64,000 bases of DNA, taken from positions 14,583 through 78,582 of the forward strand of contig JAOAHM010000019.1 of the NCBI GenBank assembly GCA_026415235.1, given 5' to 3'. The stretch comes from Ignavibacteria bacterium (GTDB taxonomy: Bacteria > Bacteroidota > Ignavibacteria > Ch128b). The notes under the pieces were generated by a model. The model had not been told where the DNA came from. It saw only the letters and a program-made list of their open reading frames with translations, and made no database searches. Positions 1-64,000 of this stretch are shown here, piece by piece. How positions within the stretch are numbered: the first letter of the stretch is position 1; the number at the start of each line of letters is the position of its first letter. The translations under genes and the position numbers were made by a program.

Positions 1-1722
1 ACAAAACCACCAAAAATTTTGGGTGAGACCGTAATCACAACTAACTACGATTATTTCTCAAACTCAATTATTCGTGACCAAATCGTTTACGATAGAACCA
101 CTGAAACTCCACATCTTTTCAACATGGTTCGCCCATTTAACCCAGCTGCACCAACAATTCGTCATGTTGTCCACTCATTTAAAGTCAGTGGTGACTGGGT
201 AAGCCAATCTGTAAGCCAAGGATCAACTTCAAACAATGCTGGTGGTTGGCCATCAATCGATTTAGGACTAACGGGATTATCACTTAAGGGAACCGTTGCA
301 ATGGTATTCCACACCACAAATAGATTAGCAATTTGGAATGGTTCGACCGGTTATAACTATACATTGTTCCCTGGTGGTGATCCATTAGATCCTACACTTC
401 AAATTGTTGGTGATAAAATGTTTATGGCATCATCAGGAAATAGAACACAATATTACTTTTTTAGATCAGATGACTTAGGTCAAACCATTGTAAGATTTGA
501 CTCTATTAGTAGATGGTCTCCACAACCGATTTTCTATAAAGCAAATGGTGTTGTTGAAGTTAATGCTGCAAAATCTGCAAATGAAAGATTCTTTATGTAC
601 TTAGGTGCAAATGAAGGTGGTGTTGGTTCGACTCAAGGTCATATTTATGCAGGTTGGCCAAAAGATTCTGCAGATAATGTATGGATAATTTATTCTACAA
701 ACGGTGGAAATACTTTCCAAGGTCGTTCCATTGGTTGGGATGGAGAAATTAACGCAGTCCCCGGATACATCCAAGGTTATGCTCCATTATTTGAAAACTT
801 CGGTCAGATTGATGGTGCAATTGATAACAATGGTAAAATGCATGTTGTTGCAAATGGTTACGGTTTGAGATTAGAAATTATTAATGATACTGTTTATTCG
901 CGTGGAAGTCTATTCCCAGTACTTTATTGGAATTCACAATTAAATACCTGGAAAGCTTTAACATACATTCATCCAACTACTGGTGTTAGATTGGATACAA
1001 TTCAAGCAATTGGTTCATACTATCCAACAAATGCAATTGGTCAATCTTATCCAAGTGTATCAGTTAGCCCAGATGGTAAAGTAGTATTCTTGATGTGGAC
1101 AGGTCCACAATTAACTGCGACTGGTGGATTGGATACTGCAGCAAACGGTGCAGCAACACCAGTTATGTATTTCTGGAGAGATTTGTATTTCACCTATTCA
1201 GTCGATGGTGGTAACACATTCAAACCAGTTCAAAAATTCCCAGAATGCGAGAATGATAAGAGTGAAACTTACGGACATGCTGTTCAACATTTAGAAAAAT
1301 TGAACGATACTACTTACCGTGCTCACATTGTTTATCTTGCAGACTTAACAACTGGTGTTGGACCATTTGACAACGTTTTAACAGACAATCCTATCGTTTA
1401 CACTACTTATGATATTATTGCACCAGTTCAGACAAGCGTTGATGATCCAAATGTTGTAAATACCTTCTATCTCTCACAAAACTATCCGAACCCATTCAAC
1501 CCAACTACAAATATTAAGTTCTCTATTGCTCAAAAATCCCATGTTACTCTCAAAGTATTTGATGTGCTGGGTCGTGAGGTTGCAACATTAGTTAATGAAG
1601 TTAAAGATGCAGGACAATACACTGTAAAATTTGATGCTAAAGATTTACCAACTGGTGTATATTTATATACATTAAATGCAGGCGATTACTCAGTCACAAA
1701 GAAGATGATGCTTGTTAAGTAA
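1..1722 (+). CDS. T9SS type A sorting domain-containing secreted protein with BNR/Asp-box repeats (5' end runs off the window)
   Basis: Frame is open back to base 1. Asp-box motifs SDDLGQT, STNGGNTF, SVDGGNTF; C-terminal LSQNYPNPFNPTT...KKMMLVK Por-secretion tail. Confidence 0.85.
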   Translation, partial: TKPPKILGETVITTNYDYFSNSIIRDQIVYDRTTETPHLFNMVRPFNPAAPTIRHVVHSFKVSGDWVSQSVSQGSTSNNAGGWPSIDLGLTGLSLKGTVAMVFHTTNRLAIWNGSTGYNYTLFPGGDPLDPTLQIVGDKMFMASSGNRTQYYFFRSDDLGQTIVRFDSISRWSPQPIFYKANGVVEVNAAKSANERFFMYLGANEGGVGSTQGHIYAGWPKDSADNVWIIYSTNGGNTFQGRSIGWDGEINAVPGYIQGYAPLFENFGQIDGAIDNNGKMHVVANGYGLRLEIINDTVYSRGSLFPVLYWNSQLNTWKALTYIHPTTGVRLDTIQAIGSYYPTNAIGQSYPSVSVSPDGKVVFLMWTGPQLTATGGLDTAANGAATPVMYFWRDLYFTYSVDGGNTFKPVQKFPECENDKSETYGHAVQHLEKLNDTTYRAHIVYLADLTTGVGPFDNVLTDNPIVYTTYDIIAPVQTSVDDPNVVNTFYLSQNYPNPFNPTTNIKFSIAQKSHVTLKVFDVLGREVATLVNEVKDAGQYTVKFDAKDLPTGVYLYTLNAGDYSVTKKMMLVK

Positions 1723-1738
1723 TCTTTTGTTTGTCACA

Positions 1739-1763
1739 GGGGAGAGTGGTTTAAACTCTCCCC
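1739..1763 (+). terminator. Stem-loop (terminator or mRNA-stabilising hairpin)
   Basis: GGGGAGAGT-ggtttaa-ACTCTCCCC; weak U-tract. Confidence 0.55.
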
Positions 1764-1817
1764 ACTCTGTTTAAAATTTCGAAACTACAAAAGTTAAACA
1801 ATAGAGAGGGAGAAATA

Positions 1818-4790
1818 ATGAAAAAGTTTCTACTCGTCGTTTTGGCTTTTTCCCTTATGTTTGGGATTACTTATGCCCAGACATCAACGGGAAAGTTAGC
1901 AGGTAAAGTTACGGATGCGAGAACAGGTGACCCACTTCCAGGAGCTAATATATTAATCATGGGTACTGAGTTAGGTGCTGCTACAAACGCTCGTGGCGAA
2001 TATTTCATTATAAATATTGTTCCTGGAACTTATGATGTTCGTGTGAGCTTCGTTGGATATGCTACTCAAATAATTAAAGATGTTCGTATTGTAGCAGGTA
2101 TAACAAAAGAATTAAATGTTTCACTTGAAGAGGCAACTGCTGAATTAAAAGAAATTGTAGTTACTTCTCAAAGGACTTTCTTTGAGCAAAAAGCAACAAA
2201 CACTGTCAAAGTAATAGATAAAGAAGAAATTTCAAGAGTACCAGTGAGGGGTGTTCAAAAAATTGCAGCTCTTAATGCAGGTGTTGTTATGGAAGAAGGT
2301 TCAGGAGGAGTTGATGGTAACGCTACCATCAATGTCAAAGGTGGAAGAGGCAACGAAGTTTTATACATTATTGATGGTGTTGTTCAAAATGACCCATATT
2401 GGAATGCTGCCTTCACTCAAGTTTCAAACTCAGCAATCGAACAAATTTCTTTCCAAATTGGTGGATTTGATGCAAAGTATGGTCAAGCACAAAGTGGTAT
2501 AATTAATGTTACTACAAAGAGTGGCGGTCCTTTGTACTCCTTCTTTGGTGATGTAGTAACAAGCTCTTTTACTGATGATTATGGCTATAATCTTTATACA
2601 GTAAATCTTGGCGGTCCTTTTGTACCAAACTTCAGTAAACATACATTCTTCTTCTCAGCAGAAAGAGGATGGTTCCTTGATCAAGATCCAAGAGCTATTC
2701 CAATTACATTTAATTCACCAATTAGAACAGGCGGTGCTCTTTACATTGTGAATGTTGATGGTTCTGAAGTGAAATGGGAACCAGGAATGGAAATTCCCGC
2801 TGGTGCAAAGGTTAAAATGAAAGATGCAACATTTAGCTCGGGTCCTTTCACTTATAAATATAAACCACATAACACTCGTGGAACTTGGAGATTTACTGGA
2901 AAAACATATCATGACTTTGGTTTATTTACACTCAGATTCAGCGCAATAGTTAATACAATTAATCGTAGATTATTTGACTATAGCTATGTGAAAAACAATT
3001 CATTTATGAACCCTGTTTATGAACAACAGAATTATTCTTACTCCGCACGAATTAGCCAAAATATCAGTTCTAATTCCTTCTGGAATTTGAACTTTGGTTA
3101 TAAAATTTTCAAAGACAAACAAACTCACCCAATCTTTGGTGATGATTTAGAGAAATGGGGTGATACACTATATAATCCATATTATAAATTCTTAGGTTTC
3201 AGACAAGGTTTCGCTTTTGATACAGATTCTATTGGTATTTTTTATGATGAAGGTTCATTCGGTTATGCTTATAGTAAAAACGCAAACTATGCATACCAAA
3301 TTGATTTTGACTTTACATCACAAATTGGAAAACATTTGTTAGAATTCGGTGTGGGTGCTCAACTGCATGAATTACATAGATATTCAATTGGACCTTTAGC
3401 TATTGCTCGTAATATTCGTGCAACACCACAAGACCCATTAGTGAAAGACAAATTCACAAGATATAAGGAAAGAATTCCATTCTATTGGGGTTACAATATC
3501 TATGGTGATTCATTCACTGAAGGAGATAGCGTAATTCCACCAAAACGACCAATTATTGCTTATGCATATATTCAAGATAGATTTGAATTACCAGACCTTG
3601 TAATCAATTTCGGTTTGAGATTTGATTATCTAAATTCCAAGAGTGATGTAATTAAAGATCCAAACAGACCATTTAGATTTGGTAACCCTGACCTAATTGA
3701 CCCTGAAGACTTTGAACCGAAGAAACCTGAATTTTACATCAGTCCGAGATTAGGTATCGGTTTCCCAGTTACCACTACCACTGTTTTCCATGCACAATAT
3801 GGTAAATTTATTCAAGCCCCATCCTTAGCTGATATTTTCACTTGGCAAAGACATTTTGAAGTACTTAAGACAGATGGTAATAGATTAGCAAGAACTGGAC
3901 ATATTACAAGTGAAGTTACAACACAATATGAGTTAGGATTTAGACAAATATTTGGTGATAATGTTGCAGCTTTAGGTTTAACTGCTTTCTATAAGAACAC
4001 CAAAGGATTAATTAACTGGTCATCAACATTTTACTACAGACCAAGTGGTGAAATGGATAGTTACTTCGGACCAACAAATACCGATTTTGGTACAATCAAA
4101 GGATTAACATTAACAATTGACCTTGCAAGAATTCAATTCTTTGCATTATCGTTTAACTATACATATCAAATTGCAGAAGGTACTGGTTCATCAACTAGCT
4201 CTTCTTATGTAGCAACATTCAGAAACCCAGATAGAGAAATTCCAAAAGTTATTGCACCGTTAGATTTCGACCAAAGACATACTGGTACAATCATTTTTGA
4301 TATGTTTATTCCTGAAGGTAAGTTAGGAATTTTTGAAAGAACTGGATTAAATGTTGTTGCAGAATTTGCTAGTGGAAGACCATACACACCACTTGAAATG
4401 CAAGATATTTCTCCAGCAGGTGGTGGTGAAACAAACTATGGCGATACAAAAGGATATGTTAATAGTAGATTTGGCCCAGGTAGATTCCGAGTTGATATGA
4501 AGCTTGAAAAGACATTCAAAGCATTTGGAAATATGTTAATTACACCATACCTCTGGATTGATAATGTATTTGATGCTGATAATATCGTTGAAGTTTATCG
4601 ATCAACTGGTAGTCCATGGACAACTGGGTATTTGAAAACTGCAAAGGGCCAGGCTGTACTGAGTGGTCATAAATATCCACAATATTATCAAGCTGATTAC
4701 GAAACTCTTGAGAAGAATCCTAATAACTTTGGTATTCCTCGACAAATTAAGCTTGGTCTAAAAGTTAACTTCTCAGGAATTAAATTTTAA
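1818..4790 (+). CDS. TonB-dependent receptor with N-terminal carboxypeptidase-regulatory-like domain
   Basis: Signal peptide; GKLAGKVTD..PLPGANI domain; plug motifs (KGGRGNEVLYIIDG, GGFDAKYG..SGIINVTTK); barrel strands; C-terminal Phe; SD gaggga. Confidence 0.9.
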   Translation: MKKFLLVVLAFSLMFGITYAQTSTGKLAGKVTDARTGDPLPGANILIMGTELGAATNARGEYFIINIVPGTYDVRVSFVGYATQIIKDVRIVAGITKELNVSLEEATAELKEIVVTSQRTFFEQKATNTVKVIDKEEISRVPVRGVQKIAALNAGVVMEEGSGGVDGNATINVKGGRGNEVLYIIDGVVQNDPYWNAAFTQVSNSAIEQISFQIGGFDAKYGQAQSGIINVTTKSGGPLYSFFGDVVTSSFTDDYGYNLYTVNLGGPFVPNFSKHTFFFSAERGWFLDQDPRAIPITFNSPIRTGGALYIVNVDGSEVKWEPGMEIPAGAKVKMKDATFSSGPFTYKYKPHNTRGTWRFTGKTYHDFGLFTLRFSAIVNTINRRLFDYSYVKNNSFMNPVYEQQNYSYSARISQNISSNSFWNLNFGYKIFKDKQTHPIFGDDLEKWGDTLYNPYYKFLGFRQGFAFDTDSIGIFYDEGSFGYAYSKNANYAYQIDFDFTSQIGKHLLEFGVGAQLHELHRYSIGPLAIARNIRATPQDPLVKDKFTRYKERIPFYWGYNIYGDSFTEGDSVIPPKRPIIAYAYIQDRFELPDLVINFGLRFDYLNSKSDVIKDPNRPFRFGNPDLIDPEDFEPKKPEFYISPRLGIGFPVTTTTVFHAQYGKFIQAPSLADIFTWQRHFEVLKTDGNRLARTGHITSEVTTQYELGFRQIFGDNVAALGLTAFYKNTKGLINWSSTFYYRPSGEMDSYFGPTNTDFGTIKGLTLTIDLARIQFFALSFNYTYQIAEGTGSSTSSSYVATFRNPDREIPKVIAPLDFDQRHTGTIIFDMFIPEGKLGIFERTGLNVVAEFASGRPYTPLEMQDISPAGGGETNYGDTKGYVNSRFGPGRFRVDMKLEKTFKAFGNMLITPYLWIDNVFDADNIVEVYRSTGSPWTTGYLKTAKGQAVLSGHKYPQYYQADYETLEKNPNNFGIPRQIKLGLKVNFSGIKF

Positions 4791-4810
4791 TTAAAGGAAG
4801 GAAGAGAGAT

Positions 4811-7800
4811 ATGAACAGAGAAAAAAGAATTAAATATCTAATCTTTACCTGGCTTATTCTTCTTTCGATCGGAAGTATGGTAGGTTTCTACTCAGTAGAA
4901 AAGGGAAAAGATGGACAAGGTTCAAGCCAGAGACTTGATAAGACTACAAGAGCTTATTATATGAAAATTAATAACATTGAGCTACCATTGAACAACGCAG
5001 GTGTTATTGCTGATGTAACCATACCCCCTTATACTTCCGAAGGTAAGTTTGATGGGCTACCGTTTTTGTTCTCTTCAGGTTTTGCAATGTCTGGATATGT
5101 TGACTTAGGACAACCTACTGAATTTTTGTGGGCAAACGCTGTTGCAACTGCATCGAGAATTAGGGATTATCAAGCTGGTCCTGTGAAGGCAGATGGAACG
5201 CCTTCAGATCCAAATGACCCAAAACATGTATTATATATTGTAAGGTCGGATGAAGAACCCTTTGGTCCATCTTGGCAAGAATGGAAAGATGCTGTAGCTT
5301 TGGGTGCAGAATTTTATGATGGTGATAAAAATGGAAAATATGAGCCCGTTGATAAAAATGGCAATGGTATGTGGGATCCTGATGAAGACCGTCCTGATTT
5401 ACTTGGTGATGAAACTGTTTGGTGTGTAATTAACGATGGTGTTCCCGCTAAGGACCGTAGATATACAGATGTTAATCCATTAGGAATAGAGATTCATCAA
5501 ACAGTTTTTGGATTTGCTTCATCTGGTTTGTTAGGTAATATTTTATTTGTTCGATACAAGGTAATCAATAAGAATGCACAAGGAAAAGTTTTAGATAGTG
5601 TTTATTTCAGTGTTTGGGCTGACCCTGATATTGGAGATTATACAGATGACTTAGTTGGTTGCGATGTTCCAGCATCTGCTTCAGGTTATCCAAAAACTCC
5701 ACCTGAAGGTAGAAATGCAGGATATGTTTATAATGAAGGTTCAGATCCAACTTATGGTCCAAATCCACCAACTTTCTTAATTGATTTCTTCCAAGGTCCA
5801 TTTGTTCAAACTGGTAATAACGCAGATACTGCGTTTAACATTAAAGGACCATACTTAGGAATAGATACATTAGTTGGATACAAACAACTTGGTATTAGTT
5901 CTTTCTTACAATATTTCCAATCAACACCGCCAGATCAAGCTGATCCTGCAAATAGATTTGAGTTAAGATATTATACCTTAGGATATAATAGACAGGGTAG
6001 ACCACTTAATCCATGTACTTGGGGATTTGGTAGTGTAGTTGGTGGTGTAAATTGTAATAATGTTGATCCAAGATTTTTCTACTCTGGAGATCCTCATAGA
6101 AATATTGGATGGATTCAAACCACTGCTGCTGATGAAAGAATGATGGTTAATACAGGAAAATTTAGATTAAGACCCTATTTAGATACAGTAATTATTACTG
6201 CTGCTTATGTAGTTGGAAGAAGTACAAGTGCAACTGCAAGTATTGAAGAAGCTAAAAGAATTTCTGATTTCGCACAATTTATTTATGACCAAAACTTTAA
6301 ATCACCACCTGCTCCTCCAGTACCAAAAGTTACAGCTATCACAACTGAAAATTCAATTGAATTAGTATGGAAAACATCTGAAGCAGTTGGATTTAGAGAT
6401 AAGACTGTAGCATATGATATGAGATTTGAAGGATTTGAGCTATGGACATTCAGAACAAATTCAGTTGGTGATGTATTTGGTGGTGTTCAAAATGCGAAGA
6501 TTCTTGAGCGATGGGATGTTAAGAATAAAATTGACGATGTTTTACAACAAGACTCAAAAACTGGAATTATTAGTACAATTCATAAAAAAGGAATTCAATT
6601 AGATACCAACATTTATTTAGATCCTGTAAGAGGTTACATACGATACAAGATTACAACTGACCCATGGACTGGTGGTCCAATTGTAAAAGGTAAGAAATAT
6701 TACTTTGCTCTTGTGACCTATGCATTGAACCATGATGTTTTAATTCCAGTAAATCCAGGTGCACCAACAAGTAATTACTACATTAGTGGAGCTGCATTCG
6801 TTGGAAATACCGTTTCTGTTAAGAAAATAATTAATGATGGTATTATTCCAGGTCAAGATTTGAATGATCCATACAACTTTAATCTGCCAACAACTGTAGC
6901 TGGTGCAACTGAAGCTACTGCATTTTTTGATGAAGTAGAAAAATCAAAACTTACTGGCGATAACTATGAAATAACATTTAGTAGAGACCCATCCTCTACT
7001 TTGTATTTCATGACTTGGTCTTTGAAAAACTTAACTAAGAATCAAACATTGATTTCAAATTCACGTGTATATTATAACTTGTTGCCAGATGATCAAAAAT
7101 CAACTACGCCAATTGTTGATGGTGTTTCAATTAGAATCAATTGGGTACCTGCCGAGATAAAGTCTCCAATTAGATCGTTGAAAAATAACTGGTTAAGAAA
7201 TTTTGTAAAGAACAGTACTGGTGTATTCTATCTTGCAAATGATATAACTTCAGATACAATTTATGGTTTAACTCCAATAACTGTAAGCAACAGGTTAGCT
7301 GTGGATAGGCATGGTAATTTCAGCGCTGATAAATTAGGTCAGATTGAAATCAGATTTAGCTCACAAAGTAACTTTGGCAAAGCATATAGATTTGTTTCCA
7401 ATACAACTGCAAATGTGTATAGATCAGGATATTTATCTACCAGTCCAAATAAACGCTGGTGGATTGATGTTCCTTTCCAAGTATGGATGGTTGATCAACG
7501 AAAAGGTATAAACAGACAACTAGCCTGTGGTATTATGGAATATGTTCCAAGCGGTGGTAAACCAGATGGTGTATGGGATCCTGACACAAATATTGCGGCA
7601 ACCAAAGAATATATCATAATCTTTGACCAAGATTATGATCCAAATATGAGACAGAGAGAATATATTGGTGATACAACTTCAACAAGCACAGCTCGTGCTG
7701 CAAGTTTGATGGGATGGAATCCTGCTGCTGATTTCAACTTTAGTGCTGAACAATTAAATCGCGCAAGAGCAAGGTGGCTCGGAGCTATTTATCTTGTTGC

Positions 7801-8287
7801 ATTAGAAAAGAGAACCTCAGCTGATACTTGGTCTGATGGAGATAAAATTGTAATACCGATAAGCTATCCAATTACACCTGCTGATAAATTTACATTCAAA
7901 ACAACACCAGCTGGAACACCTGTATCAATGGAATACAAGAAATCGTTATTTGATAGAGTGAATGTCTATCCTAATCCATTGTATGCTTATAATCCTGCAG
8001 TAGGTTATTATGGTGATGTTTCTAATCCAAAGAACGATGAGCCATTTGTAACATTTACGAATTTGCCTGAGGAAGTGACGATTAAGATTTATACATTGTC
8101 TGGACAATTATTACAAGTTCTTTATAAGAACGATAAGAAGACAACTTTGAATTGGAATTTGAAGAATAAAGATGGATTAAGAGCTGCATCAGGTGTATAT
8201 CTTGCAGTTGTATCGTCACCTGGATTAGGAGAGAAAGTTTTGAAGTTCTCCATCATTCAACCTCAAAAGCAAATTAAACGATTCTAA
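4811..8287 (+). CDS. Large secreted protein with FlgD-Ig/T9SS-like C-terminal domain
   Basis: N-terminal hydrophobic signal; DxDxNG Ca-binding-like loops (DGDKNG, DKNGNG); C-terminal VNVYPNP..FTNLP..IKIYTLSG..WNLKNKDG..ASGVY. Confidence 0.75.
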   Translation: MNREKRIKYLIFTWLILLSIGSMVGFYSVEKGKDGQGSSQRLDKTTRAYYMKINNIELPLNNAGVIADVTIPPYTSEGKFDGLPFLFSSGFAMSGYVDLGQPTEFLWANAVATASRIRDYQAGPVKADGTPSDPNDPKHVLYIVRSDEEPFGPSWQEWKDAVALGAEFYDGDKNGKYEPVDKNGNGMWDPDEDRPDLLGDETVWCVINDGVPAKDRRYTDVNPLGIEIHQTVFGFASSGLLGNILFVRYKVINKNAQGKVLDSVYFSVWADPDIGDYTDDLVGCDVPASASGYPKTPPEGRNAGYVYNEGSDPTYGPNPPTFLIDFFQGPFVQTGNNADTAFNIKGPYLGIDTLVGYKQLGISSFLQYFQSTPPDQADPANRFELRYYTLGYNRQGRPLNPCTWGFGSVVGGVNCNNVDPRFFYSGDPHRNIGWIQTTAADERMMVNTGKFRLRPYLDTVIITAAYVVGRSTSATASIEEAKRISDFAQFIYDQNFKSPPAPPVPKVTAITTENSIELVWKTSEAVGFRDKTVAYDMRFEGFELWTFRTNSVGDVFGGVQNAKILERWDVKNKIDDVLQQDSKTGIISTIHKKGIQLDTNIYLDPVRGYIRYKITTDPWTGGPIVKGKKYYFALVTYALNHDVLIPVNPGAPTSNYYISGAAFVGNTVSVKKIINDGIIPGQDLNDPYNFNLPTTVAGATEATAFFDEVEKSKLTGDNYEITFSRDPSSTLYFMTWSLKNLTKNQTLISNSRVYYNLLPDDQKSTTPIVDGVSIRINWVPAEIKSPIRSLKNNWLRNFVKNSTGVFYLANDITSDTIYGLTPITVSNRLAVDRHGNFSADKLGQIEIRFSSQSNFGKAYRFVSNTTANVYRSGYLSTSPNKRWWIDVPFQVWMVDQRKGINRQLACGIMEYVPSGGKPDGVWDPDTNIAATKEYIIIFDQDYDPNMRQREYIGDTTSTSTARAASLMGWNPAADFNFSAEQLNRARARWLGAIYLVALEKRTSADTWSDGDKIVIPISYPITPADKFTFKTTPAGTPVSMEYKKSLFDRVNVYPNPLYAYNPAVGYYGDVSNPKNDEPFVTFTNLPEEVTIKIYTLSGQLLQVLYKNDKKTTLNWNLKNKDGLRAASGVYLAVVSSPGLGEKVLKFSIIQPQKQIKRF

Positions 8288-8307
8288 CAAGAATGAGGGA
8301 AAAAGTC

Positions 8308-9333
8308 ATGAAAAAGATAAGTTTTTTAATCTTGATTTTGTTAATTAGTTCAAATTTAACCTTTGCGGGAGATGTCTCCCGTAAAGGTACAAATGGAGCT
8401 GAACAATTGCTTGTGCCTGTAGGAGCTAAGAGTATTGCTACTGGTGGAGCATTTTTAGGTGATGTTAAAGGTGTTGAAGCAATTTATTATAATCCAGCTG
8501 GATTGGATTTGGCAGGTCGTTCAGAAGCAATGTTCAGTTATATGAACTATTTAGCTGATATTAAGGTATCTTATTTCGCATTGAGCGCTAATTTAGGTGA
8601 TTATGGTACATTTGGACTAAGCTTAAAATCATTTAACCTTGGTGATATTCCTATTACAACATTTGAACAACCAGATGGAACTGGCGCGACTTATTCTCCA
8701 ACTTTAATTACAGGTGGTTTAACCTATTCAAAGCAGATTACAGATAGAGTTTCTGCTGGTGCAACTGTCAAAGTTATTTATGAAGCAATTACGAATGTTT
8801 CGGCAACTGGTGCTGCATTGGATTTTGGTGTCCAATATCAATTCCCGAATAATATGAGATTAGGCGTTGCTGTTACAAACATTGGTACTAATATGAGATA
8901 TAGTGGACCAGATATGCAGCAAAAAATGGAAATTCCTGGTAACCCTCCAGGATTTGGATTCGGTGTATTTGAACCATCGACAGAAGAATTCCAAATTCCA
9001 AGTTATTTTGAATTAAGTACATCTTATAAATATGATTTCAACCAGCAGAACTATTTAATGTTTGCTGGAAAATTTACAAACAACAACTTCTTTGAAGATG
9101 TCTTGTCGTTTGGCTTGGAATACGGATTCTTGAATACATTCTTCTTGAGAGGTGGTTATAACTATCTTGTTGGAAGTAAACCAGAAGATAATTTATATGG
9201 TTTGACCTTAGGTGCTGGTGTGAGTTATAGTTTTGAAGGTTCAGTTTTCTTTGATTTTGATTATGCTTATCGTGCAGTTAGAGACTTTCCAACTGGTGCA
9301 CAACATATATTCACAGTGAAATTAGGTTTGTAA
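8308..9333 (+). CDS. PorV/PorQ (UPF0164, FadL-like barrel) family protein
   Basis: Signal peptide; GAKSIATGGAF and AIYYNPAGL motifs; barrel strands. ATG 8308 follows SD gaggga. Confidence 0.85.
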   Translation: MKKISFLILILLISSNLTFAGDVSRKGTNGAEQLLVPVGAKSIATGGAFLGDVKGVEAIYYNPAGLDLAGRSEAMFSYMNYLADIKVSYFALSANLGDYGTFGLSLKSFNLGDIPITTFEQPDGTGATYSPTLITGGLTYSKQITDRVSAGATVKVIYEAITNVSATGAALDFGVQYQFPNNMRLGVAVTNIGTNMRYSGPDMQQKMEIPGNPPGFGFGVFEPSTEEFQIPSYFELSTSYKYDFNQQNYLMFAGKFTNNNFFEDVLSFGLEYGFLNTFFLRGGYNYLVGSKPEDNLYGLTLGAGVSYSFEGSVFFDFDYAYRAVRDFPTGAQHIFTVKLGL

Positions 9334-9357
9334 TCATTAACCAACAAGCTTGAAAGG

Positions 9358-9395
9358 AAGGCTACCAGAAGTTTGTTTATACTTTTGGTAGCCTT
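9358..9395 (+). terminator. Rho-independent terminator
   Basis: AAGGCTACCAGAAGT-N8-ACTTTTGGTAGCCTT followed by tatttttt. Confidence 0.75.
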
Positions 9396-9409
9396 TATTT
9401 TTGAATATT

Positions 9410-10777
9410 ATGAAAGGAAAAAATTTTTTAATCTTCGTATTAATTTTAATCTCAAATGCATTCGCTCAAAGATTGAGCGAAAATACTGTTTACATTGATT
9501 ACTCAAGATTCAGATACAATTCTGATAGTGTTTATCTGGAAATTTATTATGGTATCTCTAATCGGGCTTTAACTTTTAAGAATAATTCAAATGAAGCTGA
9601 ACTAAAAGTTTTTATACGAGATACCATTAATAATAATATTGTTGGATATCGGAATTTTAGAATTGTTAGTGAACAAAATGTTCAAAACGAAAATGAAAAA
9701 TATTTGACTGGAATAATCGGTTTTAAGTTAAACAAAGGAAATTATTTAATTGATTTTACAGTAATTGATTATTTTGATACTCTCAATATTTACAAAGTTA
9801 CATTTCCTATTAAAATTCAAAGTATAAGCACAAAAAATTTTGCAATTAGTGATATACAACTTTGCAGTAATATAATTGAAAACTCAGATAACCAAGAGTC
9901 ATATTTTTATAAGAATACTTATGAAACATATCCAAATCCAAGTAATGTTTATGGGGAACAATTGCCAATGGTGTTTTATTACATAGAATTATATGATTTA
10001 CAAAAATCAGGCAGTGAAAATAGTCTCAAATACATTGCTAAGGTAATTGATGCACAAGGTAGAGAAAAATATTCAAAAGAAAAGCTAATTCAACGTAGAT
10101 ATAATTCAATAGTTGAAGTTGGCGCAATTAATATTACGAAATTTTCAAGTGGTACATATACTTTAGCAATCTATCTTTTGGATTCATTAAATAATTTTGG
10201 CTTAGTTTCATCGAAAAAATTTTTTGTATTTAATCCTCACATTACTGAAGAATTACAAACCAGAAGAAGTGACGCAGATTTGCTCTCTTCTGAATTTAAT
10301 GTTATGAGTGAAGAAGAATTAAATTTAGCATTTGAGCAATCGCGTTATATAGCATCAACCGATGAAATAAAAAGATGGAATTTGTTGAGTGATATTGAAT
10401 CTAAGAGAGTATTTCTATTTAATTTTTGGAAACAACGAGACCCAAATCCGAACACTCCTGAAAACGAGAGAAAAATTGAATACTTTGATCGAGTTAGAAG
10501 AGCCGATGAAATGTTTAGAAGTGCTCGTGAAAAAGGATGGAGAAGTGATAGAGGTAGAGTATATATTGTTTATGGAGAACCATCTGAAATTGATCGATAT
10601 CCAAACGAAATGGATGCATTCCCTTACGAAATATGGTCTTATAATAACATTGAAGGTGGTGTGATTTTTGTTTTTGGAGATATAACTGGAACTGGGCAAA
10701 TGATTTTAATTCATTCGACACATCGTGGTGAGATGCACGATGAGAATTGGTTCCGTCGTGTTCAAAAAAGTCGTTAA
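9410..10777 (+). CDS. GWxTD domain-containing protein
   Basis: Signal peptide; FWKQRDP.P.TPENE and GWRSDRGRVYIVYGEP..YEIWSY motifs. Confidence 0.88.
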   Translation: MKGKNFLIFVLILISNAFAQRLSENTVYIDYSRFRYNSDSVYLEIYYGISNRALTFKNNSNEAELKVFIRDTINNNIVGYRNFRIVSEQNVQNENEKYLTGIIGFKLNKGNYLIDFTVIDYFDTLNIYKVTFPIKIQSISTKNFAISDIQLCSNIIENSDNQESYFYKNTYETYPNPSNVYGEQLPMVFYYIELYDLQKSGSENSLKYIAKVIDAQGREKYSKEKLIQRRYNSIVEVGAINITKFSSGTYTLAIYLLDSLNNFGLVSSKKFFVFNPHITEELQTRRSDADLLSSEFNVMSEEELNLAFEQSRYIASTDEIKRWNLLSDIESKRVFLFNFWKQRDPNPNTPENERKIEYFDRVRRADEMFRSAREKGWRSDRGRVYIVYGEPSEIDRYPNEMDAFPYEIWSYNNIEGGVIFVFGDITGTGQMILIHSTHRGEMHDENWFRRVQKSR

Positions 10778-10786
10778 TTCTAAATA

Positions 10787-11653
10787 ATGAAAAATAAGTT
10801 TGAATATTTTTTATTAAAGTTTCTTTCTTTTCTGGTATCTCGTTTAAGCTTAACTAATGCAAGAAGGCTGGCAAATTTGCTAGCCTTTATTTTTTTTTAT
10901 TTCATTCCTATTAGAAAAAAGGTTGTTACTAAAAACTTAAAAATTGCCTTTCCATCAATATCAAATAAAGACTTAACAAGATTAACAAAAAAAGTTTATC
11001 AAAACCTCTTTATTGTGTTGATTGAAATTCTTTACCTTCCTTTTTTAAGTAAAGAAGAAATTGAGAAATTAGTGGAAGTACGAAATATTGATTTGGTTGA
11101 AAAAGCTTTACGAAAGGACAAAGGATTAATTTTTGTTTCAGCACATTTTGGAAATTGGGAAATAATGGCAATTGCATCCGCAATTAAAATTAACAAAACA
11201 TTTTCAATAGTAATTAAACCATTAAGAAATCCTTATGTAGATGCATTCATTAATGATTGGAGAACGAAATTCGGTAATAAAGTTATACCATTAGGAATAT
11301 CAGTAAAAAATGTTTATCGTGAATTACTTGAAAAGAAAGTAATTGCACTTTTAGCTGATCAACGTGCAAGTTTAAATTCTTTGGAAATGGAATTTTTTAG
11401 TAAGAAGACACATGTCTATGAAGGACCAGCGGTTTTGTCAATCAAAACTGGTGCGCCAGTTATCTTTGCTATTCCAATTCGCCAACCAAATAATATTTAT
11501 TTAATTGAGCTAATTGAAATTCCAATACCTGAAAATGGTACTGAAAACGAAAAAATTTATAAGATGACTAAAAATTATATCACGATTCTGGAAAATTACA
11601 TTAGAGCTTATCCTGAACAATGGTTTTGGTTTCACAATAGATGGAAACATTAG
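10787..11653 (+). CDS. lpxL: Lipid A biosynthesis acyltransferase (LpxL/HtrB family)
   Basis: HFGNWE, LLADQ and PEQWFWFHNRWK motifs. Confidence 0.85.
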   Translation: MKNKFEYFLLKFLSFLVSRLSLTNARRLANLLAFIFFYFIPIRKKVVTKNLKIAFPSISNKDLTRLTKKVYQNLFIVLIEILYLPFLSKEEIEKLVEVRNIDLVEKALRKDKGLIFVSAHFGNWEIMAIASAIKINKTFSIVIKPLRNPYVDAFINDWRTKFGNKVIPLGISVKNVYRELLEKKVIALLADQRASLNSLEMEFFSKKTHVYEGPAVLSIKTGAPVIFAIPIRQPNNIYLIELIEIPIPENGTENEKIYKMTKNYITILENYIRAYPEQWFWFHNRWKH

Positions 11654-12675
11654 GGAGTAATTCCATAAAAAGAATTCTTGTAATTCAAACGGCTTTTCTT
11701 GGTGATGTACTTTTATCATTACCAATTGCACATCATCTAAAAAAAAATAATCCTGCTTATGAGGTTAGTTATTTAATTAAAAAAGAGTTATCACAAATTT
11801 CTGAAATCTTTCATCAAATTGATGAATACATTCTGATAGATAAATCAAAATATTTTTCTTCGATTAAAGATGTTTTGAAAAAAATACAGAATAAGTTTGA
11901 TGTAATTATTGCTCCACATAGATCAAGTCGAACAGCATTAATTTCATTTTTTAGTAAGGCACCTGTTAGAATTTCTTTTGACAAATCGTCATTAAATTTT
12001 TTGTATACACACTTAATTAATTATAGAAAAGATTATCATGAGGTTCAGAGGAATTTAAGTCTTATCCAACCAATTGTTAAAGAGATTAATTGGAAAGAAA
12101 AAATATCTCTAAAACTTGATAATTATATTATGAATGATACTTTTATGAGTTGGAGATATGACAATAAAAAGATAATTGTAATTGCTCCAGGAACTAATTG
12201 GGAAACGAAAAGATATCCTGAATATTATTTTGGAATTCTTACAAAAAAATTTATTGAGCAGGGATTTAAAGTTGTTCTGATTGGAGCAAATCAAGATTTT
12301 GAAATTGGATTGAGGATTGAAAAACAAGTAAAGGATGAAGTTAATCTGCTTAATCTAATTGGTAAACTAACACTAAAAGAAAGCATTAGCTTAATTAATC
12401 TTTCTGATTTATTGATTTGCAATGATAGCGCACCAACTCACATGGCAGTATTTACAGATACACCAATATTAACAATTTATGGTTCAACGGTTCCTGGTTT
12501 CGGATTTTATCCCTTTAGAGATTTTGATAGAATTGTTCAAATAGAAAATTTATCGTGCAAACCTTGTGGGATTCATGGTCATAAAAAATGTCCTGAAAAA
12601 CACTTTAAATGTATGATTGATTTAAAACCTGAAATAGTTTTCAAAGAAGCAGTCTCTATCTTAGAAAAAAAATAA
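11641..12675 (+). CDS. waaF: Glycosyltransferase family 9 (LPS heptosyltransferase II-like)
   Basis: QTAFLGDVLL, PG..WETKRYP, NDSAPTHMA and C.PC..HG...C motifs. Confidence 0.8.
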   Translation: METLGSNSIKRILVIQTAFLGDVLLSLPIAHHLKKNNPAYEVSYLIKKELSQISEIFHQIDEYILIDKSKYFSSIKDVLKKIQNKFDVIIAPHRSSRTALISFFSKAPVRISFDKSSLNFLYTHLINYRKDYHEVQRNLSLIQPIVKEINWKEKISLKLDNYIMNDTFMSWRYDNKKIIVIAPGTNWETKRYPEYYFGILTKKFIEQGFKVVLIGANQDFEIGLRIEKQVKDEVNLLNLIGKLTLKESISLINLSDLLICNDSAPTHMAVFTDTPILTIYGSTVPGFGFYPFRDFDRIVQIENLSCKPCGIHGHKKCPEKHFKCMIDLKPEIVFKEAVSILEKK

Positions 12676-12699
12676 AACATTATTCTTAATTTTGTATCG

Positions 12700-13587
12700 A
12701 TGAAGCTAAATAAGTTTAAGAAAATATTCATCTTCAATTATGATTTAATTTTAGTTCCCAGAAATACATCCTCCAATAATAAAACATATCGCTTTACATC
12801 TTTCAAAGCATTACTTCTTATTTTGATTGTGTTAATTGTTTCAAATTTAATTTTGATTGCTCTAATTTCATACACACCTCTTGGTAGAATTTTACCTGAA
12901 ACACCATTTTCGTCAAACGAAAATTATTCCCAAGTAATTGAGCTTAAACAGAAAGTTTTAGAACTTTCAAGAGAAGTAGAAAGAGTGCAGAAGATAAACG
13001 AAAGATTGAATCTTATCATTGAAGGAAAACCAATACCAATTGATCCAAGAGACTTAGATACAAATTATCAAAAAGAAAAAATGCGAAGAGATAGTTTACG
13101 AATCCTTCAGAGAAATAATTTTTCAAATAATATTTACCAAATTTTCAAATACTTATTAACAACTTTTATTTCAGAAAATTATCAAGGTGATGATACACAA
13201 AATCAAAAAGAATTTATCTTCTTCATCAAACCAACTGAGGGATTGATTACAAGAGGATTTAATAAAGACATTTCACATTTTGGAATAGATTTTGGTGTTC
13301 CTGTTGGTTCTGTAGTCCGTGCTTCTGCATCAGGAATAATTGTCTTCGCAGATTATACAATTAATGATGGTTATAAAATAATCATTTCGCATTCGAGAGG
13401 TTATTTTACAATTTATAAGCATTTAAGTCAGATTTTGAAAAAAGAGAAAGATTATGTAAAGCAAGGCGACATTATAGCTCTCTCGGGGAATACTGGCAAA
13501 CTAACAACTGGTCCTCATTTACATTTTGAAATTTGGAAATACCAAACACCAATTGACCCACAAAAAATTTTGGTGGACTTGAAATGA
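12700..13587 (+). CDS. M23 family metallopeptidase with N-terminal TM and coiled coil
   Basis: HFGID (HxxxD), YKHLS and GPHLHFE motifs. Confidence 0.9.
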   Translation: MKLNKFKKIFIFNYDLILVPRNTSSNNKTYRFTSFKALLLILIVLIVSNLILIALISYTPLGRILPETPFSSNENYSQVIELKQKVLELSREVERVQKINERLNLIIEGKPIPIDPRDLDTNYQKEKMRRDSLRILQRNNFSNNIYQIFKYLLTTFISENYQGDDTQNQKEFIFFIKPTEGLITRGFNKDISHFGIDFGVPVGSVVRASASGIIVFADYTINDGYKIIISHSRGYFTIYKHLSQILKKEKDYVKQGDIIALSGNTGKLTTGPHLHFEIWKYQTPIDPQKILVDLK

Positions 13588-13940
13588 AAAACAAATTAAA
13601 AACGATTGACGAGTTATCACTAATTGCAAAGCATTTAGATATTAAAGGTAACTTAATTGGAGCAGGAGATTTAAAGATAGATGGTAAAATTGAAGGAGAT
13701 GTAACTCTTGATGGAAATTTGTTTCTATCGGACTCAGCTTCTATCAAAGGTAATATTAATGCGAATAATTTTGAATGCAATGGGATTGTAGAAGGAAACA
13801 TATTTGTAAAAGAGAAATTAACAATAGGTTCGAAATCAAAAATAGTTGGTGATATAAAAACAAAAATTTTGATAATTGAAGAAGGTGCAGAGGTGAACGG
13901 CAAATGTATTGCTCTTAAAAATTATGAAGAGGAAAATTAA
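13584..13940 (+). CDS. Bactofilin (CcmA-family polymer-forming cytoskeletal protein)
   Basis: Beta-helix repeats IKGNL..LKIDGKIEGDV..IEEGAEVNG; ATGA overlap with the M23 gene. Confidence 0.9.
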   Translation: MKNKLKTIDELSLIAKHLDIKGNLIGAGDLKIDGKIEGDVTLDGNLFLSDSASIKGNINANNFECNGIVEGNIFVKEKLTIGSKSKIVGDIKTKILIIEEGAEVNGKCIALKNYEEEN

Positions 13941-13942
13941 CA

Positions 13943-14200
13943 TTGTCTTCTAAGATTATTGATAATCAACGAAAGGTTATTGAAGGTTATAAAAAAATCG
14001 GACCATATCTCGGATTAGGAACTCAACTCGCAGCAACGGTCATAGTAATGTTTTATCTGGGTTATTGGCTTGACGAAAAATTTCAAACAAAACCAATTTT
14101 GGTTATAGTATTCTCAATGTTAGGTGCATTTGCTGCTATTTACAACTTTATTAGATCAGTATTAAAAATTTCAAATCAAGAGACAAAGAATAAAAAATGA
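13943..14200 (+). CDS. AtpZ/AtpI family membrane protein
   Basis: Two TM helices with GYWLD motif; first small gene before atpB. Confidence 0.8.
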   Translation: MSSKIIDNQRKVIEGYKKIGPYLGLGTQLAATVIVMFYLGYWLDEKFQTKPILVIVFSMLGAFAAIYNFIRSVLKISNQETKNKK

Positions 14201-14559
14201 GAACAGTCATAAAAGAATTTTTCATTTTTAATTTTTCACCATTACTTGTTGGTTATATTGTTGTAGCAGATCGAGTAATTTTGAAGAGCATTTTTTTTGG
14301 ATGGGTGGTTGTGCTTATTAATTTTATTATTGGTCTTATTGCTTTTAATCTTTCGAAAAATCAAGACAATAAAAATTTCTTGAAAATTTATTTTGGTGGG
14401 ATGATACTAAGATTAATTATTTTACTCATAATAATTTTTGGTACCTTAAAATTCATTGGAATAAATCCCATAAGTTTTTTATTTTCGCTATTCATTTTCT
14501 ATATAATAAATCAGATCATCGAGCTAAGACATATAACTAAATCATTGACTAAGAGATGA
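14197..14559 (+). CDS. atpI: ATP synthase protein I-like membrane protein
   Basis: About 4 TM helices, GMILRL motif, overlaps the atpB start. Confidence 0.65.
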   Translation: MRTVIKEFFIFNFSPLLVGYIVVADRVILKSIFFGWVVVLINFIIGLIAFNLSKNQDNKNFLKIYFGGMILRLIILLIIIFGTLKFIGINPISFLFSLFIFYIINQIIELRHITKSLTKR

Positions 14560-15404
14560 TAGATTCAACAAAAATAGTTGCTGATACTTTACATAATACA
14601 GAAAGCTCAAGTGGAAGTTGGATAATTGAGCATATTGTAGATAGTAATGTTTTAGATTTTGAACCATTTGGTGTAATTCACTTGCCAACTTTTCAGTTGA
14701 ATTTATTTGGAATCACATTACATGTTGAAATAACAAAACATGTAGTTTTTCTCTGGCTTGCTGCATTTATTGTCGGTTCACTTTTGATATATACTGCTCG
14801 AAGTTATAAAAAAAGTTTTATTCCTCGTGGTGTTGCAAATCTTGTTGAAATGATTATTCAATTTATTAAAGATGAGATTGTAACTCCTACTATTGGAGAA
14901 AAATATGTCCCGTCGTTCCTTCCATTTCTTGGAACGGTTTTCTTTTTCATTCTAACTTGTAATTTACTTGGATTACTTCCATACGGAGCAACGGCAACAT
15001 CGAATATTTCTGTTACCGCTTCTCTTGCTCTTCTTAGCTTTATTATGATTCAATTTGCTGGAATGAAGAAGAATGGTGTGATTGGATATTTCAAAGGATT
15101 GATACCACATGGAGTACCAGTTTTTCTATTGCCAATTATGTTTGTTGTTGAAGTCTTGGGATTGTTTACAAAACCATTCGCTTTGATGATTCGTCTTTTT
15201 GCAAACATGACAGCAGGACATGTCGTAATTCTTGCATTGATTGGTTTGATTTTTATTCTCAAAACACCTTTTATTTCACCCGTTTCAATTTTATTTGCGT
15301 TATTTATTTACTTGCTTGAATTGTTGGTTGCATTAATTCAAGCTTATATTTTCACAATGTTATCATCATTATTCATTGGAATGGCAATTCATCAAGAACA
15401 TTAA
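14556..15404 (+). CDS. atpB: F0F1 ATP synthase subunit a
   Basis: KPFALMIRLFANMTAGH and IQAYIF motifs. Confidence 0.97.
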   Translation: MIDSTKIVADTLHNTESSSGSWIIEHIVDSNVLDFEPFGVIHLPTFQLNLFGITLHVEITKHVVFLWLAAFIVGSLLIYTARSYKKSFIPRGVANLVEMIIQFIKDEIVTPTIGEKYVPSFLPFLGTVFFFILTCNLLGLLPYGATATSNISVTASLALLSFIMIQFAGMKKNGVIGYFKGLIPHGVPVFLLPIMFVVEVLGLFTKPFALMIRLFANMTAGHVVILALIGLIFILKTPFISPVSILFALFIYLLELLVALIQAYIFTMLSSLFIGMAIHQEH

Positions 15405-15426
15405 AACAAAAAACGGAGGATAAAAT

Positions 15427-15654
15427 ATGGATCCATTATTATTTGCATATTTAGCAGCAGGTTTTGGTGCTGCATTAACAGTTATTGGTGCTGGTTTTGG
15501 TATTGGTAAACTTGCAAGTGCAGCAATGGAAGCCAGCAGCCGTCAACCAGAAGCACTTGGAGATATCAGAACTTCAATGATTATTGCTGCTGCATTGATT
15601 GAAGGTGTTTCTCTATTTGCTTTGGTTATTTGTATTCTTTTAGCCCTTAAATAA
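15427..15654 (+). CDS. atpE: F0F1 ATP synthase subunit c (H+-type signature)
   Basis: GxGxG, RQPE loop, ALIEGV; lacks the Na+-binding Q/ES(T) signature. Confidence 0.97.
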
Positions 15655-15668
15655 GAAGGAAATTAAAA

Positions 15669-16217
15669 ATGTCTTTTAATTTTGGGTTGATTAATTTTCT
15701 CCTGCTCTATGGCGGTGGAGCAAAAGGTGGTTTACTTGATGTTAATCCTGGTTTAATCTTTTGGACCATCGTCACTTTTATAATCTTATTAATTATTCTT
15801 AAGAAAACTGCTTGGCAACCAATTCTAACAGCATTGAAAGAAAGAGAAGAAAGTATTCGCTCGGCTCTTGAGAAAGCTGAACGAGCACGCAAAGAAGCAG
15901 ATGAGATATTCGAAAAGAATCAAAAAAGTTTAGCTGAAGCCGAAGAGCAGGTTAGAAAAATTATCAACGAAGGAAAAGAATACGCAAATAAGCTTAGAAA
16001 TGAAATAATATCTCGAGCTAATGAAGAAGCTCAAAAAATGATAGATAACGCTAAACAAGAAATCGAGACTAAAAAACAGGAAGCGTTACTTGAATTGAAA
16101 GAGATTGTTGCAGATTTATCCATTCAAGCTGCTGAGAAGATATTGGAAGAGTCATTAGACAGAGAAAAGCATAAAAAATTAATTGAGAAGTTAATTCAAA
16201 ATTTACCGAAAGGTTAA
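15669..16217 (+). CDS. atpF: F0F1 ATP synthase subunit b
   Basis: PGLIFWT TM segment, W.PI...L.ERE, long coiled coil. Confidence 0.95.
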
Positions 16218-16218
16218 T

Positions 16219-16773
16219 ATGCTTTACACTAAAGTAACAAATCGATACGCCAAAGCAATTTTGGATTTATCTATTAATGAGAACAGGTTGGATGAGGTAA
16301 ATAAAGATTTGGAGTTCGTTCTTAACACAATCTCTTCAATTCGAGAATTATCTCTTTTGCTTAAAAGTCCAATTGTGAAGAGGGATAAGAAGAGAAAAAT
16401 TATTCATAATGTTTTCGAAGGGAAAGTTTCAGATTTGACTTTGAGATTTTGTGAATTGGTAATTACACGACAAAGAGCTGATTTGCTTCCTGAAATCATT
16501 AAAAGATTTTTTGAGCTTCGAGATGAATATTTTAACATAAAAACTGTTTCAGTTCAATCTGCAGTTGAACTCGAAGAAACGCACATTAATCAACTGATAA
16601 ATATTCTTGAAAAACAATTGAATAAAAAAGTACGACTTTCATTTAAGGTCGAACCCAAATTAATTGGTGGATTTATTGTTCAAATTGATGATACTGTAAT
16701 TGATGCATCAATCAAACATCAACTTGAACTTTTAAGGAAAAAATTTTTATACGGAACTGAAAAATTGAATTAG
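16219..16773 (+). CDS. atpH: F0F1 ATP synthase subunit delta
   Basis: RYAKA and LIGGFIVQIDDTVIDAS motifs. Confidence 0.95.
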   Translation: MLYTKVTNRYAKAILDLSINENRLDEVNKDLEFVLNTISSIRELSLLLKSPIVKRDKKRKIIHNVFEGKVSDLTLRFCELVITRQRADLLPEIIKRFFELRDEYFNIKTVSVQSAVELEETHINQLINILEKQLNKKVRLSFKVEPKLIGGFIVQIDDTVIDASIKHQLELLRKKFLYGTEKLN

Positions 16774-16794
16774 AAACAAAAGAGGTAAAACGCA

Positions 16795-18345
16795 ATGGCA
16801 GATGTAAGACCTGATGAAGTTTCTGCAATTCTTCGCAAAGAGCTTGCTGGATTTGAATCTGAAGTTGATACTTATGATGTAGGTACAGTTTTAGAAGTTG
16901 GAGATGGTATTGCTCGAATTTATGGGCTTACTAAGGTTATGGCAAGCGAATTAGTTGAGTTTCCTAATGGTGTTTTTGGAATGGTATTGAACTTAGAAGA
17001 GGATAATGTTGGTGCAATTCTCTTCGGTGACGATACACAGATTAAAGAAGGTGATATCGTAAAACGAACAAAGAGAGTTGCCTCAATTCCAGTTGGTGAA
17101 GAATTATTGGGAAGAGTTGTAAATCCATTGTGTCAACCATTAGATGGAAAAGGACCAATAACGACAAATCAATATCTTCCTATTGAACGAAAAGCTTTAG
17201 GTGTGATTTATAGACAACCAGTTAAGGAACCACTTCAAACTGGTTTGAAAGCAATTGATGGAATGATTCCAATTGGAAGAGGCCAGAGAGAATTAATTAT
17301 TGGTGACCGTCAAACTGGAAAAACTGCCATTGCTATTGATACAATAATTAACCAGAAATGGACTCATACTGAAGAAGCAAAGAAATATGGTGTTAAACCA
17401 GTTTATTGTATATATGTAGCAATTGGTCAAAAAGGTTCTTCAGTTGCACAAGTTGTTGCAAAGCTCGAAGAAGAAGGTGCAATGGATTATACAACAGTAA
17501 TTCTTGCAAGTGCAAGTGATCCGGCACCAATGCAATTTATCGCTCCATATTCAGGTGCAACGCTTGGTGAATTTTTCAGAGATAATGGTAAACACGCTCT
17601 TGTTATTTATGACGATTTATCAAAACATGCTCAAGCATATCGTCAAGTTTCATTGTTATTGAGAAGACCACCAGGAAGAGAAGCTTATCCTGGAGATATT
17701 TTCTACCTTCACAGCCGCTTACTCGAAAGAGCATCAAAACTTAGCGATGAACTTGGTGGTGGAAGTTTAACAGCCCTTCCAATTATTGAAACTCAAGCAG
17801 GTGATGTTTCAGCTTACATTCCAACAAATGTAATTTCGATTACTGATGGACAAATTTATCTTGAACCAAATCTATTTAATGCTGGTGTTCGACCTGCAAT
17901 TAATGTTGGAATTTCAGTTTCAAGAGTTGGTGGTAATGCCCAAATTAAAGCAATGAAAAAAGTTGCTGGAAGATTGAGATTGGATTTGGCACAATACCGT
18001 GAACTTGAAGCGTTCGCAAAATTTGGTTCTGACCTTGACCAAGCAACACAAAAACAATTGCGACGAGGACAAAGACTTGTTGAGCTTCTAAAACAAGACC
18101 AATACAAACCAATGCCAGTTGAAAAACAGGTTGTATCTATCTTCTACGGTACTTCAGGATATCTTGATCAAATACCAGTTCAAGATGTTAGAAGATTCGA
18201 ACAAGAAATTCTTGAGTATATCGAATTAAAACATAAAGATATCTTATTGGAAATATTAGAGACTAAAGACCTGTCAGATAAATTAATCGAAAGATTAAAA
18301 CAAATTGGTGATGAATTTCTTAAAACATTTAAGAAAAGTAGCTAA
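16795..18345 (+). CDS. atpA: F0F1 ATP synthase subunit alpha
   Basis: GDRQTGKT Walker A; [12 protein letters not shown]. Confidence 0.99.
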
Positions 18346-19241
18346 TGGCAACACTAAGAGAAATTAGACGAAGAATAGTCGGAATAAAAAGCACGCAGCA
18401 AATTACAAAAGCAATGAAAATGGTTGCTGCTGCAAGATTAAGAAGAGCGCAAGATGCAATCTTTAAATTTCGTCCTTATGCTAATACAATCACTCATCTT
18501 TTGGACAATTTGATTTCTAATATTTCTGAATTGAATAATCCTCTTATACAAGTTAGAGAAGTCAATAAAATTACTTTGGTTGTTGTTACATCTGATAGAG
18601 GATTGTGTGGTTCTTTTAATTCAAACCTCTTACGATTTACCGAAGAATATATCAAAACTGAATTAAAGAATTACTATCAAAGTAACAATCTTGAAATAGT
18701 TTGTATTGGTAAGAAAGGGCACGATTATTTAAGTCGAAGGAAATATCCCGTAATTGAAAGTTACTTGAATGTTTTTTCGAATTTGAATTATGAAAAATCA
18801 AGTGAAATTATTTCTAAGTTAACTAATAACTACCTTGATAAGAAAACAGATAAAGTTATTTTCATTTATAATGAGTTTCGATCAGTAATAAGTCAAGTAG
18901 TTAAAACAGTTCAAATTCTTCCAATTCAAGTTGAAAAGAAAGAAGAAACAAAAATTTCTGGTCTCAAACCAATAATTGAATTCATATACGAACCTGAAAA
19001 AGAGAGAATTTTAAGTACTCTATTACCAAAATATTTAGATGTTCAGATGTGGCGAATATTACTTGAATCAAATGCATCAGAACAAGGTGCGAGAATGACT
19101 GCAATGGATAACGCCACGGAAAATGCAAAAGAATTACTTAAAGTTCTTAGCCTTTCTTACAACAAAGCGCGTCAGGCAGCAATTACGAAAGAATTACTCG
19201 AAATTGTTGCTGGTGCCGACGCAATGAAAGAACAGGGGTAA
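18345..19241 (+). CDS. atpG: F0F1 ATP synthase subunit gamma
   Basis: ITKAMKMVAAA, DRGLCGSFN and RQAAITKEL motifs. Confidence 0.98.
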   Translation: MATLREIRRRIVGIKSTQQITKAMKMVAAARLRRAQDAIFKFRPYANTITHLLDNLISNISELNNPLIQVREVNKITLVVVTSDRGLCGSFNSNLLRFTEEYIKTELKNYYQSNNLEIVCIGKKGHDYLSRRKYPVIESYLNVFSNLNYEKSSEIISKLTNNYLDKKTDKVIFIYNEFRSVISQVVKTVQILPIQVEKKEETKISGLKPIIEFIYEPEKERILSTLLPKYLDVQMWRILLESNASEQGARMTAMDNATENAKELLKVLSLSYNKARQAAITKELLEIVAGADAMKEQG

Positions 19242-19303
19242 TGCCCAAATTATTATTTTTTAAATCTATTCCGTAATTTTGTAAGCTTTAATCAATAATA
19301 ATT

Positions 19304-20629
19304 ATGTTCGAAGAATTAACTCTAAAATTAGAAACGGCTTTCAAGAAAATCCGTGGTCAAGGCAAACTAACGGAGAAGAACATTTCAGATGCATTACGAG
19401 AAGTACGCCGAATTTTGATAGATGCTGATGTTAATTACAAAGTCGCAAAAGATTTCATTGAAAAAGTCGAGAAAAAATCCCTTGGCAAAGAAGTAATTGC
19501 ATCAATTACTCCTGGGCAATTAATTATCAAAATTATTAATGATGAATTAATTGAACTTTTAGGTGGAGTTACCTCACCTCTTGTTTTAGCAAATGTTCCG
19601 CCATCAATTTATTTATTAGCAGGATTGCAAGGTTCAGGTAAAACAACCTTTGCAGCAAAATTAGCAAACTATCTTAAGAAAGCAGGACAAAAACCTCTTC
19701 TTGTTGCCTGTGATATTTATAGACCTGCAGCGGTTGAACAATTAAAACAGCTTGGAAAACAAATTGATATAGATGTTTTTCATATTGATAGTAATCCTGT
19801 AGATATTGCTTTACAGTCACTTAAATATGCAAAAGAAAATAATTACAATGCTATTGTAATTGATACTGCAGGACGACTTCACATTGATGAACAGATGATG
19901 GAAGAAATTGCGAAGATAAAAGAAACGGTCAAACCCACTGAAACTTATTTTATTGTTGACTCAATGACTGGTCAAGATGCTGTTAATACTGCAAAAGCTT
20001 TTCATGATAGAATAAGTTATGACGGAATTGTTTTAACAAAACTTGACGGTGATACAAGAGGTGGATGTGCTCTTTCAATTAGAGCTGTGGTCAATAAACC
20101 AATAAAATTTGTTAGTGTTGGCGAAAAATTAGACTCCATTGAAGTATTTCATCCCGATCGAATGGCTTCGAGAATATTAGGAAAGGGTGATATTGTTACT
20201 CTTGTTGAAAAAGCTCAGAGTGCTTTTGAAGAAAAAGAAGCAGAAAAATTAGAAGAAAAACTAAGAGCTAATAAATTTGATTTTGAAGATTTTCTTTCTC
20301 AACTAAAAATAATTAAACGTCTCGGTTCTGTTTCACAACTGCTTTCTATGATACCTGGACTATCGAGTATTCAAAAAAATGTTCAAGTTGATGAAAAAGT
20401 TTTTATTAAGGTAGAAGCAATCATCAACTCAATGACTAAGGAAGAAAGAAGAAATCCAAAGATACTTAACGCAAGTCGAAAAAGAAGAATTGCTCGAGGA
20501 AGTGGAACAAGTATTCAGGAAGTGAACAAGTTGGTAAAACAATTTGAAGAAATGCAAAAGATGATAAAAAAGCTTAACAGTATGGATTTTAATAAAGCAT
20601 TTCGTAATTTTAATTTGAAACTAAACTAA
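19304..20629 (+). CDS. ffh: Signal recognition particle protein
   Basis: GLQGSGKTT, DTAGR, TKLDGD; M domain RRIARGSG. Confidence 0.98.
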   Translation: MFEELTLKLETAFKKIRGQGKLTEKNISDALREVRRILIDADVNYKVAKDFIEKVEKKSLGKEVIASITPGQLIIKIINDELIELLGGVTSPLVLANVPPSIYLLAGLQGSGKTTFAAKLANYLKKAGQKPLLVACDIYRPAAVEQLKQLGKQIDIDVFHIDSNPVDIALQSLKYAKENNYNAIVIDTAGRLHIDEQMMEEIAKIKETVKPTETYFIVDSMTGQDAVNTAKAFHDRISYDGIVLTKLDGDTRGGCALSIRAVVNKPIKFVSVGEKLDSIEVFHPDRMASRILGKGDIVTLVEKAQSAFEEKEAEKLEEKLRANKFDFEDFLSQLKIIKRLGSVSQLLSMIPGLSSIQKNVQVDEKVFIKVEAIINSMTKEERRNPKILNASRKRRIARGSGTSIQEVNKLVKQFEEMQKMIKKLNSMDFNKAFRNFNLKLN

Positions 20630-20650
20630 GAATCATATGGAGGAATAACT

Positions 20651-21058
20651 TTGGCAGTAAAGTTAAGATTGCAAAGATTAGGTAAAAAGAAACAACCTTT
20701 TTATAGAATTGTCGCAGCAGATTCACGTTCACCTCGTGATGGTAGATTTATTGAAGTTGTAGGAACATACAATCCTCGACAAAATCCCCCAGAAGTAGTT
20801 ATTAAAGAAGATAAAGCAATAAAATGGCTCAAGAATGGAGCTCAACCAACTGATACAGTACGAAGTCTCTTAAGAAGAGAAGGTATCTTATTAAAATATC
20901 ATTTGATGAGAAAGAAGGTTGAGCCAGAAAAAATTGAAGCAGCATTACAGGAATTCAAAGAAAAACAAAAGGAAAAGCTTCAAAAATTAATAGAGAAGCC
21001 AAAACAGAAGAAAAAGAAAGGTGCCTCAGAAGGAAAAGGTGCAGCTTCTGAAGGTTGA
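20651..21058 (+). CDS. rpsP: 30S ribosomal protein S16 (Lys-rich C-terminal extension)
   Basis: [29 protein letters not shown]; TTG start after SD ggagg. Confidence 0.97.
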
Positions 21059-21127
21059 TGGCGGAAGCTAAATTTAGAGCCTCTGCCTGTTAAATACTCT
21101 TGCACCCCAATATGGAGGGACATACTG

Positions 21128-21364
21128 ATGAAAGAATTCGTCGAAATGATGGCGAAACACCTCGTTGATAAGCCAGATGGGGTACAGGTCGAGGAGAAAG
21201 AAGTAACTGAAAATAAGATTGTTCTTACCCTTAAAGTCGCAAAAGAAGATATTGGAAAAGTTATCGGGAAGCAGGGTAAGACGGCTCAGGCAATGAGGGT
21301 GCTTTTAACTGCAGTTGCTGCTAAAGACGGCAAAAGAGCAATTCTTGAAATTGCTGATAAATAA
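21128..21364 (+). CDS. khpA: KH domain RNA-binding protein KhpA
   Basis: DIGKVIGKQG KH motif; canonical position between rpsP and rimM. Confidence 0.93.
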   Translation: MKEFVEMMAKHLVDKPDGVQVEEKEVTENKIVLTLKVAKEDIGKVIGKQGKTAQAMRVLLTAVAAKDGKRAILEIADK

Positions 21365-21375
21365 TTTTTTATTTA

Positions 21376-21891
21376 ATGATTTTAATCGGTAAGATTGTTG
21401 GTCCTCATGGCATTAAGGGGACATTAAAGGTAAAACCTTTTACAGATTTTCTGGAAAGGTTTGAAAAAAATAATATTGTAAAAATTAGATTTGAAAATTC
21501 GCTCTTTGAATTTTTGATTGAAGAATCTTTTTTGCATAAAAATTTTATTTGCTTGAAATTGAAGGGAATAGAAGACATTAATCAAGCATTGAAATTTAGA
21601 AATTGTGATATTGTCATAAGTGAAGATGAATTAAAACAACTTGATGATAATGAATTCTATATTCATGATTTGATTGGACTGAAAGTATTGGGTGAAAGTA
21701 ACGAAGAAATAGGTGTAATTACTGATGTAATTTCACTTGCCTCGAATGATATATATGAAATTGAATTGTCGAATAAGAAAAAAGTTTTCTATCCAGCGGT
21801 TAAAGAGTATATCGAAGAAATAAATATCGAGAAGGGAATAATCAAGATTAAAAACTACGAAGATTTTTTTGAAAGCAATGATGCGATTTGA
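21376..21891 (+). CDS. rimM: Ribosome maturation factor RimM
   Basis: IGKIVGPHGIKG and FYIHDLIGL motifs; synteny. Confidence 0.95.
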   Translation: MILIGKIVGPHGIKGTLKVKPFTDFLERFEKNNIVKIRFENSLFEFLIEESFLHKNFICLKLKGIEDINQALKFRNCDIVISEDELKQLDDNEFYIHDLIGLKVLGESNEEIGVITDVISLASNDIYEIELSNKKKVFYPAVKEYIEEINIEKGIIKIKNYEDFFESNDAI

Positions 21892-22531
21892 TTTAATATC
21901 TGCAGTTCCTGAAATACTTGAAAGTCCAATTAGTTACAGTATAATTAAGAGAGCAAGAGAGAAAGGCATAGTGGAAATTTATCTTCACAATTTACATGAT
22001 TATGGTGATGGTAATTATAAGCAAATAGATGATAAGCCTTATGGTGGTGGTAGTGGAATGGTTCTTAAACCAGAACCAATTTATCGTTGTGTAAAAAAAT
22101 TACAGAGTGAACGAGATTATGACGAAATAATAGTAACTTCAGCAAAAGGTGAAATTTTTAATCAAAGCGAAGCAAAAAGACTATCCTTACTTAAAAATGT
22201 GATAATAATTTGTGGTCACTACAAAGGAATTGATCAAAGAGTAATAGATATTTTTAATGCAAAAGAGATTTCAATTGGAAAATTTGTATTGAGTGGTGGA
22301 GAACTTCCAGCACTGGTAATTGTTGATGCTGTTGTTCGATTATTACCAGGAGCTTTGGGAGATAGTGAGTCAGCTTTAACAGATTCATTTATTGAAGATG
22401 ATTATATTGAACCACCAATTTATACTCGACCACAAGAGTTTTTAGGATTAAGAGTCCCTGATGTTTTGCTTTCAGGTGACCATAAGAAGATAAAAGAATG
22501 GAAAGAAAGTTATTCAAAGAAAGTTGAATAA
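21881..22531 (+). CDS. trmD: tRNA (guanine-N1)-methyltransferase TrmD
   Basis: [21 protein letters not shown] and SIG.FVLSGGE motifs. Confidence 0.97.
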
Positions 22532-22551
22532 AATTTAATGGAGATGATAAA

Positions 22552-22890
22552 ATGAATAAACTGGATCAAGTTAAAAAGATGCAGGTTCGAACAGACCTAC
22601 CAAAGTTCAAACCGGGAGATAGAATTAATGTTCACTTCCGAGTTATTGAAGGAGACAAAGAAAGAATTCAACAATTTGAAGGAGATGTAATCTCTATCAG
22701 AGGAAGTGGAGTTGATCAAACATTTACTGTTAGAAAAATTTCTGATGGAGTTGGAGTAGAAAGAATCTTTCCAATGCATTCACCGAGAATTGCGAAAATT
22801 GAAATAGTTCGAGAAGGAAAAGTAAGAAGAGCAAAACTTTATTACTTAAGAAAACTTTCTGGAAAAGCAGCAAAAATTAAGAGTAAGTAA
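22552..22890 (+). CDS. rplS: 50S ribosomal protein L19
   Basis: GVGVERIFP and [12 protein letters not shown] motifs. Confidence 0.98.
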
Positions 22891-22909
22891 AGTTTAAATT
22901 TTATATGAA

Positions 22910-22946
22910 AAATAAAAAGGCTGTCAGATGACAGCCTTTTTTATTT
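22910..22946. terminator. Bidirectional Rho-independent terminator
   Basis: AAAAAGGCTGTCA-ga-TGACAGCCTTTTT between convergent rplS and serA. Confidence 0.85.
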
Positions 22947-22961
22947 AAGATAAATTAAAAA

Positions 22962-24146
22962 TTAAATTGCTACATGAGAGACACTAAGCACATTTTCGTT
23001 GCTTGAAATTTGATTAAGCAATTCTTGTGGCAAAGGATCTTTAAGTTTCATTGTGCAGCACGCAACAATACCACCTTCAAAAATTACATTTTCAATTTCT
23101 TCAATATTAATATTAGCTTCTCGAATTATGTTGAGTACTGAAGCGAGGACACCTGGCTTATCATAATGTTTAACTACAAGTTGATATTTAGCATCAGTAA
23201 TTCTTGCTCTGTTCACCCAGTGAGCAATTACTCCACTTGTTAAATAGTCTTTGATTATTCGCACGGTTTCTTCTGCAACGGCGTTTTGTGCTTGCTCTGT
23301 TGAAGCACCTATGTGATGAGTTACATATATGTTTGGATTAGATTGAAGTTTAGATGAAACAATGCCTGATTTTGCTTCGGGTTCATCCTTGAAAACATCA
23401 AGGGCAGCTCTTATTTTTTTATTTTCAACTGCCCACAACAGAGCATCTTCATCAACAATTTCAGCGCGAGATGTATTTATGAACAGCGCACCATCTTTCA
23501 TGTAACTGAACATTTTTTGATCGAATAGATTTCTTGTTTGATCAGTAAGTGGTAAATGAACAGAGACTACATCGCAAAGTGGGAGTAGTTGATCCATTTC
23601 TGAAAAATCTTTAATGGCAACTCCTTCAATTCTTGAGATATCTTTACCATAAACATTCATTCCCAGTGCTAATGCTCTTTTAGCAACTTCTTTTCCAATA
23701 TTTCCTACTCCAATAACACCAAGCGTTCTACCGTAAAGTCCCTGTGCTTTTGAGTATTTATCTTTATTCCAAATACCATTTCTAAAATCAATCACATTAT
23801 CAGGAATCCATCTATCTAATGCAATCATTAATCCAATTGTTAACTCAGCTACGGCAATTGCATTTTTACCTGGACAATTACTAACATAAACTCCTTTACG
23901 ATTTGCAGCAGCAATTGCGATGTTATTAACACCTGCACCAGCCCTTACGATTAAAGATAGATTTTTACTTTCATAAATTGTCTTCTCATTGACAACTGTT
24001 GAACGAACAACCAGTATATCAACTTCTTTTGCAGCTTCGGGTAAATCATTTTCACCGAGTTTTGGATTGTAAATCACTTCAAGACCTAATGCTTTTAGGT
24101 CTTCGATATATTTTTCAGGAAATTTATCAGCAATAAGTACTTTCAT
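22962..24146 (-). CDS. serA: D-3-phosphoglycerate dehydrogenase / D-2-hydroxyacid dehydrogenase with ACT domain
   Basis: RAGAGVNNI, GVGNIG, INTSR and HIGASTEQAQ motifs; C-terminal ACT (HYDKPGVLA). Confidence 0.8.
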   Translation of the reverse strand: MKVLIADKFPEKYIEDLKALGLEVIYNPKLGENDLPEAAKEVDILVVRSTVVNEKTIYESKNLSLIVRAGAGVNNIAIAAANRKGVYVSNCPGKNAIAVAELTIGLMIALDRWIPDNVIDFRNGIWNKDKYSKAQGLYGRTLGVIGVGNIGKEVAKRALALGMNVYGKDISRIEGVAIKDFSEMDQLLPLCDVVSVHLPLTDQTRNLFDQKMFSYMKDGALFINTSRAEIVDEDALLWAVENKKIRAALDVFKDEPEAKSGIVSSKLQSNPNIYVTHHIGASTEQAQNAVAEETVRIIKDYLTSGVIAHWVNRARITDAKYQLVVKHYDKPGVLASVLNIIREANINIEEIENVIFEGGIVACCTMKLKDPLPQELLNQISSNENVLSVSHVAI

Positions 24147-24147
24147 T

Positions 24148-25371
24148 TTACCTCCCAGAGATTTTATTTATTTGATTTATTTTTTTTGTCTTGATATTGA
24201 AAAGATATAGGTAAAGTGGAATCATGGAATTCACAAATTCATAATTTCCGCGCTCTAAAGATTTAATAGCTTTCAGTTTTTTCATCCTCTGTAAGAAATT
24301 ATGAAGTTTTTTCTTTTCGGAAGGAGAGAGTTTTTGTTCCAATTCTTTTTTACTAAAGGATTTCTTAGGGATTTCAACGATTTTACTTAAAATAGTTCTA
24401 TAGTCTTTACTCTGAATTGCATTTAAAACTTGCACATCGATAAATCTTCTTCCAATTTCTTCAGCAGCGATAAATATTCCTTGATAAGCATCATTAATAT
24501 CTACAACTTTATCTTTATCAACCCAAAAACAACAATCACCAATTATGTGCATAATTTTGGGATAACCTGAAGAATACTCACAAATTAAATCCAAAGCGTT
24601 ACTTTCGATTTCCATATCAACACTATTGAAAGCTTTTGAAAAAAATTCACTCATTTCATCTTTATTCATAGTTTCAATTTTAATAACATCAAATATTCTT
24701 TCAGTAGGGGGATGTAAACTTACAATTTCTTTTCTTCTCTCTTCAGTTCCACACAACATTAAAGTCAGAGGTAATGGACTCGTTGAAGTTGCATTTTCAT
24801 CAACGAAAGTTTTAATGAAGTGTGCGAATTCAGGATTTTTAGATATTCCATTGATTTCATCTAATATTAAAAATATCCCTTTAAAGTTTTCCTCTTTAAT
24901 TTTTTCAAACAGTGTTTTAAGAAATGGCAAGAAACCTTTTGAAATATCTAAAGCATCATTTTTAAGAGCTTCAAAATTTATAGAAAGACCGAACAACTCT
25001 TGTTTGCCAATATATTTCGATAAAAAATTCTTTATCTTATCTACAACTTTTTCGTTATAAAGCTGTTCTCTTAAAATTGTCTCAACTGTTTTTTGAGCTA
25101 ACCCTTCGACTGAATTTGTATTTCCAAGAAAAACATGGATACCTAATAAATGATAATTTTTTTCTGCTAAGGTTTTTGAATAATTAGCTAGTGAACTTTT
25201 CCCAATACCATACTCTCCAGTCAAAAAAAGAACCTGCATCTTCCCTAAGGAACTTTGAACAAAAGATTTTTCAATTCTTGATAATTCATCTTTCCTGCCT
25301 GTAAATAACTCAACTGGAACTGGTTGACCTGGATAGAAAGGACTTCTACCTTTATTTTGAAAATCTAACAT
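24148..25371 (-). CDS. Stand-alone P-loop ATPase (AAA_16/archaeal ATPase-like) with probable C-terminal winged helix
   Basis: SPF.PG..FTGR..EL; Walker A GEYGIGKSS; Walker B IFLILDE; sensor LMLCG; SSGYP motif. Confidence 0.75.
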   Translation of the reverse strand: MLDFQNKGRSPFYPGQPVPVELFTGRKDELSRIEKSFVQSSLGKMQVLFLTGEYGIGKSSLANYSKTLAEKNYHLLGIHVFLGNTNSVEGLAQKTVETILREQLYNEKVVDKIKNFLSKYIGKQELFGLSINFEALKNDALDISKGFLPFLKTLFEKIKEENFKGIFLILDEINGISKNPEFAHFIKTFVDENATSTSPLPLTLMLCGTEERRKEIVSLHPPTERIFDVIKIETMNKDEMSEFFSKAFNSVDMEIESNALDLICEYSSGYPKIMHIIGDCCFWVDKDKVVDINDAYQGIFIAAEEIGRRFIDVQVLNAIQSKDYRTILSKIVEIPKKSFSKKELEQKLSPSEKKKLHNFLQRMKKLKAIKSLERGNYEFVNSMIPLYLYLFNIKTKKINQINKISGR

Positions 25372-25380
25372 AGTTTTATC

Positions 25381-27042
25381 TTATTCTTTTAACATCGGTA
25401 TTTTAATTCCAAATTTTTTTGCATTTTGAATTGCTCTTTCATAACCTGCATCAGCATGGCGGACAATTCCCATACCAGGGTCATAAGTGAGTACTCTTTC
25501 TAATTTTTCATCAGCTTCTTTTGAACCATCAGCAACGATAACCATTCCAGCGTGGATTGAATAACCCATTCCAACTCCGCCACCGTGATGTACCGAAACC
25601 CAACTTGCACCACCAATTGTGTTCAGCATTGCATTCAAGATGGGCCAATCAGCAATTGCATCACTTCCATCTAACATTCCTTCAGTTTCGCGATTTGGAG
25701 AAGCAACCGATCCACAATCAAGGTGATCTCGTCCAATAACAATTGGTGCTTTAACTTTTCCTTCTCGAACAAGTTTATTGAAAATTAATCCCATCTTTGC
25801 TCGTTCTCCATAACCGAGCCAACAAATTCTTGCAGGTAATCCCTGAAATTTTACATTCTCTTGAGCTAATTTTATCCAACGAACTAAAGATTTATTTTCA
25901 GGGAATGTATTAATAACTGCTTCGTCAGTTACATAAATATCTTGTGGGTCACCAGAAAGTGCAGCCCATCTGAAAGGACCTTTTCCATCGCAAAAAAGTG
26001 GGCGAATGTATTCGGGTACAAATCCTGGAATATCAAACGCATTCTTTACTCCATTTGCAAAAGCTTCTCCACGAATATTGTTACCGTAATCAAATGTAAT
26101 TGCACCTTTCTTTTGAAATTCTAACATTGCTTGAAGATGAATAACAATTGATTGCTTTGCCATTTGAATGTATTTATCTGGATCACTTTTTCGAAGTTTG
26201 AGAGCTTCTTCATAGGGTATACCATGTGGCACATAACCATTTAAAGTATCATGAGCTGAGGTTTGATCTGTAAGAACATCAGGAATAATTCCTCGTCTTA
26301 AAATTTCAGGTAGAATTTCTGCAGCATTTCCAAGTAATCCAACTGAAAGGGCTTTCTTTTCCTTTTTAGCGTTTAAAACAAGTTCAAGAGCTTCATCAAG
26401 ACTTTCACTCATTATATCCAAATAACCTGTTTTTAATCTTTTTTCAATTCTCGAGCGGTCAACTTCAACTCCAAGGAATGCTGCACCGTTCATTTTTGCA
26501 GCAAGAGGTTGGGCACCGCCCATTCCTCCAAGTCCTGAGGTCAAAAGAAATTTTCCACTTAATGAGCCTCCAAAATATTTATCAGCGCATGCTGCGAATG
26601 TTTCGTATGTCCCTTGCAAAATCCCTTGTGTTCCAATATATATCCAACTACCTGCTGTCATTTGACCATACATAATTAAACCAAGTGCTTCGAGCCTTCG
26701 GAATTCATCCCATGTTGCCCACTTTGGAACAAGCATTGAATTGGAAATAATAACTCGTGGCGCAAGAGTATGTGTTTTGAAAACAGCAACAGGTTTTCCG
26801 GATTGAATTAAAAGCGTCTCATCATTTTCTAAATTTTTTAATTCACGCACAATTGCATGATAACAATCCCAGTTTCGAGCAGCTTTCCCAATTCCACCAT
26901 AAACAATTAATTCTTCAGGTTTCTCGGCAACTTCCGGGTCAAGATTATTCATTAACATTCGGAGGGCTGCTTCTTGAATCCAACCCTTAGTGTTTAATTG
27001 TGTCCCTCTTGGTGCTCTAATTGGTTCGTATTTGTAATTCAT
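25381..27042 (-). CDS. hutU: Urocanate hydratase
   Basis: [24 protein letters not shown] and HHGGGVG motifs. Confidence 0.98.
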
Positions 27043-27044
27043 AG

Positions 27045-27380
27045 TTATTGTTTGAAATGTTTGTTTAAGATGTTTTCATATTGTTTAAGTAATGGTTTAT
27101 AAATCCACTTCATGAAGAAAATTGATTTTTTAATTTTTTCTCTCAATAGTTTTGCGTTTTCCGTGAGTTGAAGTTCAAGTCTTTTTATTTCTTCTTTAGT
27201 GAGTCTAATTGGTGATTGCGAAGACGAGAGTTTTTCATTTAGGCTTTGATAAATTCTTATTTCAGTTATGTAACGATTATCACCTTCAATTTGTCTGAGA
27301 ATTTGTTTTACCATTGTTTGAAGTAATTTTTTCTCAGATGCATCGAAATCAAAATTGTAATTTTTAAATAATGGTTTCAT
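27045..27380 (-). CDS. Hypothetical helical protein (111 aa)
   Basis: ORF packed between add and hutU with 1-2 nt gaps. Confidence 0.7.
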
Positions 27381-27381
27381 A

Positions 27382-28470
27382 TCACTTAAACGCCAATAAT
27401 TTTTCTCTGACTTTTTGATAACCAGGTTTTATTACATTGTAGATATAATCAATTCGCTCATTGTAATGAATGAAAGCACTTTTCATTGCATTAATTGTGA
27501 GTTTCTCCATATCGTCCAATGTCAATCCAAAAACTTCTGCTGCTACTTTGAACTCATTTGACATTGTTGTATTTGACATCAATCGATCATCAGTATTTAA
27601 GAAAACTCGGAACTTATTCTTGTAATAAATTCCAAATGGATGCTGCTCAAGACTTTTTACAGCTCCAGTATGAACATTACTTAATAAGCAAATCTCAAGT
27701 GGAATTCTTTTATCGAGAACATATTGTGCTAATGTCCCCATTGCAACAAGCTGTCCATCAATAACAGTCATATCTTCAATTAATCTTGTTGCATGACCAA
27801 GTCTATGTGCACCACACCACTGGAGTGCCTGCCAAATTGATTCTTTCCCCCAAGCTTCACCCGCATGAATTGTAATGTTAAAGTTTGCTCGCTGAATATA
27901 TTGAAAAGCTTCGATGTGTTTTTTCGGAGGATATCCACCTTCTTCTCCAGCAAGGTCAAATCCAACAACTCCTCGATCTCTAAAATCTACAGCAAGTTCA
28001 GCCATCTCAAGACTTAACTTCATATTTCGCATTGCACAGATAATCAAACCGTAACCAACACCATATTTTTGTTTTCCTTTTTCAAGTCCATTCAAAACTG
28101 CTTGGACAACTTCCTCCCAATGCAATCCTTTTTGAGTATGGAACACAGGAGCAAAGCGAGTTTCAACATAAACAACTCCATCATAGTACATATCTTCAAT
28201 CATTTCAAAGGCGACTCGTTCGAGTGCTTCCTTTGTTTGCATCACTGCAGTTGTATGTTCGAAGCCACGGAGATATTCAACAAGATTTCCTTTGTTTGCA
28301 CCTTCATGAAACCAAGCTGCAAGTTCTTCAGGATCAGAAGTTGGAAGCTTGTTATACTTAATATCTTTTGCCAGTTCTATGATTGTTTGTGGCCTTAATC
28401 CACCATCTAAGTGGTCGTGTAGTAATACTTTAGGTACTTCTCGAATAATTTCTAAAGTTTCTTTACGCAT
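27382..28470 (-). CDS. add: Adenosine deaminase
   Basis: LHDHLDGG, GFDLAG, HAGEA, RLGH and NTDD motifs. Confidence 0.93.
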   Translation of the reverse strand: MRKETLEIIREVPKVLLHDHLDGGLRPQTIIELAKDIKYNKLPTSDPEELAAWFHEGANKGNLVEYLRGFEHTTAVMQTKEALERVAFEMIEDMYYDGVVYVETRFAPVFHTQKGLHWEEVVQAVLNGLEKGKQKYGVGYGLIICAMRNMKLSLEMAELAVDFRDRGVVGFDLAGEEGGYPPKKHIEAFQYIQRANFNITIHAGEAWGKESIWQALQWCGAHRLGHATRLIEDMTVIDGQLVAMGTLAQYVLDKRIPLEICLLSNVHTGAVKSLEQHPFGIYYKNKFRVFLNTDDRLMSNTTMSNEFKVAAEVFGLTLDDMEKLTINAMKSAFIHYNERIDYIYNVIKPGYQKVREKLLAFK

Positions 28471-28625
28471 AAAGCCCTCTGATTTTTTGAAGAGTGGTTG
28501 TGAAAGTTTTAGTATACAATGTTATTCCTTTCTTTCAAATTTAAAGAAATGGGTTTGGTTTTTCAATTAATTGAGTTTTATTGTGAAAAAATATTAAGGT
28601 TCAGATTAGATAAAAACTTGAGGAG

Positions 28626-28700
28626 TCGGGGCGGGCGGATTCGAACCGCCGACCTCCTGGTCCCGAACCAGGCGCTCTAACCGGGCTGAGCCACGCCCCG
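28626..28700 (-). tRNA. tRNA-Pro (anticodon CGG); CCA not encoded
   Basis: Minus strand reads CGGGGCGTGGCTCAGCCCGGTTAGAGCGCCTGGTT-CGG-GACCAGGAGGTCGGCGGTTCGAATCCGCCCGCCCCGA; complete cloverleaf. Confidence 0.97.
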
Positions 28701-28807
28701 CTCGTTTGATAAATCTTGAAGTGAACGAAAATTCAGTACAAATATAAGAGAATTGAAATTGAATTTTTTCTTTTGATAGAAACAGAAGGAAATTAGAAGA
28801 CTAAAAT

Positions 28808-30127
28808 CTAACCCTCTGCAATGTTTGCTGGTTTAAGAGTGAAATAAACTCTTGTCCACTTCCCTTCTTCACTTGCGATCCAGAAGTGCTCGCCATGTTT
28901 ATCAATAATAGCTTTGACGATTAATAGACCTAAGCCAAGACCTTTCTCACCGCTTGTTCCACGAGTTGTAAACTTTTTCGTTGAAACTAACAGGTTCATT
29001 AATATTTCTCGGTCAATTCCTACTCCAGAGTCAACGACAAGTACAACAAGTTTATTTATTTTCTCATGGTAATGAGTATGAATTTCAATTGAACTATTGG
29101 GATGAGAAAATTTAATCGCATTATCAAGTAAATTTTTCAAAACTTCTATAATTAAAAATTCGTCCCCATAGACATAGAGTTCTGGTTTTGAGTTAACTAA
29201 AATTTTGATATTCTTTCTCTCTGCAATTTTCGACATGGTCTTTGCAACAAAATTAATTGTAGAAGTCACATCAAATTCTGTGGAATTTAATGTGAGGGAA
29301 GGTGACTCGTATTTTGTCCATTCAATAATTTTATTAAGCGCATTTAATTGTTGTTGAGAAAGTTCAAAAATATTTTCTGCGAATTTTTTTACTTCACTTC
29401 GATTTTTGTATTGTCCTTCTTTAAGCAATTGACAATATCCAAAAACACTTGTTAATGGTGTTCGTAAATCATGAGAGATGATTGATACAAGTTTGTCTCT
29501 TTGAAATTTTATTTTTTCAAGTTCATCTTTGATTTTATCAACTTCACTTCTTGGTTCTTCTTTTTTTATGAACTTTGCAACAACAGCTTTACCATTTGAA
29601 GGAATTTCTTTTACATGTTCTTTTACAACGGTTTCTTCTTTTACTTTTATTTCTGTTAAAGGAATTGATTGTGTCTGTTTTGGAGAAAAATTTTTTGTTT
29701 CTGTTTTAGGCGTCTGAATTTTTGTTTCTACAGGTTTTGAATTTTGAACATCATCAAATTTTTTTGTGGGTTCTTTTGGTCTATAAAAATTATATGAAGG
29801 TTCTTGATACCAAAATTTTTCTCTTTCAATAGGTTTTCTCTCAACTTTTCTTGTTATTAAAAAAATGAAAAGTATCAAAAAAAGAATTATACTACCTATG
29901 AAAGAAACTAACTCAAACGAACTTATTGTAATAACATCAGTCGACAAAACTTCCTTAGTTAACAAATCATAAAATTGAATTAATGTAATTATACCAAGAC
30001 CAACAATGATCAGAAAAAATCCGCCTTTAAATTCAAAGTCCCTGAGTAATAAAATACTTATTACTATATTGATTGTATTCAACAATATCGAAATTAAAAT
30101 CAAACTTTGATATGTTTCAAAACTCAC
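28808..30127 (-). CDS. Membrane sensor histidine kinase
   Basis: 3 N-terminal TMs; H-box SHDLRTPL; N-box NLLDNAIKF; G1 DSGVGI; G2 GLGLGL. GTG start after SD ggag. Confidence 0.92.
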   Translation of the reverse strand: MSFETYQSLILISILLNTINIVISILLLRDFEFKGGFFLIIVGLGIITLIQFYDLLTKEVLSTDVITISSFELVSFIGSIILFLILFIFLITRKVERKPIEREKFWYQEPSYNFYRPKEPTKKFDDVQNSKPVETKIQTPKTETKNFSPKQTQSIPLTEIKVKEETVVKEHVKEIPSNGKAVVAKFIKKEEPRSEVDKIKDELEKIKFQRDKLVSIISHDLRTPLTSVFGYCQLLKEGQYKNRSEVKKFAENIFELSQQQLNALNKIIEWTKYESPSLTLNSTEFDVTSTINFVAKTMSKIAERKNIKILVNSKPELYVYGDEFLIIEVLKNLLDNAIKFSHPNSSIEIHTHYHEKINKLVVLVVDSGVGIDREILMNLLVSTKKFTTRGTSGEKGLGLGLLIVKAIIDKHGEHFWIASEEGKWTRVYFTLKPANIAEG

Positions 30128-30203
30128 ATTTATTTCTCCAGTAAAGATAGTTTTTCACTAAGATTATCGAATTATTAGTCTATTTTTTTCAGATAATAAA
30201 TTT

Positions 30204-30230
30204 TAAACTTGAATAACACCTTACCGATAA
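30204..30230 (+). promoter_or_regulatory. Sigma28 (FliA/WhiG-type) promoter
   Basis: TAAA-N15-ACCGATAA versus consensus TAAA-N15-GCCGATAA (one mismatch, exact spacing). Confidence 0.75.
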
Positions 30231-30261
30231 TAACGATGAAATTTGATTAACAACGAATGAT

Positions 30262-30465
30262 TTGAGAATTAAATTGAAGCCTTACTCGACTGACTGGCAA
30301 AAAAAATTTGAAGAACTACCTGCAAAAAAAGTTGCAAGAGATTATTCTGAATTAAAAGCGTTAATTTTATCAAGATTACATAATAATTATTACAACGAAG
30401 AAAAAATTAATCAAATAGTCGCTGATAAAATTTTAGGTGACATAACCAAATTTTTCAGAAAGTAA
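30262..30465 (+). CDS. Putative FlgM-like anti-sigma28 factor
   Basis: C-terminal LKALILSRLHNNYYNEEKINQIVADKIL resembles the FlgM H3/H4 pattern; preceded by a sigma28 promoter; TTG start uncertain. Confidence 0.55.
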   Translation: MRIKLKPYSTDWQKKFEELPAKKVARDYSELKALILSRLHNNYYNEEKINQIVADKILGDITKFFRK

Positions 30466-30586
30466 CTTTCTTAAATACTATAGCCTACCATAATTTCAGA
30501 AAATTATTTCATTAAGTATTTTCGCATTAGGAATGAGTCTAATCGTAAGTTGAAGATTATCAAATATTGAATTTTGGAGATAGATT

Positions 30587-31978
30587 ATGAAACAAAAAAT
30601 ACTTGTAATTGATGATGATGAACTCGTGAGTTCTTCACTCAAAAGAGCTTTGACACAAAGTGGTTATGATGTTGAAATTGCTTTAAGTGGACGTGATGGT
30701 TTACAAAAAATTGAAAGTTATGAGCCTGATATGATTTTGTTGGATATTTTCTTAGGTGATTTGAATGGAATGGATGTTCTGAAAAGTATTCAATCATTTA
30801 ATCCAGATTTACCTGTTGTAATGATTACAGGCTTTGCAGATGTTCAAACTGCAGTCAATGCAATTAAAATGGGGGCAATTGATTTCATTCTTAAGCCAAT
30901 AAATTTAGACCAGTTAGAAGTTATCATTAATAAAACATTAAAACAGGTTGCTCTTCAAAAAGAAATTCAACGGTTAAAACTTATTGCTAAAGAAGGTGAA
31001 ATAACTCGTGAGATGTTTGGTAACAGTCGAGTTATGCGTTCGACATTGGATGCGGTTGAAAAAATTGCTATGAGTGAAGGCACAACCATTTTAATCGAAG
31101 GTGAAAGTGGCTCAGGGAAAGAAATGATTGCTCGCTATATTCACAGTATTTCAAGTAGACGAGACGGTCCTTTTGTAGCGATTAACTGTGGAGCAATTCC
31201 AAAAGAATTAGCTGAAAGTGAGTTATTTGGAAGTGAAAAAGGTGCTTATACTGGCGCAGGTGATAAAACTCGTATTGGCAAGTTCGAGCTTGCTGATGGT
31301 GGAACTATTTTACTAGATGAAATAGGTGAGTTGAGCTTAGATTTACAAGTAAAATTGTTAAGAGTTTTACAAGAGAAGAAATTTTTTAGACTTGGTGGAA
31401 CTAAAGAAATAAGTGTGAATGTCAGAATTATTGCTGCTACAAATAAAGACCTTCGAGAAGCTGTAAACAATAAGCTTTTTCGAGAAGACCTTTATTATAG
31501 ATTAAATGTCGCTTCGGTTTATGTTCCACCTTTGAGAGAAAGAAAGGAAGATATTCCTTTACTAGCTATGACTTTTATTGATGAATTTAATAAAGCTATG
31601 AATAAAAATGTCAAAAGAATTTCTTCTGAAGCTCTTGAATTATTGCAAAAGTATTCCTGGCCTGGTAATGTTAGAGAATTGAGAAACACCATTGAAAGAG
31701 CTGTTTTACTCTCAAATAGCGACGAACTGAAACCTGAACACTTAAACTTTTTTGAAAAGGAAAAAGAACCAACAACCTTTTCCAACGATGATTATATTTT
31801 AAAGATTCCAAAAAGTGGTGTAAAAATGGATCAAGTCGTGAGAGATTTGATAATACAAACTCTCGAAATTACTGATGGTAATCAAATTCAAGCAGCAAAA
31901 ATATTGGGTATTTCAAGGTCAAAACTTCGATACAGAATGGAACAACTAAACATTGAAGTTAAAAGACAAGTCAAATGA
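30587..31978 (+). CDS. Sigma54-dependent response regulator (NtrC family: REC-AAA+-Fis HTH)
   Basis: REC domain; GESGSGKE; GAYTGA; LLDEIGEL; FREDLYYRL; WPGNVREL; Fis HTH AAKILGISR. Confidence 0.95.
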   Translation: MKQKILVIDDDELVSSSLKRALTQSGYDVEIALSGRDGLQKIESYEPDMILLDIFLGDLNGMDVLKSIQSFNPDLPVVMITGFADVQTAVNAIKMGAIDFILKPINLDQLEVIINKTLKQVALQKEIQRLKLIAKEGEITREMFGNSRVMRSTLDAVEKIAMSEGTTILIEGESGSGKEMIARYIHSISSRRDGPFVAINCGAIPKELAESELFGSEKGAYTGAGDKTRIGKFELADGGTILLDEIGELSLDLQVKLLRVLQEKKFFRLGGTKEISVNVRIIAATNKDLREAVNNKLFREDLYYRLNVASVYVPPLRERKEDIPLLAMTFIDEFNKAMNKNVKRISSEALELLQKYSWPGNVRELRNTIERAVLLSNSDELKPEHLNFFEKEKEPTTFSNDDYILKIPKSGVKMDQVVRDLIIQTLEITDGNQIQAAKILGISRSKLRYRMEQLNIEVKRQVK

Positions 31979-32697
31979 GCCAAGAAATTAAACATCAATA
32001 CAAAATTTTAATTATTGACGATAACCCACTTGAGCTTGGATTAATTAGACTCGTCATCCAAAAAAATTTTCCAGAGCTTAAAACTTTTACACTAACTAAA
32101 CCTCCAGATTGGTCTTCTTTTTTCCAAAACCAAGATATTGATGCAATAATAATAGACTATAGATTACCTGAGAAAAATGGACTTGAGGTTATTAAAGATT
32201 TGAGAAATTTTAATAAAGAAGTTCCAACCTACTTAATCACCGCTCTCGAACGAGATGAAATTGAACAAGATATTATAAAATCTGGTGCAACAGATTTAAT
32301 TGTAAAAGATAGAAGTTATTCAAATTTGGTTTCAAAAATTAATGATTTAATTCTTAAAAGGTCATTTGAAAAATTTGAACAAGAACTTAACTCATTAAAG
32401 TATATTCTTAACACTTTATCTAATTTGTTAGTATTAAAAATAGATGAAACTGAAAACTGTATCGAAGTGCTTGGAGGATACAAAGATTTACCTCAACTAT
32501 CATCATCTGTGATGTTTAATGATGGTTGGAAAAAATATTTTTATGAAATTTTCTCAGAACAGAAAAAAGAATTAAGCACATTATCTCAAAATATTACTGA
32601 AAAAAAATCTTTTCAAATTACTATTGACAATTCAGTCAATAAGATTAATGCACTTCTTCTTAAGTCGACTTACTATTATTTAATTCTTCAATTTTAA
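31975..32697 (+). CDS. Response regulator with uncharacterised C-terminal domain
   Basis: ILIIDDN..IIIDYRLP..LITA..IVK receiver motifs; ATGA overlap with the upstream gene. Confidence 0.85.
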   Translation: MSQEIKHQYKILIIDDNPLELGLIRLVIQKNFPELKTFTLTKPPDWSSFFQNQDIDAIIIDYRLPEKNGLEVIKDLRNFNKEVPTYLITALERDEIEQDIIKSGATDLIVKDRSYSNLVSKINDLILKRSFEKFEQELNSLKYILNTLSNLLVLKIDETENCIEVLGGYKDLPQLSSSVMFNDGWKKYFYEIFSEQKKELSTLSQNITEKKSFQITIDNSVNKINALLLKSTYYYLILQF

Positions 32698-32854
32698 AAC
32701 ATCTCCTAAAATCGTCCACACTGCGTGATAATAATCCACAATTGGCTAATTTCAGCCACTTCTTGTAATTCAAAGTTGCCCCACCAAAAAAATCAATCGT
32801 TATAACTAATTGAAATTAAATCACTTACAGCAATCAAAAATAATAAGTTATTTC

Positions 32855-32870
32855 TGGCATTATGATTGAC
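32855..32870 (+). promoter_or_regulatory. Putative sigma54 (-24/-12) promoter
   Basis: TGGCAT-TATGA-TTGAC versus TGGCAC-N5-TTGCW; upstream inverted repeat TGGCT-N6-AGCCA (32743-32758) and IHF-like TAACTAATTGAAA in between. Confidence 0.55.
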
Positions 32871-32884
32871 TTAAAAGGAAAAAA

Positions 32885-33118
32885 GTGGAGAAGATGATGG
32901 AATTGAAATCTAAATATAATCAGGAAATTAGAAACACTCAGGTTATTCCAATTGTGCTTTCGTTTGTGTTCTTTAACGCAATTGTGAAAGAATTTGATTG
33001 GTTAATTCTAAGTTCAATAGTTTGTTTGATTGCATTAGCAATCATCTTCAAAATATGGAGCGGGAATTTGCGATTGGGAGTTGGGGAAAAATTAAATAAT
33101 CCCAGGAGGATAAAATGA
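32885..33118 (+). CDS. Small 2-TM membrane protein (start may be ATG 32894 or 32897)
   Basis: Two hydrophobic segments; SD ggag; ATGA overlap with the sigma gene. Confidence 0.6.
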   Translation: MEKMMELKSKYNQEIRNTQVIPIVLSFVFFNAIVKEFDWLILSSIVCLIALAIIFKIWSGNLRLGVGEKLNNPRRIK

Positions 33119-33807
33119 CAACTACAACACTTTGGAAAGAATACAAAAAAACAAAAGCCTCAGAATTGAAAACGGCATTGATTAAACAGTATCTCCGTCT
33201 GGTTCATTATGTACTTCATAGAACTGAGTTGAAAGGGGCGGAATTACTTAACGAACAGGATTTTTATCAATTTGGTATCCTTGGTTTAAGTGAGGCAATT
33301 GACCGATTTAATCCAAACTACGGGGTTAAATTTGAAACCTACGCAATTCCCAGAATAAGAGGAATGATCCTTGATGAACTTAGAAAACTCGATTTCATTC
33401 CAAGGTCATACAAAGAGAATGTCAAAAAAGAACTTGAAGAAGAAAATGCTCGTCGAAGAGAGAATGACCAATATGAATTAACAATCTCAGATTATTTGAG
33501 AGAATATCAAAGACTTTCTCTCTCTCAACAAGTTGGTGAAGAAGATGATACTATTCTTGATTTATTACCAAGTAAGGCAGAGACACCACAAGAGATCGCT
33601 GAGCGAGAAAATGTCAAAGAATTGATAATAAATGAAATCAATAAACTCCCAGAACGGCAACGTTTAATCATTACGCTTTATTATTACGAAGATATGAATT
33701 ATCAAGAAATTGCTGATGTATTGAATGTTTCGGTATCAAGGGTTTCACAAATTCATACTGAAGTAATCGAAAAATTAAGAAAAAGATTAAGAAAAATATT
33801 GAGGTGA
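33115..33807 (+). CDS. fliA: FliA/WhiG-family RNA polymerase sigma factor (sigma28)
   Basis: GL.EAIDRF.P..GVKFETYAIPRIRGMILDELRKLD; region 4 LYYYEDMNYQEIA.VLNVS.SRVSQIH; SD ggagga. Confidence 0.88.
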   Translation: MTTTTLWKEYKKTKASELKTALIKQYLRLVHYVLHRTELKGAELLNEQDFYQFGILGLSEAIDRFNPNYGVKFETYAIPRIRGMILDELRKLDFIPRSYKENVKKELEEENARRRENDQYELTISDYLREYQRLSLSQQVGEEDDTILDLLPSKAETPQEIAERENVKELIINEINKLPERQRLIITLYYYEDMNYQEIADVLNVSVSRVSQIHTEVIEKLRKRLRKILR

Positions 33808-33811
33808 TTAC

Positions 33812-34660
33812 ATGCAAATTCAAAATGAGTTAACTAATTATTTTTCTTCGTCGTTTGATTATTTGCCAAATACATCAAAGTTAGATTTGGAAGTATTAAA
33901 AATTTTATCAACTAACGAAGTTTCTTTTCAACAAGTAGTGGAAATAATCAATAAAGACCATTCATTAGCTGCAAGAATTTTAGCTCTTGCGAATTCACCC
34001 GTTTATGGATTAACAAAAAGAATTTCTACAATCGAATTAGCAATTTCTATTTTAGGAATTGATACAGTTAAGGATTTAGTGATTGGTTTTTCAATAATTA
34101 ATTCGACATTAAAAGATAAAGATAGATATTTTATTGCTGATGCTTTTAATCAACATTCTTATCTATGCGGTTATATTTCGCAGTTACTTGCAAATGATTT
34201 CGATTATCCAGTTAAAAACGAAGCTTTTGTTGCAGGGCTATTACATGATATTGGAATTGCAATCAGTCACCGTTATTTGAATAAAGAGTTTAAGTTAGTT
34301 AGTGAATTAAAGTTTTATAAAAAGATTAATCAAACTAAAGCAGAAAATTTAATTATTGGAAAAACTCATTGTGAGATTGGTGCATCAATTGCAGAGAAAT
34401 GGAACTTACCTGAGCCTTTAATTGATGCAATTAGATTTCATCACACACCTTCGTCAGCGGAAAAAAATCAAAAATTAGTTTCAATTGTACATTTAGCTGA
34501 TTTTATTGCTTCAAAAGAAGCACCACAGTATTTACTCAGTTCCGAAGACGAACCCTTAGACAAATCAATCATTTCGATTTTGAACATACCTGATGAGAGT
34601 TATTTGTATGATGTGATAAATAATGTTTCAAATTTAATTTCAACAGTTGGATTATATTAA
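33812..34660 (+). CDS. Stand-alone HDOD domain protein
   Basis: D.SLAARIL.LANSPVYG, AFVAGLLHDIG and W.LP....AIRFHH motifs. Confidence 0.92.
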   Translation: MQIQNELTNYFSSSFDYLPNTSKLDLEVLKILSTNEVSFQQVVEIINKDHSLAARILALANSPVYGLTKRISTIELAISILGIDTVKDLVIGFSIINSTLKDKDRYFIADAFNQHSYLCGYISQLLANDFDYPVKNEAFVAGLLHDIGIAISHRYLNKEFKLVSELKFYKKINQTKAENLIIGKTHCEIGASIAEKWNLPEPLIDAIRFHHTPSSAEKNQKLVSIVHLADFIASKEAPQYLLSSEDEPLDKSIISILNIPDESYLYDVINNVSNLISTVGLY

Positions 34661-34661
34661 C

Positions 34662-35963
34662 ATGAATGCACTAAAGCTAAATACAGAAATAAAATTATTT
34701 AACGAAAATTTATTAAGTAATAAAGAAATTTATAATGAAACTAATATATCCTTAAGTCGAAAATCAATTATTAATGATTTTGAGATACTTTCATTAGTAA
34801 ACGAAATCAATAATACTTTAAAGAAAGATTTGACACTGAAAGAGATTACAGAGCAAGTCTTTCAAAAAATTCAAAGATTACTGAGCTACAAATCTTATTT
34901 CATTGATATATTCTACAAAGGAAGTTTAGTTTTTGAGTTTATGAAAGATTGTGAGATTAGTTTCAAAGAAATGCTTCGAGATTATGGAGTTATTAAAATA
35001 GCCATTGAGGAAAAAAGAAGTTTATTCATAAATAATCCGATTAAACAAAATAATGATGAAGAAGAGAGTATCTTGATTATACCAGTAACCACTGATAATT
35101 TTTCAAATATAATTTTTGGAATTGTTGTGGAAGGAAAAAGAGATGAATATTTCCAGCAATACTTTGTGTTATTTGAATTAATTTTCAATGCTTTAGCAAA
35201 CTCGCTTCTTACAAAAATCATTGACAAAGAAAACGGAATGTTAAGAAGCATTTTGAAAGAAAAGGATTTTGTAATTAAAGAAGAGCTTAACTATTCTACG
35301 GTTGGAAAGATTTGTCTTAGATCATTTCATAGCTTGAAAAATCGAACACAAGTTATTGTAAGTTCTTTCAACTTGCTTCAAAAATTAATAATTGACTCTA
35401 CTGATCAAAAATTAGAAAAAATATTCTCTATACTAAATAAAGAAATTCCAGATTTTACGAAGTCTATAAAAATGATTTCGGAAATTTCTAAAAATTTGAT
35501 ATCTGAGAAATCACCGATGTATTTTGAAATTGATAGGTTTATCTTTGAAATAAAAGAATTTATTGATGTTTCTGGAATTGCCAACAATTTTGAAATAATT
35601 ATAGAACATTTATCGAAGTCAAAAATTTATGGTAATTATGATAAATTATTCCAAGCGTTTTTGTTATTAATTATGGAGTTGTACGAAGAAGGTTGTAGTA
35701 AAATTTTTGTCTCGACTATTGAAGATGCTTTAAGAATAAATTTATCATTAAATATTCAAGTATCAGATAAAAGTTTAAATAATTTGTTGAAGGAGAATTC
35801 AAATATTAATTTTGTTCAAATCAAAGGGTTGTTTAAGCAAAACAATTGTACTTTAATTACAAAAAATGCGCAGGATAAAATTGAGATTTTGATTTCCATT
35901 CCAAAAAGATCCAGTCAGTTCAAATCAAAAGAAATTAAAAATGCCTCGGATTTTAGTTGTTGA
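34662..35963 (+). CDS. GAF-like plus degenerate histidine kinase (HisKA His retained, ATPase motifs eroded)
   Basis: SILIIPV GAF-like strand; H-box-like FHSLKNRTQ; N-box position reads QAFLLLIMEL; no G1/G2 glycine boxes. Confidence 0.6.
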   Translation: MNALKLNTEIKLFNENLLSNKEIYNETNISLSRKSIINDFEILSLVNEINNTLKKDLTLKEITEQVFQKIQRLLSYKSYFIDIFYKGSLVFEFMKDCEISFKEMLRDYGVIKIAIEEKRSLFINNPIKQNNDEEESILIIPVTTDNFSNIIFGIVVEGKRDEYFQQYFVLFELIFNALANSLLTKIIDKENGMLRSILKEKDFVIKEELNYSTVGKICLRSFHSLKNRTQVIVSSFNLLQKLIIDSTDQKLEKIFSILNKEIPDFTKSIKMISEISKNLISEKSPMYFEIDRFIFEIKEFIDVSGIANNFEIIIEHLSKSKIYGNYDKLFQAFLLLIMELYEEGCSKIFVSTIEDALRINLSLNIQVSDKSLNNLLKENSNINFVQIKGLFKQNNCTLITKNAQDKIEILISIPKRSSQFKSKEIKNASDFSC

Positions 35964-36342
35964 AGATGATCCATTTAATGTTGAATTATTTGAATTAATA
36001 TTAAAGAGAGTTGGGAAATTTGATACAATCATCACAGATAAAGGTGATGAAATTCTGGAACATTTAAGAAATGGGAGTGTTGACCTTGTAATTATGGATG
36101 TTAGTTTAGATAATACCTATTATAACAAAAAAAAAGTTGATGGAATTTTTCTTTCAAGGTTAATTAAAAACGATCAAGAATTAAAAGATATACCAATTAT
36201 TATTGTAACGGCTTATGCAGGCGATGAAGATATAAGCCGTATTCTTAAAGAGAGCAGAGCAGAAGAATGTATTAAAAAACCAATTTTAAACTATAATGAA
36301 TTTATTAATTTAGTCAGAGGTTATATCCGTGGAGATGAATAA
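35941..36342 (+). CDS. Single-domain response regulator (CheY/DivK-like)
   Basis: ILVVEDD..VIMDVSL..IVTA..IKKP motifs. Confidence 0.92.
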   Translation: MPRILVVEDDPFNVELFELILKRVGKFDTIITDKGDEILEHLRNGSVDLVIMDVSLDNTYYNKKKVDGIFLSRLIKNDQELKDIPIIIVTAYAGDEDISRILKESRAEECIKKPILNYNEFINLVRGYIRGDE

Positions 36343-36988
36343 AAGAAATATCTTAGTAGTTGAGGATGAGGAACACACTCGATACCTTCTCGAAAGACTT
36401 TTGGTTGTTAATAACTACGAAGTGAGAACCGCTGAGAATGGTATTGATGCACTTAATACAATGACAAACTTTAAACCAGAAATTATTCTTGCTGATTGGA
36501 ATATGCCTGAGATGGATGGTGCAGAACTTTGTTCAAGAGTGAAAACAAATCCAGACTTGAAACACATATATTTTATCATGATTACAGCAAAGACCTCAAC
36601 TCACGAAAAAGTTGAGGGATTAGATACTGGCGCAGATGATTACATTACAAAACCTGTTGAGAATGAAGAATTACTCGCTCGAATTAGAAGTGGTTTGAGA
36701 ATTTATGATCTTCAACAAGAAATCAAACAACTTGAGCATGAAAAAGCATTAATCGAAATGGCAGCAACACTTGGTCATCAAATGAATAATCCTCTAAGCG
36801 CCGTAAATATGGCTTTAATTTCGTTGAAGAAAAATATTCAAAACAAGAATTATAATGATTTGGAAGATGATATAAAGTTAATTCAGCAATCAGTTCAAAG
36901 GATGCAAGAGATTACCCAAAAGCTAATGATGTTAAAAGACCCGAAATTGATTAATTACATTGGTAATCTTAAAATGCTGAAGTTATGA
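36329..36988 (+). CDS. Response regulator fused to a HisKA (DHp) domain, no HATPase
   Basis: REC (ILADWNMP, GADDYITKP) then LGHQMNNPL H-box; protein ends before any CA domain. Confidence 0.85.
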   Translation: MEMNKRNILVVEDEEHTRYLLERLLVVNNYEVRTAENGIDALNTMTNFKPEIILADWNMPEMDGAELCSRVKTNPDLKHIYFIMITAKTSTHEKVEGLDTGADDYITKPVENEELLARIRSGLRIYDLQQEIKQLEHEKALIEMAATLGHQMNNPLSAVNMALISLKKNIQNKNYNDLEDDIKLIQQSVQRMQEITQKLMMLKDPKLINYIGNLKMLKL

Positions 36989-38173
36989 TTTTATCAAATA
37001 CAGTTCTTTTTGAGGATTTGATAAAAATTCTGCTCCATCTTTTCGGACTACAATTTCTTCTTCAACTGTTGCAATTCCGTAACTTGGAATTGTCAATCTT
37101 GGTTCAAGTGTATAAACTTCATTGATACCAACTTTTTGATATGGAATATCTCCATATCGTTCCCATCTTGGAGCGAGAATTACACCGCCATCATGAGCTT
37201 TTCGTCCTACTTGATGACCGAGTGCATGAGGATATTCTTCGTATCCATTGTTAACTATATGTTGTCTTGCAATTGCATCAACTTCATAAGCAATCGAACC
37301 TGGTTTAATAAACTTTGCAGCTTTATCAATTGCTTCAACAATTACATTGAAACCTTTCTTTACTTCTTCAGGTGCATCTGTTTCATTTGGACGAAGAATG
37401 TACCATGTTCTTTGCAAATCTGAACAATATCCTTGGTACTTAACACCAAAATCAATGTTTAACACATGACCATATTCAACTTGTCTATCCGTTGGACCCG
37501 CATGTGCACCAGCTGTATCTGGACCAGTAAAAACTGATGGACAATATTCCTGTGACCAAGCGGTTTCTAATCCTCTTTGCTCAACTTGATTTAGAATAAA
37601 TTTGGCAATTTGTTTTTCTGTAACGCCAGGTTTAATAAACTTACTTGTTTCTTCAAAAATTTCTAAGGTGATTTTAATTGCTTCCTTCATTAATCTGATT
37701 TCTGTTTCCGATTTTCTTCCTCTGAGTAATGAAATTATCTTCTCAGAAGAGATAATTCTATTAACGAATGGTGTATCTTTTAATTTTTCCATTAAATCAA
37801 TATACATTCCGTGAGTAAGTCCATCAGCTAAATTGTTGCTCTGTGAATAATTTAGTGCGATTGTTTTTGGATTTAATCGGTTCAAAACTTTTAATAAATC
37901 ATCTTTAATTCCTTGGACATAACCTATGACTTCGTTATATAAATTTTTTGATTTAATGTTAGCTACATCAAGCGAGCCAACTATAGCAATTGTATCTCCT
38001 TTTGAAGTTATAATAAATGCAGATTGCCAAGTACAATTAGTTCCTAAGATTAAATCGAGGGATGGGTCACGGGTTGTTTCGGTCTCTCTTACATAAGTCA
38101 ACCATAAATCAATATCTAATTCTTTTAATATTTCAACAGCTTGCTCAATCTTTTCATTCAATAGTTTTTCCAT
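36983..38173 (-). CDS. Xaa-Pro aminopeptidase (M24 family)
   Basis: IDFG..Y.GYCSD, HALGH.VG..HD, LEP and VEE metal ligands. Confidence 0.9.
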   Translation of the reverse strand: MEKLLNEKIEQAVEILKELDIDLWLTYVRETETTRDPSLDLILGTNCTWQSAFIITSKGDTIAIVGSLDVANIKSKNLYNEVIGYVQGIKDDLLKVLNRLNPKTIALNYSQSNNLADGLTHGMYIDLMEKLKDTPFVNRIISSEKIISLLRGRKSETEIRLMKEAIKITLEIFEETSKFIKPGVTEKQIAKFILNQVEQRGLETAWSQEYCPSVFTGPDTAGAHAGPTDRQVEYGHVLNIDFGVKYQGYCSDLQRTWYILRPNETDAPEEVKKGFNVIVEAIDKAAKFIKPGSIAYEVDAIARQHIVNNGYEEYPHALGHQVGRKAHDGGVILAPRWERYGDIPYQKVGINEVYTLEPRLTIPSYGIATVEEEIVVRKDGAEFLSNPQKELYLIKS

Positions 38174-38314
38174 AACATAACTCCTTAAGATTTTATTGAA
38201 ATTTAATTTTCTTCAAAAGCAAATTAATAATTTTTCAAATTGGTTCATTTGATTGCGTTTTTCAAATTTATTACTAAAAAGTAGTTAATAACCAAAAGTA
38301 TCACTTGAAATAAT

Positions 38315-38332
38315 ATTTAAGCGCGCTTAAAT
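38315..38332. promoter_or_regulatory. Palindromic operator, probably for the DtxR/MntR-family regulator
   Basis: Perfect 18-bp palindrome ATTTAAGCGCGCTTAAAT lying downstream of TTGAAA (38305) and overlapping the TAAATT(TA) box (38328). Confidence 0.7.
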
Positions 38333-38355
38333 TTAAATCGTAAAGGAACTTAAAA

Positions 38356-39015
38356 ATGTCGAACATATCAAAAGAAGATTATTTAAGAGTAATTTACAAA
38401 GGTTTAGAAGATTCTGAGATTGTTAGTCCATCAATGGTTGCAGAGCATTTAAATATTTCTAACGCTGCTGTAACAGATATGCTCAGGAAATTAACTAAAG
38501 AAAAGTATGTAAGTTATGAACCATATCGTGGTATACAACTATTACAGAAAGGAAGAAGTGAAGCAATTAAAATAGTTCGAAGACATAGAATTTGGGAGAC
38601 TTTTCTTTTCAAAGTGGTTGGATTGCCATGGTATCAGATTGATGAAGAGGCTGAAAATCTTGAGCATAGTTCGTCTGATGAGTTGATTGATAGGCTTGAA
38701 ATGATTTTAGGATATCCCGATTTCGATCCTCATGGCCATCCGATTCCTAAAAGAAACGGAAAAATACCTAAACAAAATAAGAGTTTTCCACTTGCGAAAT
38801 TAAACGCAGGTGAAACTGCTTGTATTCAAAAAGTAAACGATTATAACAAAGAACTATTAAAGTATTTATACGAGTCAAAACTGATGATTGGCAATCGTCT
38901 CAAAGTAATTGAAAAAAGAAAATTTGATGATACTCTCGTTATTCAAATTGATAAGAAACAGTTGATTATAAGCGAAAAAATTTCAAAAAACATTTTTGTC
39001 GAAAAAATAAAATGA
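38356..39015 (+). CDS. DtxR/MntR-family metal-dependent transcriptional regulator with FeoA domain
   Basis: EDYLRVIY, RRHRIWETFL, AE.LEH and DPHGHPIP motifs. Confidence 0.95.
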   Translation: MSNISKEDYLRVIYKGLEDSEIVSPSMVAEHLNISNAAVTDMLRKLTKEKYVSYEPYRGIQLLQKGRSEAIKIVRRHRIWETFLFKVVGLPWYQIDEEAENLEHSSSDELIDRLEMILGYPDFDPHGHPIPKRNGKIPKQNKSFPLAKLNAGETACIQKVNDYNKELLKYLYESKLMIGNRLKVIEKRKFDDTLVIQIDKKQLIISEKISKNIFVEKIK

Positions 39016-39245
39016 CAAAAAAACTTTCAGAATTACGAAAAGGTGAAAAGGCTATGATTGTACGAGTAAATCTTAATGGATTGACACGACGAAGATTGTT
39101 TGATTTGGGTTTTATACCTGGAACAATTGTATCAGTTTTGTTTGAAAGTCCACTTGGAGATCCTGTTGCTTATCTTGTTCGAGATACAATAATCGCATTA
39201 AGAAAAGATGAAAGTGAAAAAATAGAAGTTGAATTAATTAATTAA
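39012..39245 (+). CDS. feoA: Ferrous iron transport protein A
   Basis: RRLFDLGFIPG..SPLGDP..IALR motif. Confidence 0.93.
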   Translation: MTKKLSELRKGEKAMIVRVNLNGLTRRRLFDLGFIPGTIVSVLFESPLGDPVAYLVRDTIIALRKDESEKIEVELIN

Positions 39246-39249
39246 CTTT

Positions 39250-40035
39250 ATGTTTGGTAGAAAAACAAAAAATCAAAATTTAAACTTTGTTCAAATCGAA
39301 ATTTTACCTTCACGAAAGACAAAGGTTGTTGCACTTGCTGGAAATCCCAACACTGGAAAGAGTACAATCTTTAACAGATTAACTGGATTAAAACAACACA
39401 CAGGCAACTGGCCTGGTAAAACTGTATCAAGAGCTGAAGGTGAATTCATTTTAAATGACGAAAAGTTTCTGCTAATTGATTTGCCTGGAACATATTCTCT
39501 GTTATCTACTTCAGAGGATGAAGAAATTGCAAGAGATTTTATTCTCTTTGGTAATCCCGATGCAACTGTGATTGTTTGTGATGCTTCGGCACTGGAAAGA
39601 AATCTTAACTTAGCTTTTCAAATAATGCAGATTACAAATCGATGTTTGCTTTGCATAAACTTAATTGATGAAGCAAAACGGAAAGGGATTGAAATTGATA
39701 AAGATGTTTTAGAAAAAGAACTTGGTATTCCTGTTATTTTTACTAACGCTCGGTCTGGCGAAGGTATTGATGAACTCAAAGAAAAAATCTATGCAATTGC
39801 AAATAGAATTATCAAACCAAATCCACGCAAAATTCACTTAAGAAAAGAAATTCAAGAAAAGGTTGATAAACTAAAACCATTAATCGAAAAAGCATTTCCT
39901 GGAATATATTCAAGCGAATGGATTGCTCTACGATTACTTGAAGGAGATAAAAAAATTAGGGCTGCAGTAGAAAACGGAAATTTGCTTGAGATGATTAACA
40001 AAGGTCTTGAAAACGGTAACGGAGAATTGAAATGA
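39250..40035 (+). CDS. feoB: FeoB N-terminal GTPase domain (split FeoB)
   Basis: GNPNTGKS, GNWPGKTV, DLPGTYSL and NLID motifs. Confidence 0.9.
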   Translation: MFGRKTKNQNLNFVQIEILPSRKTKVVALAGNPNTGKSTIFNRLTGLKQHTGNWPGKTVSRAEGEFILNDEKFLLIDLPGTYSLLSTSEDEEIARDFILFGNPDATVIVCDASALERNLNLAFQIMQITNRCLLCINLIDEAKRKGIEIDKDVLEKELGIPVIFTNARSGEGIDELKEKIYAIANRIIKPNPRKIHLRKEIQEKVDKLKPLIEKAFPGIYSSEWIALRLLEGDKKIRAAVENGNLLEMINKGLENGNGELK

Positions 40036-41414
40036 ACAAACCTGAGATAAAAGAAATTTTAGAAATAGTTGACTCATGCAATCCCAAGGTAAGAGAAAAA
40101 ATTGACGATGAATTTGTAGAGGAAATTTACATAACCGCAAGTCGAATCGTTTCAAGAAGTGTGAAGAAAAAAGTAAATGGTTTTGAACAATTTGAGTTGA
40201 GATTAGATCAACTGCTCACTTCAAAATATTTCGGTTTTCCATTGATGATGTTGTTACTTGCAGGTGTATTCTTTTTAACAATCAAAGGTGCAAACTATCC
40301 TTCAAAGTTATTGGCATCAATGTTTTTTTGGTTGGAAGGGCAATTAAAAATTTTATTCAATTATTTCAATTCACCTTGGTGGTTGACAGGTTTTTTAATT
40401 GATGGAGTGTATAGGGCAACAGCTTGGGTTGTTTCGGTAATGTTTCCTCCAATGGCAATATTTTTTCCAATCTTTACTATCCTGGAAGATGCTGGATATT
40501 TACCAAGAGTTGCATTTAATTTAGATAAGTTATTCAAGTGGGCAGGTGCTCACGGAAAACAGGCATTGACAATGGGAATGGGTTTTGGTTGTAATGCTGC
40601 TGGAGTTGTATCAACAAGAATAATTGATTCACCACGAGAACGATTAATTGCAATCCTTACAAACAACTTTGTTCCTTGTAATGGACGATGGCCATTAATA
40701 ATTATGCTTGCAAGTGTTTTCATTGCTGCTTCTTTTCCAGCGAGTATTTCTTCTATTGTTGCATCTGGAGTTGTAGTTGCTGTAACTATTTTTGGAATTA
40801 TCATTACTTTACTTGTTTCTAAAATTTTGAGCAAAACACTATTAAAAGGTGAACCATCAGCATTTAAACTTGAATTGCCTCCGTATCGCAAACCACAAAT
40901 CTTGAGAATACTTTACACTTCATTTATTGATAGAACACTTTTTGTTTTGGGAAGAGCTGTAACAATGGCTGCTCCTTCTGGAGGGTTAATTTGGTTACTT
41001 GGAAATATTTATGTTAACGGTAAAACTTTGATGAGCTTTGGTGTAGATTTTCTAAATCCTATTGGAAAAGCAATTGGTCTTGATGGTGCAATTTTACTTG
41101 CCTATATAATTGCTATTCCTGCTAACGAAATCATTATTCCTACAATTATCATGATTTATTCAAATCAAACAAAAATGATTGAACTCGAGATTAATCAATT
41201 GAAAGATTTGTTTTTACAAAATGAGTGGACTGTTCTTACAGCTGTTTGCTTGATGTTGTTTTCATTATTGCACTATCCATGCTCAACTACAACCTGGACT
41301 ATTTACAAAGAAACGAGAAGTATAAAATGGACGATACTTTCCAACCTTATCCCACTTGCAGTTGCTTTTATAATTTGTTTCTTTGTCTATAGAATTGGAA
41401 TTCTCTTTCTTTAA
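40032..41414 (+). CDS. feoB: FeoB membrane (gate) domain (split FeoB)
   Basis: LEDAGYLPR, GFGCNAAG, FKLELPPYR and PCSTT motifs; own SD ggag and ATGA overlap. Confidence 0.9.
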   Translation: MNKPEIKEILEIVDSCNPKVREKIDDEFVEEIYITASRIVSRSVKKKVNGFEQFELRLDQLLTSKYFGFPLMMLLLAGVFFLTIKGANYPSKLLASMFFWLEGQLKILFNYFNSPWWLTGFLIDGVYRATAWVVSVMFPPMAIFFPIFTILEDAGYLPRVAFNLDKLFKWAGAHGKQALTMGMGFGCNAAGVVSTRIIDSPRERLIAILTNNFVPCNGRWPLIIMLASVFIAASFPASISSIVASGVVVAVTIFGIIITLLVSKILSKTLLKGEPSAFKLELPPYRKPQILRILYTSFIDRTLFVLGRAVTMAAPSGGLIWLLGNIYVNGKTLMSFGVDFLNPIGKAIGLDGAILLAYIIAIPANEIIIPTIIMIYSNQTKMIELEINQLKDLFLQNEWTVLTAVCLMLFSLLHYPCSTTTWTIYKETRSIKWTILSNLIPLAVAFIICFFVYRIGILFL

Positions 41415-41423
41415 TTAACTCTC

Positions 41424-41783
41424 TTATTCAAGAAAAATTTTAATAGCGTAAACAACTAAGAAAGCTGCAAATATTTTTTTAACTAATTGATCTGGTAAAG
41501 TAACGACTATTTTAGAAGTGAAGTAGCTTCCAATAACAAAAGTTATAATTAAAATTATAGCAGCTTTAACATCAACATAGCCAGCTTTGTAATAATTGTA
41601 AGCTGCAAGTAAACCTATTGGTGGAAGAAGCATTGCAAGTGAAGTACCCTGAGCCATCTTCTGTGAAAAATTTAGAAGAACTACTAAAGATGGAATTACA
41701 ATCATTCCACCTCCAATTCCAAGCATTCCACTTACTGCACCAGTTATTAAACCTATAATAACAAGAATAACTATTTCATACAT
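41424..41783 (-). CDS. Half-size sulfite exporter TauE/SafE (TSUP) family protein
   Basis: GMLGIGGGMIVIP..AQGTSL motif; 4 TMs. Confidence 0.88.
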   Translation of the reverse strand: MYEIVILVIIGLITGAVSGMLGIGGGMIVIPSLVVLLNFSQKMAQGTSLAMLLPPIGLLAAYNYYKAGYVDVKAAIILIITFVIGSYFTSKIVVTLPDQLVKKIFAAFLVVYAIKIFLE

Positions 41784-41801
41784 TTGATTAACCTTATTTT
41801 T

Positions 41802-43193
41802 TTATCTCGCTATTCCATTAATTAATATTGAATTATATCCACTTACACCGTTGACTTCAATTTTGATTGTAACAGTATTTGCTTCGTCTTTATCGGGATC
41901 TGCATCTTGGACAACAAAACTAAATTGTGTCCATCTTCGACTTTGTGTGTCGGGCATGTTGATGCTCAAATCTCCTTGAGCTTTTACATTGCCTTCAACA
42001 GTAACTGTGATTGTATTTCCAGGTGCGATTGGATTACCATTAGCATCGGAAACAACATAAGTGAATACTTGAGCACCACGATTAGGTATATCAAAACTTG
42101 TTGGATTGATTTGAAGAATTGATGGGTAACCTGAGAATAAAACAGTAATTTCTCTTTTTATAACTTGATTATTCTCATTTGCTGTGGAAGCAGTTATAGT
42201 TGCAAATCCAGGTCCTAAGATTGGATGAATTGGGATTGGTAATGCAGTTATCAATTGAGCATTTGCAATGCCCATCTCGTCAGTTTTTGCAGAGCCTTGA
42301 ATTATTCCACCAGTTGTTGAAAAGTAAACAATCGTGTTTGGTTTTACTGGATTTGAATATTTATCACCAACATAAGCAGTTATTTTATCCGTAAAACCAT
42401 ATAACACTAAACCAGGAATGTTATAATATTCAGCTGCTAAGGAGAAGTGTTCTAAATCGGGTAAACCACCATGTATTGCCACATTAACAGGCTTTGACCT
42501 GATAATTCTTGTTCCAAGATTTACTTCAGCAATAATTTGAACTACACCAGCAACTGTTCCACTTGTGATATTAACCGAAACACGACCTTGACTGTTTGTT
42601 TTCTTTGAAGGTGGATCTATGAAAAGACCACCACCAGGATTTGCACCTAATGTGAAATTGACAGTAACTGAACGAGTAATATCGATTGGATTTCCGCTTG
42701 AGTCTCTAACTTCAAAAGTTAAAGTAGTTGTTTCGTTATCACCACTTTCACGAACGCCAATTGATGTAAAAGTTTGATTTACAAGAACGATACTTGCAGG
42801 TAAACCAGAAGTTGTTGTAGCTTTTAGTTTTTCTATTTTGAGTGTCGGTACATCAACGGTTCTGCCTGGAACTGCAAAGACAGTAATTGTATCGCCTTTA
42901 TAATTTTCTTTTGATGCAATTACTTTACAATCAATGCTCTTTACAATTTTGAATGTTTTAGAAAATTTTCCATCTGCACCAGTTGTAACGCCATACTGAG
43001 CAGTATCAGCAATAATTTTTACAGCAGCATTTTCGACAGGTTGACCAGTTTCGAAATCAATTACTTGACCGTTTAATGTAACATTGTCACCTTGTGGTGA
43101 ATCGGGTTGAGTTGGTGATTTTCCACAGCTATTGAAATAAACAATGATTAGAATTGATAATAAGTTTATTGTGATGTATCGTGTTAGTTTCAT
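41802..43193 (-). CDS. Lipoprotein with carboxypeptidase-regulatory-like and invasin/Big_1-like Ig domains
   Basis: Lipobox-like FNSC; GQVID.ETGQPV; repeated V.D..GNP..V.F and T...G.A motifs. Confidence 0.7.
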   Translation of the reverse strand: MKLTRYITINLLSILIIVYFNSCGKSPTQPDSPQGDNVTLNGQVIDFETGQPVENAAVKIIADTAQYGVTTGADGKFSKTFKIVKSIDCKVIASKENYKGDTITVFAVPGRTVDVPTLKIEKLKATTTSGLPASIVLVNQTFTSIGVRESGDNETTTLTFEVRDSSGNPIDITRSVTVNFTLGANPGGGLFIDPPSKKTNSQGRVSVNITSGTVAGVVQIIAEVNLGTRIIRSKPVNVAIHGGLPDLEHFSLAAEYYNIPGLVLYGFTDKITAYVGDKYSNPVKPNTIVYFSTTGGIIQGSAKTDEMGIANAQLITALPIPIHPILGPGFATITASTANENNQVIKREITVLFSGYPSILQINPTSFDIPNRGAQVFTYVVSDANGNPIAPGNTITVTVEGNVKAQGDLSINMPDTQSRRWTQFSFVVQDADPDKDEANTVTIKIEVNGVSGYNSILINGIAR

Positions 43194-43431
43194 TGTAAAA
43201 CCTTTTAATGTTTAATTTAATTCAATTTTATGAGAGATAACTTTCAATGTCAAGCTTGTTCTAATTTGATTTTATTGTGATTATGATAAAAGGAAGAAAA
43301 AAATTTAAGATGAAAATTGAATGGTAGATTTTGTGTGAATGAAAGTGTGAAAAATTGATTTCGTTTGAGTCATATCTCAAACGTTAACGAATTGGATTAA
43401 ATTTACTTTTTGACCTGAATTGATTTGTGAA

Positions 43432-44697
43432 TTATGAACTCTTTAAGATTTTTTCGTCAACAATTAGTCTTGCGCTTTTTTGATGAGTAAAGTAAGCGAA
43501 AATCCATTCAATCAAAACAATGAAGCGATTTTTAAAGCCAATCAAAAAGAAAATGTGAACAAAGACCCAAATCAACCATGCAAAAAATCCTGAAAATTTT
43601 ATCCAACCAAAATCAGCAACTGCTTTTGCTTTACCAATAGTCGCAAGACTTCCCTTATCAAAATATCTATAAGGTTTAATTGGTTTATTTTTTAGTTTCT
43701 TTAAAATTGATTTTGCAACATATCTACCTTGAGTTATTGCAACTGGAGAAACTCCTGGTAAAGTATTTCCGTTTTTATCGAAAGCAGCTGCAGCATCACC
43801 AATCACAAAAACATTTTCATCATCTTTTAATGTAAGGTATGGAGTAACAATTGCTCGACCCATTCTATCAACTTCGGTTTCAAGCTGCTCAATAAGAGGA
43901 TTAGCTTTGTTGCCCGCTGCCCAAATTACAGTTGATGCTTCTATTGTTTGTTTGTCAGTAATCACCATTTCGTTTCTAATGTCTAAGACTCGAGTATTAA
44001 GTAAAACATTAACGCCCATTTCCTCTAAATCTTTTTTTGCTTTAATCGAGAGATCGAGTGGATAAGTAGGAAGAATTCTGTCTAAAGCTTCTATTAGAAA
44101 AATTTTTGCTTTTGATGGATTAATTTTTTTGAAATCTTCAATCAAAGTTTTTTTAGCAATTTCTGCGATTGCACCTGCCATTTCAACTCCAGTAGGTCCA
44201 CCACCAACAATCACAAAGTTCAAATATTTTTGTTGCTCCTTTGGGTCAAGAGTTCTTTCAGCTTTTTCGAAGGCATACAAAATTTTTTCTCTTATATTAA
44301 TTGCATCTTGAAGGGTTTTCAAACCTGGAGCAATTTTTTCCCATTCATTATTCCCAAAATAATGATGCCTTGCGCCCACTGCTACAATCAAAAAGTCGTA
44401 AGAATAATTTTCTCCGTTCAAATATACTTTCTTTGACTTGCGGTCAATTCGTTTAACCTCGCCAAGAATTACTTGAACATTTTTTGATTTTCTAAAAATT
44501 GATCGAAGAGGAAAAGCAATATATGCAGGAGAAAGTCCCGCAGTTGCTACTTGATACAACAATGGTTGAAATAAATGATGATTGGTTTTATCGATTAAAA
44601 TGACATTTACTTCTTTGTTACGAAGCTTTTTTGCTGCGGACAAACCGCCAAATCCACCACCGATAATGATTACAGTTTTTCTTTCCTGATTCATCAC
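43432..44697 (-). CDS. ndh: Type II NADH:quinone oxidoreductase
   Basis: GGGFGG, FQPLLYQVAT, GGGPTGVE and WAAG motifs. Confidence 0.92.
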   Translation of the reverse strand: MMNQERKTVIIIGGGFGGLSAAKKLRNKEVNVILIDKTNHHLFQPLLYQVATAGLSPAYIAFPLRSIFRKSKNVQVILGEVKRIDRKSKKVYLNGENYSYDFLIVAVGARHHYFGNNEWEKIAPGLKTLQDAINIREKILYAFEKAERTLDPKEQQKYLNFVIVGGGPTGVEMAGAIAEIAKKTLIEDFKKINPSKAKIFLIEALDRILPTYPLDLSIKAKKDLEEMGVNVLLNTRVLDIRNEMVITDKQTIEASTVIWAAGNKANPLIEQLETEVDRMGRAIVTPYLTLKDDENVFVIGDAAAAFDKNGNTLPGVSPVAITQGRYVAKSILKKLKNKPIKPYRYFDKGSLATIGKAKAVADFGWIKFSGFFAWLIWVFVHIFFLIGFKNRFIVLIEWIFAYFTHQKSARLIVDEKILKSS

Positions 44698-45000
44698 ACA
44701 AAAATATTTTTTTACGACTTATATTTTAAGGCAATAGTTTTTAAGTGAAATTTTGTTCTATTGATTTTAAATGTGCTTTAATTAGCAAAGTTAGACTTTT
44801 CAATTGCCTCATTTTTTCAATTTTATTTTATAAGGTTTTAAGTGAGAACAGAAATTTTCTTTATAGCTTTTGATTTTGAAAAAATGATTGTGAAAAAATT
44901 TGAAGGAAAATCGAAGTTGTTTTTTTGCGATGTGATGATTTATTGTGTGTAGTTCGCTTTAGATTAATTTGTTTTTTGTGTATCCACTTTTTAGAATTTT

Positions 45001-46362
45001 TTAGAAAGAGTATTTTAATCTGACAAAAAACATACTACTCATTGGACTATACTCATCTAACACATCACCTTCAACATGAAGAGCAATCAGAGATAGGTCA
45101 AGATTATCTGAAACGGAGTAACTTAAATTTGGAAGGATTACGAATGATTTATCAAGAGGATTATGAAGAGTAATTAAATCAATTCGTGTTAGAGGAGAAA
45201 GATTATAACCAAGCTGGTAGAAAAGATTCCATTTTGATGGGGATAACATACCAAGTTCAAATGCATCATTTCTGAATAGACCAATGTCTTTTGTCTTTCC
45301 AATATGATTATACATTATTTCCGAATGGATGTAGAATGAATTTGAGAAAGTATAATCGAGCGAAATTACAGCGCAAAGTTGAATTCTTTTCTCATTTGAA
45401 AAAGTGTTGTTTGAAAATTTTGAATTGCTTTGAGGTGGAGATGAAATCAAAATCTCTCCACGAAAACCAGCATCTGAAATGTCACCAGACCATAAGAAAC
45501 CTGTAACAGGTCTGAAGCGGTGATAACCAATCAAAAAATAAAAATCATATTCCCAAACATTGTAATAGAATTCAAATGCTGATGACAAATCTTTTTTATT
45601 TTTTCCAAACTTACTTGCAAACTCTATTTTCGAAGTGGAAGTTGGAAAGTACTGAAATCTAACTCCGTCGCTAGCTGGTCGTTCTTCATAATCAAAATCT
45701 AAAATTGAAAGGGGATTGAACAAATCCGAAATATTCCAAACCCAACTTGTTCCCCAAGCAATTCGTTGCCTTCCTAAACTAAACTGAATTTTTTCAAAAT
45801 TAAATTCTGTCCACAATCTGTCTATCTCTAAAAGATTAACCGACTTTTTCTCTTTCCAAATGAACGATTTTAGATTATAGAAATATTCATCTTCTGAAAT
45901 TGAGTTAATGTAATTAGGAATTTTTTCAACCGATTCACCGTAGATGATACGATTACGAATTCCAAGATTAAAGGTAATGTTATCATTGATAAAGTATTTG
46001 AGATTTATTCGGGAGTGGAGTGTGTGGTCAATTAAATTTTCTGAAAGATTTTGAATTCTGTATGAACTGAATAAGTATTTAGAATATCCTCCAATTTGAA
46101 AATTCAACGATTCACTATCATCACTTAAAAATTTGTGATTGATATTTTTTGAAATTTCATTTGAATGAAAAAATAAATTTGAATGATTTGTCTTTAATAA
46201 ATGAACTTTTGAAGGTAAGTATTGTGACTTTTCACTGACAACGAAATTTTTATTTTGATAATGAATGATTTCAATATTTTTTGAATGAAGTTGAGAGGTA
46301 CTGAATAAAATAATAGAGATGAGAAAATTAATTCTGAAAAACATCGGATTTAACTTTTCCAT
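45001..46362 (-). CDS. Putative outer-membrane beta-barrel protein associated with the ABC module
   Basis: Signal peptide (likely from Met at 46344); IDRLW..GRQRIAWG..DLFNP motif; C-terminal RLKYSF. Confidence 0.7.
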   Translation of the reverse strand: MEKLNPMFFRINFLISIILFSTSQLHSKNIEIIHYQNKNFVVSEKSQYLPSKVHLLKTNHSNLFFHSNEISKNINHKFLSDDSESLNFQIGGYSKYLFSSYRIQNLSENLIDHTLHSRINLKYFINDNITFNLGIRNRIIYGESVEKIPNYINSISEDEYFYNLKSFIWKEKKSVNLLEIDRLWTEFNFEKIQFSLGRQRIAWGTSWVWNISDLFNPLSILDFDYEERPASDGVRFQYFPTSTSKIEFASKFGKNKKDLSSAFEFYYNVWEYDFYFLIGYHRFRPVTGFLWSGDISDAGFRGEILISSPPQSNSKFSNNTFSNEKRIQLCAVISLDYTFSNSFYIHSEIMYNHIGKTKDIGLFRNDAFELGMLSPSKWNLFYQLGYNLSPLTRIDLITLHNPLDKSFVILPNLSYSVSDNLDLSLIALHVEGDVLDEYSPMSSMFFVRLKYSF

Positions 46363-47014
46363 CTTCTAAAGTGATAATTCTTCGAACACGACGAATCACT
46401 TTGTTATCGTGAGTTGCGAAGATGAAAGTCATACCAATCTTTTCATTTAATTCTTTCATTATATCGAGCAAACCTTCAGCAGCGACACTGTCTAAATTAG
46501 CAGTTGGTTCATCAGCTAAAACAAAAGAAGGATGAGAGGCAATAGCTCTTGCAACGGCAACTCTCTGTTGTTGCCCACCTGAAAGTTCGTATGGTCTTGC
46601 GTCAAGTTTATCGCCAAGTCCAACTGCATTTAGTAACTCAATAATTCTTCTCTCCCTTTCATCTTTTGAAATTCCTTGCAAAAGCATAATGAATTCTACA
46701 TTCTCTTTGGCTGTAAGAACAGGAATTAAATTGAAAGATTGAAAAACAAAACCAATATTTTTCAAACGAAAATCTATCAATTCATCTTCTTTCATTTTCG
46801 ATATATCAACTCCCTTAATCAATACTTTTCCACTTGTAGGAGTATCTAATCCCCCAATCATATTTAATAATGTTGTTTTACCAGAACCAGATGGACCAAC
46901 AATCGCAGTAAATTCTCCCCTTTCAATTTTTAGATTGATATCCTTCAATGCGTGAACTGGAACTTTAGTTTTGTCATAAATTTTGTTCAGATTTATAATT
47001 TCAATTAATGACAT
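46328..47014 (-). CDS. ABC transporter ATP-binding protein (LolD/MacB-like)
   Basis: GPSGSGKT, LSGGQQQRVA and ADEPTANLD motifs. Confidence 0.95.
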   Translation of the reverse strand: MSLIEIINLNKIYDKTKVPVHALKDINLKIERGEFTAIVGPSGSGKTTLLNMIGGLDTPTSGKVLIKGVDISKMKEDELIDFRLKNIGFVFQSFNLIPVLTAKENVEFIMLLQGISKDERERRIIELLNAVGLGDKLDARPYELSGGQQQRVAVARAIASHPSFVLADEPTANLDSVAAEGLLDIMKELNEKIGMTFIFATHDNKVIRRVRRIITLEDGKVKSDVFQN

Positions 47015-47029
47015 GTTCACTCCAAAATC

Positions 47030-48244
47030 TTAAATGTAAGTTCTAATTGCTTCTGCAGGTTTAAGTCGAACTGCTTTTATTGCAGGTGAGATTGCTGCAA
47101 TCAACGCTGTAACTAACATCATTGCGAATAAACTTAAATACATGTGAAACGGGAGTTGTGGATATAGAATTGCAGCCATTCCATAAGCAGCCATTCCTTC
47201 CTCAAATATGGATAAATCTATTCCATTTTTTGCGAGGAGTTGAATAGTTAAAAATCCAAAGAATGTTCCAAGTAAACCACCACTAAAAAGTAAAATCATC
47301 GATTCTATAATAATCAATAAAAACAATCTAACTCTTTTCATTCCAATCGCAATCAAAACACCGAACTCTCTAATTCGTTCAAAAACCGACATCATCATCG
47401 TATTTGAAATTCCAAAAAGAAGAGCGAAAAGAATTATGCCCATGAAAATATTAAGTTCGAGATAAAGAAAACCTGAAGTTAAACTTAATTCAGGTGCAAG
47501 TTCTTTCCAACTCTCAATTTTTAGATTAGGGAATTTAGCTTTCAAAAGATTTGTAGTTGTATCGATGAGTTCGCTCGATTTTACACGAATTGCAATTTCG
47601 TGAATTGGAACTGATTGACCTAAGATATTTTTTAAATCAACTTGCCTAACGAATACTTGTGTCTCATCAAAAATTTTTGACTCTGTTTTGAAAATTCCAA
47701 CAACACGAAATGCAGAAGCAACTAAATTATTATCCAATCCTTGAAAAGATAAAACTACTTTTGAATTAACTTTCAACTTCAATTTTTCTGCTAATTTTTT
47801 TCCAACTAAAATTTCATTTTCTTTATTACCGAAATAAATTCCATCAATTAATTTTTGATGAATTGAGGTTATATTTTTTTCTCTATCTGGTTCAATTGCA
47901 ACTATTTTAACTCCACTTACCGAAGTAGGAGAAGATATCATACCTTCAATTATTGTTCTAAGAGAGAAGTTTTGGATGTTTTGATTTGCAAGAAGAACAT
48001 TTTCAACATCTTTTATATTCGAAATATATTGATGAATTAATTTTTCATCTCTAAAATTTGGGTGGTGAATTTGTATGTGCGAATATTCACGATTGATTGC
48101 AGCTTCAATAGTAGTTTCCCACATACCAATAAAAATTCCATTTGTAAATACGCCACCCCAAATTCCAAAAAGTGCCGATAGAATGATAATCAAACTGCGT
48201 TTTTTATTTCGCCAAATATTTTTCCAAGCAAGTTTAATTAACAT
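47030..48244 (-). CDS. ABC transporter permease (FtsX/MacB/LolC-like)
   Basis: AWKNIWRNKKRS, large periplasmic domain, ERIREFGVL.AIG. Confidence 0.9.
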   Translation of the reverse strand: MLIKLAWKNIWRNKKRSLIIILSALFGIWGGVFTNGIFIGMWETTIEAAINREYSHIQIHHPNFRDEKLIHQYISNIKDVENVLLANQNIQNFSLRTIIEGMISSPTSVSGVKIVAIEPDREKNITSIHQKLIDGIYFGNKENEILVGKKLAEKLKLKVNSKVVLSFQGLDNNLVASAFRVVGIFKTESKIFDETQVFVRQVDLKNILGQSVPIHEIAIRVKSSELIDTTTNLLKAKFPNLKIESWKELAPELSLTSGFLYLELNIFMGIILFALLFGISNTMMMSVFERIREFGVLIAIGMKRVRLFLLIIIESMILLFSGGLLGTFFGFLTIQLLAKNGIDLSIFEEGMAAYGMAAILYPQLPFHMYLSLFAMMLVTALIAAISPAIKAVRLKPAEAIRTYI

Positions 48245-48246
48245 TA

Positions 48247-49467
48247 TTACATTCTCATCGCTTCGATTGGTTTTAATTTCCTAATATGATTTAATGGATA
48301 GAGTGAACTTAAAAAAGCAATGATTAAAACAATTGAAGTTTGAGCGACCAAAATTCCTGGATCATTACTTAAAGGTATGATAGGCTCTACACCAAACTTT
48401 AAACTGATTTCAGCTAACTCACCTGAAAATCTGATTGGATTGTTATGAAAATAAATTATCATTGGTACAGAAATTAATATTCCGCTTAAAGCTCCAATCA
48501 ATGAGATAAAGATGGCTTCAAGAGTTGTAATAAGAATTAATTTAGTTTTCTTTATTCCAATAGAAATTAAAATTCCAAATTCTTTTGTTCGTTCTGCTGT
48601 CATCATCATTACAGTACCAAAAATTCCAAATGCAATTACCAGATATAAAATGAAAAGCATAATCAATCCGCCTACACTATCAAGTTGAATTCCTTGAACG
48701 AGTTCTGGCATCATTTCTTCCCAAGACATCACATCATAATCATCGCCAACTATTTTTTTCACTTCACTTAAAACATAATCAAGTTTTTTCGGATTATTAA
48801 TTATGACTGAAATTGTTGTGATTTTATTTTCCATGGAAAAAAGAGTTTGACCAAAACTTAGTGGAATGTAAGTTAAGGAGTTATTTAAATCAGGTAGAGC
48901 AAATCTAACAATTCCAATTACTGGACAAAGAGTTGCTGCAGTAATTCCATAAATTCCCTGACCATACAAAACTACACTATCACCAACTTGAACATTTAAA
49001 ATTTTTGCAAGACCTTCAGAAATTAAAATTCCATTATCATCTTTCTTGAGATATCTTCCACTGATAAGTTTCTGACTGAGCTTGGTCATTTGATTTTCTT
49101 TTTCTGGATCAATTGCAATAACAGATGTAACCTTTGTAATGTGTTCAGAACTTATGAGCAGAAAATTTTCCAATCTGGGTACAGCTATCTCTACTGATTG
49201 AATTTCTTCGATTTTTTTTATGAGGTTTGAATCATAATCAAGAGCTTTTTCTAAAGATTTTTCTTCCCAATAACCTTTGCTGTGAATTTGTAAATATCCT
49301 GTGAACATTCTCACGGCACTATCAATCATATAATCGTAACTACCATGTTGCATTGCTCTGGTAAAAATTGCCAGAACAATTGCAAAAAAAATTGATGATG
49401 CAGCAAGAATTGTTCTTCTTTTATTTCGCCATATGTTTCGCCAAGCAAGAATGAGATAAAGTTTCAT
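48247..49467 (-). CDS. ABC transporter permease (FtsX/MacB/LolE-like)
   Basis: AWRNIWRNKRRT and ERTKEFGIL.SIG motifs. Confidence 0.9.
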   Translation of the reverse strand: MKLYLILAWRNIWRNKRRTILAASSIFFAIVLAIFTRAMQHGSYDYMIDSAVRMFTGYLQIHSKGYWEEKSLEKALDYDSNLIKKIEEIQSVEIAVPRLENFLLISSEHITKVTSVIAIDPEKENQMTKLSQKLISGRYLKKDDNGILISEGLAKILNVQVGDSVVLYGQGIYGITAATLCPVIGIVRFALPDLNNSLTYIPLSFGQTLFSMENKITTISVIINNPKKLDYVLSEVKKIVGDDYDVMSWEEMMPELVQGIQLDSVGGLIMLFILYLVIAFGIFGTVMMMTAERTKEFGILISIGIKKTKLILITTLEAIFISLIGALSGILISVPMIIYFHNNPIRFSGELAEISLKFGVEPIIPLSNDPGILVAQTSIVLIIAFLSSLYPLNHIRKLKPIEAMRM

Positions 49468-50216
49468 TTTAGTCTTGTCATGTTTTGCTGTGAGAAGAAA
49501 GATTCATCAATTTTAATATTCCACTCAATTTTCTGATACTCGATTACAGTTTTACTTCCTTCTTTATCGAGTGGAATCATTTCCCATTTTGTTGGGATTG
49601 TTTTTCCACTCATATTTTTTATCTCGCTTCCAACAAAAATTTTAATGAGCTTTCCGTTCTCGTCATAAAATTCAGATTTCAATTGCATATATGAATTTTT
49701 CGAAATGAATGATACTACTTTGCTCCAAACAATTCCTGCATTTGGTTTGGGAATTGATTCGATTTTATAGCAATCGTAACCAGAAAATTTTTCTTCGCTT
49801 AATAATTTGTGAGTGTAGTCGTCCACATAAGAAGAAGAACGAACAAGGTCATCGTTAGTAAAATCAGAGCCCATCCAAGATTGGTTCATCATTGAAGGAG
49901 GAATTTTAATAATTTTTTGAACGGTTGGGAGATAATTCCAGATTTCGTTTTTTCTTTTAAGCGTAACCGTGCCTTTATCTCGTGCAGGTTCTGTTATAAA
50001 TATCATTGCATAATCAGGTTCAAGTGCCCAAACTTTCATTCCAAGTTTTCTTTGCCAATTTGGTTTGATAATTGTCATTGTCATTTCAACATAACTACTT
50101 TTGGCGTAGAGTAAATCCTGTGCTCTTTTAACAATATCAACAGGGTTTTGAGCATTTATTATAAATGGTTTTATAAACAGGAATGGAATCAAGAGAAGTA
50201 GGATTTTGCTTTTCAT
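49464..50216 (-). CDS. Outer membrane lipoprotein-sorting (LolA-like) protein
   Basis: Signal peptide; EPARDKG..LK, W.YLP and WMGSDFTNDD motifs. Confidence 0.85.
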   Translation of the reverse strand: MKSKILLLLIPFLFIKPFIINAQNPVDIVKRAQDLLYAKSSYVEMTMTIIKPNWQRKLGMKVWALEPDYAMIFITEPARDKGTVTLKRKNEIWNYLPTVQKIIKIPPSMMNQSWMGSDFTNDDLVRSSSYVDDYTHKLLSEEKFSGYDCYKIESIPKPNAGIVWSKVVSFISKNSYMQLKSEFYDENGKLIKIFVGSEIKNMSGKTIPTKWEMIPLDKEGSKTVIEYQKIEWNIKIDESFFSQQNMTRLK

Positions 50217-50404
50217 TTTTGTTAATCATTTTTCTTAAAATTAATTAGGAGTTTAATGAAATAAAATTTTTATTCAATTGAATTTGTTTTGCAATAAAAT
50301 TTACTGTTGAACTCAGTCTGTTTGACAATAGATTTTTTCAAATTGTTTAATTATTATGAGTAATAAATTCATTTGATTAACTATAACAAAAATGAGGTGC
50401 TAAG

Positions 50405-50953
50405 ATGAAGAACAAATTAAAATTTGTTTTTCTATTGTTAATACTTGTAACAGCTTTTCATCCGCTGTATCCGTTAACAGTAGAGTACATTGGTATTGAG
50501 AGGATGACAAAAGAATCCCAACTTGTTATCTATGGCAGAGTTTTATCTCAATATTCAGTTTGGGAAGATAAATCAATTTTTACCTATACGACCATTGAGA
50601 TAAAAGAATTGATAAAGGGACAATATTCCTCTCAGAAAATTGTAGTTAAACAAATGGGTGGAACTGTTGGCTACATCTCGCAAGTAGTTGATGGAACTCC
50701 CAAACTTGAAATTGGGAAGGAAGTTGTTTTGTTTTTGAGAGATTGGAAAGGTGCGTATTGGATACATTCAATTGTACTTGGTTATTTTCAAGTTTATGAA
50801 GAGAATGGTAAGGTTTATGCTGTTAACAGTTTGAATAATGTTGGTCTTGTTGATCCAACAACTAAAAAATTAATTACTGATGTATCTAAACTTGAAAATA
50901 GATTTGAACTGAATGCATTCATTCAGCAAATTAAAAACTATGCAAAGATGTAG
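50405..50953 (+). CDS. Secreted hypothetical protein (TIMP/NTR-like OB-fold pattern), partner of the metalloprotease
   Basis: Signal peptide; S.LVI.GRV..IFT...I.I.E.IKG..GG..G.E.VLFL pattern; SD gagg. Confidence 0.65.
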   Translation: MKNKLKFVFLLLILVTAFHPLYPLTVEYIGIERMTKESQLVIYGRVLSQYSVWEDKSIFTYTTIEIKELIKGQYSSQKIVVKQMGGTVGYISQVVDGTPKLEIGKEVVLFLRDWKGAYWIHSIVLGYFQVYEENGKVYAVNSLNNVGLVDPTTKKLITDVSKLENRFELNAFIQQIKNYAKM

Positions 50954-50964
50954 TGGAGGGAGCA

Positions 50965-53181
50965 ATGAAAAAATATTTTATTTCATCATTACTCGCATTA
51001 AGCCTTTTCGTACTTCTGGGTTTTTGTTTAATAACAAATCAAAATGGTGAATATCGAATTTATTTTCCAAGTCGTTTACCATTTGTATATCAATTGCATA
51101 CATCAACACCAACTGAGTTTATTTCAACTATTGAGGCGGGTGCAAATCAATGGACAAATATTCCTGGATGTTATTTTGTTTTCCAGCGTGGTGAAAATAC
51201 AAGTGTCTCGGTAGTGGCTAATGATGGTGTTAATGTAGTTTATTTTGACATGCAAGGTGTAAACTTCTCTGATCCAAATGTTATTGCTTTTTCTTCTACG
51301 TTTACAACGAGTGTTGGTGGGTTTCAAGCAGTTGGTTCTGATTTAATTTGGAACGGTAGAGATTTTCCACCTGCAACAAATGGTGATCCAAATAAAATGG
51401 ATCTATTAACCGTTATTACTCATGAGTTGGGACATCACATGGGATTAAACCACGCAGGACAACCACCATCCCCATCCGCTGGTTCTAATGGTTGTGGTCC
51501 ATTAAATCAAAGAGCAGTGATGTGGTATGCTGTCTCTCGCGGAGATACAACACGCCGTTATTTACATCTTGATGATATCATGGGAGCTATTTCACTTTAT
51601 CCTGTTTGGGTTATTCAAGGAAAAGTCGTTGATGGTGCAACTAATCTTGGCCTTAATGGTGCAAAAATTAAATTCGAAGGAACTTATGCAAGTACAATTG
51701 GTGTGGTTGAACAAACCTTTTCAGGTAGATATGGTAGACCTGGAGTTGCAATTGACGAAATAGTTCTTGATTCAACTGGTAATTATAAATCTGCAGTCAA
51801 AGATCCATCTTTTAAAGTCAAAGTTACAAAGTTTGGTTACTATCCAGATTCAGCTCAAGTTAATTTTAATCCCCCAGGTGGAATAGGACAAACACAAACA
51901 ATTACACTTAATTTTGGTTTACAACCAAAATTCAATGTAACTTTAAGTGGTCAAATAGTAGACGAACTGACAAATCAAGGTGTCTCTGCAAGGATTTCAG
52001 TTTCATCAATAAATTATAATTTGAAAGTTGGTGATTATGATTCTCAATCAAATGGTCAGTATCAAATTATTTTACCTGGAGAAGAATTGTATCGTCTTAC
52101 ATTGAATTTTGAACCTCCATATCCAAGAACTGTTGTAATTGATAGTGTTTACCTAGGTCTTTCTAATAAAATATTGAATGTTGCAGTCAAACCATCAAGA
52201 ATTTTCTTTGTGGCAAATGACACCTCAGCTTCTGTTAAAGAAAAGTATCTAAACTCACTCGATAGATTAAAATTAGCTTATGCATATTGGGATATTAATC
52301 TTAAAGGTTCACCACCAGATCAACAATTATTCAATAAGTTTACACAAGCGACAACAATTTTCTGGATTGCTGGTGGCGTAACTACTTCAAATTTATCTGC
52401 TTCAGAAAGACAAACTCTTATCAATCAATTTGAAAATGGACATAGAGTAATTCTTGCTGGTAATAACATTGCTCAATATTCAGATACAGGTGATGTTTTG
52501 TTAAGTAAATATTTTGGTGTACGATTTGTTTCTAACACATCTGCGAACGGATTAAAAGGATTTGCTAATGATTACATTGGTAATGGTTTGAATTTCAGTT
52601 TGCTTGGTACAGGTAAAGATTATGTTCGATTGACAACGGATGCATTTGGAACTGGTTACTTCCGTTCTTTCCATCATGGTACTGGATCAGGAGATACGAT
52701 TAGAATTGCAGCTGTAAGAGGTGAAAATTCAGTTAAAAAATGGAAAAGTGTTTTCTATACAATTTCACTCGATCAACTTTCATCTGCCAATCTTGATACT
52801 TTATTGAGAAGAACATTTGAGTATTGTGCTGATTCTAGTTTTGTAACTTCAATTTACGATTACTTCTCAACTACATCATTACCTGTGAGATATGAATTGC
52901 ATCAAAATTATCCTAATCCGTTTAATCCAATGACTAAAATTAAATTCGATTTACCAGAAAAATCACAAGTTGAAATTTCTGTTTATGATGTTAGCGGAAA
53001 ATTGATAAAACGATTAGTGAATGAACAAAAAGATGCTGGATATCACAGCGTTGAATGGAATGGAACCGATATGAATGGAAGAAAAGTCAGTACCGGAATT
53101 TATTTGTATAGAATTTCTGCGAAAGGGACTAAGACAGGTTCTGAATTCATTCAAACTAAAAAAATGATTTTACTCAAGTAA
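50965..53181 (+). CDS. Matrixin-family (M10-like) zinc metalloprotease with T9SS/FlgD C-terminal domain
   Basis: HELGHHMGLNH zinc motif, Met-turn AVMW, L..DDI.G...LY; C-terminal QNYPNPFNP..KKMILLK; SD ggaggg. Confidence 0.88.
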   Translation: MKKYFISSLLALSLFVLLGFCLITNQNGEYRIYFPSRLPFVYQLHTSTPTEFISTIEAGANQWTNIPGCYFVFQRGENTSVSVVANDGVNVVYFDMQGVNFSDPNVIAFSSTFTTSVGGFQAVGSDLIWNGRDFPPATNGDPNKMDLLTVITHELGHHMGLNHAGQPPSPSAGSNGCGPLNQRAVMWYAVSRGDTTRRYLHLDDIMGAISLYPVWVIQGKVVDGATNLGLNGAKIKFEGTYASTIGVVEQTFSGRYGRPGVAIDEIVLDSTGNYKSAVKDPSFKVKVTKFGYYPDSAQVNFNPPGGIGQTQTITLNFGLQPKFNVTLSGQIVDELTNQGVSARISVSSINYNLKVGDYDSQSNGQYQIILPGEELYRLTLNFEPPYPRTVVIDSVYLGLSNKILNVAVKPSRIFFVANDTSASVKEKYLNSLDRLKLAYAYWDINLKGSPPDQQLFNKFTQATTIFWIAGGVTTSNLSASERQTLINQFENGHRVILAGNNIAQYSDTGDVLLSKYFGVRFVSNTSANGLKGFANDYIGNGLNFSLLGTGKDYVRLTTDAFGTGYFRSFHHGTGSGDTIRIAAVRGENSVKKWKSVFYTISLDQLSSANLDTLLRRTFEYCADSSFVTSIYDYFSTTSLPVRYELHQNYPNPFNPMTKIKFDLPEKSQVEISVYDVSGKLIKRLVNEQKDAGYHSVEWNGTDMNGRKVSTGIYLYRISAKGTKTGSEFIQTKKMILLK

Positions 53182-53207
53182 TTCAAACTACCCCCCCCGT
53201 CAAAAAC

Positions 53208-53246
53208 AAAAGGTCATCCAATATTTTTTGAGTTGGATGACCTTTT
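53208..53246. terminator. Bidirectional Rho-independent terminator
   Basis: AAAAGGTCATCCAA-N11-TTGGATGACCTTTT between convergent genes. Confidence 0.8.
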
Positions 53247-53270
53247 TTATTATCAAAAAAGATTCACGAA

Positions 53271-55142
53271 TTATTTTTTAATTCCAAATTCTGGATCGAC
53301 TTTAATGAATTTTACTGCAAGGAAAGAAGGAATAGTTGCAATGCATACCCAAATAAAGAAATTTTTATATCCAATAATTTCTTGCAACCATCCACTGAAC
53401 ATACCAGGTATCATCATTCCTAATGCCATTAGACCTGTTGTAATTGCAAAGTGAGCCGTTTTATGTTCACCTTCAGAGATGTAAATCATAAATAACATGT
53501 ATGCAGTAAATCCAAATCCATATCCAAATTGTTCGATTGCAACGCATGCATTAATTATCCAGAAATTATCTGGTAAAGCTTGAGAAAGATAAACATAAAC
53601 TAAATCTGGAAGATTAATTGCAGCAACCATCCACCATAACCAAAACTTCAAACCTTTCTTTGCAGCAACAAAACCACCAAGCAATCCACCGAGTGTTAAT
53701 GAAATAATACCAACTGTTCCATAAACAAAACCAACCTGACCCGTTGTAAGTGCAAGTCCACCAGCTTCTCTCACATCAAGTAAAAATGGTGAAGCAAGTT
53801 TAACAAGCTGTGCTTCAGCAAATCTATAGAACAATAAAAATCCAAGGGCAGCTAAGATTCCATCTTTCTTAAAGAATAAAACAAATGTTTTGAAAAATTC
53901 TGAGATAATATTTTTAGAACCTTCTGAAATTACTGGTTTATCATCTTTTGGATAAGGCAAGATGAAGAAGTGATAAACAAAAAATAGAATGAATAAGGCT
54001 GAGAGAAACAAGAAAGTAACTTTCCATGCAAAAGGAATATCACCTGAACGAGCTTGAAATACAGCACTTGTTTCATAATTTAATTTGGGATCAAGTTGAA
54101 TGATTGCAATTGCAGGTTTATTCCAATTTTTCTCATTAAAAATAAATCTACTTCCTTCAATTAAATTTATGCTGTTATCTCCTTTCTCTCTTCCAAAATG
54201 AACTATGTACTCTTTATCTGGTTTTTGATTTAAGTAGAAATAAACTAAACCAATATTGCCAGCAAAATCAGTTTTTTTAAATTCAACTTTTTTCTCACCA
54301 AAATTTTCACGGAGGAATTCTTCTAAAGGCTTAGCAACATATTTACTCCACCAAGAAATTTCTTCCTTATGAGATACTTTTGCTTGGTTTACTTTTTCTT
54401 CTGTGTAAAAACCATTTTTCAAATTCCATTCTTTTACAATTTTTAGAATCGAGTCTATTTCACTTTTCGATTTTTTGATTGTACCAATAATGATTTGATT
54501 CGATGAGGCTTTTAACGACAAATTTTCTTTATTCTGCTGAATGAGGTTAGTATCAGGTAAAACAATTTCATTAACAATATTAGGTTTAGCAATTGCTTTT
54601 ATCTCAACAGGTTCAAGTCCTGTTGAGCTTTCTACATAACCAGCAAGGATGACCAGAAGTCCTTGACCAGTAATCATAGCTAAGCGATAGAATGTACTTC
54701 TGATTCCAACAAAGAAAGCTTGATCGTGTTGCGAAAGACCAAGCATATAAAAGCCATCAGCAGCAATATCATGTGTTGCTGAACTGAAAGCGAGTAACCA
54801 GAAAAAAAGAAGTGTGTATTTGAAAAAATCTGGTAAAGGAATGGTAAGCGCTACACCTCCAAGTCCAATTGCAATTATTGATTGCATTAAGATAATCCAA
54901 AACCTTTTTGTCTTAAATAAATCCACAATTGGACTCCATAGAGGTTTAATAACCCATGGTAAGTAAAGCCAGCTTGTGTACAAAGCAATATCAGTGTTTG
55001 AAATTCCCAATCTTTTGTACATGATAACTGAAACAGTCATCACAACTATGTATGGAATTCCTTCTGCGAAATAGAGTGATGGAACCCAGAGCCAAGGATT
55101 TCTTTTTTCTGGTTTGTTTGATGGAGAAAAGAATTTGTTCAT
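53271..55142 (-). CDS. ampG: AmpG-family MFS muropeptide permease with large loop insertion
   Basis: LYFAEGIPY, LPWVIKPLWSP, SATHDIAADGFY and EQFGYGFG motifs. Confidence 0.82.
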   Translation of the reverse strand: MNKFFSPSNKPEKRNPWLWVPSLYFAEGIPYIVVMTVSVIMYKRLGISNTDIALYTSWLYLPWVIKPLWSPIVDLFKTKRFWIILMQSIIAIGLGGVALTIPLPDFFKYTLLFFWLLAFSSATHDIAADGFYMLGLSQHDQAFFVGIRSTFYRLAMITGQGLLVILAGYVESSTGLEPVEIKAIAKPNIVNEIVLPDTNLIQQNKENLSLKASSNQIIIGTIKKSKSEIDSILKIVKEWNLKNGFYTEEKVNQAKVSHKEEISWWSKYVAKPLEEFLRENFGEKKVEFKKTDFAGNIGLVYFYLNQKPDKEYIVHFGREKGDNSINLIEGSRFIFNEKNWNKPAIAIIQLDPKLNYETSAVFQARSGDIPFAWKVTFLFLSALFILFFVYHFFILPYPKDDKPVISEGSKNIISEFFKTFVLFFKKDGILAALGFLLFYRFAEAQLVKLASPFLLDVREAGGLALTTGQVGFVYGTVGIISLTLGGLLGGFVAAKKGLKFWLWWMVAAINLPDLVYVYLSQALPDNFWIINACVAIEQFGYGFGFTAYMLFMIYISEGEHKTAHFAITTGLMALGMMIPGMFSGWLQEIIGYKNFFIWVCIATIPSFLAVKFIKVDPEFGIKK

Positions 55143-55191
55143 TGATGCACTCTTTGTTGATTAGTGATTTGAGTTTATCAAAAATAAAAAA

Positions 55192-55262
55192 GATTTTGTC
55201 AGGTTCTTGAAAAACTTTTGGTGGGCAGGTTATGATGTAATTAATTTGAACCTGACAAAATC
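55192..55262. repeat. 15-bp perfect inverted repeat with 41-bp spacer, flanked by A-runs
   Basis: GATTTTGTCAGGTTC (55192-55206) and GAACCTGACAAAATC (55248-55262). Confidence 0.85.
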
Positions 55263-55301
55263 AAAAAGAACTTTTATTAAAAAAATTGTATCAATCGTTT
55301 A

Positions 55302-56261
55302 TTAAGTTGCTTCACTTTCAATTGTTTCCATGGCAAGCAAAACTGCACCATAAGCTGGTGGATGTTCGGGAAGAATTACATTTACACCTTCAATCTTTTG
55401 AAGAATAATTTTTCTGAGCAACTTAGAATAATAATTTTCGCCAGTTAAAAGTCCACCAATAAATGAAATGTAAACCGTTCTAACTTTGATTTTATCTTTA
55501 ATTGCTTTAATGTGTAGAACAAGTTCTTCAGCTTCTCTTCTTAAAATTTCACGGCAGGGTTCATCACCTTCTTCAGCACATTGAATTACAAATGGTGCAA
55601 TTGTAGCGAAATCTAAATTTTCTTTGTAAACTTTGTTAATTAAATCTTCAGCTGTATTAATATTTAAGATATCTTTAAGTCGGTAGTAAAGTTTTGTTTC
55701 AGGACCTCTTCCATCAAAAAATTTAGCAAGAGTTTGAAGACCTAATCTGCCGATTGAATAACCACCGCCTTCATCACCAATATATCTACCAAAACCACCA
55801 ACTCTATAAAGTTGACCCATTCTATCTTTTCCAAAAATGATTGAACCTGTTCCTGCAATTAGAATAATTCCAGGTCTTCCTGAGAAAGCACCTTCAAGAG
55901 CAATACGAGCATCACTTGTAACGATTAAGTTTTTAATTTGATTCGCATAATTTTTCTGCCAGTAATCGAGAACAGCATTTTTAATTTTCTCTGCATCTTC
56001 TTCTCGTCCAGCGCCCGTTAATCCCATGCAAATGGCTTCGATGTTTTGAATGTTGACTTCTGCCTCATTGCATAAATCAAGAATAAGGTCTGAGATTGTT
56101 TTTGCGACTTTATCTGTTCCAATGATAAGAAAGTTTGCTGGTCCTGATGATTTTTCTGCGATAATATTACGATTCAGGTCAGCAAGAACAGCGGTTGTTT
56201 TAGTTGCTCCGCCATCTATACCAATGACATATTTCCCGTTGTTTGCAGTTACTTGTTCCAT
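55302..56261 (-). CDS. BadF/BadG/BcrA/BcrD-type amino-sugar kinase (GlcNAc/MurNAc kinase, MurK-like)
   Basis: GIDGGATKT, AGTGS and GG.G...GDEGGG motifs; adjacent to ampG. Confidence 0.85.
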   Translation of the reverse strand: MEQVTANNGKYVIGIDGGATKTTAVLADLNRNIIAEKSSGPANFLIIGTDKVAKTISDLILDLCNEAEVNIQNIEAICMGLTGAGREEDAEKIKNAVLDYWQKNYANQIKNLIVTSDARIALEGAFSGRPGIILIAGTGSIIFGKDRMGQLYRVGGFGRYIGDEGGGYSIGRLGLQTLAKFFDGRGPETKLYYRLKDILNINTAEDLINKVYKENLDFATIAPFVIQCAEEGDEPCREILRREAEELVLHIKAIKDKIKVRTVYISFIGGLLTGENYYSKLLRKIILQKIEGVNVILPEHPPAYGAVLLAMETIESEAT

Positions 56262-56338
56262 TTGTTACTCATTTTTTCAATAAAATTACGAAAAAAAATT
56301 TGCTTTTGATAGATTTTGAAAGGTTTTTCTAAAAAGAA

Positions 56339-58465
56339 TCAGACGATTATTAACCAAACAAACTTGGTAAGTATTACGATATCTTTTGTTCTGATTTTGT
56401 TCTCAGTTGAAAGAAGATGATTAATGACGAAATAAAAATTACTACCAATCTTTGGCTGCCATAAAAATCTGTAGTTAATATTTAATTCTTTCAATTCATT
56501 ATTCCATTGAGCAAAAACTGAACTATATGTCATTGTAGAAAAGTCATATCTTATTCGCATACCAAATTCTTTTGTATAAAATTTTGCACCTTGAATATCT
56601 ATGCGGTTTAAATCAAAATCAGTACTTAATGATAAGTTGCTTGAAAACATGTAAGTAAGTTCAGATGAAATATTTCTCCTTTTACCTGAATAAAAAGTTC
56701 CTTCATTGAAATCCAATTCAACAAATATTTTTCTACTTCGTGATGTATTAATAGAAAATCCAGTTGAATTAAAATTATATTTACCAGACTTAACTACGAT
56801 TGTATCGAAGAGATTAAAATCATTTTCAACTAAATCAAAATTTCGATGTAAGTCAATTCTAAAATTGTCGTCTGCATTTGTTGTAATTCCAAAAGGTGAA
56901 AAGTAGAGATTTGAAGTTGAAAGTTCGTTGTTTGTATTCCAATAAATGTCAGATTCAAAGATGGTGAAGTTTAATTTTTTTATTCCCATGTAATTGATTC
57001 TTGGAGAAACTCTTAGGTGAGAAGTTATTGATTTAAATCCAGTTCGGAAGAAAAAGCCCATGGCAGGATTGAAATCTTTTTGAGCTTCTCGATAACTTAA
57101 GAATGCATTTATTAAATCATTCGGAAAACTTATGAATGCTTTGTAAGCAATGTTCTTTTTTCCTCCATTTGTTTCTTCTGACCTTACCGCACCACCACCA
57201 AATGTAATTGTTTGGTTATCAAGAAAATCTGTAAAAGTAAAATTAAAATCTCCGCCATAAACTCTGTTAAATCCGTTCTTTGACATTTTATTGGTTAAGA
57301 TTAAACCAACATAAGATTGTTCAAGCAAATCATATTTAGTTCTAATGACACCATAATTGGTTGTTGGTTCGCTTCCTTTAGAAGCAGTTTGAACATTTAA
57401 GAAACCAACTTCTAAATCGTGAATTCTTCCAACAATTCTTGCACCAAAGTTTATTGGAATTTCTGTTCCTCTACTTAAACCAATTCTTCGACTGTAAAAA
57501 ACATTATTTCTAAAACCAAAAGTGTAATCAAAAATACTTGCATTCTCCAAGAAGAAGTCTCGTTTCTCTGGAAAGAATAAAGGAAATCTTGATAGGTTAA
57601 TTCTTGCTCTGTCTGATTCTACTTGAGCAAAATCTGTATTAAATGTTAAATCAAGTGATAAGTTTTGCGTTAAACCATATTTAATATCAATTCCTGGTTT
57701 GATTAAAGATTTTTTTTGACCGTTATGTTGTTGAATTCCTGCGCTGAGAAAAGGTTTGAAATAAATTGGATTGCCTCTTTGAATGTTTTTAATTCCTAAA
57801 AGTTTTCCTGCATAAGCTAACTTGAATAAACCAAGGTTAAGTCCAACTGAAGACCATAAGACTTGTTCGTTCAATCGTCTAATTTGACGAGCAAAGTTTA
57901 TTCCCCAGACCTGTTCAACTTGATTATGAAATTTGAAAGTTGAGAAAGGGAATTCAAACTCAATTGACCAACCACTATCAGTTACTGCTGTACGAACATC
58001 CCAAATACCATCCCAATCCTCATTGAAACCTCTAAAGTCATAACCAGATAACAACGCATCGTCTCGCATTCCAAGTGGATTTGTTCCAAACCAATAGGCA
58101 GATTTTTTATCATTAAAAGTATCTAACACAAGCATGAAGTTATCATCACCACGAAGATTACCATCTTTCTTTAATTCTCTTGCGATGATTTTTTGTGGTT
58201 CAGGGTCATAGCACATTACACCAATGTATAAAGCATACTCATTATAAATAATTCTTACTTCTGTTTTGAACGATGCTGGATTACCTGCAATTGGTTCTTG
58301 TTGAAGAAAATCGTTAACAGGTTCTGCAAGTAACCAAAGTGAATCAGTTAAATATCCATCGAGCTCGGGTGAGCCATTAACTTTTGTTGCTATGATAATT
58401 TTATTGTTCTGACCAAAAAGATTTATTGAATAGATTAACAAAAGAGTTAAATATAAGTAGCGCAT
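56339..58465 (-). CDS. CBM9-like / DUF5916 outer-membrane protein
   Basis: LDG.L.D..W; LDTFND; W..EF.FPF; NTDFAQVE.D; FPEKRDFFLE motifs. Confidence 0.82.
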   Translation of the reverse strand: MRYLYLTLLLIYSINLFGQNNKIIIATKVNGSPELDGYLTDSLWLLAEPVNDFLQQEPIAGNPASFKTEVRIIYNEYALYIGVMCYDPEPQKIIARELKKDGNLRGDDNFMLVLDTFNDKKSAYWFGTNPLGMRDDALLSGYDFRGFNEDWDGIWDVRTAVTDSGWSIEFEFPFSTFKFHNQVEQVWGINFARQIRRLNEQVLWSSVGLNLGLFKLAYAGKLLGIKNIQRGNPIYFKPFLSAGIQQHNGQKKSLIKPGIDIKYGLTQNLSLDLTFNTDFAQVESDRARINLSRFPLFFPEKRDFFLENASIFDYTFGFRNNVFYSRRIGLSRGTEIPINFGARIVGRIHDLEVGFLNVQTASKGSEPTTNYGVIRTKYDLLEQSYVGLILTNKMSKNGFNRVYGGDFNFTFTDFLDNQTITFGGGAVRSEETNGGKKNIAYKAFISFPNDLINAFLSYREAQKDFNPAMGFFFRTGFKSITSHLRVSPRINYMGIKKLNFTIFESDIYWNTNNELSTSNLYFSPFGITTNADDNFRIDLHRNFDLVENDFNLFDTIVVKSGKYNFNSTGFSINTSRSRKIFVELDFNEGTFYSGKRRNISSELTYMFSSNLSLSTDFDLNRIDIQGAKFYTKEFGMRIRYDFSTMTYSSVFAQWNNELKELNINYRFLWQPKIGSNFYFVINHLLSTENKIRTKDIVILTKFVWLIIV

Positions 58466-58603
58466 TCTTCTCCAGTTTTTTTACAAAAATAAATTTATCA
58501 GTAATTATTTTTTGAGGTATGATTAAATTTCTCTGAAAATATAGAAAAATATTAATGTTTACGATAAAGCAGTTTGAATAAAATTGGAGAGCATTAGTAG
58601 GAC

Positions 58604-59290
58604 TTAATAAAGATTTTCGACAATCCATTTGTGAAGGGGCATCATATCTTTAATGATTTTTTTTGAAAATTCTATGATATCTTTTTCTTTGAATTGATCG
58701 AAATCATTAGTTTCGAACATTGCATACAAACCACTATAAGTTGATAATTCAGCAAACGGATGTTCTGATGTGAAACCTGAGGGAAGTTTCTTGAATTTTT
58801 TCTCTTCGATTGAATAACCTTTGCTTTTGAGTTTTGAAATTATTTTGTAAAGATCTGAATTCTTCGTTAGCTGTAATAGATGATGACGATATTTTTTTAA
58901 GATATCAGGTGGAAAAATATAAAAACCTACAGCAATTAAGAATGATTTTGGTTCGATGTGAAAATAAAATCCAGAGCATTCAAGTTTTTTTCTTTTACCT
59001 TCCCAGAAATAGATACCAAGATTTGTTTTGTATGGTTTTTTGTCTTTCGAAAATCTCGTATCTCTATTAAGTCTGAAAATTGATTTGTTAATTTCAGGTT
59101 CAGCAATAATCTGAGGGAAATATTCTCTTATAAAACTTCCGAGTTCAATTACGACCATTTTTGCTGGAAGTAAAAAATTTTTTTCATATTCGTTTCGATG
59201 AGCGTGAAACCACTCACGATTGTTATTCTTAGCAAGCTTACTTAAGAATTGAATTGTGTTGAATGGAAATTCATACTCTTTCATTTTCAT
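58604..59290 (-). CDS. DUF2461 (TIGR02453) family protein
   Basis: NNNREWF and FRLNRDTRFSKDKKPYK motifs. Confidence 0.9.
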   Translation of the reverse strand: MKMKEYEFPFNTIQFLSKLAKNNNREWFHAHRNEYEKNFLLPAKMVVIELGSFIREYFPQIIAEPEINKSIFRLNRDTRFSKDKKPYKTNLGIYFWEGKRKKLECSGFYFHIEPKSFLIAVGFYIFPPDILKKYRHHLLQLTKNSDLYKIISKLKSKGYSIEEKKFKKLPSGFTSEHPFAELSTYSGLYAMFETNDFDQFKEKDIIEFSKKIIKDMMPLHKWIVENLY

Positions 59291-61250
59291 TTACTTTCTT
59301 TGTTAATAATTCAACTGCTCTATCAATTGCATTGTGAGTACCAAATAATACAAGCAAATCATTCGGATAAACTTTAAAGTCACCAGATGGATTTGGAATG
59401 AATTGATTATCACGAATTACAGAAATAACCGTTGCGTTTGTTTTTGCTCTTAAATCTATTTCCTTTAATGTTTTATTCGCTGCATCATGTTCTGGTAAAA
59501 TCATGATTGTATCAATCGTACCTTGAGCGAGTATTTGATTAATTTGGTCGAAAGCATGCTCGGTAAAACGAACATCTCTAAAAATTCCGTATGATTCGGT
59601 ACGCAATGTATTTGCTTGAGCGAGAATCACACTATTTGGAATATGGAATTTTTTCAGTACTCGACTTAGAATTTGAATTGATGTTTCAAATTCTTCTGGA
59701 ATAACTTCATCAGCACCAAGTTTAACTAAATCTTCTACATCTCTCACATATCTTGTTCGAACAATTAAATATACACCACGATTTAATTCACGAACCAATC
59801 GAACAATAATTCTCGTAGCCATTGAATCAGAAATTGCAACAACAACAATTTTAGCTTTATGAATGTTCACAAGTTCAAGTATTTCTTTTTTTGTTGCATC
59901 ACCGTTTATAATTTGTTCGCCTTCTTTTTTTGCATGTATTACATTTTTCGGATTTGCTTCAATCACTACATAAGGTATCTGAGCTTCTCTCAATACTTTA
60001 CTGACATTTCTACCATTCAATCCATAACCAATAATTATAACATGGTTCCTTAAATTCTTTAAAAAGTCTTCGGATGATAATTTTTCTAAATGTGGAATCT
60101 TAGATGAAATGTAAGGAGAAATTTTCAGAAGAATTGGTGAGATGAACATTGTTAAAATAGAAATAGAAATAAATTGATTAAGAAAACTTTCGGGCAACAA
60201 TGAGTATTCAGCTCCTTTCAAAATTAATACAAAAGCAAATTCACCAATTTGTGCAATGTACAATCCAACCAAAGCAGCAATTCGTAACGGATATTTTTGA
60301 ATCAGAATTATTAGTATCACAACTATTGCCTTGAAAACAATTACAGATATAACAAGAATTAATGAAATAAATGGATTCAAAAGTAAATATTCCAAATTCA
60401 ATAACATTCCAAATGAAATAAAGAAAAAGGAAGTAAAAACTTCTTTGAAAGGAATTATATCTCCAATGACTTGATGAGTGTAATCGGTTTCGGAGATTAC
60501 AAGTCCAGCAATAAATGCACCAATTGCAAAAGATAATCCAATCATCTGAGTTAAGAAAGCAATTCCAAAGCTTAATACAAAAACACCAATAATAAACACA
60601 TCTCTCATTTGAATTTGAATAAGTTGATACAACACATAAGGCATCAAAAACTTCGCAACAAAAAAGATAAGAACAATTAATGCAAATGAACCAACTAAAC
60701 GCAATGTGATTTCAATAAAAGTAGTTTCAGTTGAAACGCCAAGTATTGGAATTAACAACATCATTGGCAGAACCATTAAATCCTGAAAGACAAGTATACC
60801 AGTTGCAATTTTTCCATGGGGAGTATCAATCTCATCTCTATCAGAAATCATTTTCAATATTATTGAAGAACTCGATTGAGTTATCAAAAATCCAATAAAG
60901 ATTGATTGTTGAATATTAAATCCAATTGTTACTCCAAATAAAAATCCGAGTAGTGTTGTTCCCAAAATTTGAAAGCCACCAATTAAGATTATCTCTTTGA
61001 AATTTCTGATAAAATTATTGAAAGAAATTTCAATTCCAATCGTGAAAAGAAGCAGAGCAATACCGATTTCAGCAAGTTGATTAATTCCTTCGAAGTCAGT
61101 TATAATCTTTAAAAAGTTTGGACCAATTATGACGCCAGTTACTATAAATCCAATAATAGATGGTAAATTCAGTTTGTTAAATAAATAGATAATTGGAATT
61201 GCGAAAGCCAGAACGATTAATATATCTTTGAATAAGTGAGCTTCGTTCAT
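59271..61250 (-). CDS. Kef-type monovalent cation:proton antiporter (CPA2) with TrkA-N and TrkA-C domains
   Basis: LLFTIGIE, FQD, QIGEFAF motifs; HVIIIGYG..G RCK-N; C-terminal RCK-C. Confidence 0.92.
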   Translation of the reverse strand: MNEAHLFKDILIVLAFAIPIIYLFNKLNLPSIIGFIVTGVIIGPNFLKIITDFEGINQLAEIGIALLLFTIGIEISFNNFIRNFKEIILIGGFQILGTTLLGFLFGVTIGFNIQQSIFIGFLITQSSSSIILKMISDRDEIDTPHGKIATGILVFQDLMVLPMMLLIPILGVSTETTFIEITLRLVGSFALIVLIFFVAKFLMPYVLYQLIQIQMRDVFIIGVFVLSFGIAFLTQMIGLSFAIGAFIAGLVISETDYTHQVIGDIIPFKEVFTSFFFISFGMLLNLEYLLLNPFISLILVISVIVFKAIVVILIILIQKYPLRIAALVGLYIAQIGEFAFVLILKGAEYSLLPESFLNQFISISILTMFISPILLKISPYISSKIPHLEKLSSEDFLKNLRNHVIIIGYGLNGRNVSKVLREAQIPYVVIEANPKNVIHAKKEGEQIINGDATKKEILELVNIHKAKIVVVAISDSMATRIIVRLVRELNRGVYLIVRTRYVRDVEDLVKLGADEVIPEEFETSIQILSRVLKKFHIPNSVILAQANTLRTESYGIFRDVRFTEHAFDQINQILAQGTIDTIMILPEHDAANKTLKEIDLRAKTNATVISVIRDNQFIPNPSGDFKVYPNDLLVLFGTHNAIDRAVELLTKKVNENERV

Positions 61251-61297
61251 ATCTTTGAGTTGATATTATGAATAATAATAAACTTATGAGGAACAAA

Positions 61298-63334
61298 ATG
61301 AAAAAATTTTTTCATCTAATTGTTGTTGTTTTTCTTATTCAAAATATAACAATCTTTGCTCAAAATAAACGAGCATTCACATCAGAAGATTTATGGCAGC
61401 TAAAAAGACTTTCAAATTTAGTTGTTTCACCTGATGGTAATTATGGTGTTTTTGTTGTGACTGAATTTAATATCAAAGAGAACAAAAGTAACTCTGATTT
61501 GTGGTTGATTGATCTTAAGACTTATCAACAAAAAAGGTTGACAACTAACTTAGGTTCTGATAATTCTCCAGTATGGCATCCAAACAGTAAAAAAATTGCT
61601 TTCATTTCAAAACGAGAAGGTGATTACTCTCAATTATATGAGATTGATATTGATGGGGGTGAAGCAAGGTTGTTGTATGAAATGCCTATGGGAATTTCAA
61701 ATCCCCAATTCTCGAGTGATGGAAAGAAAATCTTTTTTGTTTCGAGAATTTTACCTGAATTTGAAAATGACTTTGAAGGATTAAAAAAAGAATTGAAAAA
61801 TCGAAAAGACAAAAAAGTAACAGCAAAAGTTACAGAAGACCGTTTGTATCGTTATTGGGATAGTTGGTTGACTGATGGATATGTATCTCGACTTTATGTT
61901 TATGATTTAGAAAAGAAAGAGCTCAAAGATTTAACAAAAGGTTGGAAAAAAATTTTTAATCTTGATGGTGGAATTAATTATTCCGTTTCACCAGATGGAA
62001 ATTTAGTTGCTCTCACAGCAAACAATACAGAACCACCTTATGACTCACTTAATCAAGATGTTTTTCTAATAAATGTTAATAATCCAAACGAAGTAATCAA
62101 CATCACTGCTAATAATTACCAAGATGATTCATCCCCTTACTTTTCTAAAGATGGAAAATATCTTTTCTTTGGAAGTCAATTTGATCCAGATTACTCAGCC
62201 GATAATGTTCGTCTGGTGATGTACGATTTGAGTAATAAATCCATCACAAATCTTACTGAGAGTTATGATTTATCATTTTCAAATTTCACTCAAGGAGATG
62301 ATTACACTAAAGTATATATGCTTGCTGAAGAGAGAGCTAAAATATGTTTGTTCGAATTTGATTTGAAAACTAAGAAGCTTAAAAAGATTTTCACTGGTGG
62401 CTCGCTTTCATCTATTAATATCAAAAAAGATAAAATTTATTTTTTGAAAAATTCTTTGTCTGAACCATCAGAAATTTTTGAATTAAACATGAAGACAAAC
62501 TCAGTGAAGAAAATTTCTGATTTCAATGGTGAAATATTAAGTCAAATAAAATTTGGAAAAGTTGAGGAACATTATTTCGCTGGTGCAGATGGTGACTCAG
62601 TTCAAATGTATATTCTACTTCCACCTGATTTTGATAAAACAAAGAAATATCCGCTTGTTCATTTAATTCATGGTGGACCACATCAAACATTTGGAGACGA
62701 TTTTCATTATCGTTGGAATGCCCAATTGTTTGCTGCACCAGGTTATGTTGTAGCAATGGTGAATTTTCATGGTTCAACCAGTTTTGGTAAGAAATTTGGA
62801 AAATCCATTGTCGGTGCTCACGGCGATAAACCTTTCACAGATATTATGCTTGCAACAGATTATTTAGTTAAAAATTTTGATTTTATTGATTCATCAAAAA
62901 TGGCTGCAGCTGGTGGTAGTTATGGTGGTTATCTTGTGAATTGGATTGCAGGTAATACTAATCGTTTTAAGGCATTAATCAGTCATGCTGGTGTTTATAA
63001 TTTGATGGGACAATTTGCGAGCGATTTGACCTATGAGAGAGTCAAAAACTATGATGGTGCGCCTTGGCAAGGTAGATATGAAAATATAAACAGATGGAGT
63101 CCCGCTTTTTATGCTCATAATTTTCAAACTCCTATGCTTATTATTCATGGTGAAAAAGATTATCGTGTTGTTGTAACGCAAGGTTTAGAATTGTATGGTG
63201 TTCTCAAAGGTAAAGGAGTTCCAGCGAGACTTGTCTATTATCCTGATGAAAATCATTGGATACAACAACCACAAAATTCAATTTATTGGTACAAAGAAGT
63301 TCACGATTGGTTGAAGAGGTATTTGAGCAATTAA
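61298..63334 (+). CDS. S9 family peptidase (dipeptidyl-peptidase 5/acylaminoacyl-peptidase-like)
   Basis: Signal peptide; PD40 propeller; IHGGP, GGSYGG, HGEKDYRV and DENH catalytic motifs. Confidence 0.93.
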   Translation: MKKFFHLIVVVFLIQNITIFAQNKRAFTSEDLWQLKRLSNLVVSPDGNYGVFVVTEFNIKENKSNSDLWLIDLKTYQQKRLTTNLGSDNSPVWHPNSKKIAFISKREGDYSQLYEIDIDGGEARLLYEMPMGISNPQFSSDGKKIFFVSRILPEFENDFEGLKKELKNRKDKKVTAKVTEDRLYRYWDSWLTDGYVSRLYVYDLEKKELKDLTKGWKKIFNLDGGINYSVSPDGNLVALTANNTEPPYDSLNQDVFLINVNNPNEVINITANNYQDDSSPYFSKDGKYLFFGSQFDPDYSADNVRLVMYDLSNKSITNLTESYDLSFSNFTQGDDYTKVYMLAEERAKICLFEFDLKTKKLKKIFTGGSLSSINIKKDKIYFLKNSLSEPSEIFELNMKTNSVKKISDFNGEILSQIKFGKVEEHYFAGADGDSVQMYILLPPDFDKTKKYPLVHLIHGGPHQTFGDDFHYRWNAQLFAAPGYVVAMVNFHGSTSFGKKFGKSIVGAHGDKPFTDIMLATDYLVKNFDFIDSSKMAAAGGSYGGYLVNWIAGNTNRFKALISHAGVYNLMGQFASDLTYERVKNYDGAPWQGRYENINRWSPAFYAHNFQTPMLIIHGEKDYRVVVTQGLELYGVLKGKGVPARLVYYPDENHWIQQPQNSIYWYKEVHDWLKRYLSN

Positions 63335-63810
63335 CATAATGCAAAAATTTTGATTATTTATGTTGAATTTCAAAGTTAAGCTTTTGATGATATTTATTAG
63401 GTACAGTCCATTTTCAGTTTATTGTTCAGAATAAACTGCTATTAAGAGATGAATTTTTTTGTTTTTAGAATAAATATTTACTGACAAAATGTTTTAACAA
63501 AAAGATTACTTTTACTTCACAAATAGTTTCAAAATTTGCATCGATTGAAATTTTTTAGAACTAAAGAACTGATGAAATGAAATTTAACTTAATGAGTAAA
63601 AGGCGTAAATAAGTTAGATATAATTGAATGAAATTAAAGTAATGTTTGTTAATATTGTGTTGTGAGTGACCGAAATAAAATACGGCATTTGACTTATTGC
63701 ATAACACTATATGTTGTTTAGTTTGCAGGTGAATAAATTAGATGAATGTAATGTATACTAAACAAAAAATAATTAACAAAAACTCAAACAAAAACAAACT
63801 GGAGGGTCCT

Positions 63811-64000
63811 ATGAGACGCCTTATTTTACTGTTCTCTTTTATATTCGTTGCTTGTGGATTATTGCAAGCACAGACTTCAGAATTGGAGCAAACATTAGCT
63901 AAAATTACAGGTGATGCAAGTAAGGCTTATGTTGCACCAATCTCATCTGCCTTTGGGGCTAATTTGAACTCTGGTTGGATTCATGGTGCACCGAAAGCGA
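63811..64000 (+). CDS. Secreted/outer-membrane protein, partial (possibly DUF6588-like); runs off the window
   Basis: SD ggaggg; MRRLILLFSFIFVACGLLQAQ signal peptide then Y..P....FGANLNSGW; no stop before the window end. Confidence 0.65.
   Translation, partial: MRRLILLFSFIFVACGLLQAQTSELEQTLAKITGDASKAYVAPISSAFGANLNSGWIHGAPKA

What the first reader, a model, noticed from the sequence alone, without database searches (positions are those of the whole stretch)
28808..36988. Self-contained sigma54/sigma28 feedback circuit with anti-sigma and phosphorelay, with no flagellar genes nearby
Seen: ten signalling genes in one block between tRNA-Pro and pepP. A sigma28-consensus promoter (30204-30230) precedes an FlgM-like ORF, an NtrC-type sigma54 activator and a REC protein. 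A sigma54-like promoter (32855-32870) precedes a small membrane protein, the FliA-like sigma, an HDOD protein, a pseudo-kinase, a CheY-like protein and a REC-HisKA protein. One complete kinase is divergently transcribed. Known: in flagellar hierarchies sigma54 activators act upstream of sigma28, and FlgM is removed by export through the flagellum. Inference: here sigma28 would transcribe the activator of its own operon (phosphorylation-gated positive feedback) and its own inhibitor (negative feedback). That is a bistable or pulse-generating switch, possibly repurposed for a non-flagellar state change. Caveat: some Ignavibacteriota have flagellar genes, which could lie elsewhere in this genome.
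Basis: partly seen in the sequence, partly recalled or inferred. Interest (0 to 1): 0.85.

Follow-up and report, generated by a model that had tools for sequence, protein, structure and literature searches.

The report
Orphaned flagellar control circuit, no flagellum
A family of Ignavibacteria that has lost every flagellum-building gene still keeps the flagellum's regulators (sigma-28, its inhibitor FlgM, a sigma-54 activator and phosphorelay proteins) as one conserved two-operon block whose promoters appear to switch each other on, so the circuit probably now controls something else.

Summary
Window 28808-36988 carries ten signalling genes between tRNA-Pro and an M24 peptidase. A sigma-28 motif (30204-30230) lies before a FlgM-like ORF, an NtrC-type activator and a REC protein. 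A sigma-54 motif (32855-32870) lies before a small membrane protein, a FliA-like sigma, an HDOD protein, a GAF/kinase-fold protein without a detectable ATPase signature, a REC protein and a REC-HisKA protein.

New here:
- FlhA and flagellin were found in 0 of 12 genomes of the family, and all 12 keep the sigma.
- The block is syntenic in 9 of 9 fetched family loci. Both promoter motifs are conserved, as is a palindrome (32743-32758) upstream of the sigma-54 motif.
- Flagellated relatives carry the same regulators in the same order, interleaved with structural genes. In one of them the same promoter motifs sit in the equivalent places. The block is therefore the regulatory residue of an ancestral flagellar supercluster, and the wiring looks at least partly inherited.

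Mutual activation and any bistability are inferred from motifs only. No output is known in this genome. In three relatives the same palindrome plus a sigma-54 motif precedes a DUF4402 secreted-protein gene. Non-flagellated Legionella are a published precedent. I rate it a new variant of a known kind, of moderate interest.

The parts
28808..30127 (-). Membrane sensor histidine kinase (HisKA + HATPase_c), transcribed divergently from the block
   Evidence: Pfam. Syntenic at 48-70% identity in the 8 of 9 fetched family loci that reach it.
30204..30230 (+). Sigma-28-type promoter motif, TAAA-N16-CCGATAA
   Evidence: Sequence. Only match in the window. Present between the kinase and the FlgM-like ORF in 9 of 9 loci that hold that region. 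The same motif lies upstream of flagellin genes in 7 of 10 flagellated relatives.
30262..30465 (+). FlgM-like anti-sigma candidate (67 aa; an alternative start at 30274 is possible)
   Evidence: No Pfam hit. Orthologs of 58-72 aa in 9 of 9 loci. Their profile hits 78-97-aa ORFs about 3 kb from flagellin in 5 of 5 flagellated relatives (E 5e-8 to 0.02). Complex model with the sigma scores 0.70 against a best control of 0.32.
30587..31978 (+). NtrC-family sigma-54 activator (REC-AAA+-HTH_8), FlgR-like by orthology
   Evidence: Pfam. Family orthologs 69-85% identical. One clear best hit at 55-57% in each of 5 flagellated relatives; it lies beside flgM and flagellin in 3 of them, and beside a small kinase in G025, where flgM and flagellin are not on the fetched stretch.
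31975..32697 (+). REC-domain protein (240 aa), a shortened form of a 621-628-aa hybrid kinase found in two sister genera
   Evidence: Pfam. The G007 ortholog is REC-HisKA-HATPase_c-REC. ORF maps.
32743..32758 (.). Palindrome TGGCTAA-N2-TCAGCCA, candidate upstream activator site
   Evidence: Conserved in the alignment of 10 loci. Found 340-380 bp upstream of the sigma gene in 12 of 12 family genomes. Only site with one mismatch or none in G000. Window expectation 0.01.
32855..32870 (+). Sigma-54-type promoter motif (TGGCA-N6-TTGA)
   Evidence: TGGCA or TGGTA with TTG at the same place in 10 of 10 family loci. rpoN is present in G000.
32885..33118 (+). Small membrane protein (77 aa), overlapping the sigma gene start
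   Evidence: ORF. Orthologous ORFs of 71-99 aa at this position in all 10 loci. No family. No similarity to the 103-aa ORF that precedes fliA in G013.
33115..33807 (+). FliA/WhiG-type sigma-28
   Evidence: Present in 12 of 12 family genomes at 64-86% identity. Forms a clade with FliA of flagellated G013, G025 and G035 at 100/100 support.
33812..34660 (+). HDOD-domain protein
   Evidence: Pfam E 6.5e-53. HDOD genes directly follow fliA in all 10 flagellated relatives examined.
34647..35963 (+). GAF-DHp-CA-like protein ('pseudo-kinase') with a conserved H-box histidine and no detectable HATPase_c signature
   Evidence: No Pfam hit. Weak GAF and HisKA hits in orthologs. His228 invariant in 9 sequences. 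AlphaFold model pLDDT 79.7. Foldseek matches sensor histidine kinases, E 1.5e-12. Homolog after fliA-HDOD-HDOD in G013, hhalign probability 98.5%.
35941..36342 (+). Single-domain REC (CheY-like) protein
   Evidence: Pfam. Paired with REC-HisKA in flagellated G013, G025 and G035.
36329..36988 (+). REC-HisKA protein without an ATPase domain
   Evidence: Pfam. Most conserved gene of the block: 66-93% identity, crude dN/dS about 0.05. Orthologs at 48-50% identity end the flagellar cluster in G013, G025 and G035.

Best explanation
WHAT IT IS. This is the regulatory core of an ancestral Ignavibacteria flagellar gene supercluster. It survives, apparently in working order, in a family that has lost all flagellar structural genes.

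SHOWN.
- The family lacks FlhA and flagellin but keeps the whole ten-gene block.
- Flagellated relatives have the same regulators in the same order, separated by structural genes.
- The sigma, the activator, the REC protein and the REC-HisKA protein are strongly constrained.
- Three DNA elements are conserved while the flanking DNA has diverged: a sigma-28 motif, a sigma-54 motif and an upstream palindrome.

INFERRED MECHANISM.
1. The NtrC/FlgR-like activator is phosphorylated through the neighbouring kinase and/or the GAF-kinase-like, REC and REC-HisKA proteins.
2. It binds the palindrome and opens the sigma-54 promoter at 32855.
3. This produces sigma-28 together with the HDOD and phosphorelay proteins.
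4. Sigma-28 then reads the promoter at 30204.
5. That produces more activator (a positive loop) and the FlgM-like inhibitor, which binds sigma region 4 (a negative loop).
6. With no flagellar export apparatus, FlgM must be removed some other way, for example by proteolysis or a signalling partner.

OUTPUT. The output is unknown in this genome. Candidates are further sigma-54 promoters bearing the same palindrome (a DUF4402 secreted-protein gene in three relatives) or sigma-28 promoters that diverge from the consensus.
For: NO FLAGELLUM.
- G000 (88.8% complete) has no FlhA, flagellin, rod or FliG match.
- I ran tblastn against G000 with 56 ORFs from flagellar clusters of relatives. No FliP/Q/R, FlhB, FlhA, FlhG, rod, ring, hook-associated, flagellin, FliS, FliD or MotAB homolog was found. 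The regulators hit back into this locus.
- FlhA: 0 of 12 family genomes. Flagellin: 0 of 12. Eight of the 12 are at least 97% complete.

RETENTION IS SPECIFIC.
- The sigma ortholog is in 12 of 12 family genomes.
- Among the 29 other class genomes, a FliA-like hit with E below 1e-29 occurs only in the 10 that have flagellin. It occurs in 0 of the 19 without.

SYNTENY. The block is conserved in 9 of 9 fetched family loci from 4 genera.

ANCESTRY.
- G013, G025 and G035 carry flhA-flhF-flhG-small ORF-fliA-HDOD-HDOD-GAF-kinase-like, then about 14 kb including FlgG, FlgI, MotA and MotB, then CheY-REC-HisKA.
- G035 carries flagellin-FliS-FliD-x-FlgM-kinase-activator.
- In the sigma tree the family groups with those FliA sequences at 100/100 support.

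PROMOTERS.
- Sigma-28 motif: 9 of 9 loci. The same motif lies upstream of flagellins in 7 of 10 relatives.
- Sigma-54 motif: 10 of 10 loci.
- Palindrome: 12 of 12 genomes.
- In one relative the palindrome lies in a divergent intergenic region, where it cannot be a terminator (L113).

INHERITED WIRING. In G035 a sigma-28 motif sits before the tightly packed fliS...activator genes, and a palindrome plus sigma-54 motif sits before fliA.

CONSTRAINT. Crude dN/dS is 0.05-0.14 for REC-HisKA, activator, sigma and REC.

FlgM BINDING. The complex model scores 0.70 against a best control of 0.32. That mark was reached by 58 of 80 solved complexes and 2 of 110 mismatched pairs. Runs agree in at least 59% of contacts and partner pLDDT is at least 63. 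The interface covers sigma residues 164-225.

OTHER. rpoN is present.
Against: - No transcription data exist. Neither promoter is shown to be used, and neither factor is shown to act on it.
- Genome-wide, the sigma-28 consensus is not enriched. G000 has 3 matches against 0 for the reversed control, and other family genomes are at control level. In G000 only 1 of 5 intergenic CCGATA[AT] elements has a TAAA at the right distance, and that one is this locus. So no output regulon is visible.
- The palindrome is also the only such site in G000.
- G000 has at least nine sigma-54 activator paralogs. In G002, G005 and G009 the same palindrome lies next to a different activator gene. Which activator binds it is therefore open.
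- The -12 element is TTGA rather than TTGC, and the sigma-54 motif alone is at chance level in the window.
- The FlgM-like ORF has no Pfam FlgM hit and no PDB sequence hit.
- The complex model may pass from memory of solved FliA-FlgM structures.
- dS is saturated, so dN/dS values are rough. FlgM-like, the 77-aa ORF and the kinase-like protein give 0.47-0.64.
- The sigma scores below NCBIfam's FliA_WhiG cut-off.
- G000 is a draft in 97 contigs.
Confidence: 0.7

Rival explanations
1. Ordinary flagellar regulatory block. The organism is flagellated, and its structural genes lie elsewhere or in the unassembled 11% of the genome.
For: G000 is only 88.8% complete and is split into 97 contigs. Other Ignavibacteria are flagellated: 10 of 41 relatives have flagellin.
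Against: Four flagellar families give no match in G000. No structural homolog was found with 56 class-specific queries. FlhA and flagellin were found in 0 of 12 family genomes, including genomes reported as 97-100% complete. A flagellar regulon spans tens of genes in several clusters, so missing all of it twelve times is very unlikely.
Confidence: 0.03
2. Decaying relic. The genes are leftovers with no present function and are on their way to loss.
For: No output regulon is visible in G000. Some components are eroding. The REC protein is a truncated hybrid kinase. A 335-348-aa gene between flgM and the activator is missing in 3 of 9 loci and split in G005. FlgM-like, the 77-aa ORF and the kinase-like protein evolve fast.
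Against: All core ORFs are intact in 9 of 9 loci from 4 genera, although synonymous sites are saturated. Crude dN/dS is 0.05-0.14 for four genes. The sigma branches in the family are short. Three non-coding elements are conserved while the flanking DNA is not. The other 19 flagellum-less genomes of the class have lost the sigma altogether.
Confidence: 0.07
3. The module is functional but the loop is not closed. The palindrome is bound by another activator paralog, or it acts as a terminator of the upstream operon. The two operons would then respond to outside inputs rather than to each other.
For: G000 has at least nine activator paralogs. In G002, G005 and G009 the same palindrome sits beside a different activator gene whose helix-turn-helix differs. 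The terminator scan flags 32743-32758 as a weak hairpin 46 nt after the REC gene's stop.
Against: That other activator has no clear ortholog in G000 (best hit 47% identity). The palindrome, in contrast, is upstream of the sigma gene in 12 of 12 genomes, and the locus activator is in every locus that reaches it. The conservation is of sequence, with no compensatory changes. The stem leaves only 2 loop bases at full length. In G009 (L113) the palindrome lies in a divergent intergenic region. The palindrome always sits 52-112 nt upstream of a sigma-54 motif.
Confidence: 0.2

Closest known systems
FliA-FlgM of non-flagellated Legionella oakridgensis (review PMC5655016, passages read; primary paper Tlapak et al. 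2017 not held)
   Same: A flagellum-less lineage keeps a functional sigma-28 and its anti-sigma FlgM. flgM expression depends on sigma-28. FlgM cannot be exported and appears to be degraded instead.
   Different: Here ten genes are retained, including a sigma-54 activator, HDOD and phosphorelay proteins, in a single locus. The lineage is Ignavibacteria. The sigma gene itself has a sigma-54-type promoter with a conserved palindrome. Nothing has been tested experimentally.
Legionella longbeachae clade: FliA, FleN, FleR/FleS and FlgD kept without a flagellar regulon, plus chemotaxis genes (PMC5655016, passages)
   Same: The sigma-54-dependent two-component regulator and sigma-28 are both kept after flagellar loss, and a chemosensory cluster is present without a flagellum. 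G000 also has CheA, CheW, MCP, CheR, CheB and CheY genes on contig C12.
   Different: Different phylum and different gene set (HDOD, GAF-kinase-like, REC-HisKA). In Legionella the genes are not merged into one cross-wired locus, as far as the passages I read say.
FlgS/FlgR-sigma-54 and FliA/FlgM hierarchy of Campylobacter and Helicobacter (recalled, not read here)
   Same: A small cytoplasmic kinase with an NtrC-type activator drives sigma-54 flagellar genes, and sigma-28/FlgM drives flagellin. Flagellated relatives here have flgM-small kinase-activator. As I recall, and as stated in a PMC5655016 passage, H. pylori FlgM is short and inactivated in the cell rather than exported.
   Different: The NCBIfam FlgR model scores 326 bits, far below its 750 cut-off. 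In the family studied here the small kinase is gone. In the recalled systems sigma-28 is not known to transcribe flgSR. Here the sigma-28 motif precedes the activator's operon.
WhiG of Streptomyces and sigma-28 of Chlamydia (recalled)
   Same: FliA-family sigma factors that control non-flagellar programmes. The best NCBIfam hit of this sigma is the WhiG model (193.6 bits).
   Different: That hit is below the model's cut-off of 343. This sigma descends from a flagellar FliA by tree and synteny. Its partner is FlgM-like, not RsiG-like.

Membership tests
FliA/WhiG sigma-28 (NCBIfam TIGR02479) | Score at or above the curated cut-off | tested here: not met
   171.9 bits against a cut-off of 189.6. 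FliA and WhiG models are still the top four hits.
FliA/WhiG sigma-28 (NCBIfam TIGR02479) | Sigma-70 regions 2, 3 and 4 | tested here: inconclusive
   Regions 2 and 4 are above Pfam cut-offs. Region 3 scores 19 bits, below its 25.3 cut-off.
FliA/WhiG sigma-28 (NCBIfam TIGR02479) | Orthology with the fliA gene of flagellar clusters | tested here: met
   Clade with FliA of G013, G025 and G035 at 100/100 support. Shared fliA-HDOD-GAF-kinase-like order.
FliA/WhiG sigma-28 (NCBIfam TIGR02479) | Recognises TAAA-N15-GCCGATAA promoters | not testable with these tools
   The motif is conserved in 9 of 9 loci and matches flagellin upstream motifs in 7 of 10 relatives. Binding and transcription were not tested.
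FlgM anti-sigma-28 (Pfam PF04316) | Match to the family model | tested here: not met
   No hit at E up to 10 for the window ORF or at E up to 1 for four orthologs. No match in G000, G001 or G004.
FlgM anti-sigma-28 (Pfam PF04316) | Homology to FlgM of flagellar clusters | tested here: met
   The profile of 9 orthologs hits one ORF near flagellin in 5 of 5 flagellated relatives (E 5e-8 to 0.02). Pfam FlgM weakly hits the same ORFs in G031 (E 0.036) and G012 (E 0.14). The shared C-terminal motif is visible in alignment A4.
FlgM anti-sigma-28 (Pfam PF04316) | Binds sigma-28, including region 4 | tested here: inconclusive
   The complex model scores 0.70 against a best control of 0.32, with the interface on sigma residues 164-225. 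This is a model only, and the pass may come from memory of solved FliA-FlgM complexes.
FlgM anti-sigma-28 (Pfam PF04316) | Removed by export through the flagellar type III apparatus | tested here: not met
   G000 has no FlhA and no FlhB or FliPQR homologs. The family's proteins are 58-72 aa, against 78-97 aa in flagellated kin. They are shorter at the N-terminus and lack an internal stretch of about 15 residues.
NtrC-family sigma-54 activator (bacterial enhancer-binding protein) | REC + AAA+ sigma-54 interaction domain + Fis-type HTH | tested here: met
   PF00072, PF00158 (E 5.5e-68) and PF02954. The sequence reads GAYTGA where I recall the sigma-54 contact loop GAFTGA (the motif is recalled).
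Sigma-54 promoter | -24 GG and -12 GC elements at fixed spacing, with rpoN in the genome | tested here: inconclusive
   TGGCA-N6-TTGA has the correct spacing, but -12 reads GA rather than GC. Conserved in 10 of 10 loci. rpoN is present. The motif alone is at chance level in the window.
Sensor histidine kinase (for the 438-aa protein) | HisKA phospho-acceptor plus a HATPase_c ATP-binding domain | tested here: not met
   No HATPase_c hit in the window protein or in the three homologs checked. The fold is kinase-like and His228 is invariant. 'Kinase-fold protein with a degenerate ATPase domain' fits; catalytic status is unknown.
Flagellar regulon | Structural genes for the basal body, hook, filament and export apparatus | tested here: not met
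   None was found in G000. FlhA and flagellin were found in 0 of 12 family genomes.

The most novel reading that the evidence does not exclude
Sigma-28 and a sigma-54 activator transcribe each other's operons, with FlgM as a built-in brake. Together they form a closed excitable or bistable switch. The switch arose as part of the Ignavibacteria flagellar hierarchy, where feedback from sigma-28 onto the middle-gene activator would itself be an undescribed hierarchy design. It then outlived the flagellum and became a free-standing cell-state switch. FlgM would now be controlled by the HDOD, GAF-kinase-like and REC-HisKA phosphorelay instead of by export. The output would be surface structures such as DUF4402 fimbria-like proteins.
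Probability: 0.25. Interest if true: 0.75.

Novelty: new variant of a known kind. Interest (0 to 1): 0.55.

Why it matters
What flagellar regulators do once the flagellum is gone has so far been studied mainly in Legionella. This family offers a second, independent and unusually clean case. The whole regulatory layer survives in 8 kb: the sigma, the anti-sigma, the sigma-54 activator and the phosphorelay. It has three conserved DNA elements and almost no other consensus sites in the genome.

That makes two questions directly testable.
- How is FlgM controlled without an export apparatus?
- Do sigma-28 and the sigma-54 activator form a mutual-activation loop?

If the wiring also holds in flagellated relatives, it would add a new layout to the known flagellar hierarchies. 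Practically, it warns against inferring motility from fliA, flgM or che genes in metagenome-assembled genomes.

Tried and rejected
FlgM BY SEQUENCE. Pfam at E up to 10 and up to 1 for four orthologs gave nothing. PDB profile searches with 9 rows and 15 rows returned only chance-level hits, none of them FlgM. The identification therefore rests on kin homology and the complex model.

OUTPUT REGULON.
- Exact sigma-28 consensus counts in the 12 family genomes are at the level of the reversed-pattern control, except for a possible excess in G011 (24 against 9).
- G000 has no second intergenic site.
- The C8 match lies inside a long ORF, by my reading of its translation.
- A sigma-28-like match on C12 lies inside the first codons of an 899-aa gene in the che cluster. 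I did not pursue it.
- A genome-wide sigma-54 regex gave 27 matches in G000, many of them inside genes. I did not analyse them further.
- Two palindrome sites with two mismatches in G000 (C14, C28) have no sigma-54 motif listed nearby.

SMALL MEMBRANE PROTEIN. It shows no BLASTP similarity to the 103-aa ORF that precedes fliA in G013, so their equivalence rests on position only.

THE 335-aa EXTRA GENE. No Pfam family, and no tblastn hit in the flagellated loci.

SIGMA-70 AND TERMINATOR SCAN. It was uninformative: 53 matches against 43.3 ± 4.8 in shuffles.

EXPRESSION. No RNA holder was listed for 29900-34000.

EARLIER FINDINGS.

LITERATURE. Searches. None of the papers listed by the search combining Ignavibacteria, flagellar, sigma-54 and FliA contained 'Ignavibacteria'. 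That is one search of an open-access library, not proof that nothing is in print. Supplementary files were not consulted.

Full report
WHAT IS IN THE WINDOW

Pfam and NCBIfam give the following.
- A divergently transcribed HisKA + HATPase_c kinase.
- A 67-aa ORF with no family.
- A REC-Sigma54_activat-HTH_8 activator.
- A REC protein.
- A 77-aa ORF with no family.
- A sigma factor with regions 2 and 4. Its best models are WhiG and FliA_WhiG, but it scores 171.9 bits against a cut-off of 189.6.
- An HDOD protein.
- A 438-aa protein with no Pfam hit.
- A single REC protein.
- A REC-HisKA protein without an ATPase domain.

The sigma-28 motif TAAA-N16-CCGATAA lies at 30204-30230. It is the only match in the window, where 0.06 are expected. 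The sigma-54 motif TGGCATTATGATTGAC lies at 32855-32870. On its own it is at chance level.

THE ORGANISM AND ITS FAMILY HAVE NO FLAGELLUM GENES

- The window is part of a 2.14-Mb draft (97 contigs, 88.8% complete, 31.8% G+C).
- FHIPEP (FlhA), Flagellin_N, Flg_bb_rod and FliG_C give no match in it. rpoN is present.
- I took 56 ORFs from flagellar and chemotaxis clusters of flagellated relatives and ran tblastn against this genome. No export-apparatus, rod, ring, hook-associated, flagellin, FliS, FliD or MotAB homolog was found. The sigma, HDOD, REC, REC-HisKA and activator queries hit back into this locus.
- Among 41 genomes (this one and 40 relatives), FlhA is in 9 and flagellin in 10. Both are in 0 of the 12 genomes of this family (4 genera, eight of them at least 97% complete).
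- All 12 have a sigma ortholog at 64-86% identity.
- In the other 29 genomes of the class, a FliA-like hit appears only in the 10 with flagellin. It appears in none of the 19 without. So this family, unlike other flagellum-less lineages sampled, kept the sigma.
- Record titles of the close relatives name Ignavibacterium, Ignavibacteriaceae or Ignavibacteria MAGs.

THE BLOCK AND ITS CONTROL ELEMENTS ARE CONSERVED

- In 9 fetched family loci, every gene the contig reaches is present in the same order.
- The sigma-28 motif sits between the kinase and the small ORF in 9 of 9 loci that hold that region. The 15-16 spacer bases differ from locus to locus.
- A TGGCA or TGGTA ... TTG motif sits before the small membrane ORF in 10 of 10 loci.
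- The alignment of that intergenic region also shows an invariant palindrome, TGGCTAA-N2-TTAGCCA, about 100 nt upstream. It lies at window 32743-32758 with one mismatch. A second conserved block lies between the palindrome and the -24 element.
- The palindrome lies 340-380 bp upstream of the sigma gene in 12 of 12 family genomes. It is the only site with one mismatch or none in this genome.
- Crude dN/dS, with saturated dS, is about 0.05 for REC-HisKA, 0.07 for the activator, 0.12 for the sigma and 0.14 for the REC protein. It is 0.23 for HDOD and 0.47-0.64 for the small ORFs and the 438-aa protein.

THE SMALL ORF IS A SHORTENED FlgM

- Pfam does not recognise it, and PDB profile searches find nothing.
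- A profile of the nine orthologs finds one ORF of 78-97 aa in each of 5 of 5 flagellated relatives, about 3 kb from a flagellin gene (E 5e-8 to 0.02). Pfam's FlgM model weakly hits the same ORFs in two of them.
- The alignment shows a shared C-terminal I..RI..GFY........EKIL motif. The family's proteins (58-72 aa) are shorter at the N-terminus and lack an internal stretch of about 15 residues.
- A complex model of the sigma with this protein passed its controls, scoring 0.70 against a best control of 0.32. That mark was reached by 58 of 80 solved complexes and 2 of 110 mismatched pairs. The runs share at least 59% of contacts and the partner's pLDDT is at least 63. Contacts fall on sigma residues 164-225, which is region 4.
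- Because FliA-FlgM complexes have been solved, this shows likeness, not binding.

THE 438-aa PROTEIN

- Its orthologs give weak GAF and HisKA hits, and His228 is invariant in FH.LKN.
- The AlphaFold model (pLDDT 79.7) has an alpha/beta sensor domain, a helical hairpin and an alpha/beta C-terminal domain. It matches sensor histidine kinases in the PDB (E 1.5e-12).
- No HATPase_c signature is detected in it or in three homologs.
- 'Pseudo-kinase' is a fair label for the ATPase part, but the phospho-acceptor histidine is kept.

WHERE THE BLOCK COMES FROM

- In flagellated G013, G025 and G035 the order is flhB-flhA-flhF-flhG-small ORF-fliA-HDOD-HDOD-446-aa protein. About 14 kb follow, including FlgG, FlgI, MotA and MotB, and then a REC protein and a REC-HisKA protein (48-50% identity).
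- The 446-aa protein is a homolog of the 438-aa one (hhalign 98.5%, E 3.6e-15).
- Each of five flagellated relatives has one clearly best activator hit at 55-57% identity, with the next best at 48% or less. In G012, G013 and G035 it lies just downstream of flagellin and FlgM. In G013, G025 and G035 a small HisKA + HATPase_c kinase immediately precedes it, while in G012 a larger REC-containing kinase-like ORF does. The G035 order is flagellin-FliS-FliD-x-FlgM-kinase-activator.
- In G013 both clusters lie on one contig, on the same strand, in the same relative order as in the family's block.
- In a sigma tree the family's sequences group with FliA of G013, G025 and G035 at 100/100 support. The order inside that clade is unresolved.
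- The block is therefore what is left of a flagellar supercluster after the structural genes were deleted.

THE WIRING IS AT LEAST PARTLY INHERITED

- The class uses the canonical sigma-28 motif. It is upstream of flagellin genes in 7 of 10 flagellated relatives.
- In G035 a sigma-28 motif lies about 100 nt before fliS. The genes fliS-fliD-x-flgM-kinase-activator then follow with gaps of 2-63 nt.
- Upstream of fliA, a sigma-54 motif is found in 4 of 10 flagellated relatives (G013, G025, G035, G023). A palindrome with one or two mismatches lies about 100-135 nt further upstream in three of them.
- So sigma-54 acting on fliA, and sigma-28 acting on flgM and the activator, probably predate the loss of the flagellum. 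This rests on motifs only.

POSSIBLE OUTPUTS

- In this genome I found no second consensus sigma-28 site. Of 5 intergenic CCGATA[AT] elements with a gene within 300 nt, one has TAAA at the right distance, and it is this locus. I found no second palindrome either.
- In relatives G001, G004 and G009, the palindrome with a sigma-54 motif 52-68 nt downstream precedes a secreted DUF4402 protein (Pfam E 5e-11).
- In G002, G005 and G009 it precedes a lipoprotein-TPR operon next to another activator gene. That leaves open which activator binds the palindrome.
- This genome has DUF4402-like genes at C50:4665-6183 without the palindrome.

HOW IT MOST LIKELY WORKS (INFERRED)

The phosphorylated activator binds the palindrome and opens the sigma-54 promoter. 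Sigma-28 is made, together with the HDOD and phosphorelay proteins. Sigma-28 then reads the promoter at 30204 and makes more activator and the FlgM-like inhibitor. FlgM is relieved by some route other than export. The layout allows switch-like or pulse-like behaviour, but nothing tests it.

COMPARISON WITH WHAT IS KNOWN

The review PMC5655016 (passages read) reports the following.
- The L. longbeachae clade keeps FliA, FleN, FleR/FleS and FlgD, and also chemotaxis genes.
- flgM expression in L. oakridgensis depends on sigma-28.
- FlgM there appears to be degraded rather than secreted.

A survey of flagellar loss (PMC12199754, passages) reports FliA hits in 41% of non-motile genomes.

The phenomenon is therefore known. 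What is new here is the lineage, the size and compactness of the retained set, the conserved pair of promoters with a palindrome, and the reconstruction of its origin from a flagellar supercluster.

VERDICT

I rate it a new variant of a known kind, with interest 0.55.

Noticed in passing
G000 contig C12:40327-51217 (outside the window): A chemosensory gene cluster in a genome without flagellar genes. There are ORFs with tblastn similarity to the CheA, CheY and CheR-like proteins of relatives. By my reading of the translations there are also CheW, MCP and CheB-like ORFs. The labels come from tblastn and recalled motifs, not from a family search.
   Followed up: partly
G000 contig C67:11529-13750 (outside the window): Two T2SSE-family ATPases (601-aa and 433-aa frames) lie on a contig that also holds a sigma-54 activator paralog and a REC-HisKA-like gene. 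This is possibly a type IV pilus locus, which could be what the che-like system serves.
   Followed up: no
G000 contig C50:4665-10595 (outside the window): An operon of three DUF4402-like secreted proteins followed by 281-aa and 1204-aa ORFs. It looks fimbria-like. In relatives a related DUF4402 gene carries the palindrome plus a sigma-54 motif, but here it does not.
   Followed up: partly
L026:12282-13289(-), and orthologs in L028, L030, L031, L032; split in L029: A 335-348-aa gene with no Pfam family lies between the FlgM-like ORF and the activator in 6 of 9 family loci. It is absent in this window, in G003 and in G009, and is split into 77 + 244 aa in G005.
   Followed up: partly
window 31975-32697, compared with L031:6872-8737(-): The 240-aa REC protein corresponds to the N-terminal part of a 621-628-aa protein in genera g2 and g3; the G007 copy is REC-HisKA-HATPase_c-REC by Pfam. 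The kinase part has been lost in this genus and in g4.
   Followed up: partly
L026 (G001), 10184-10210(-) in locus coordinates, i.e. oriented position 8792; and L028 (G004), position 5165: Extra exact sigma-28 motifs. One lies at the 3' end of the REC gene, about 220 nt before the sigma-54 motif, in G001. One lies inside the kinase gene in G004. Each occurs in a single genome, so chance is likely.
   Followed up: no
window 32790-32835: A second conserved block (TAAC-N4-TTG-N-AA ... TTA) lies between the palindrome and the -24 element in the 10-locus alignment. It could be a DNA-bending-protein site or a second activator site.
   Followed up: no
window 27382-28470(-): The adenosine deaminase (Pfam E 5.5e-100) is 95-98% identical in protein across the five genus loci that hold it. 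The neighbouring block genes are 33-93% identical. That is unusually strong conservation or a recent exchange.
   Followed up: no
window 38356-39015(+): A DtxR-type iron-dependent repressor with a C-terminal FeoA domain lies just beyond the peptidase.
   Followed up: no
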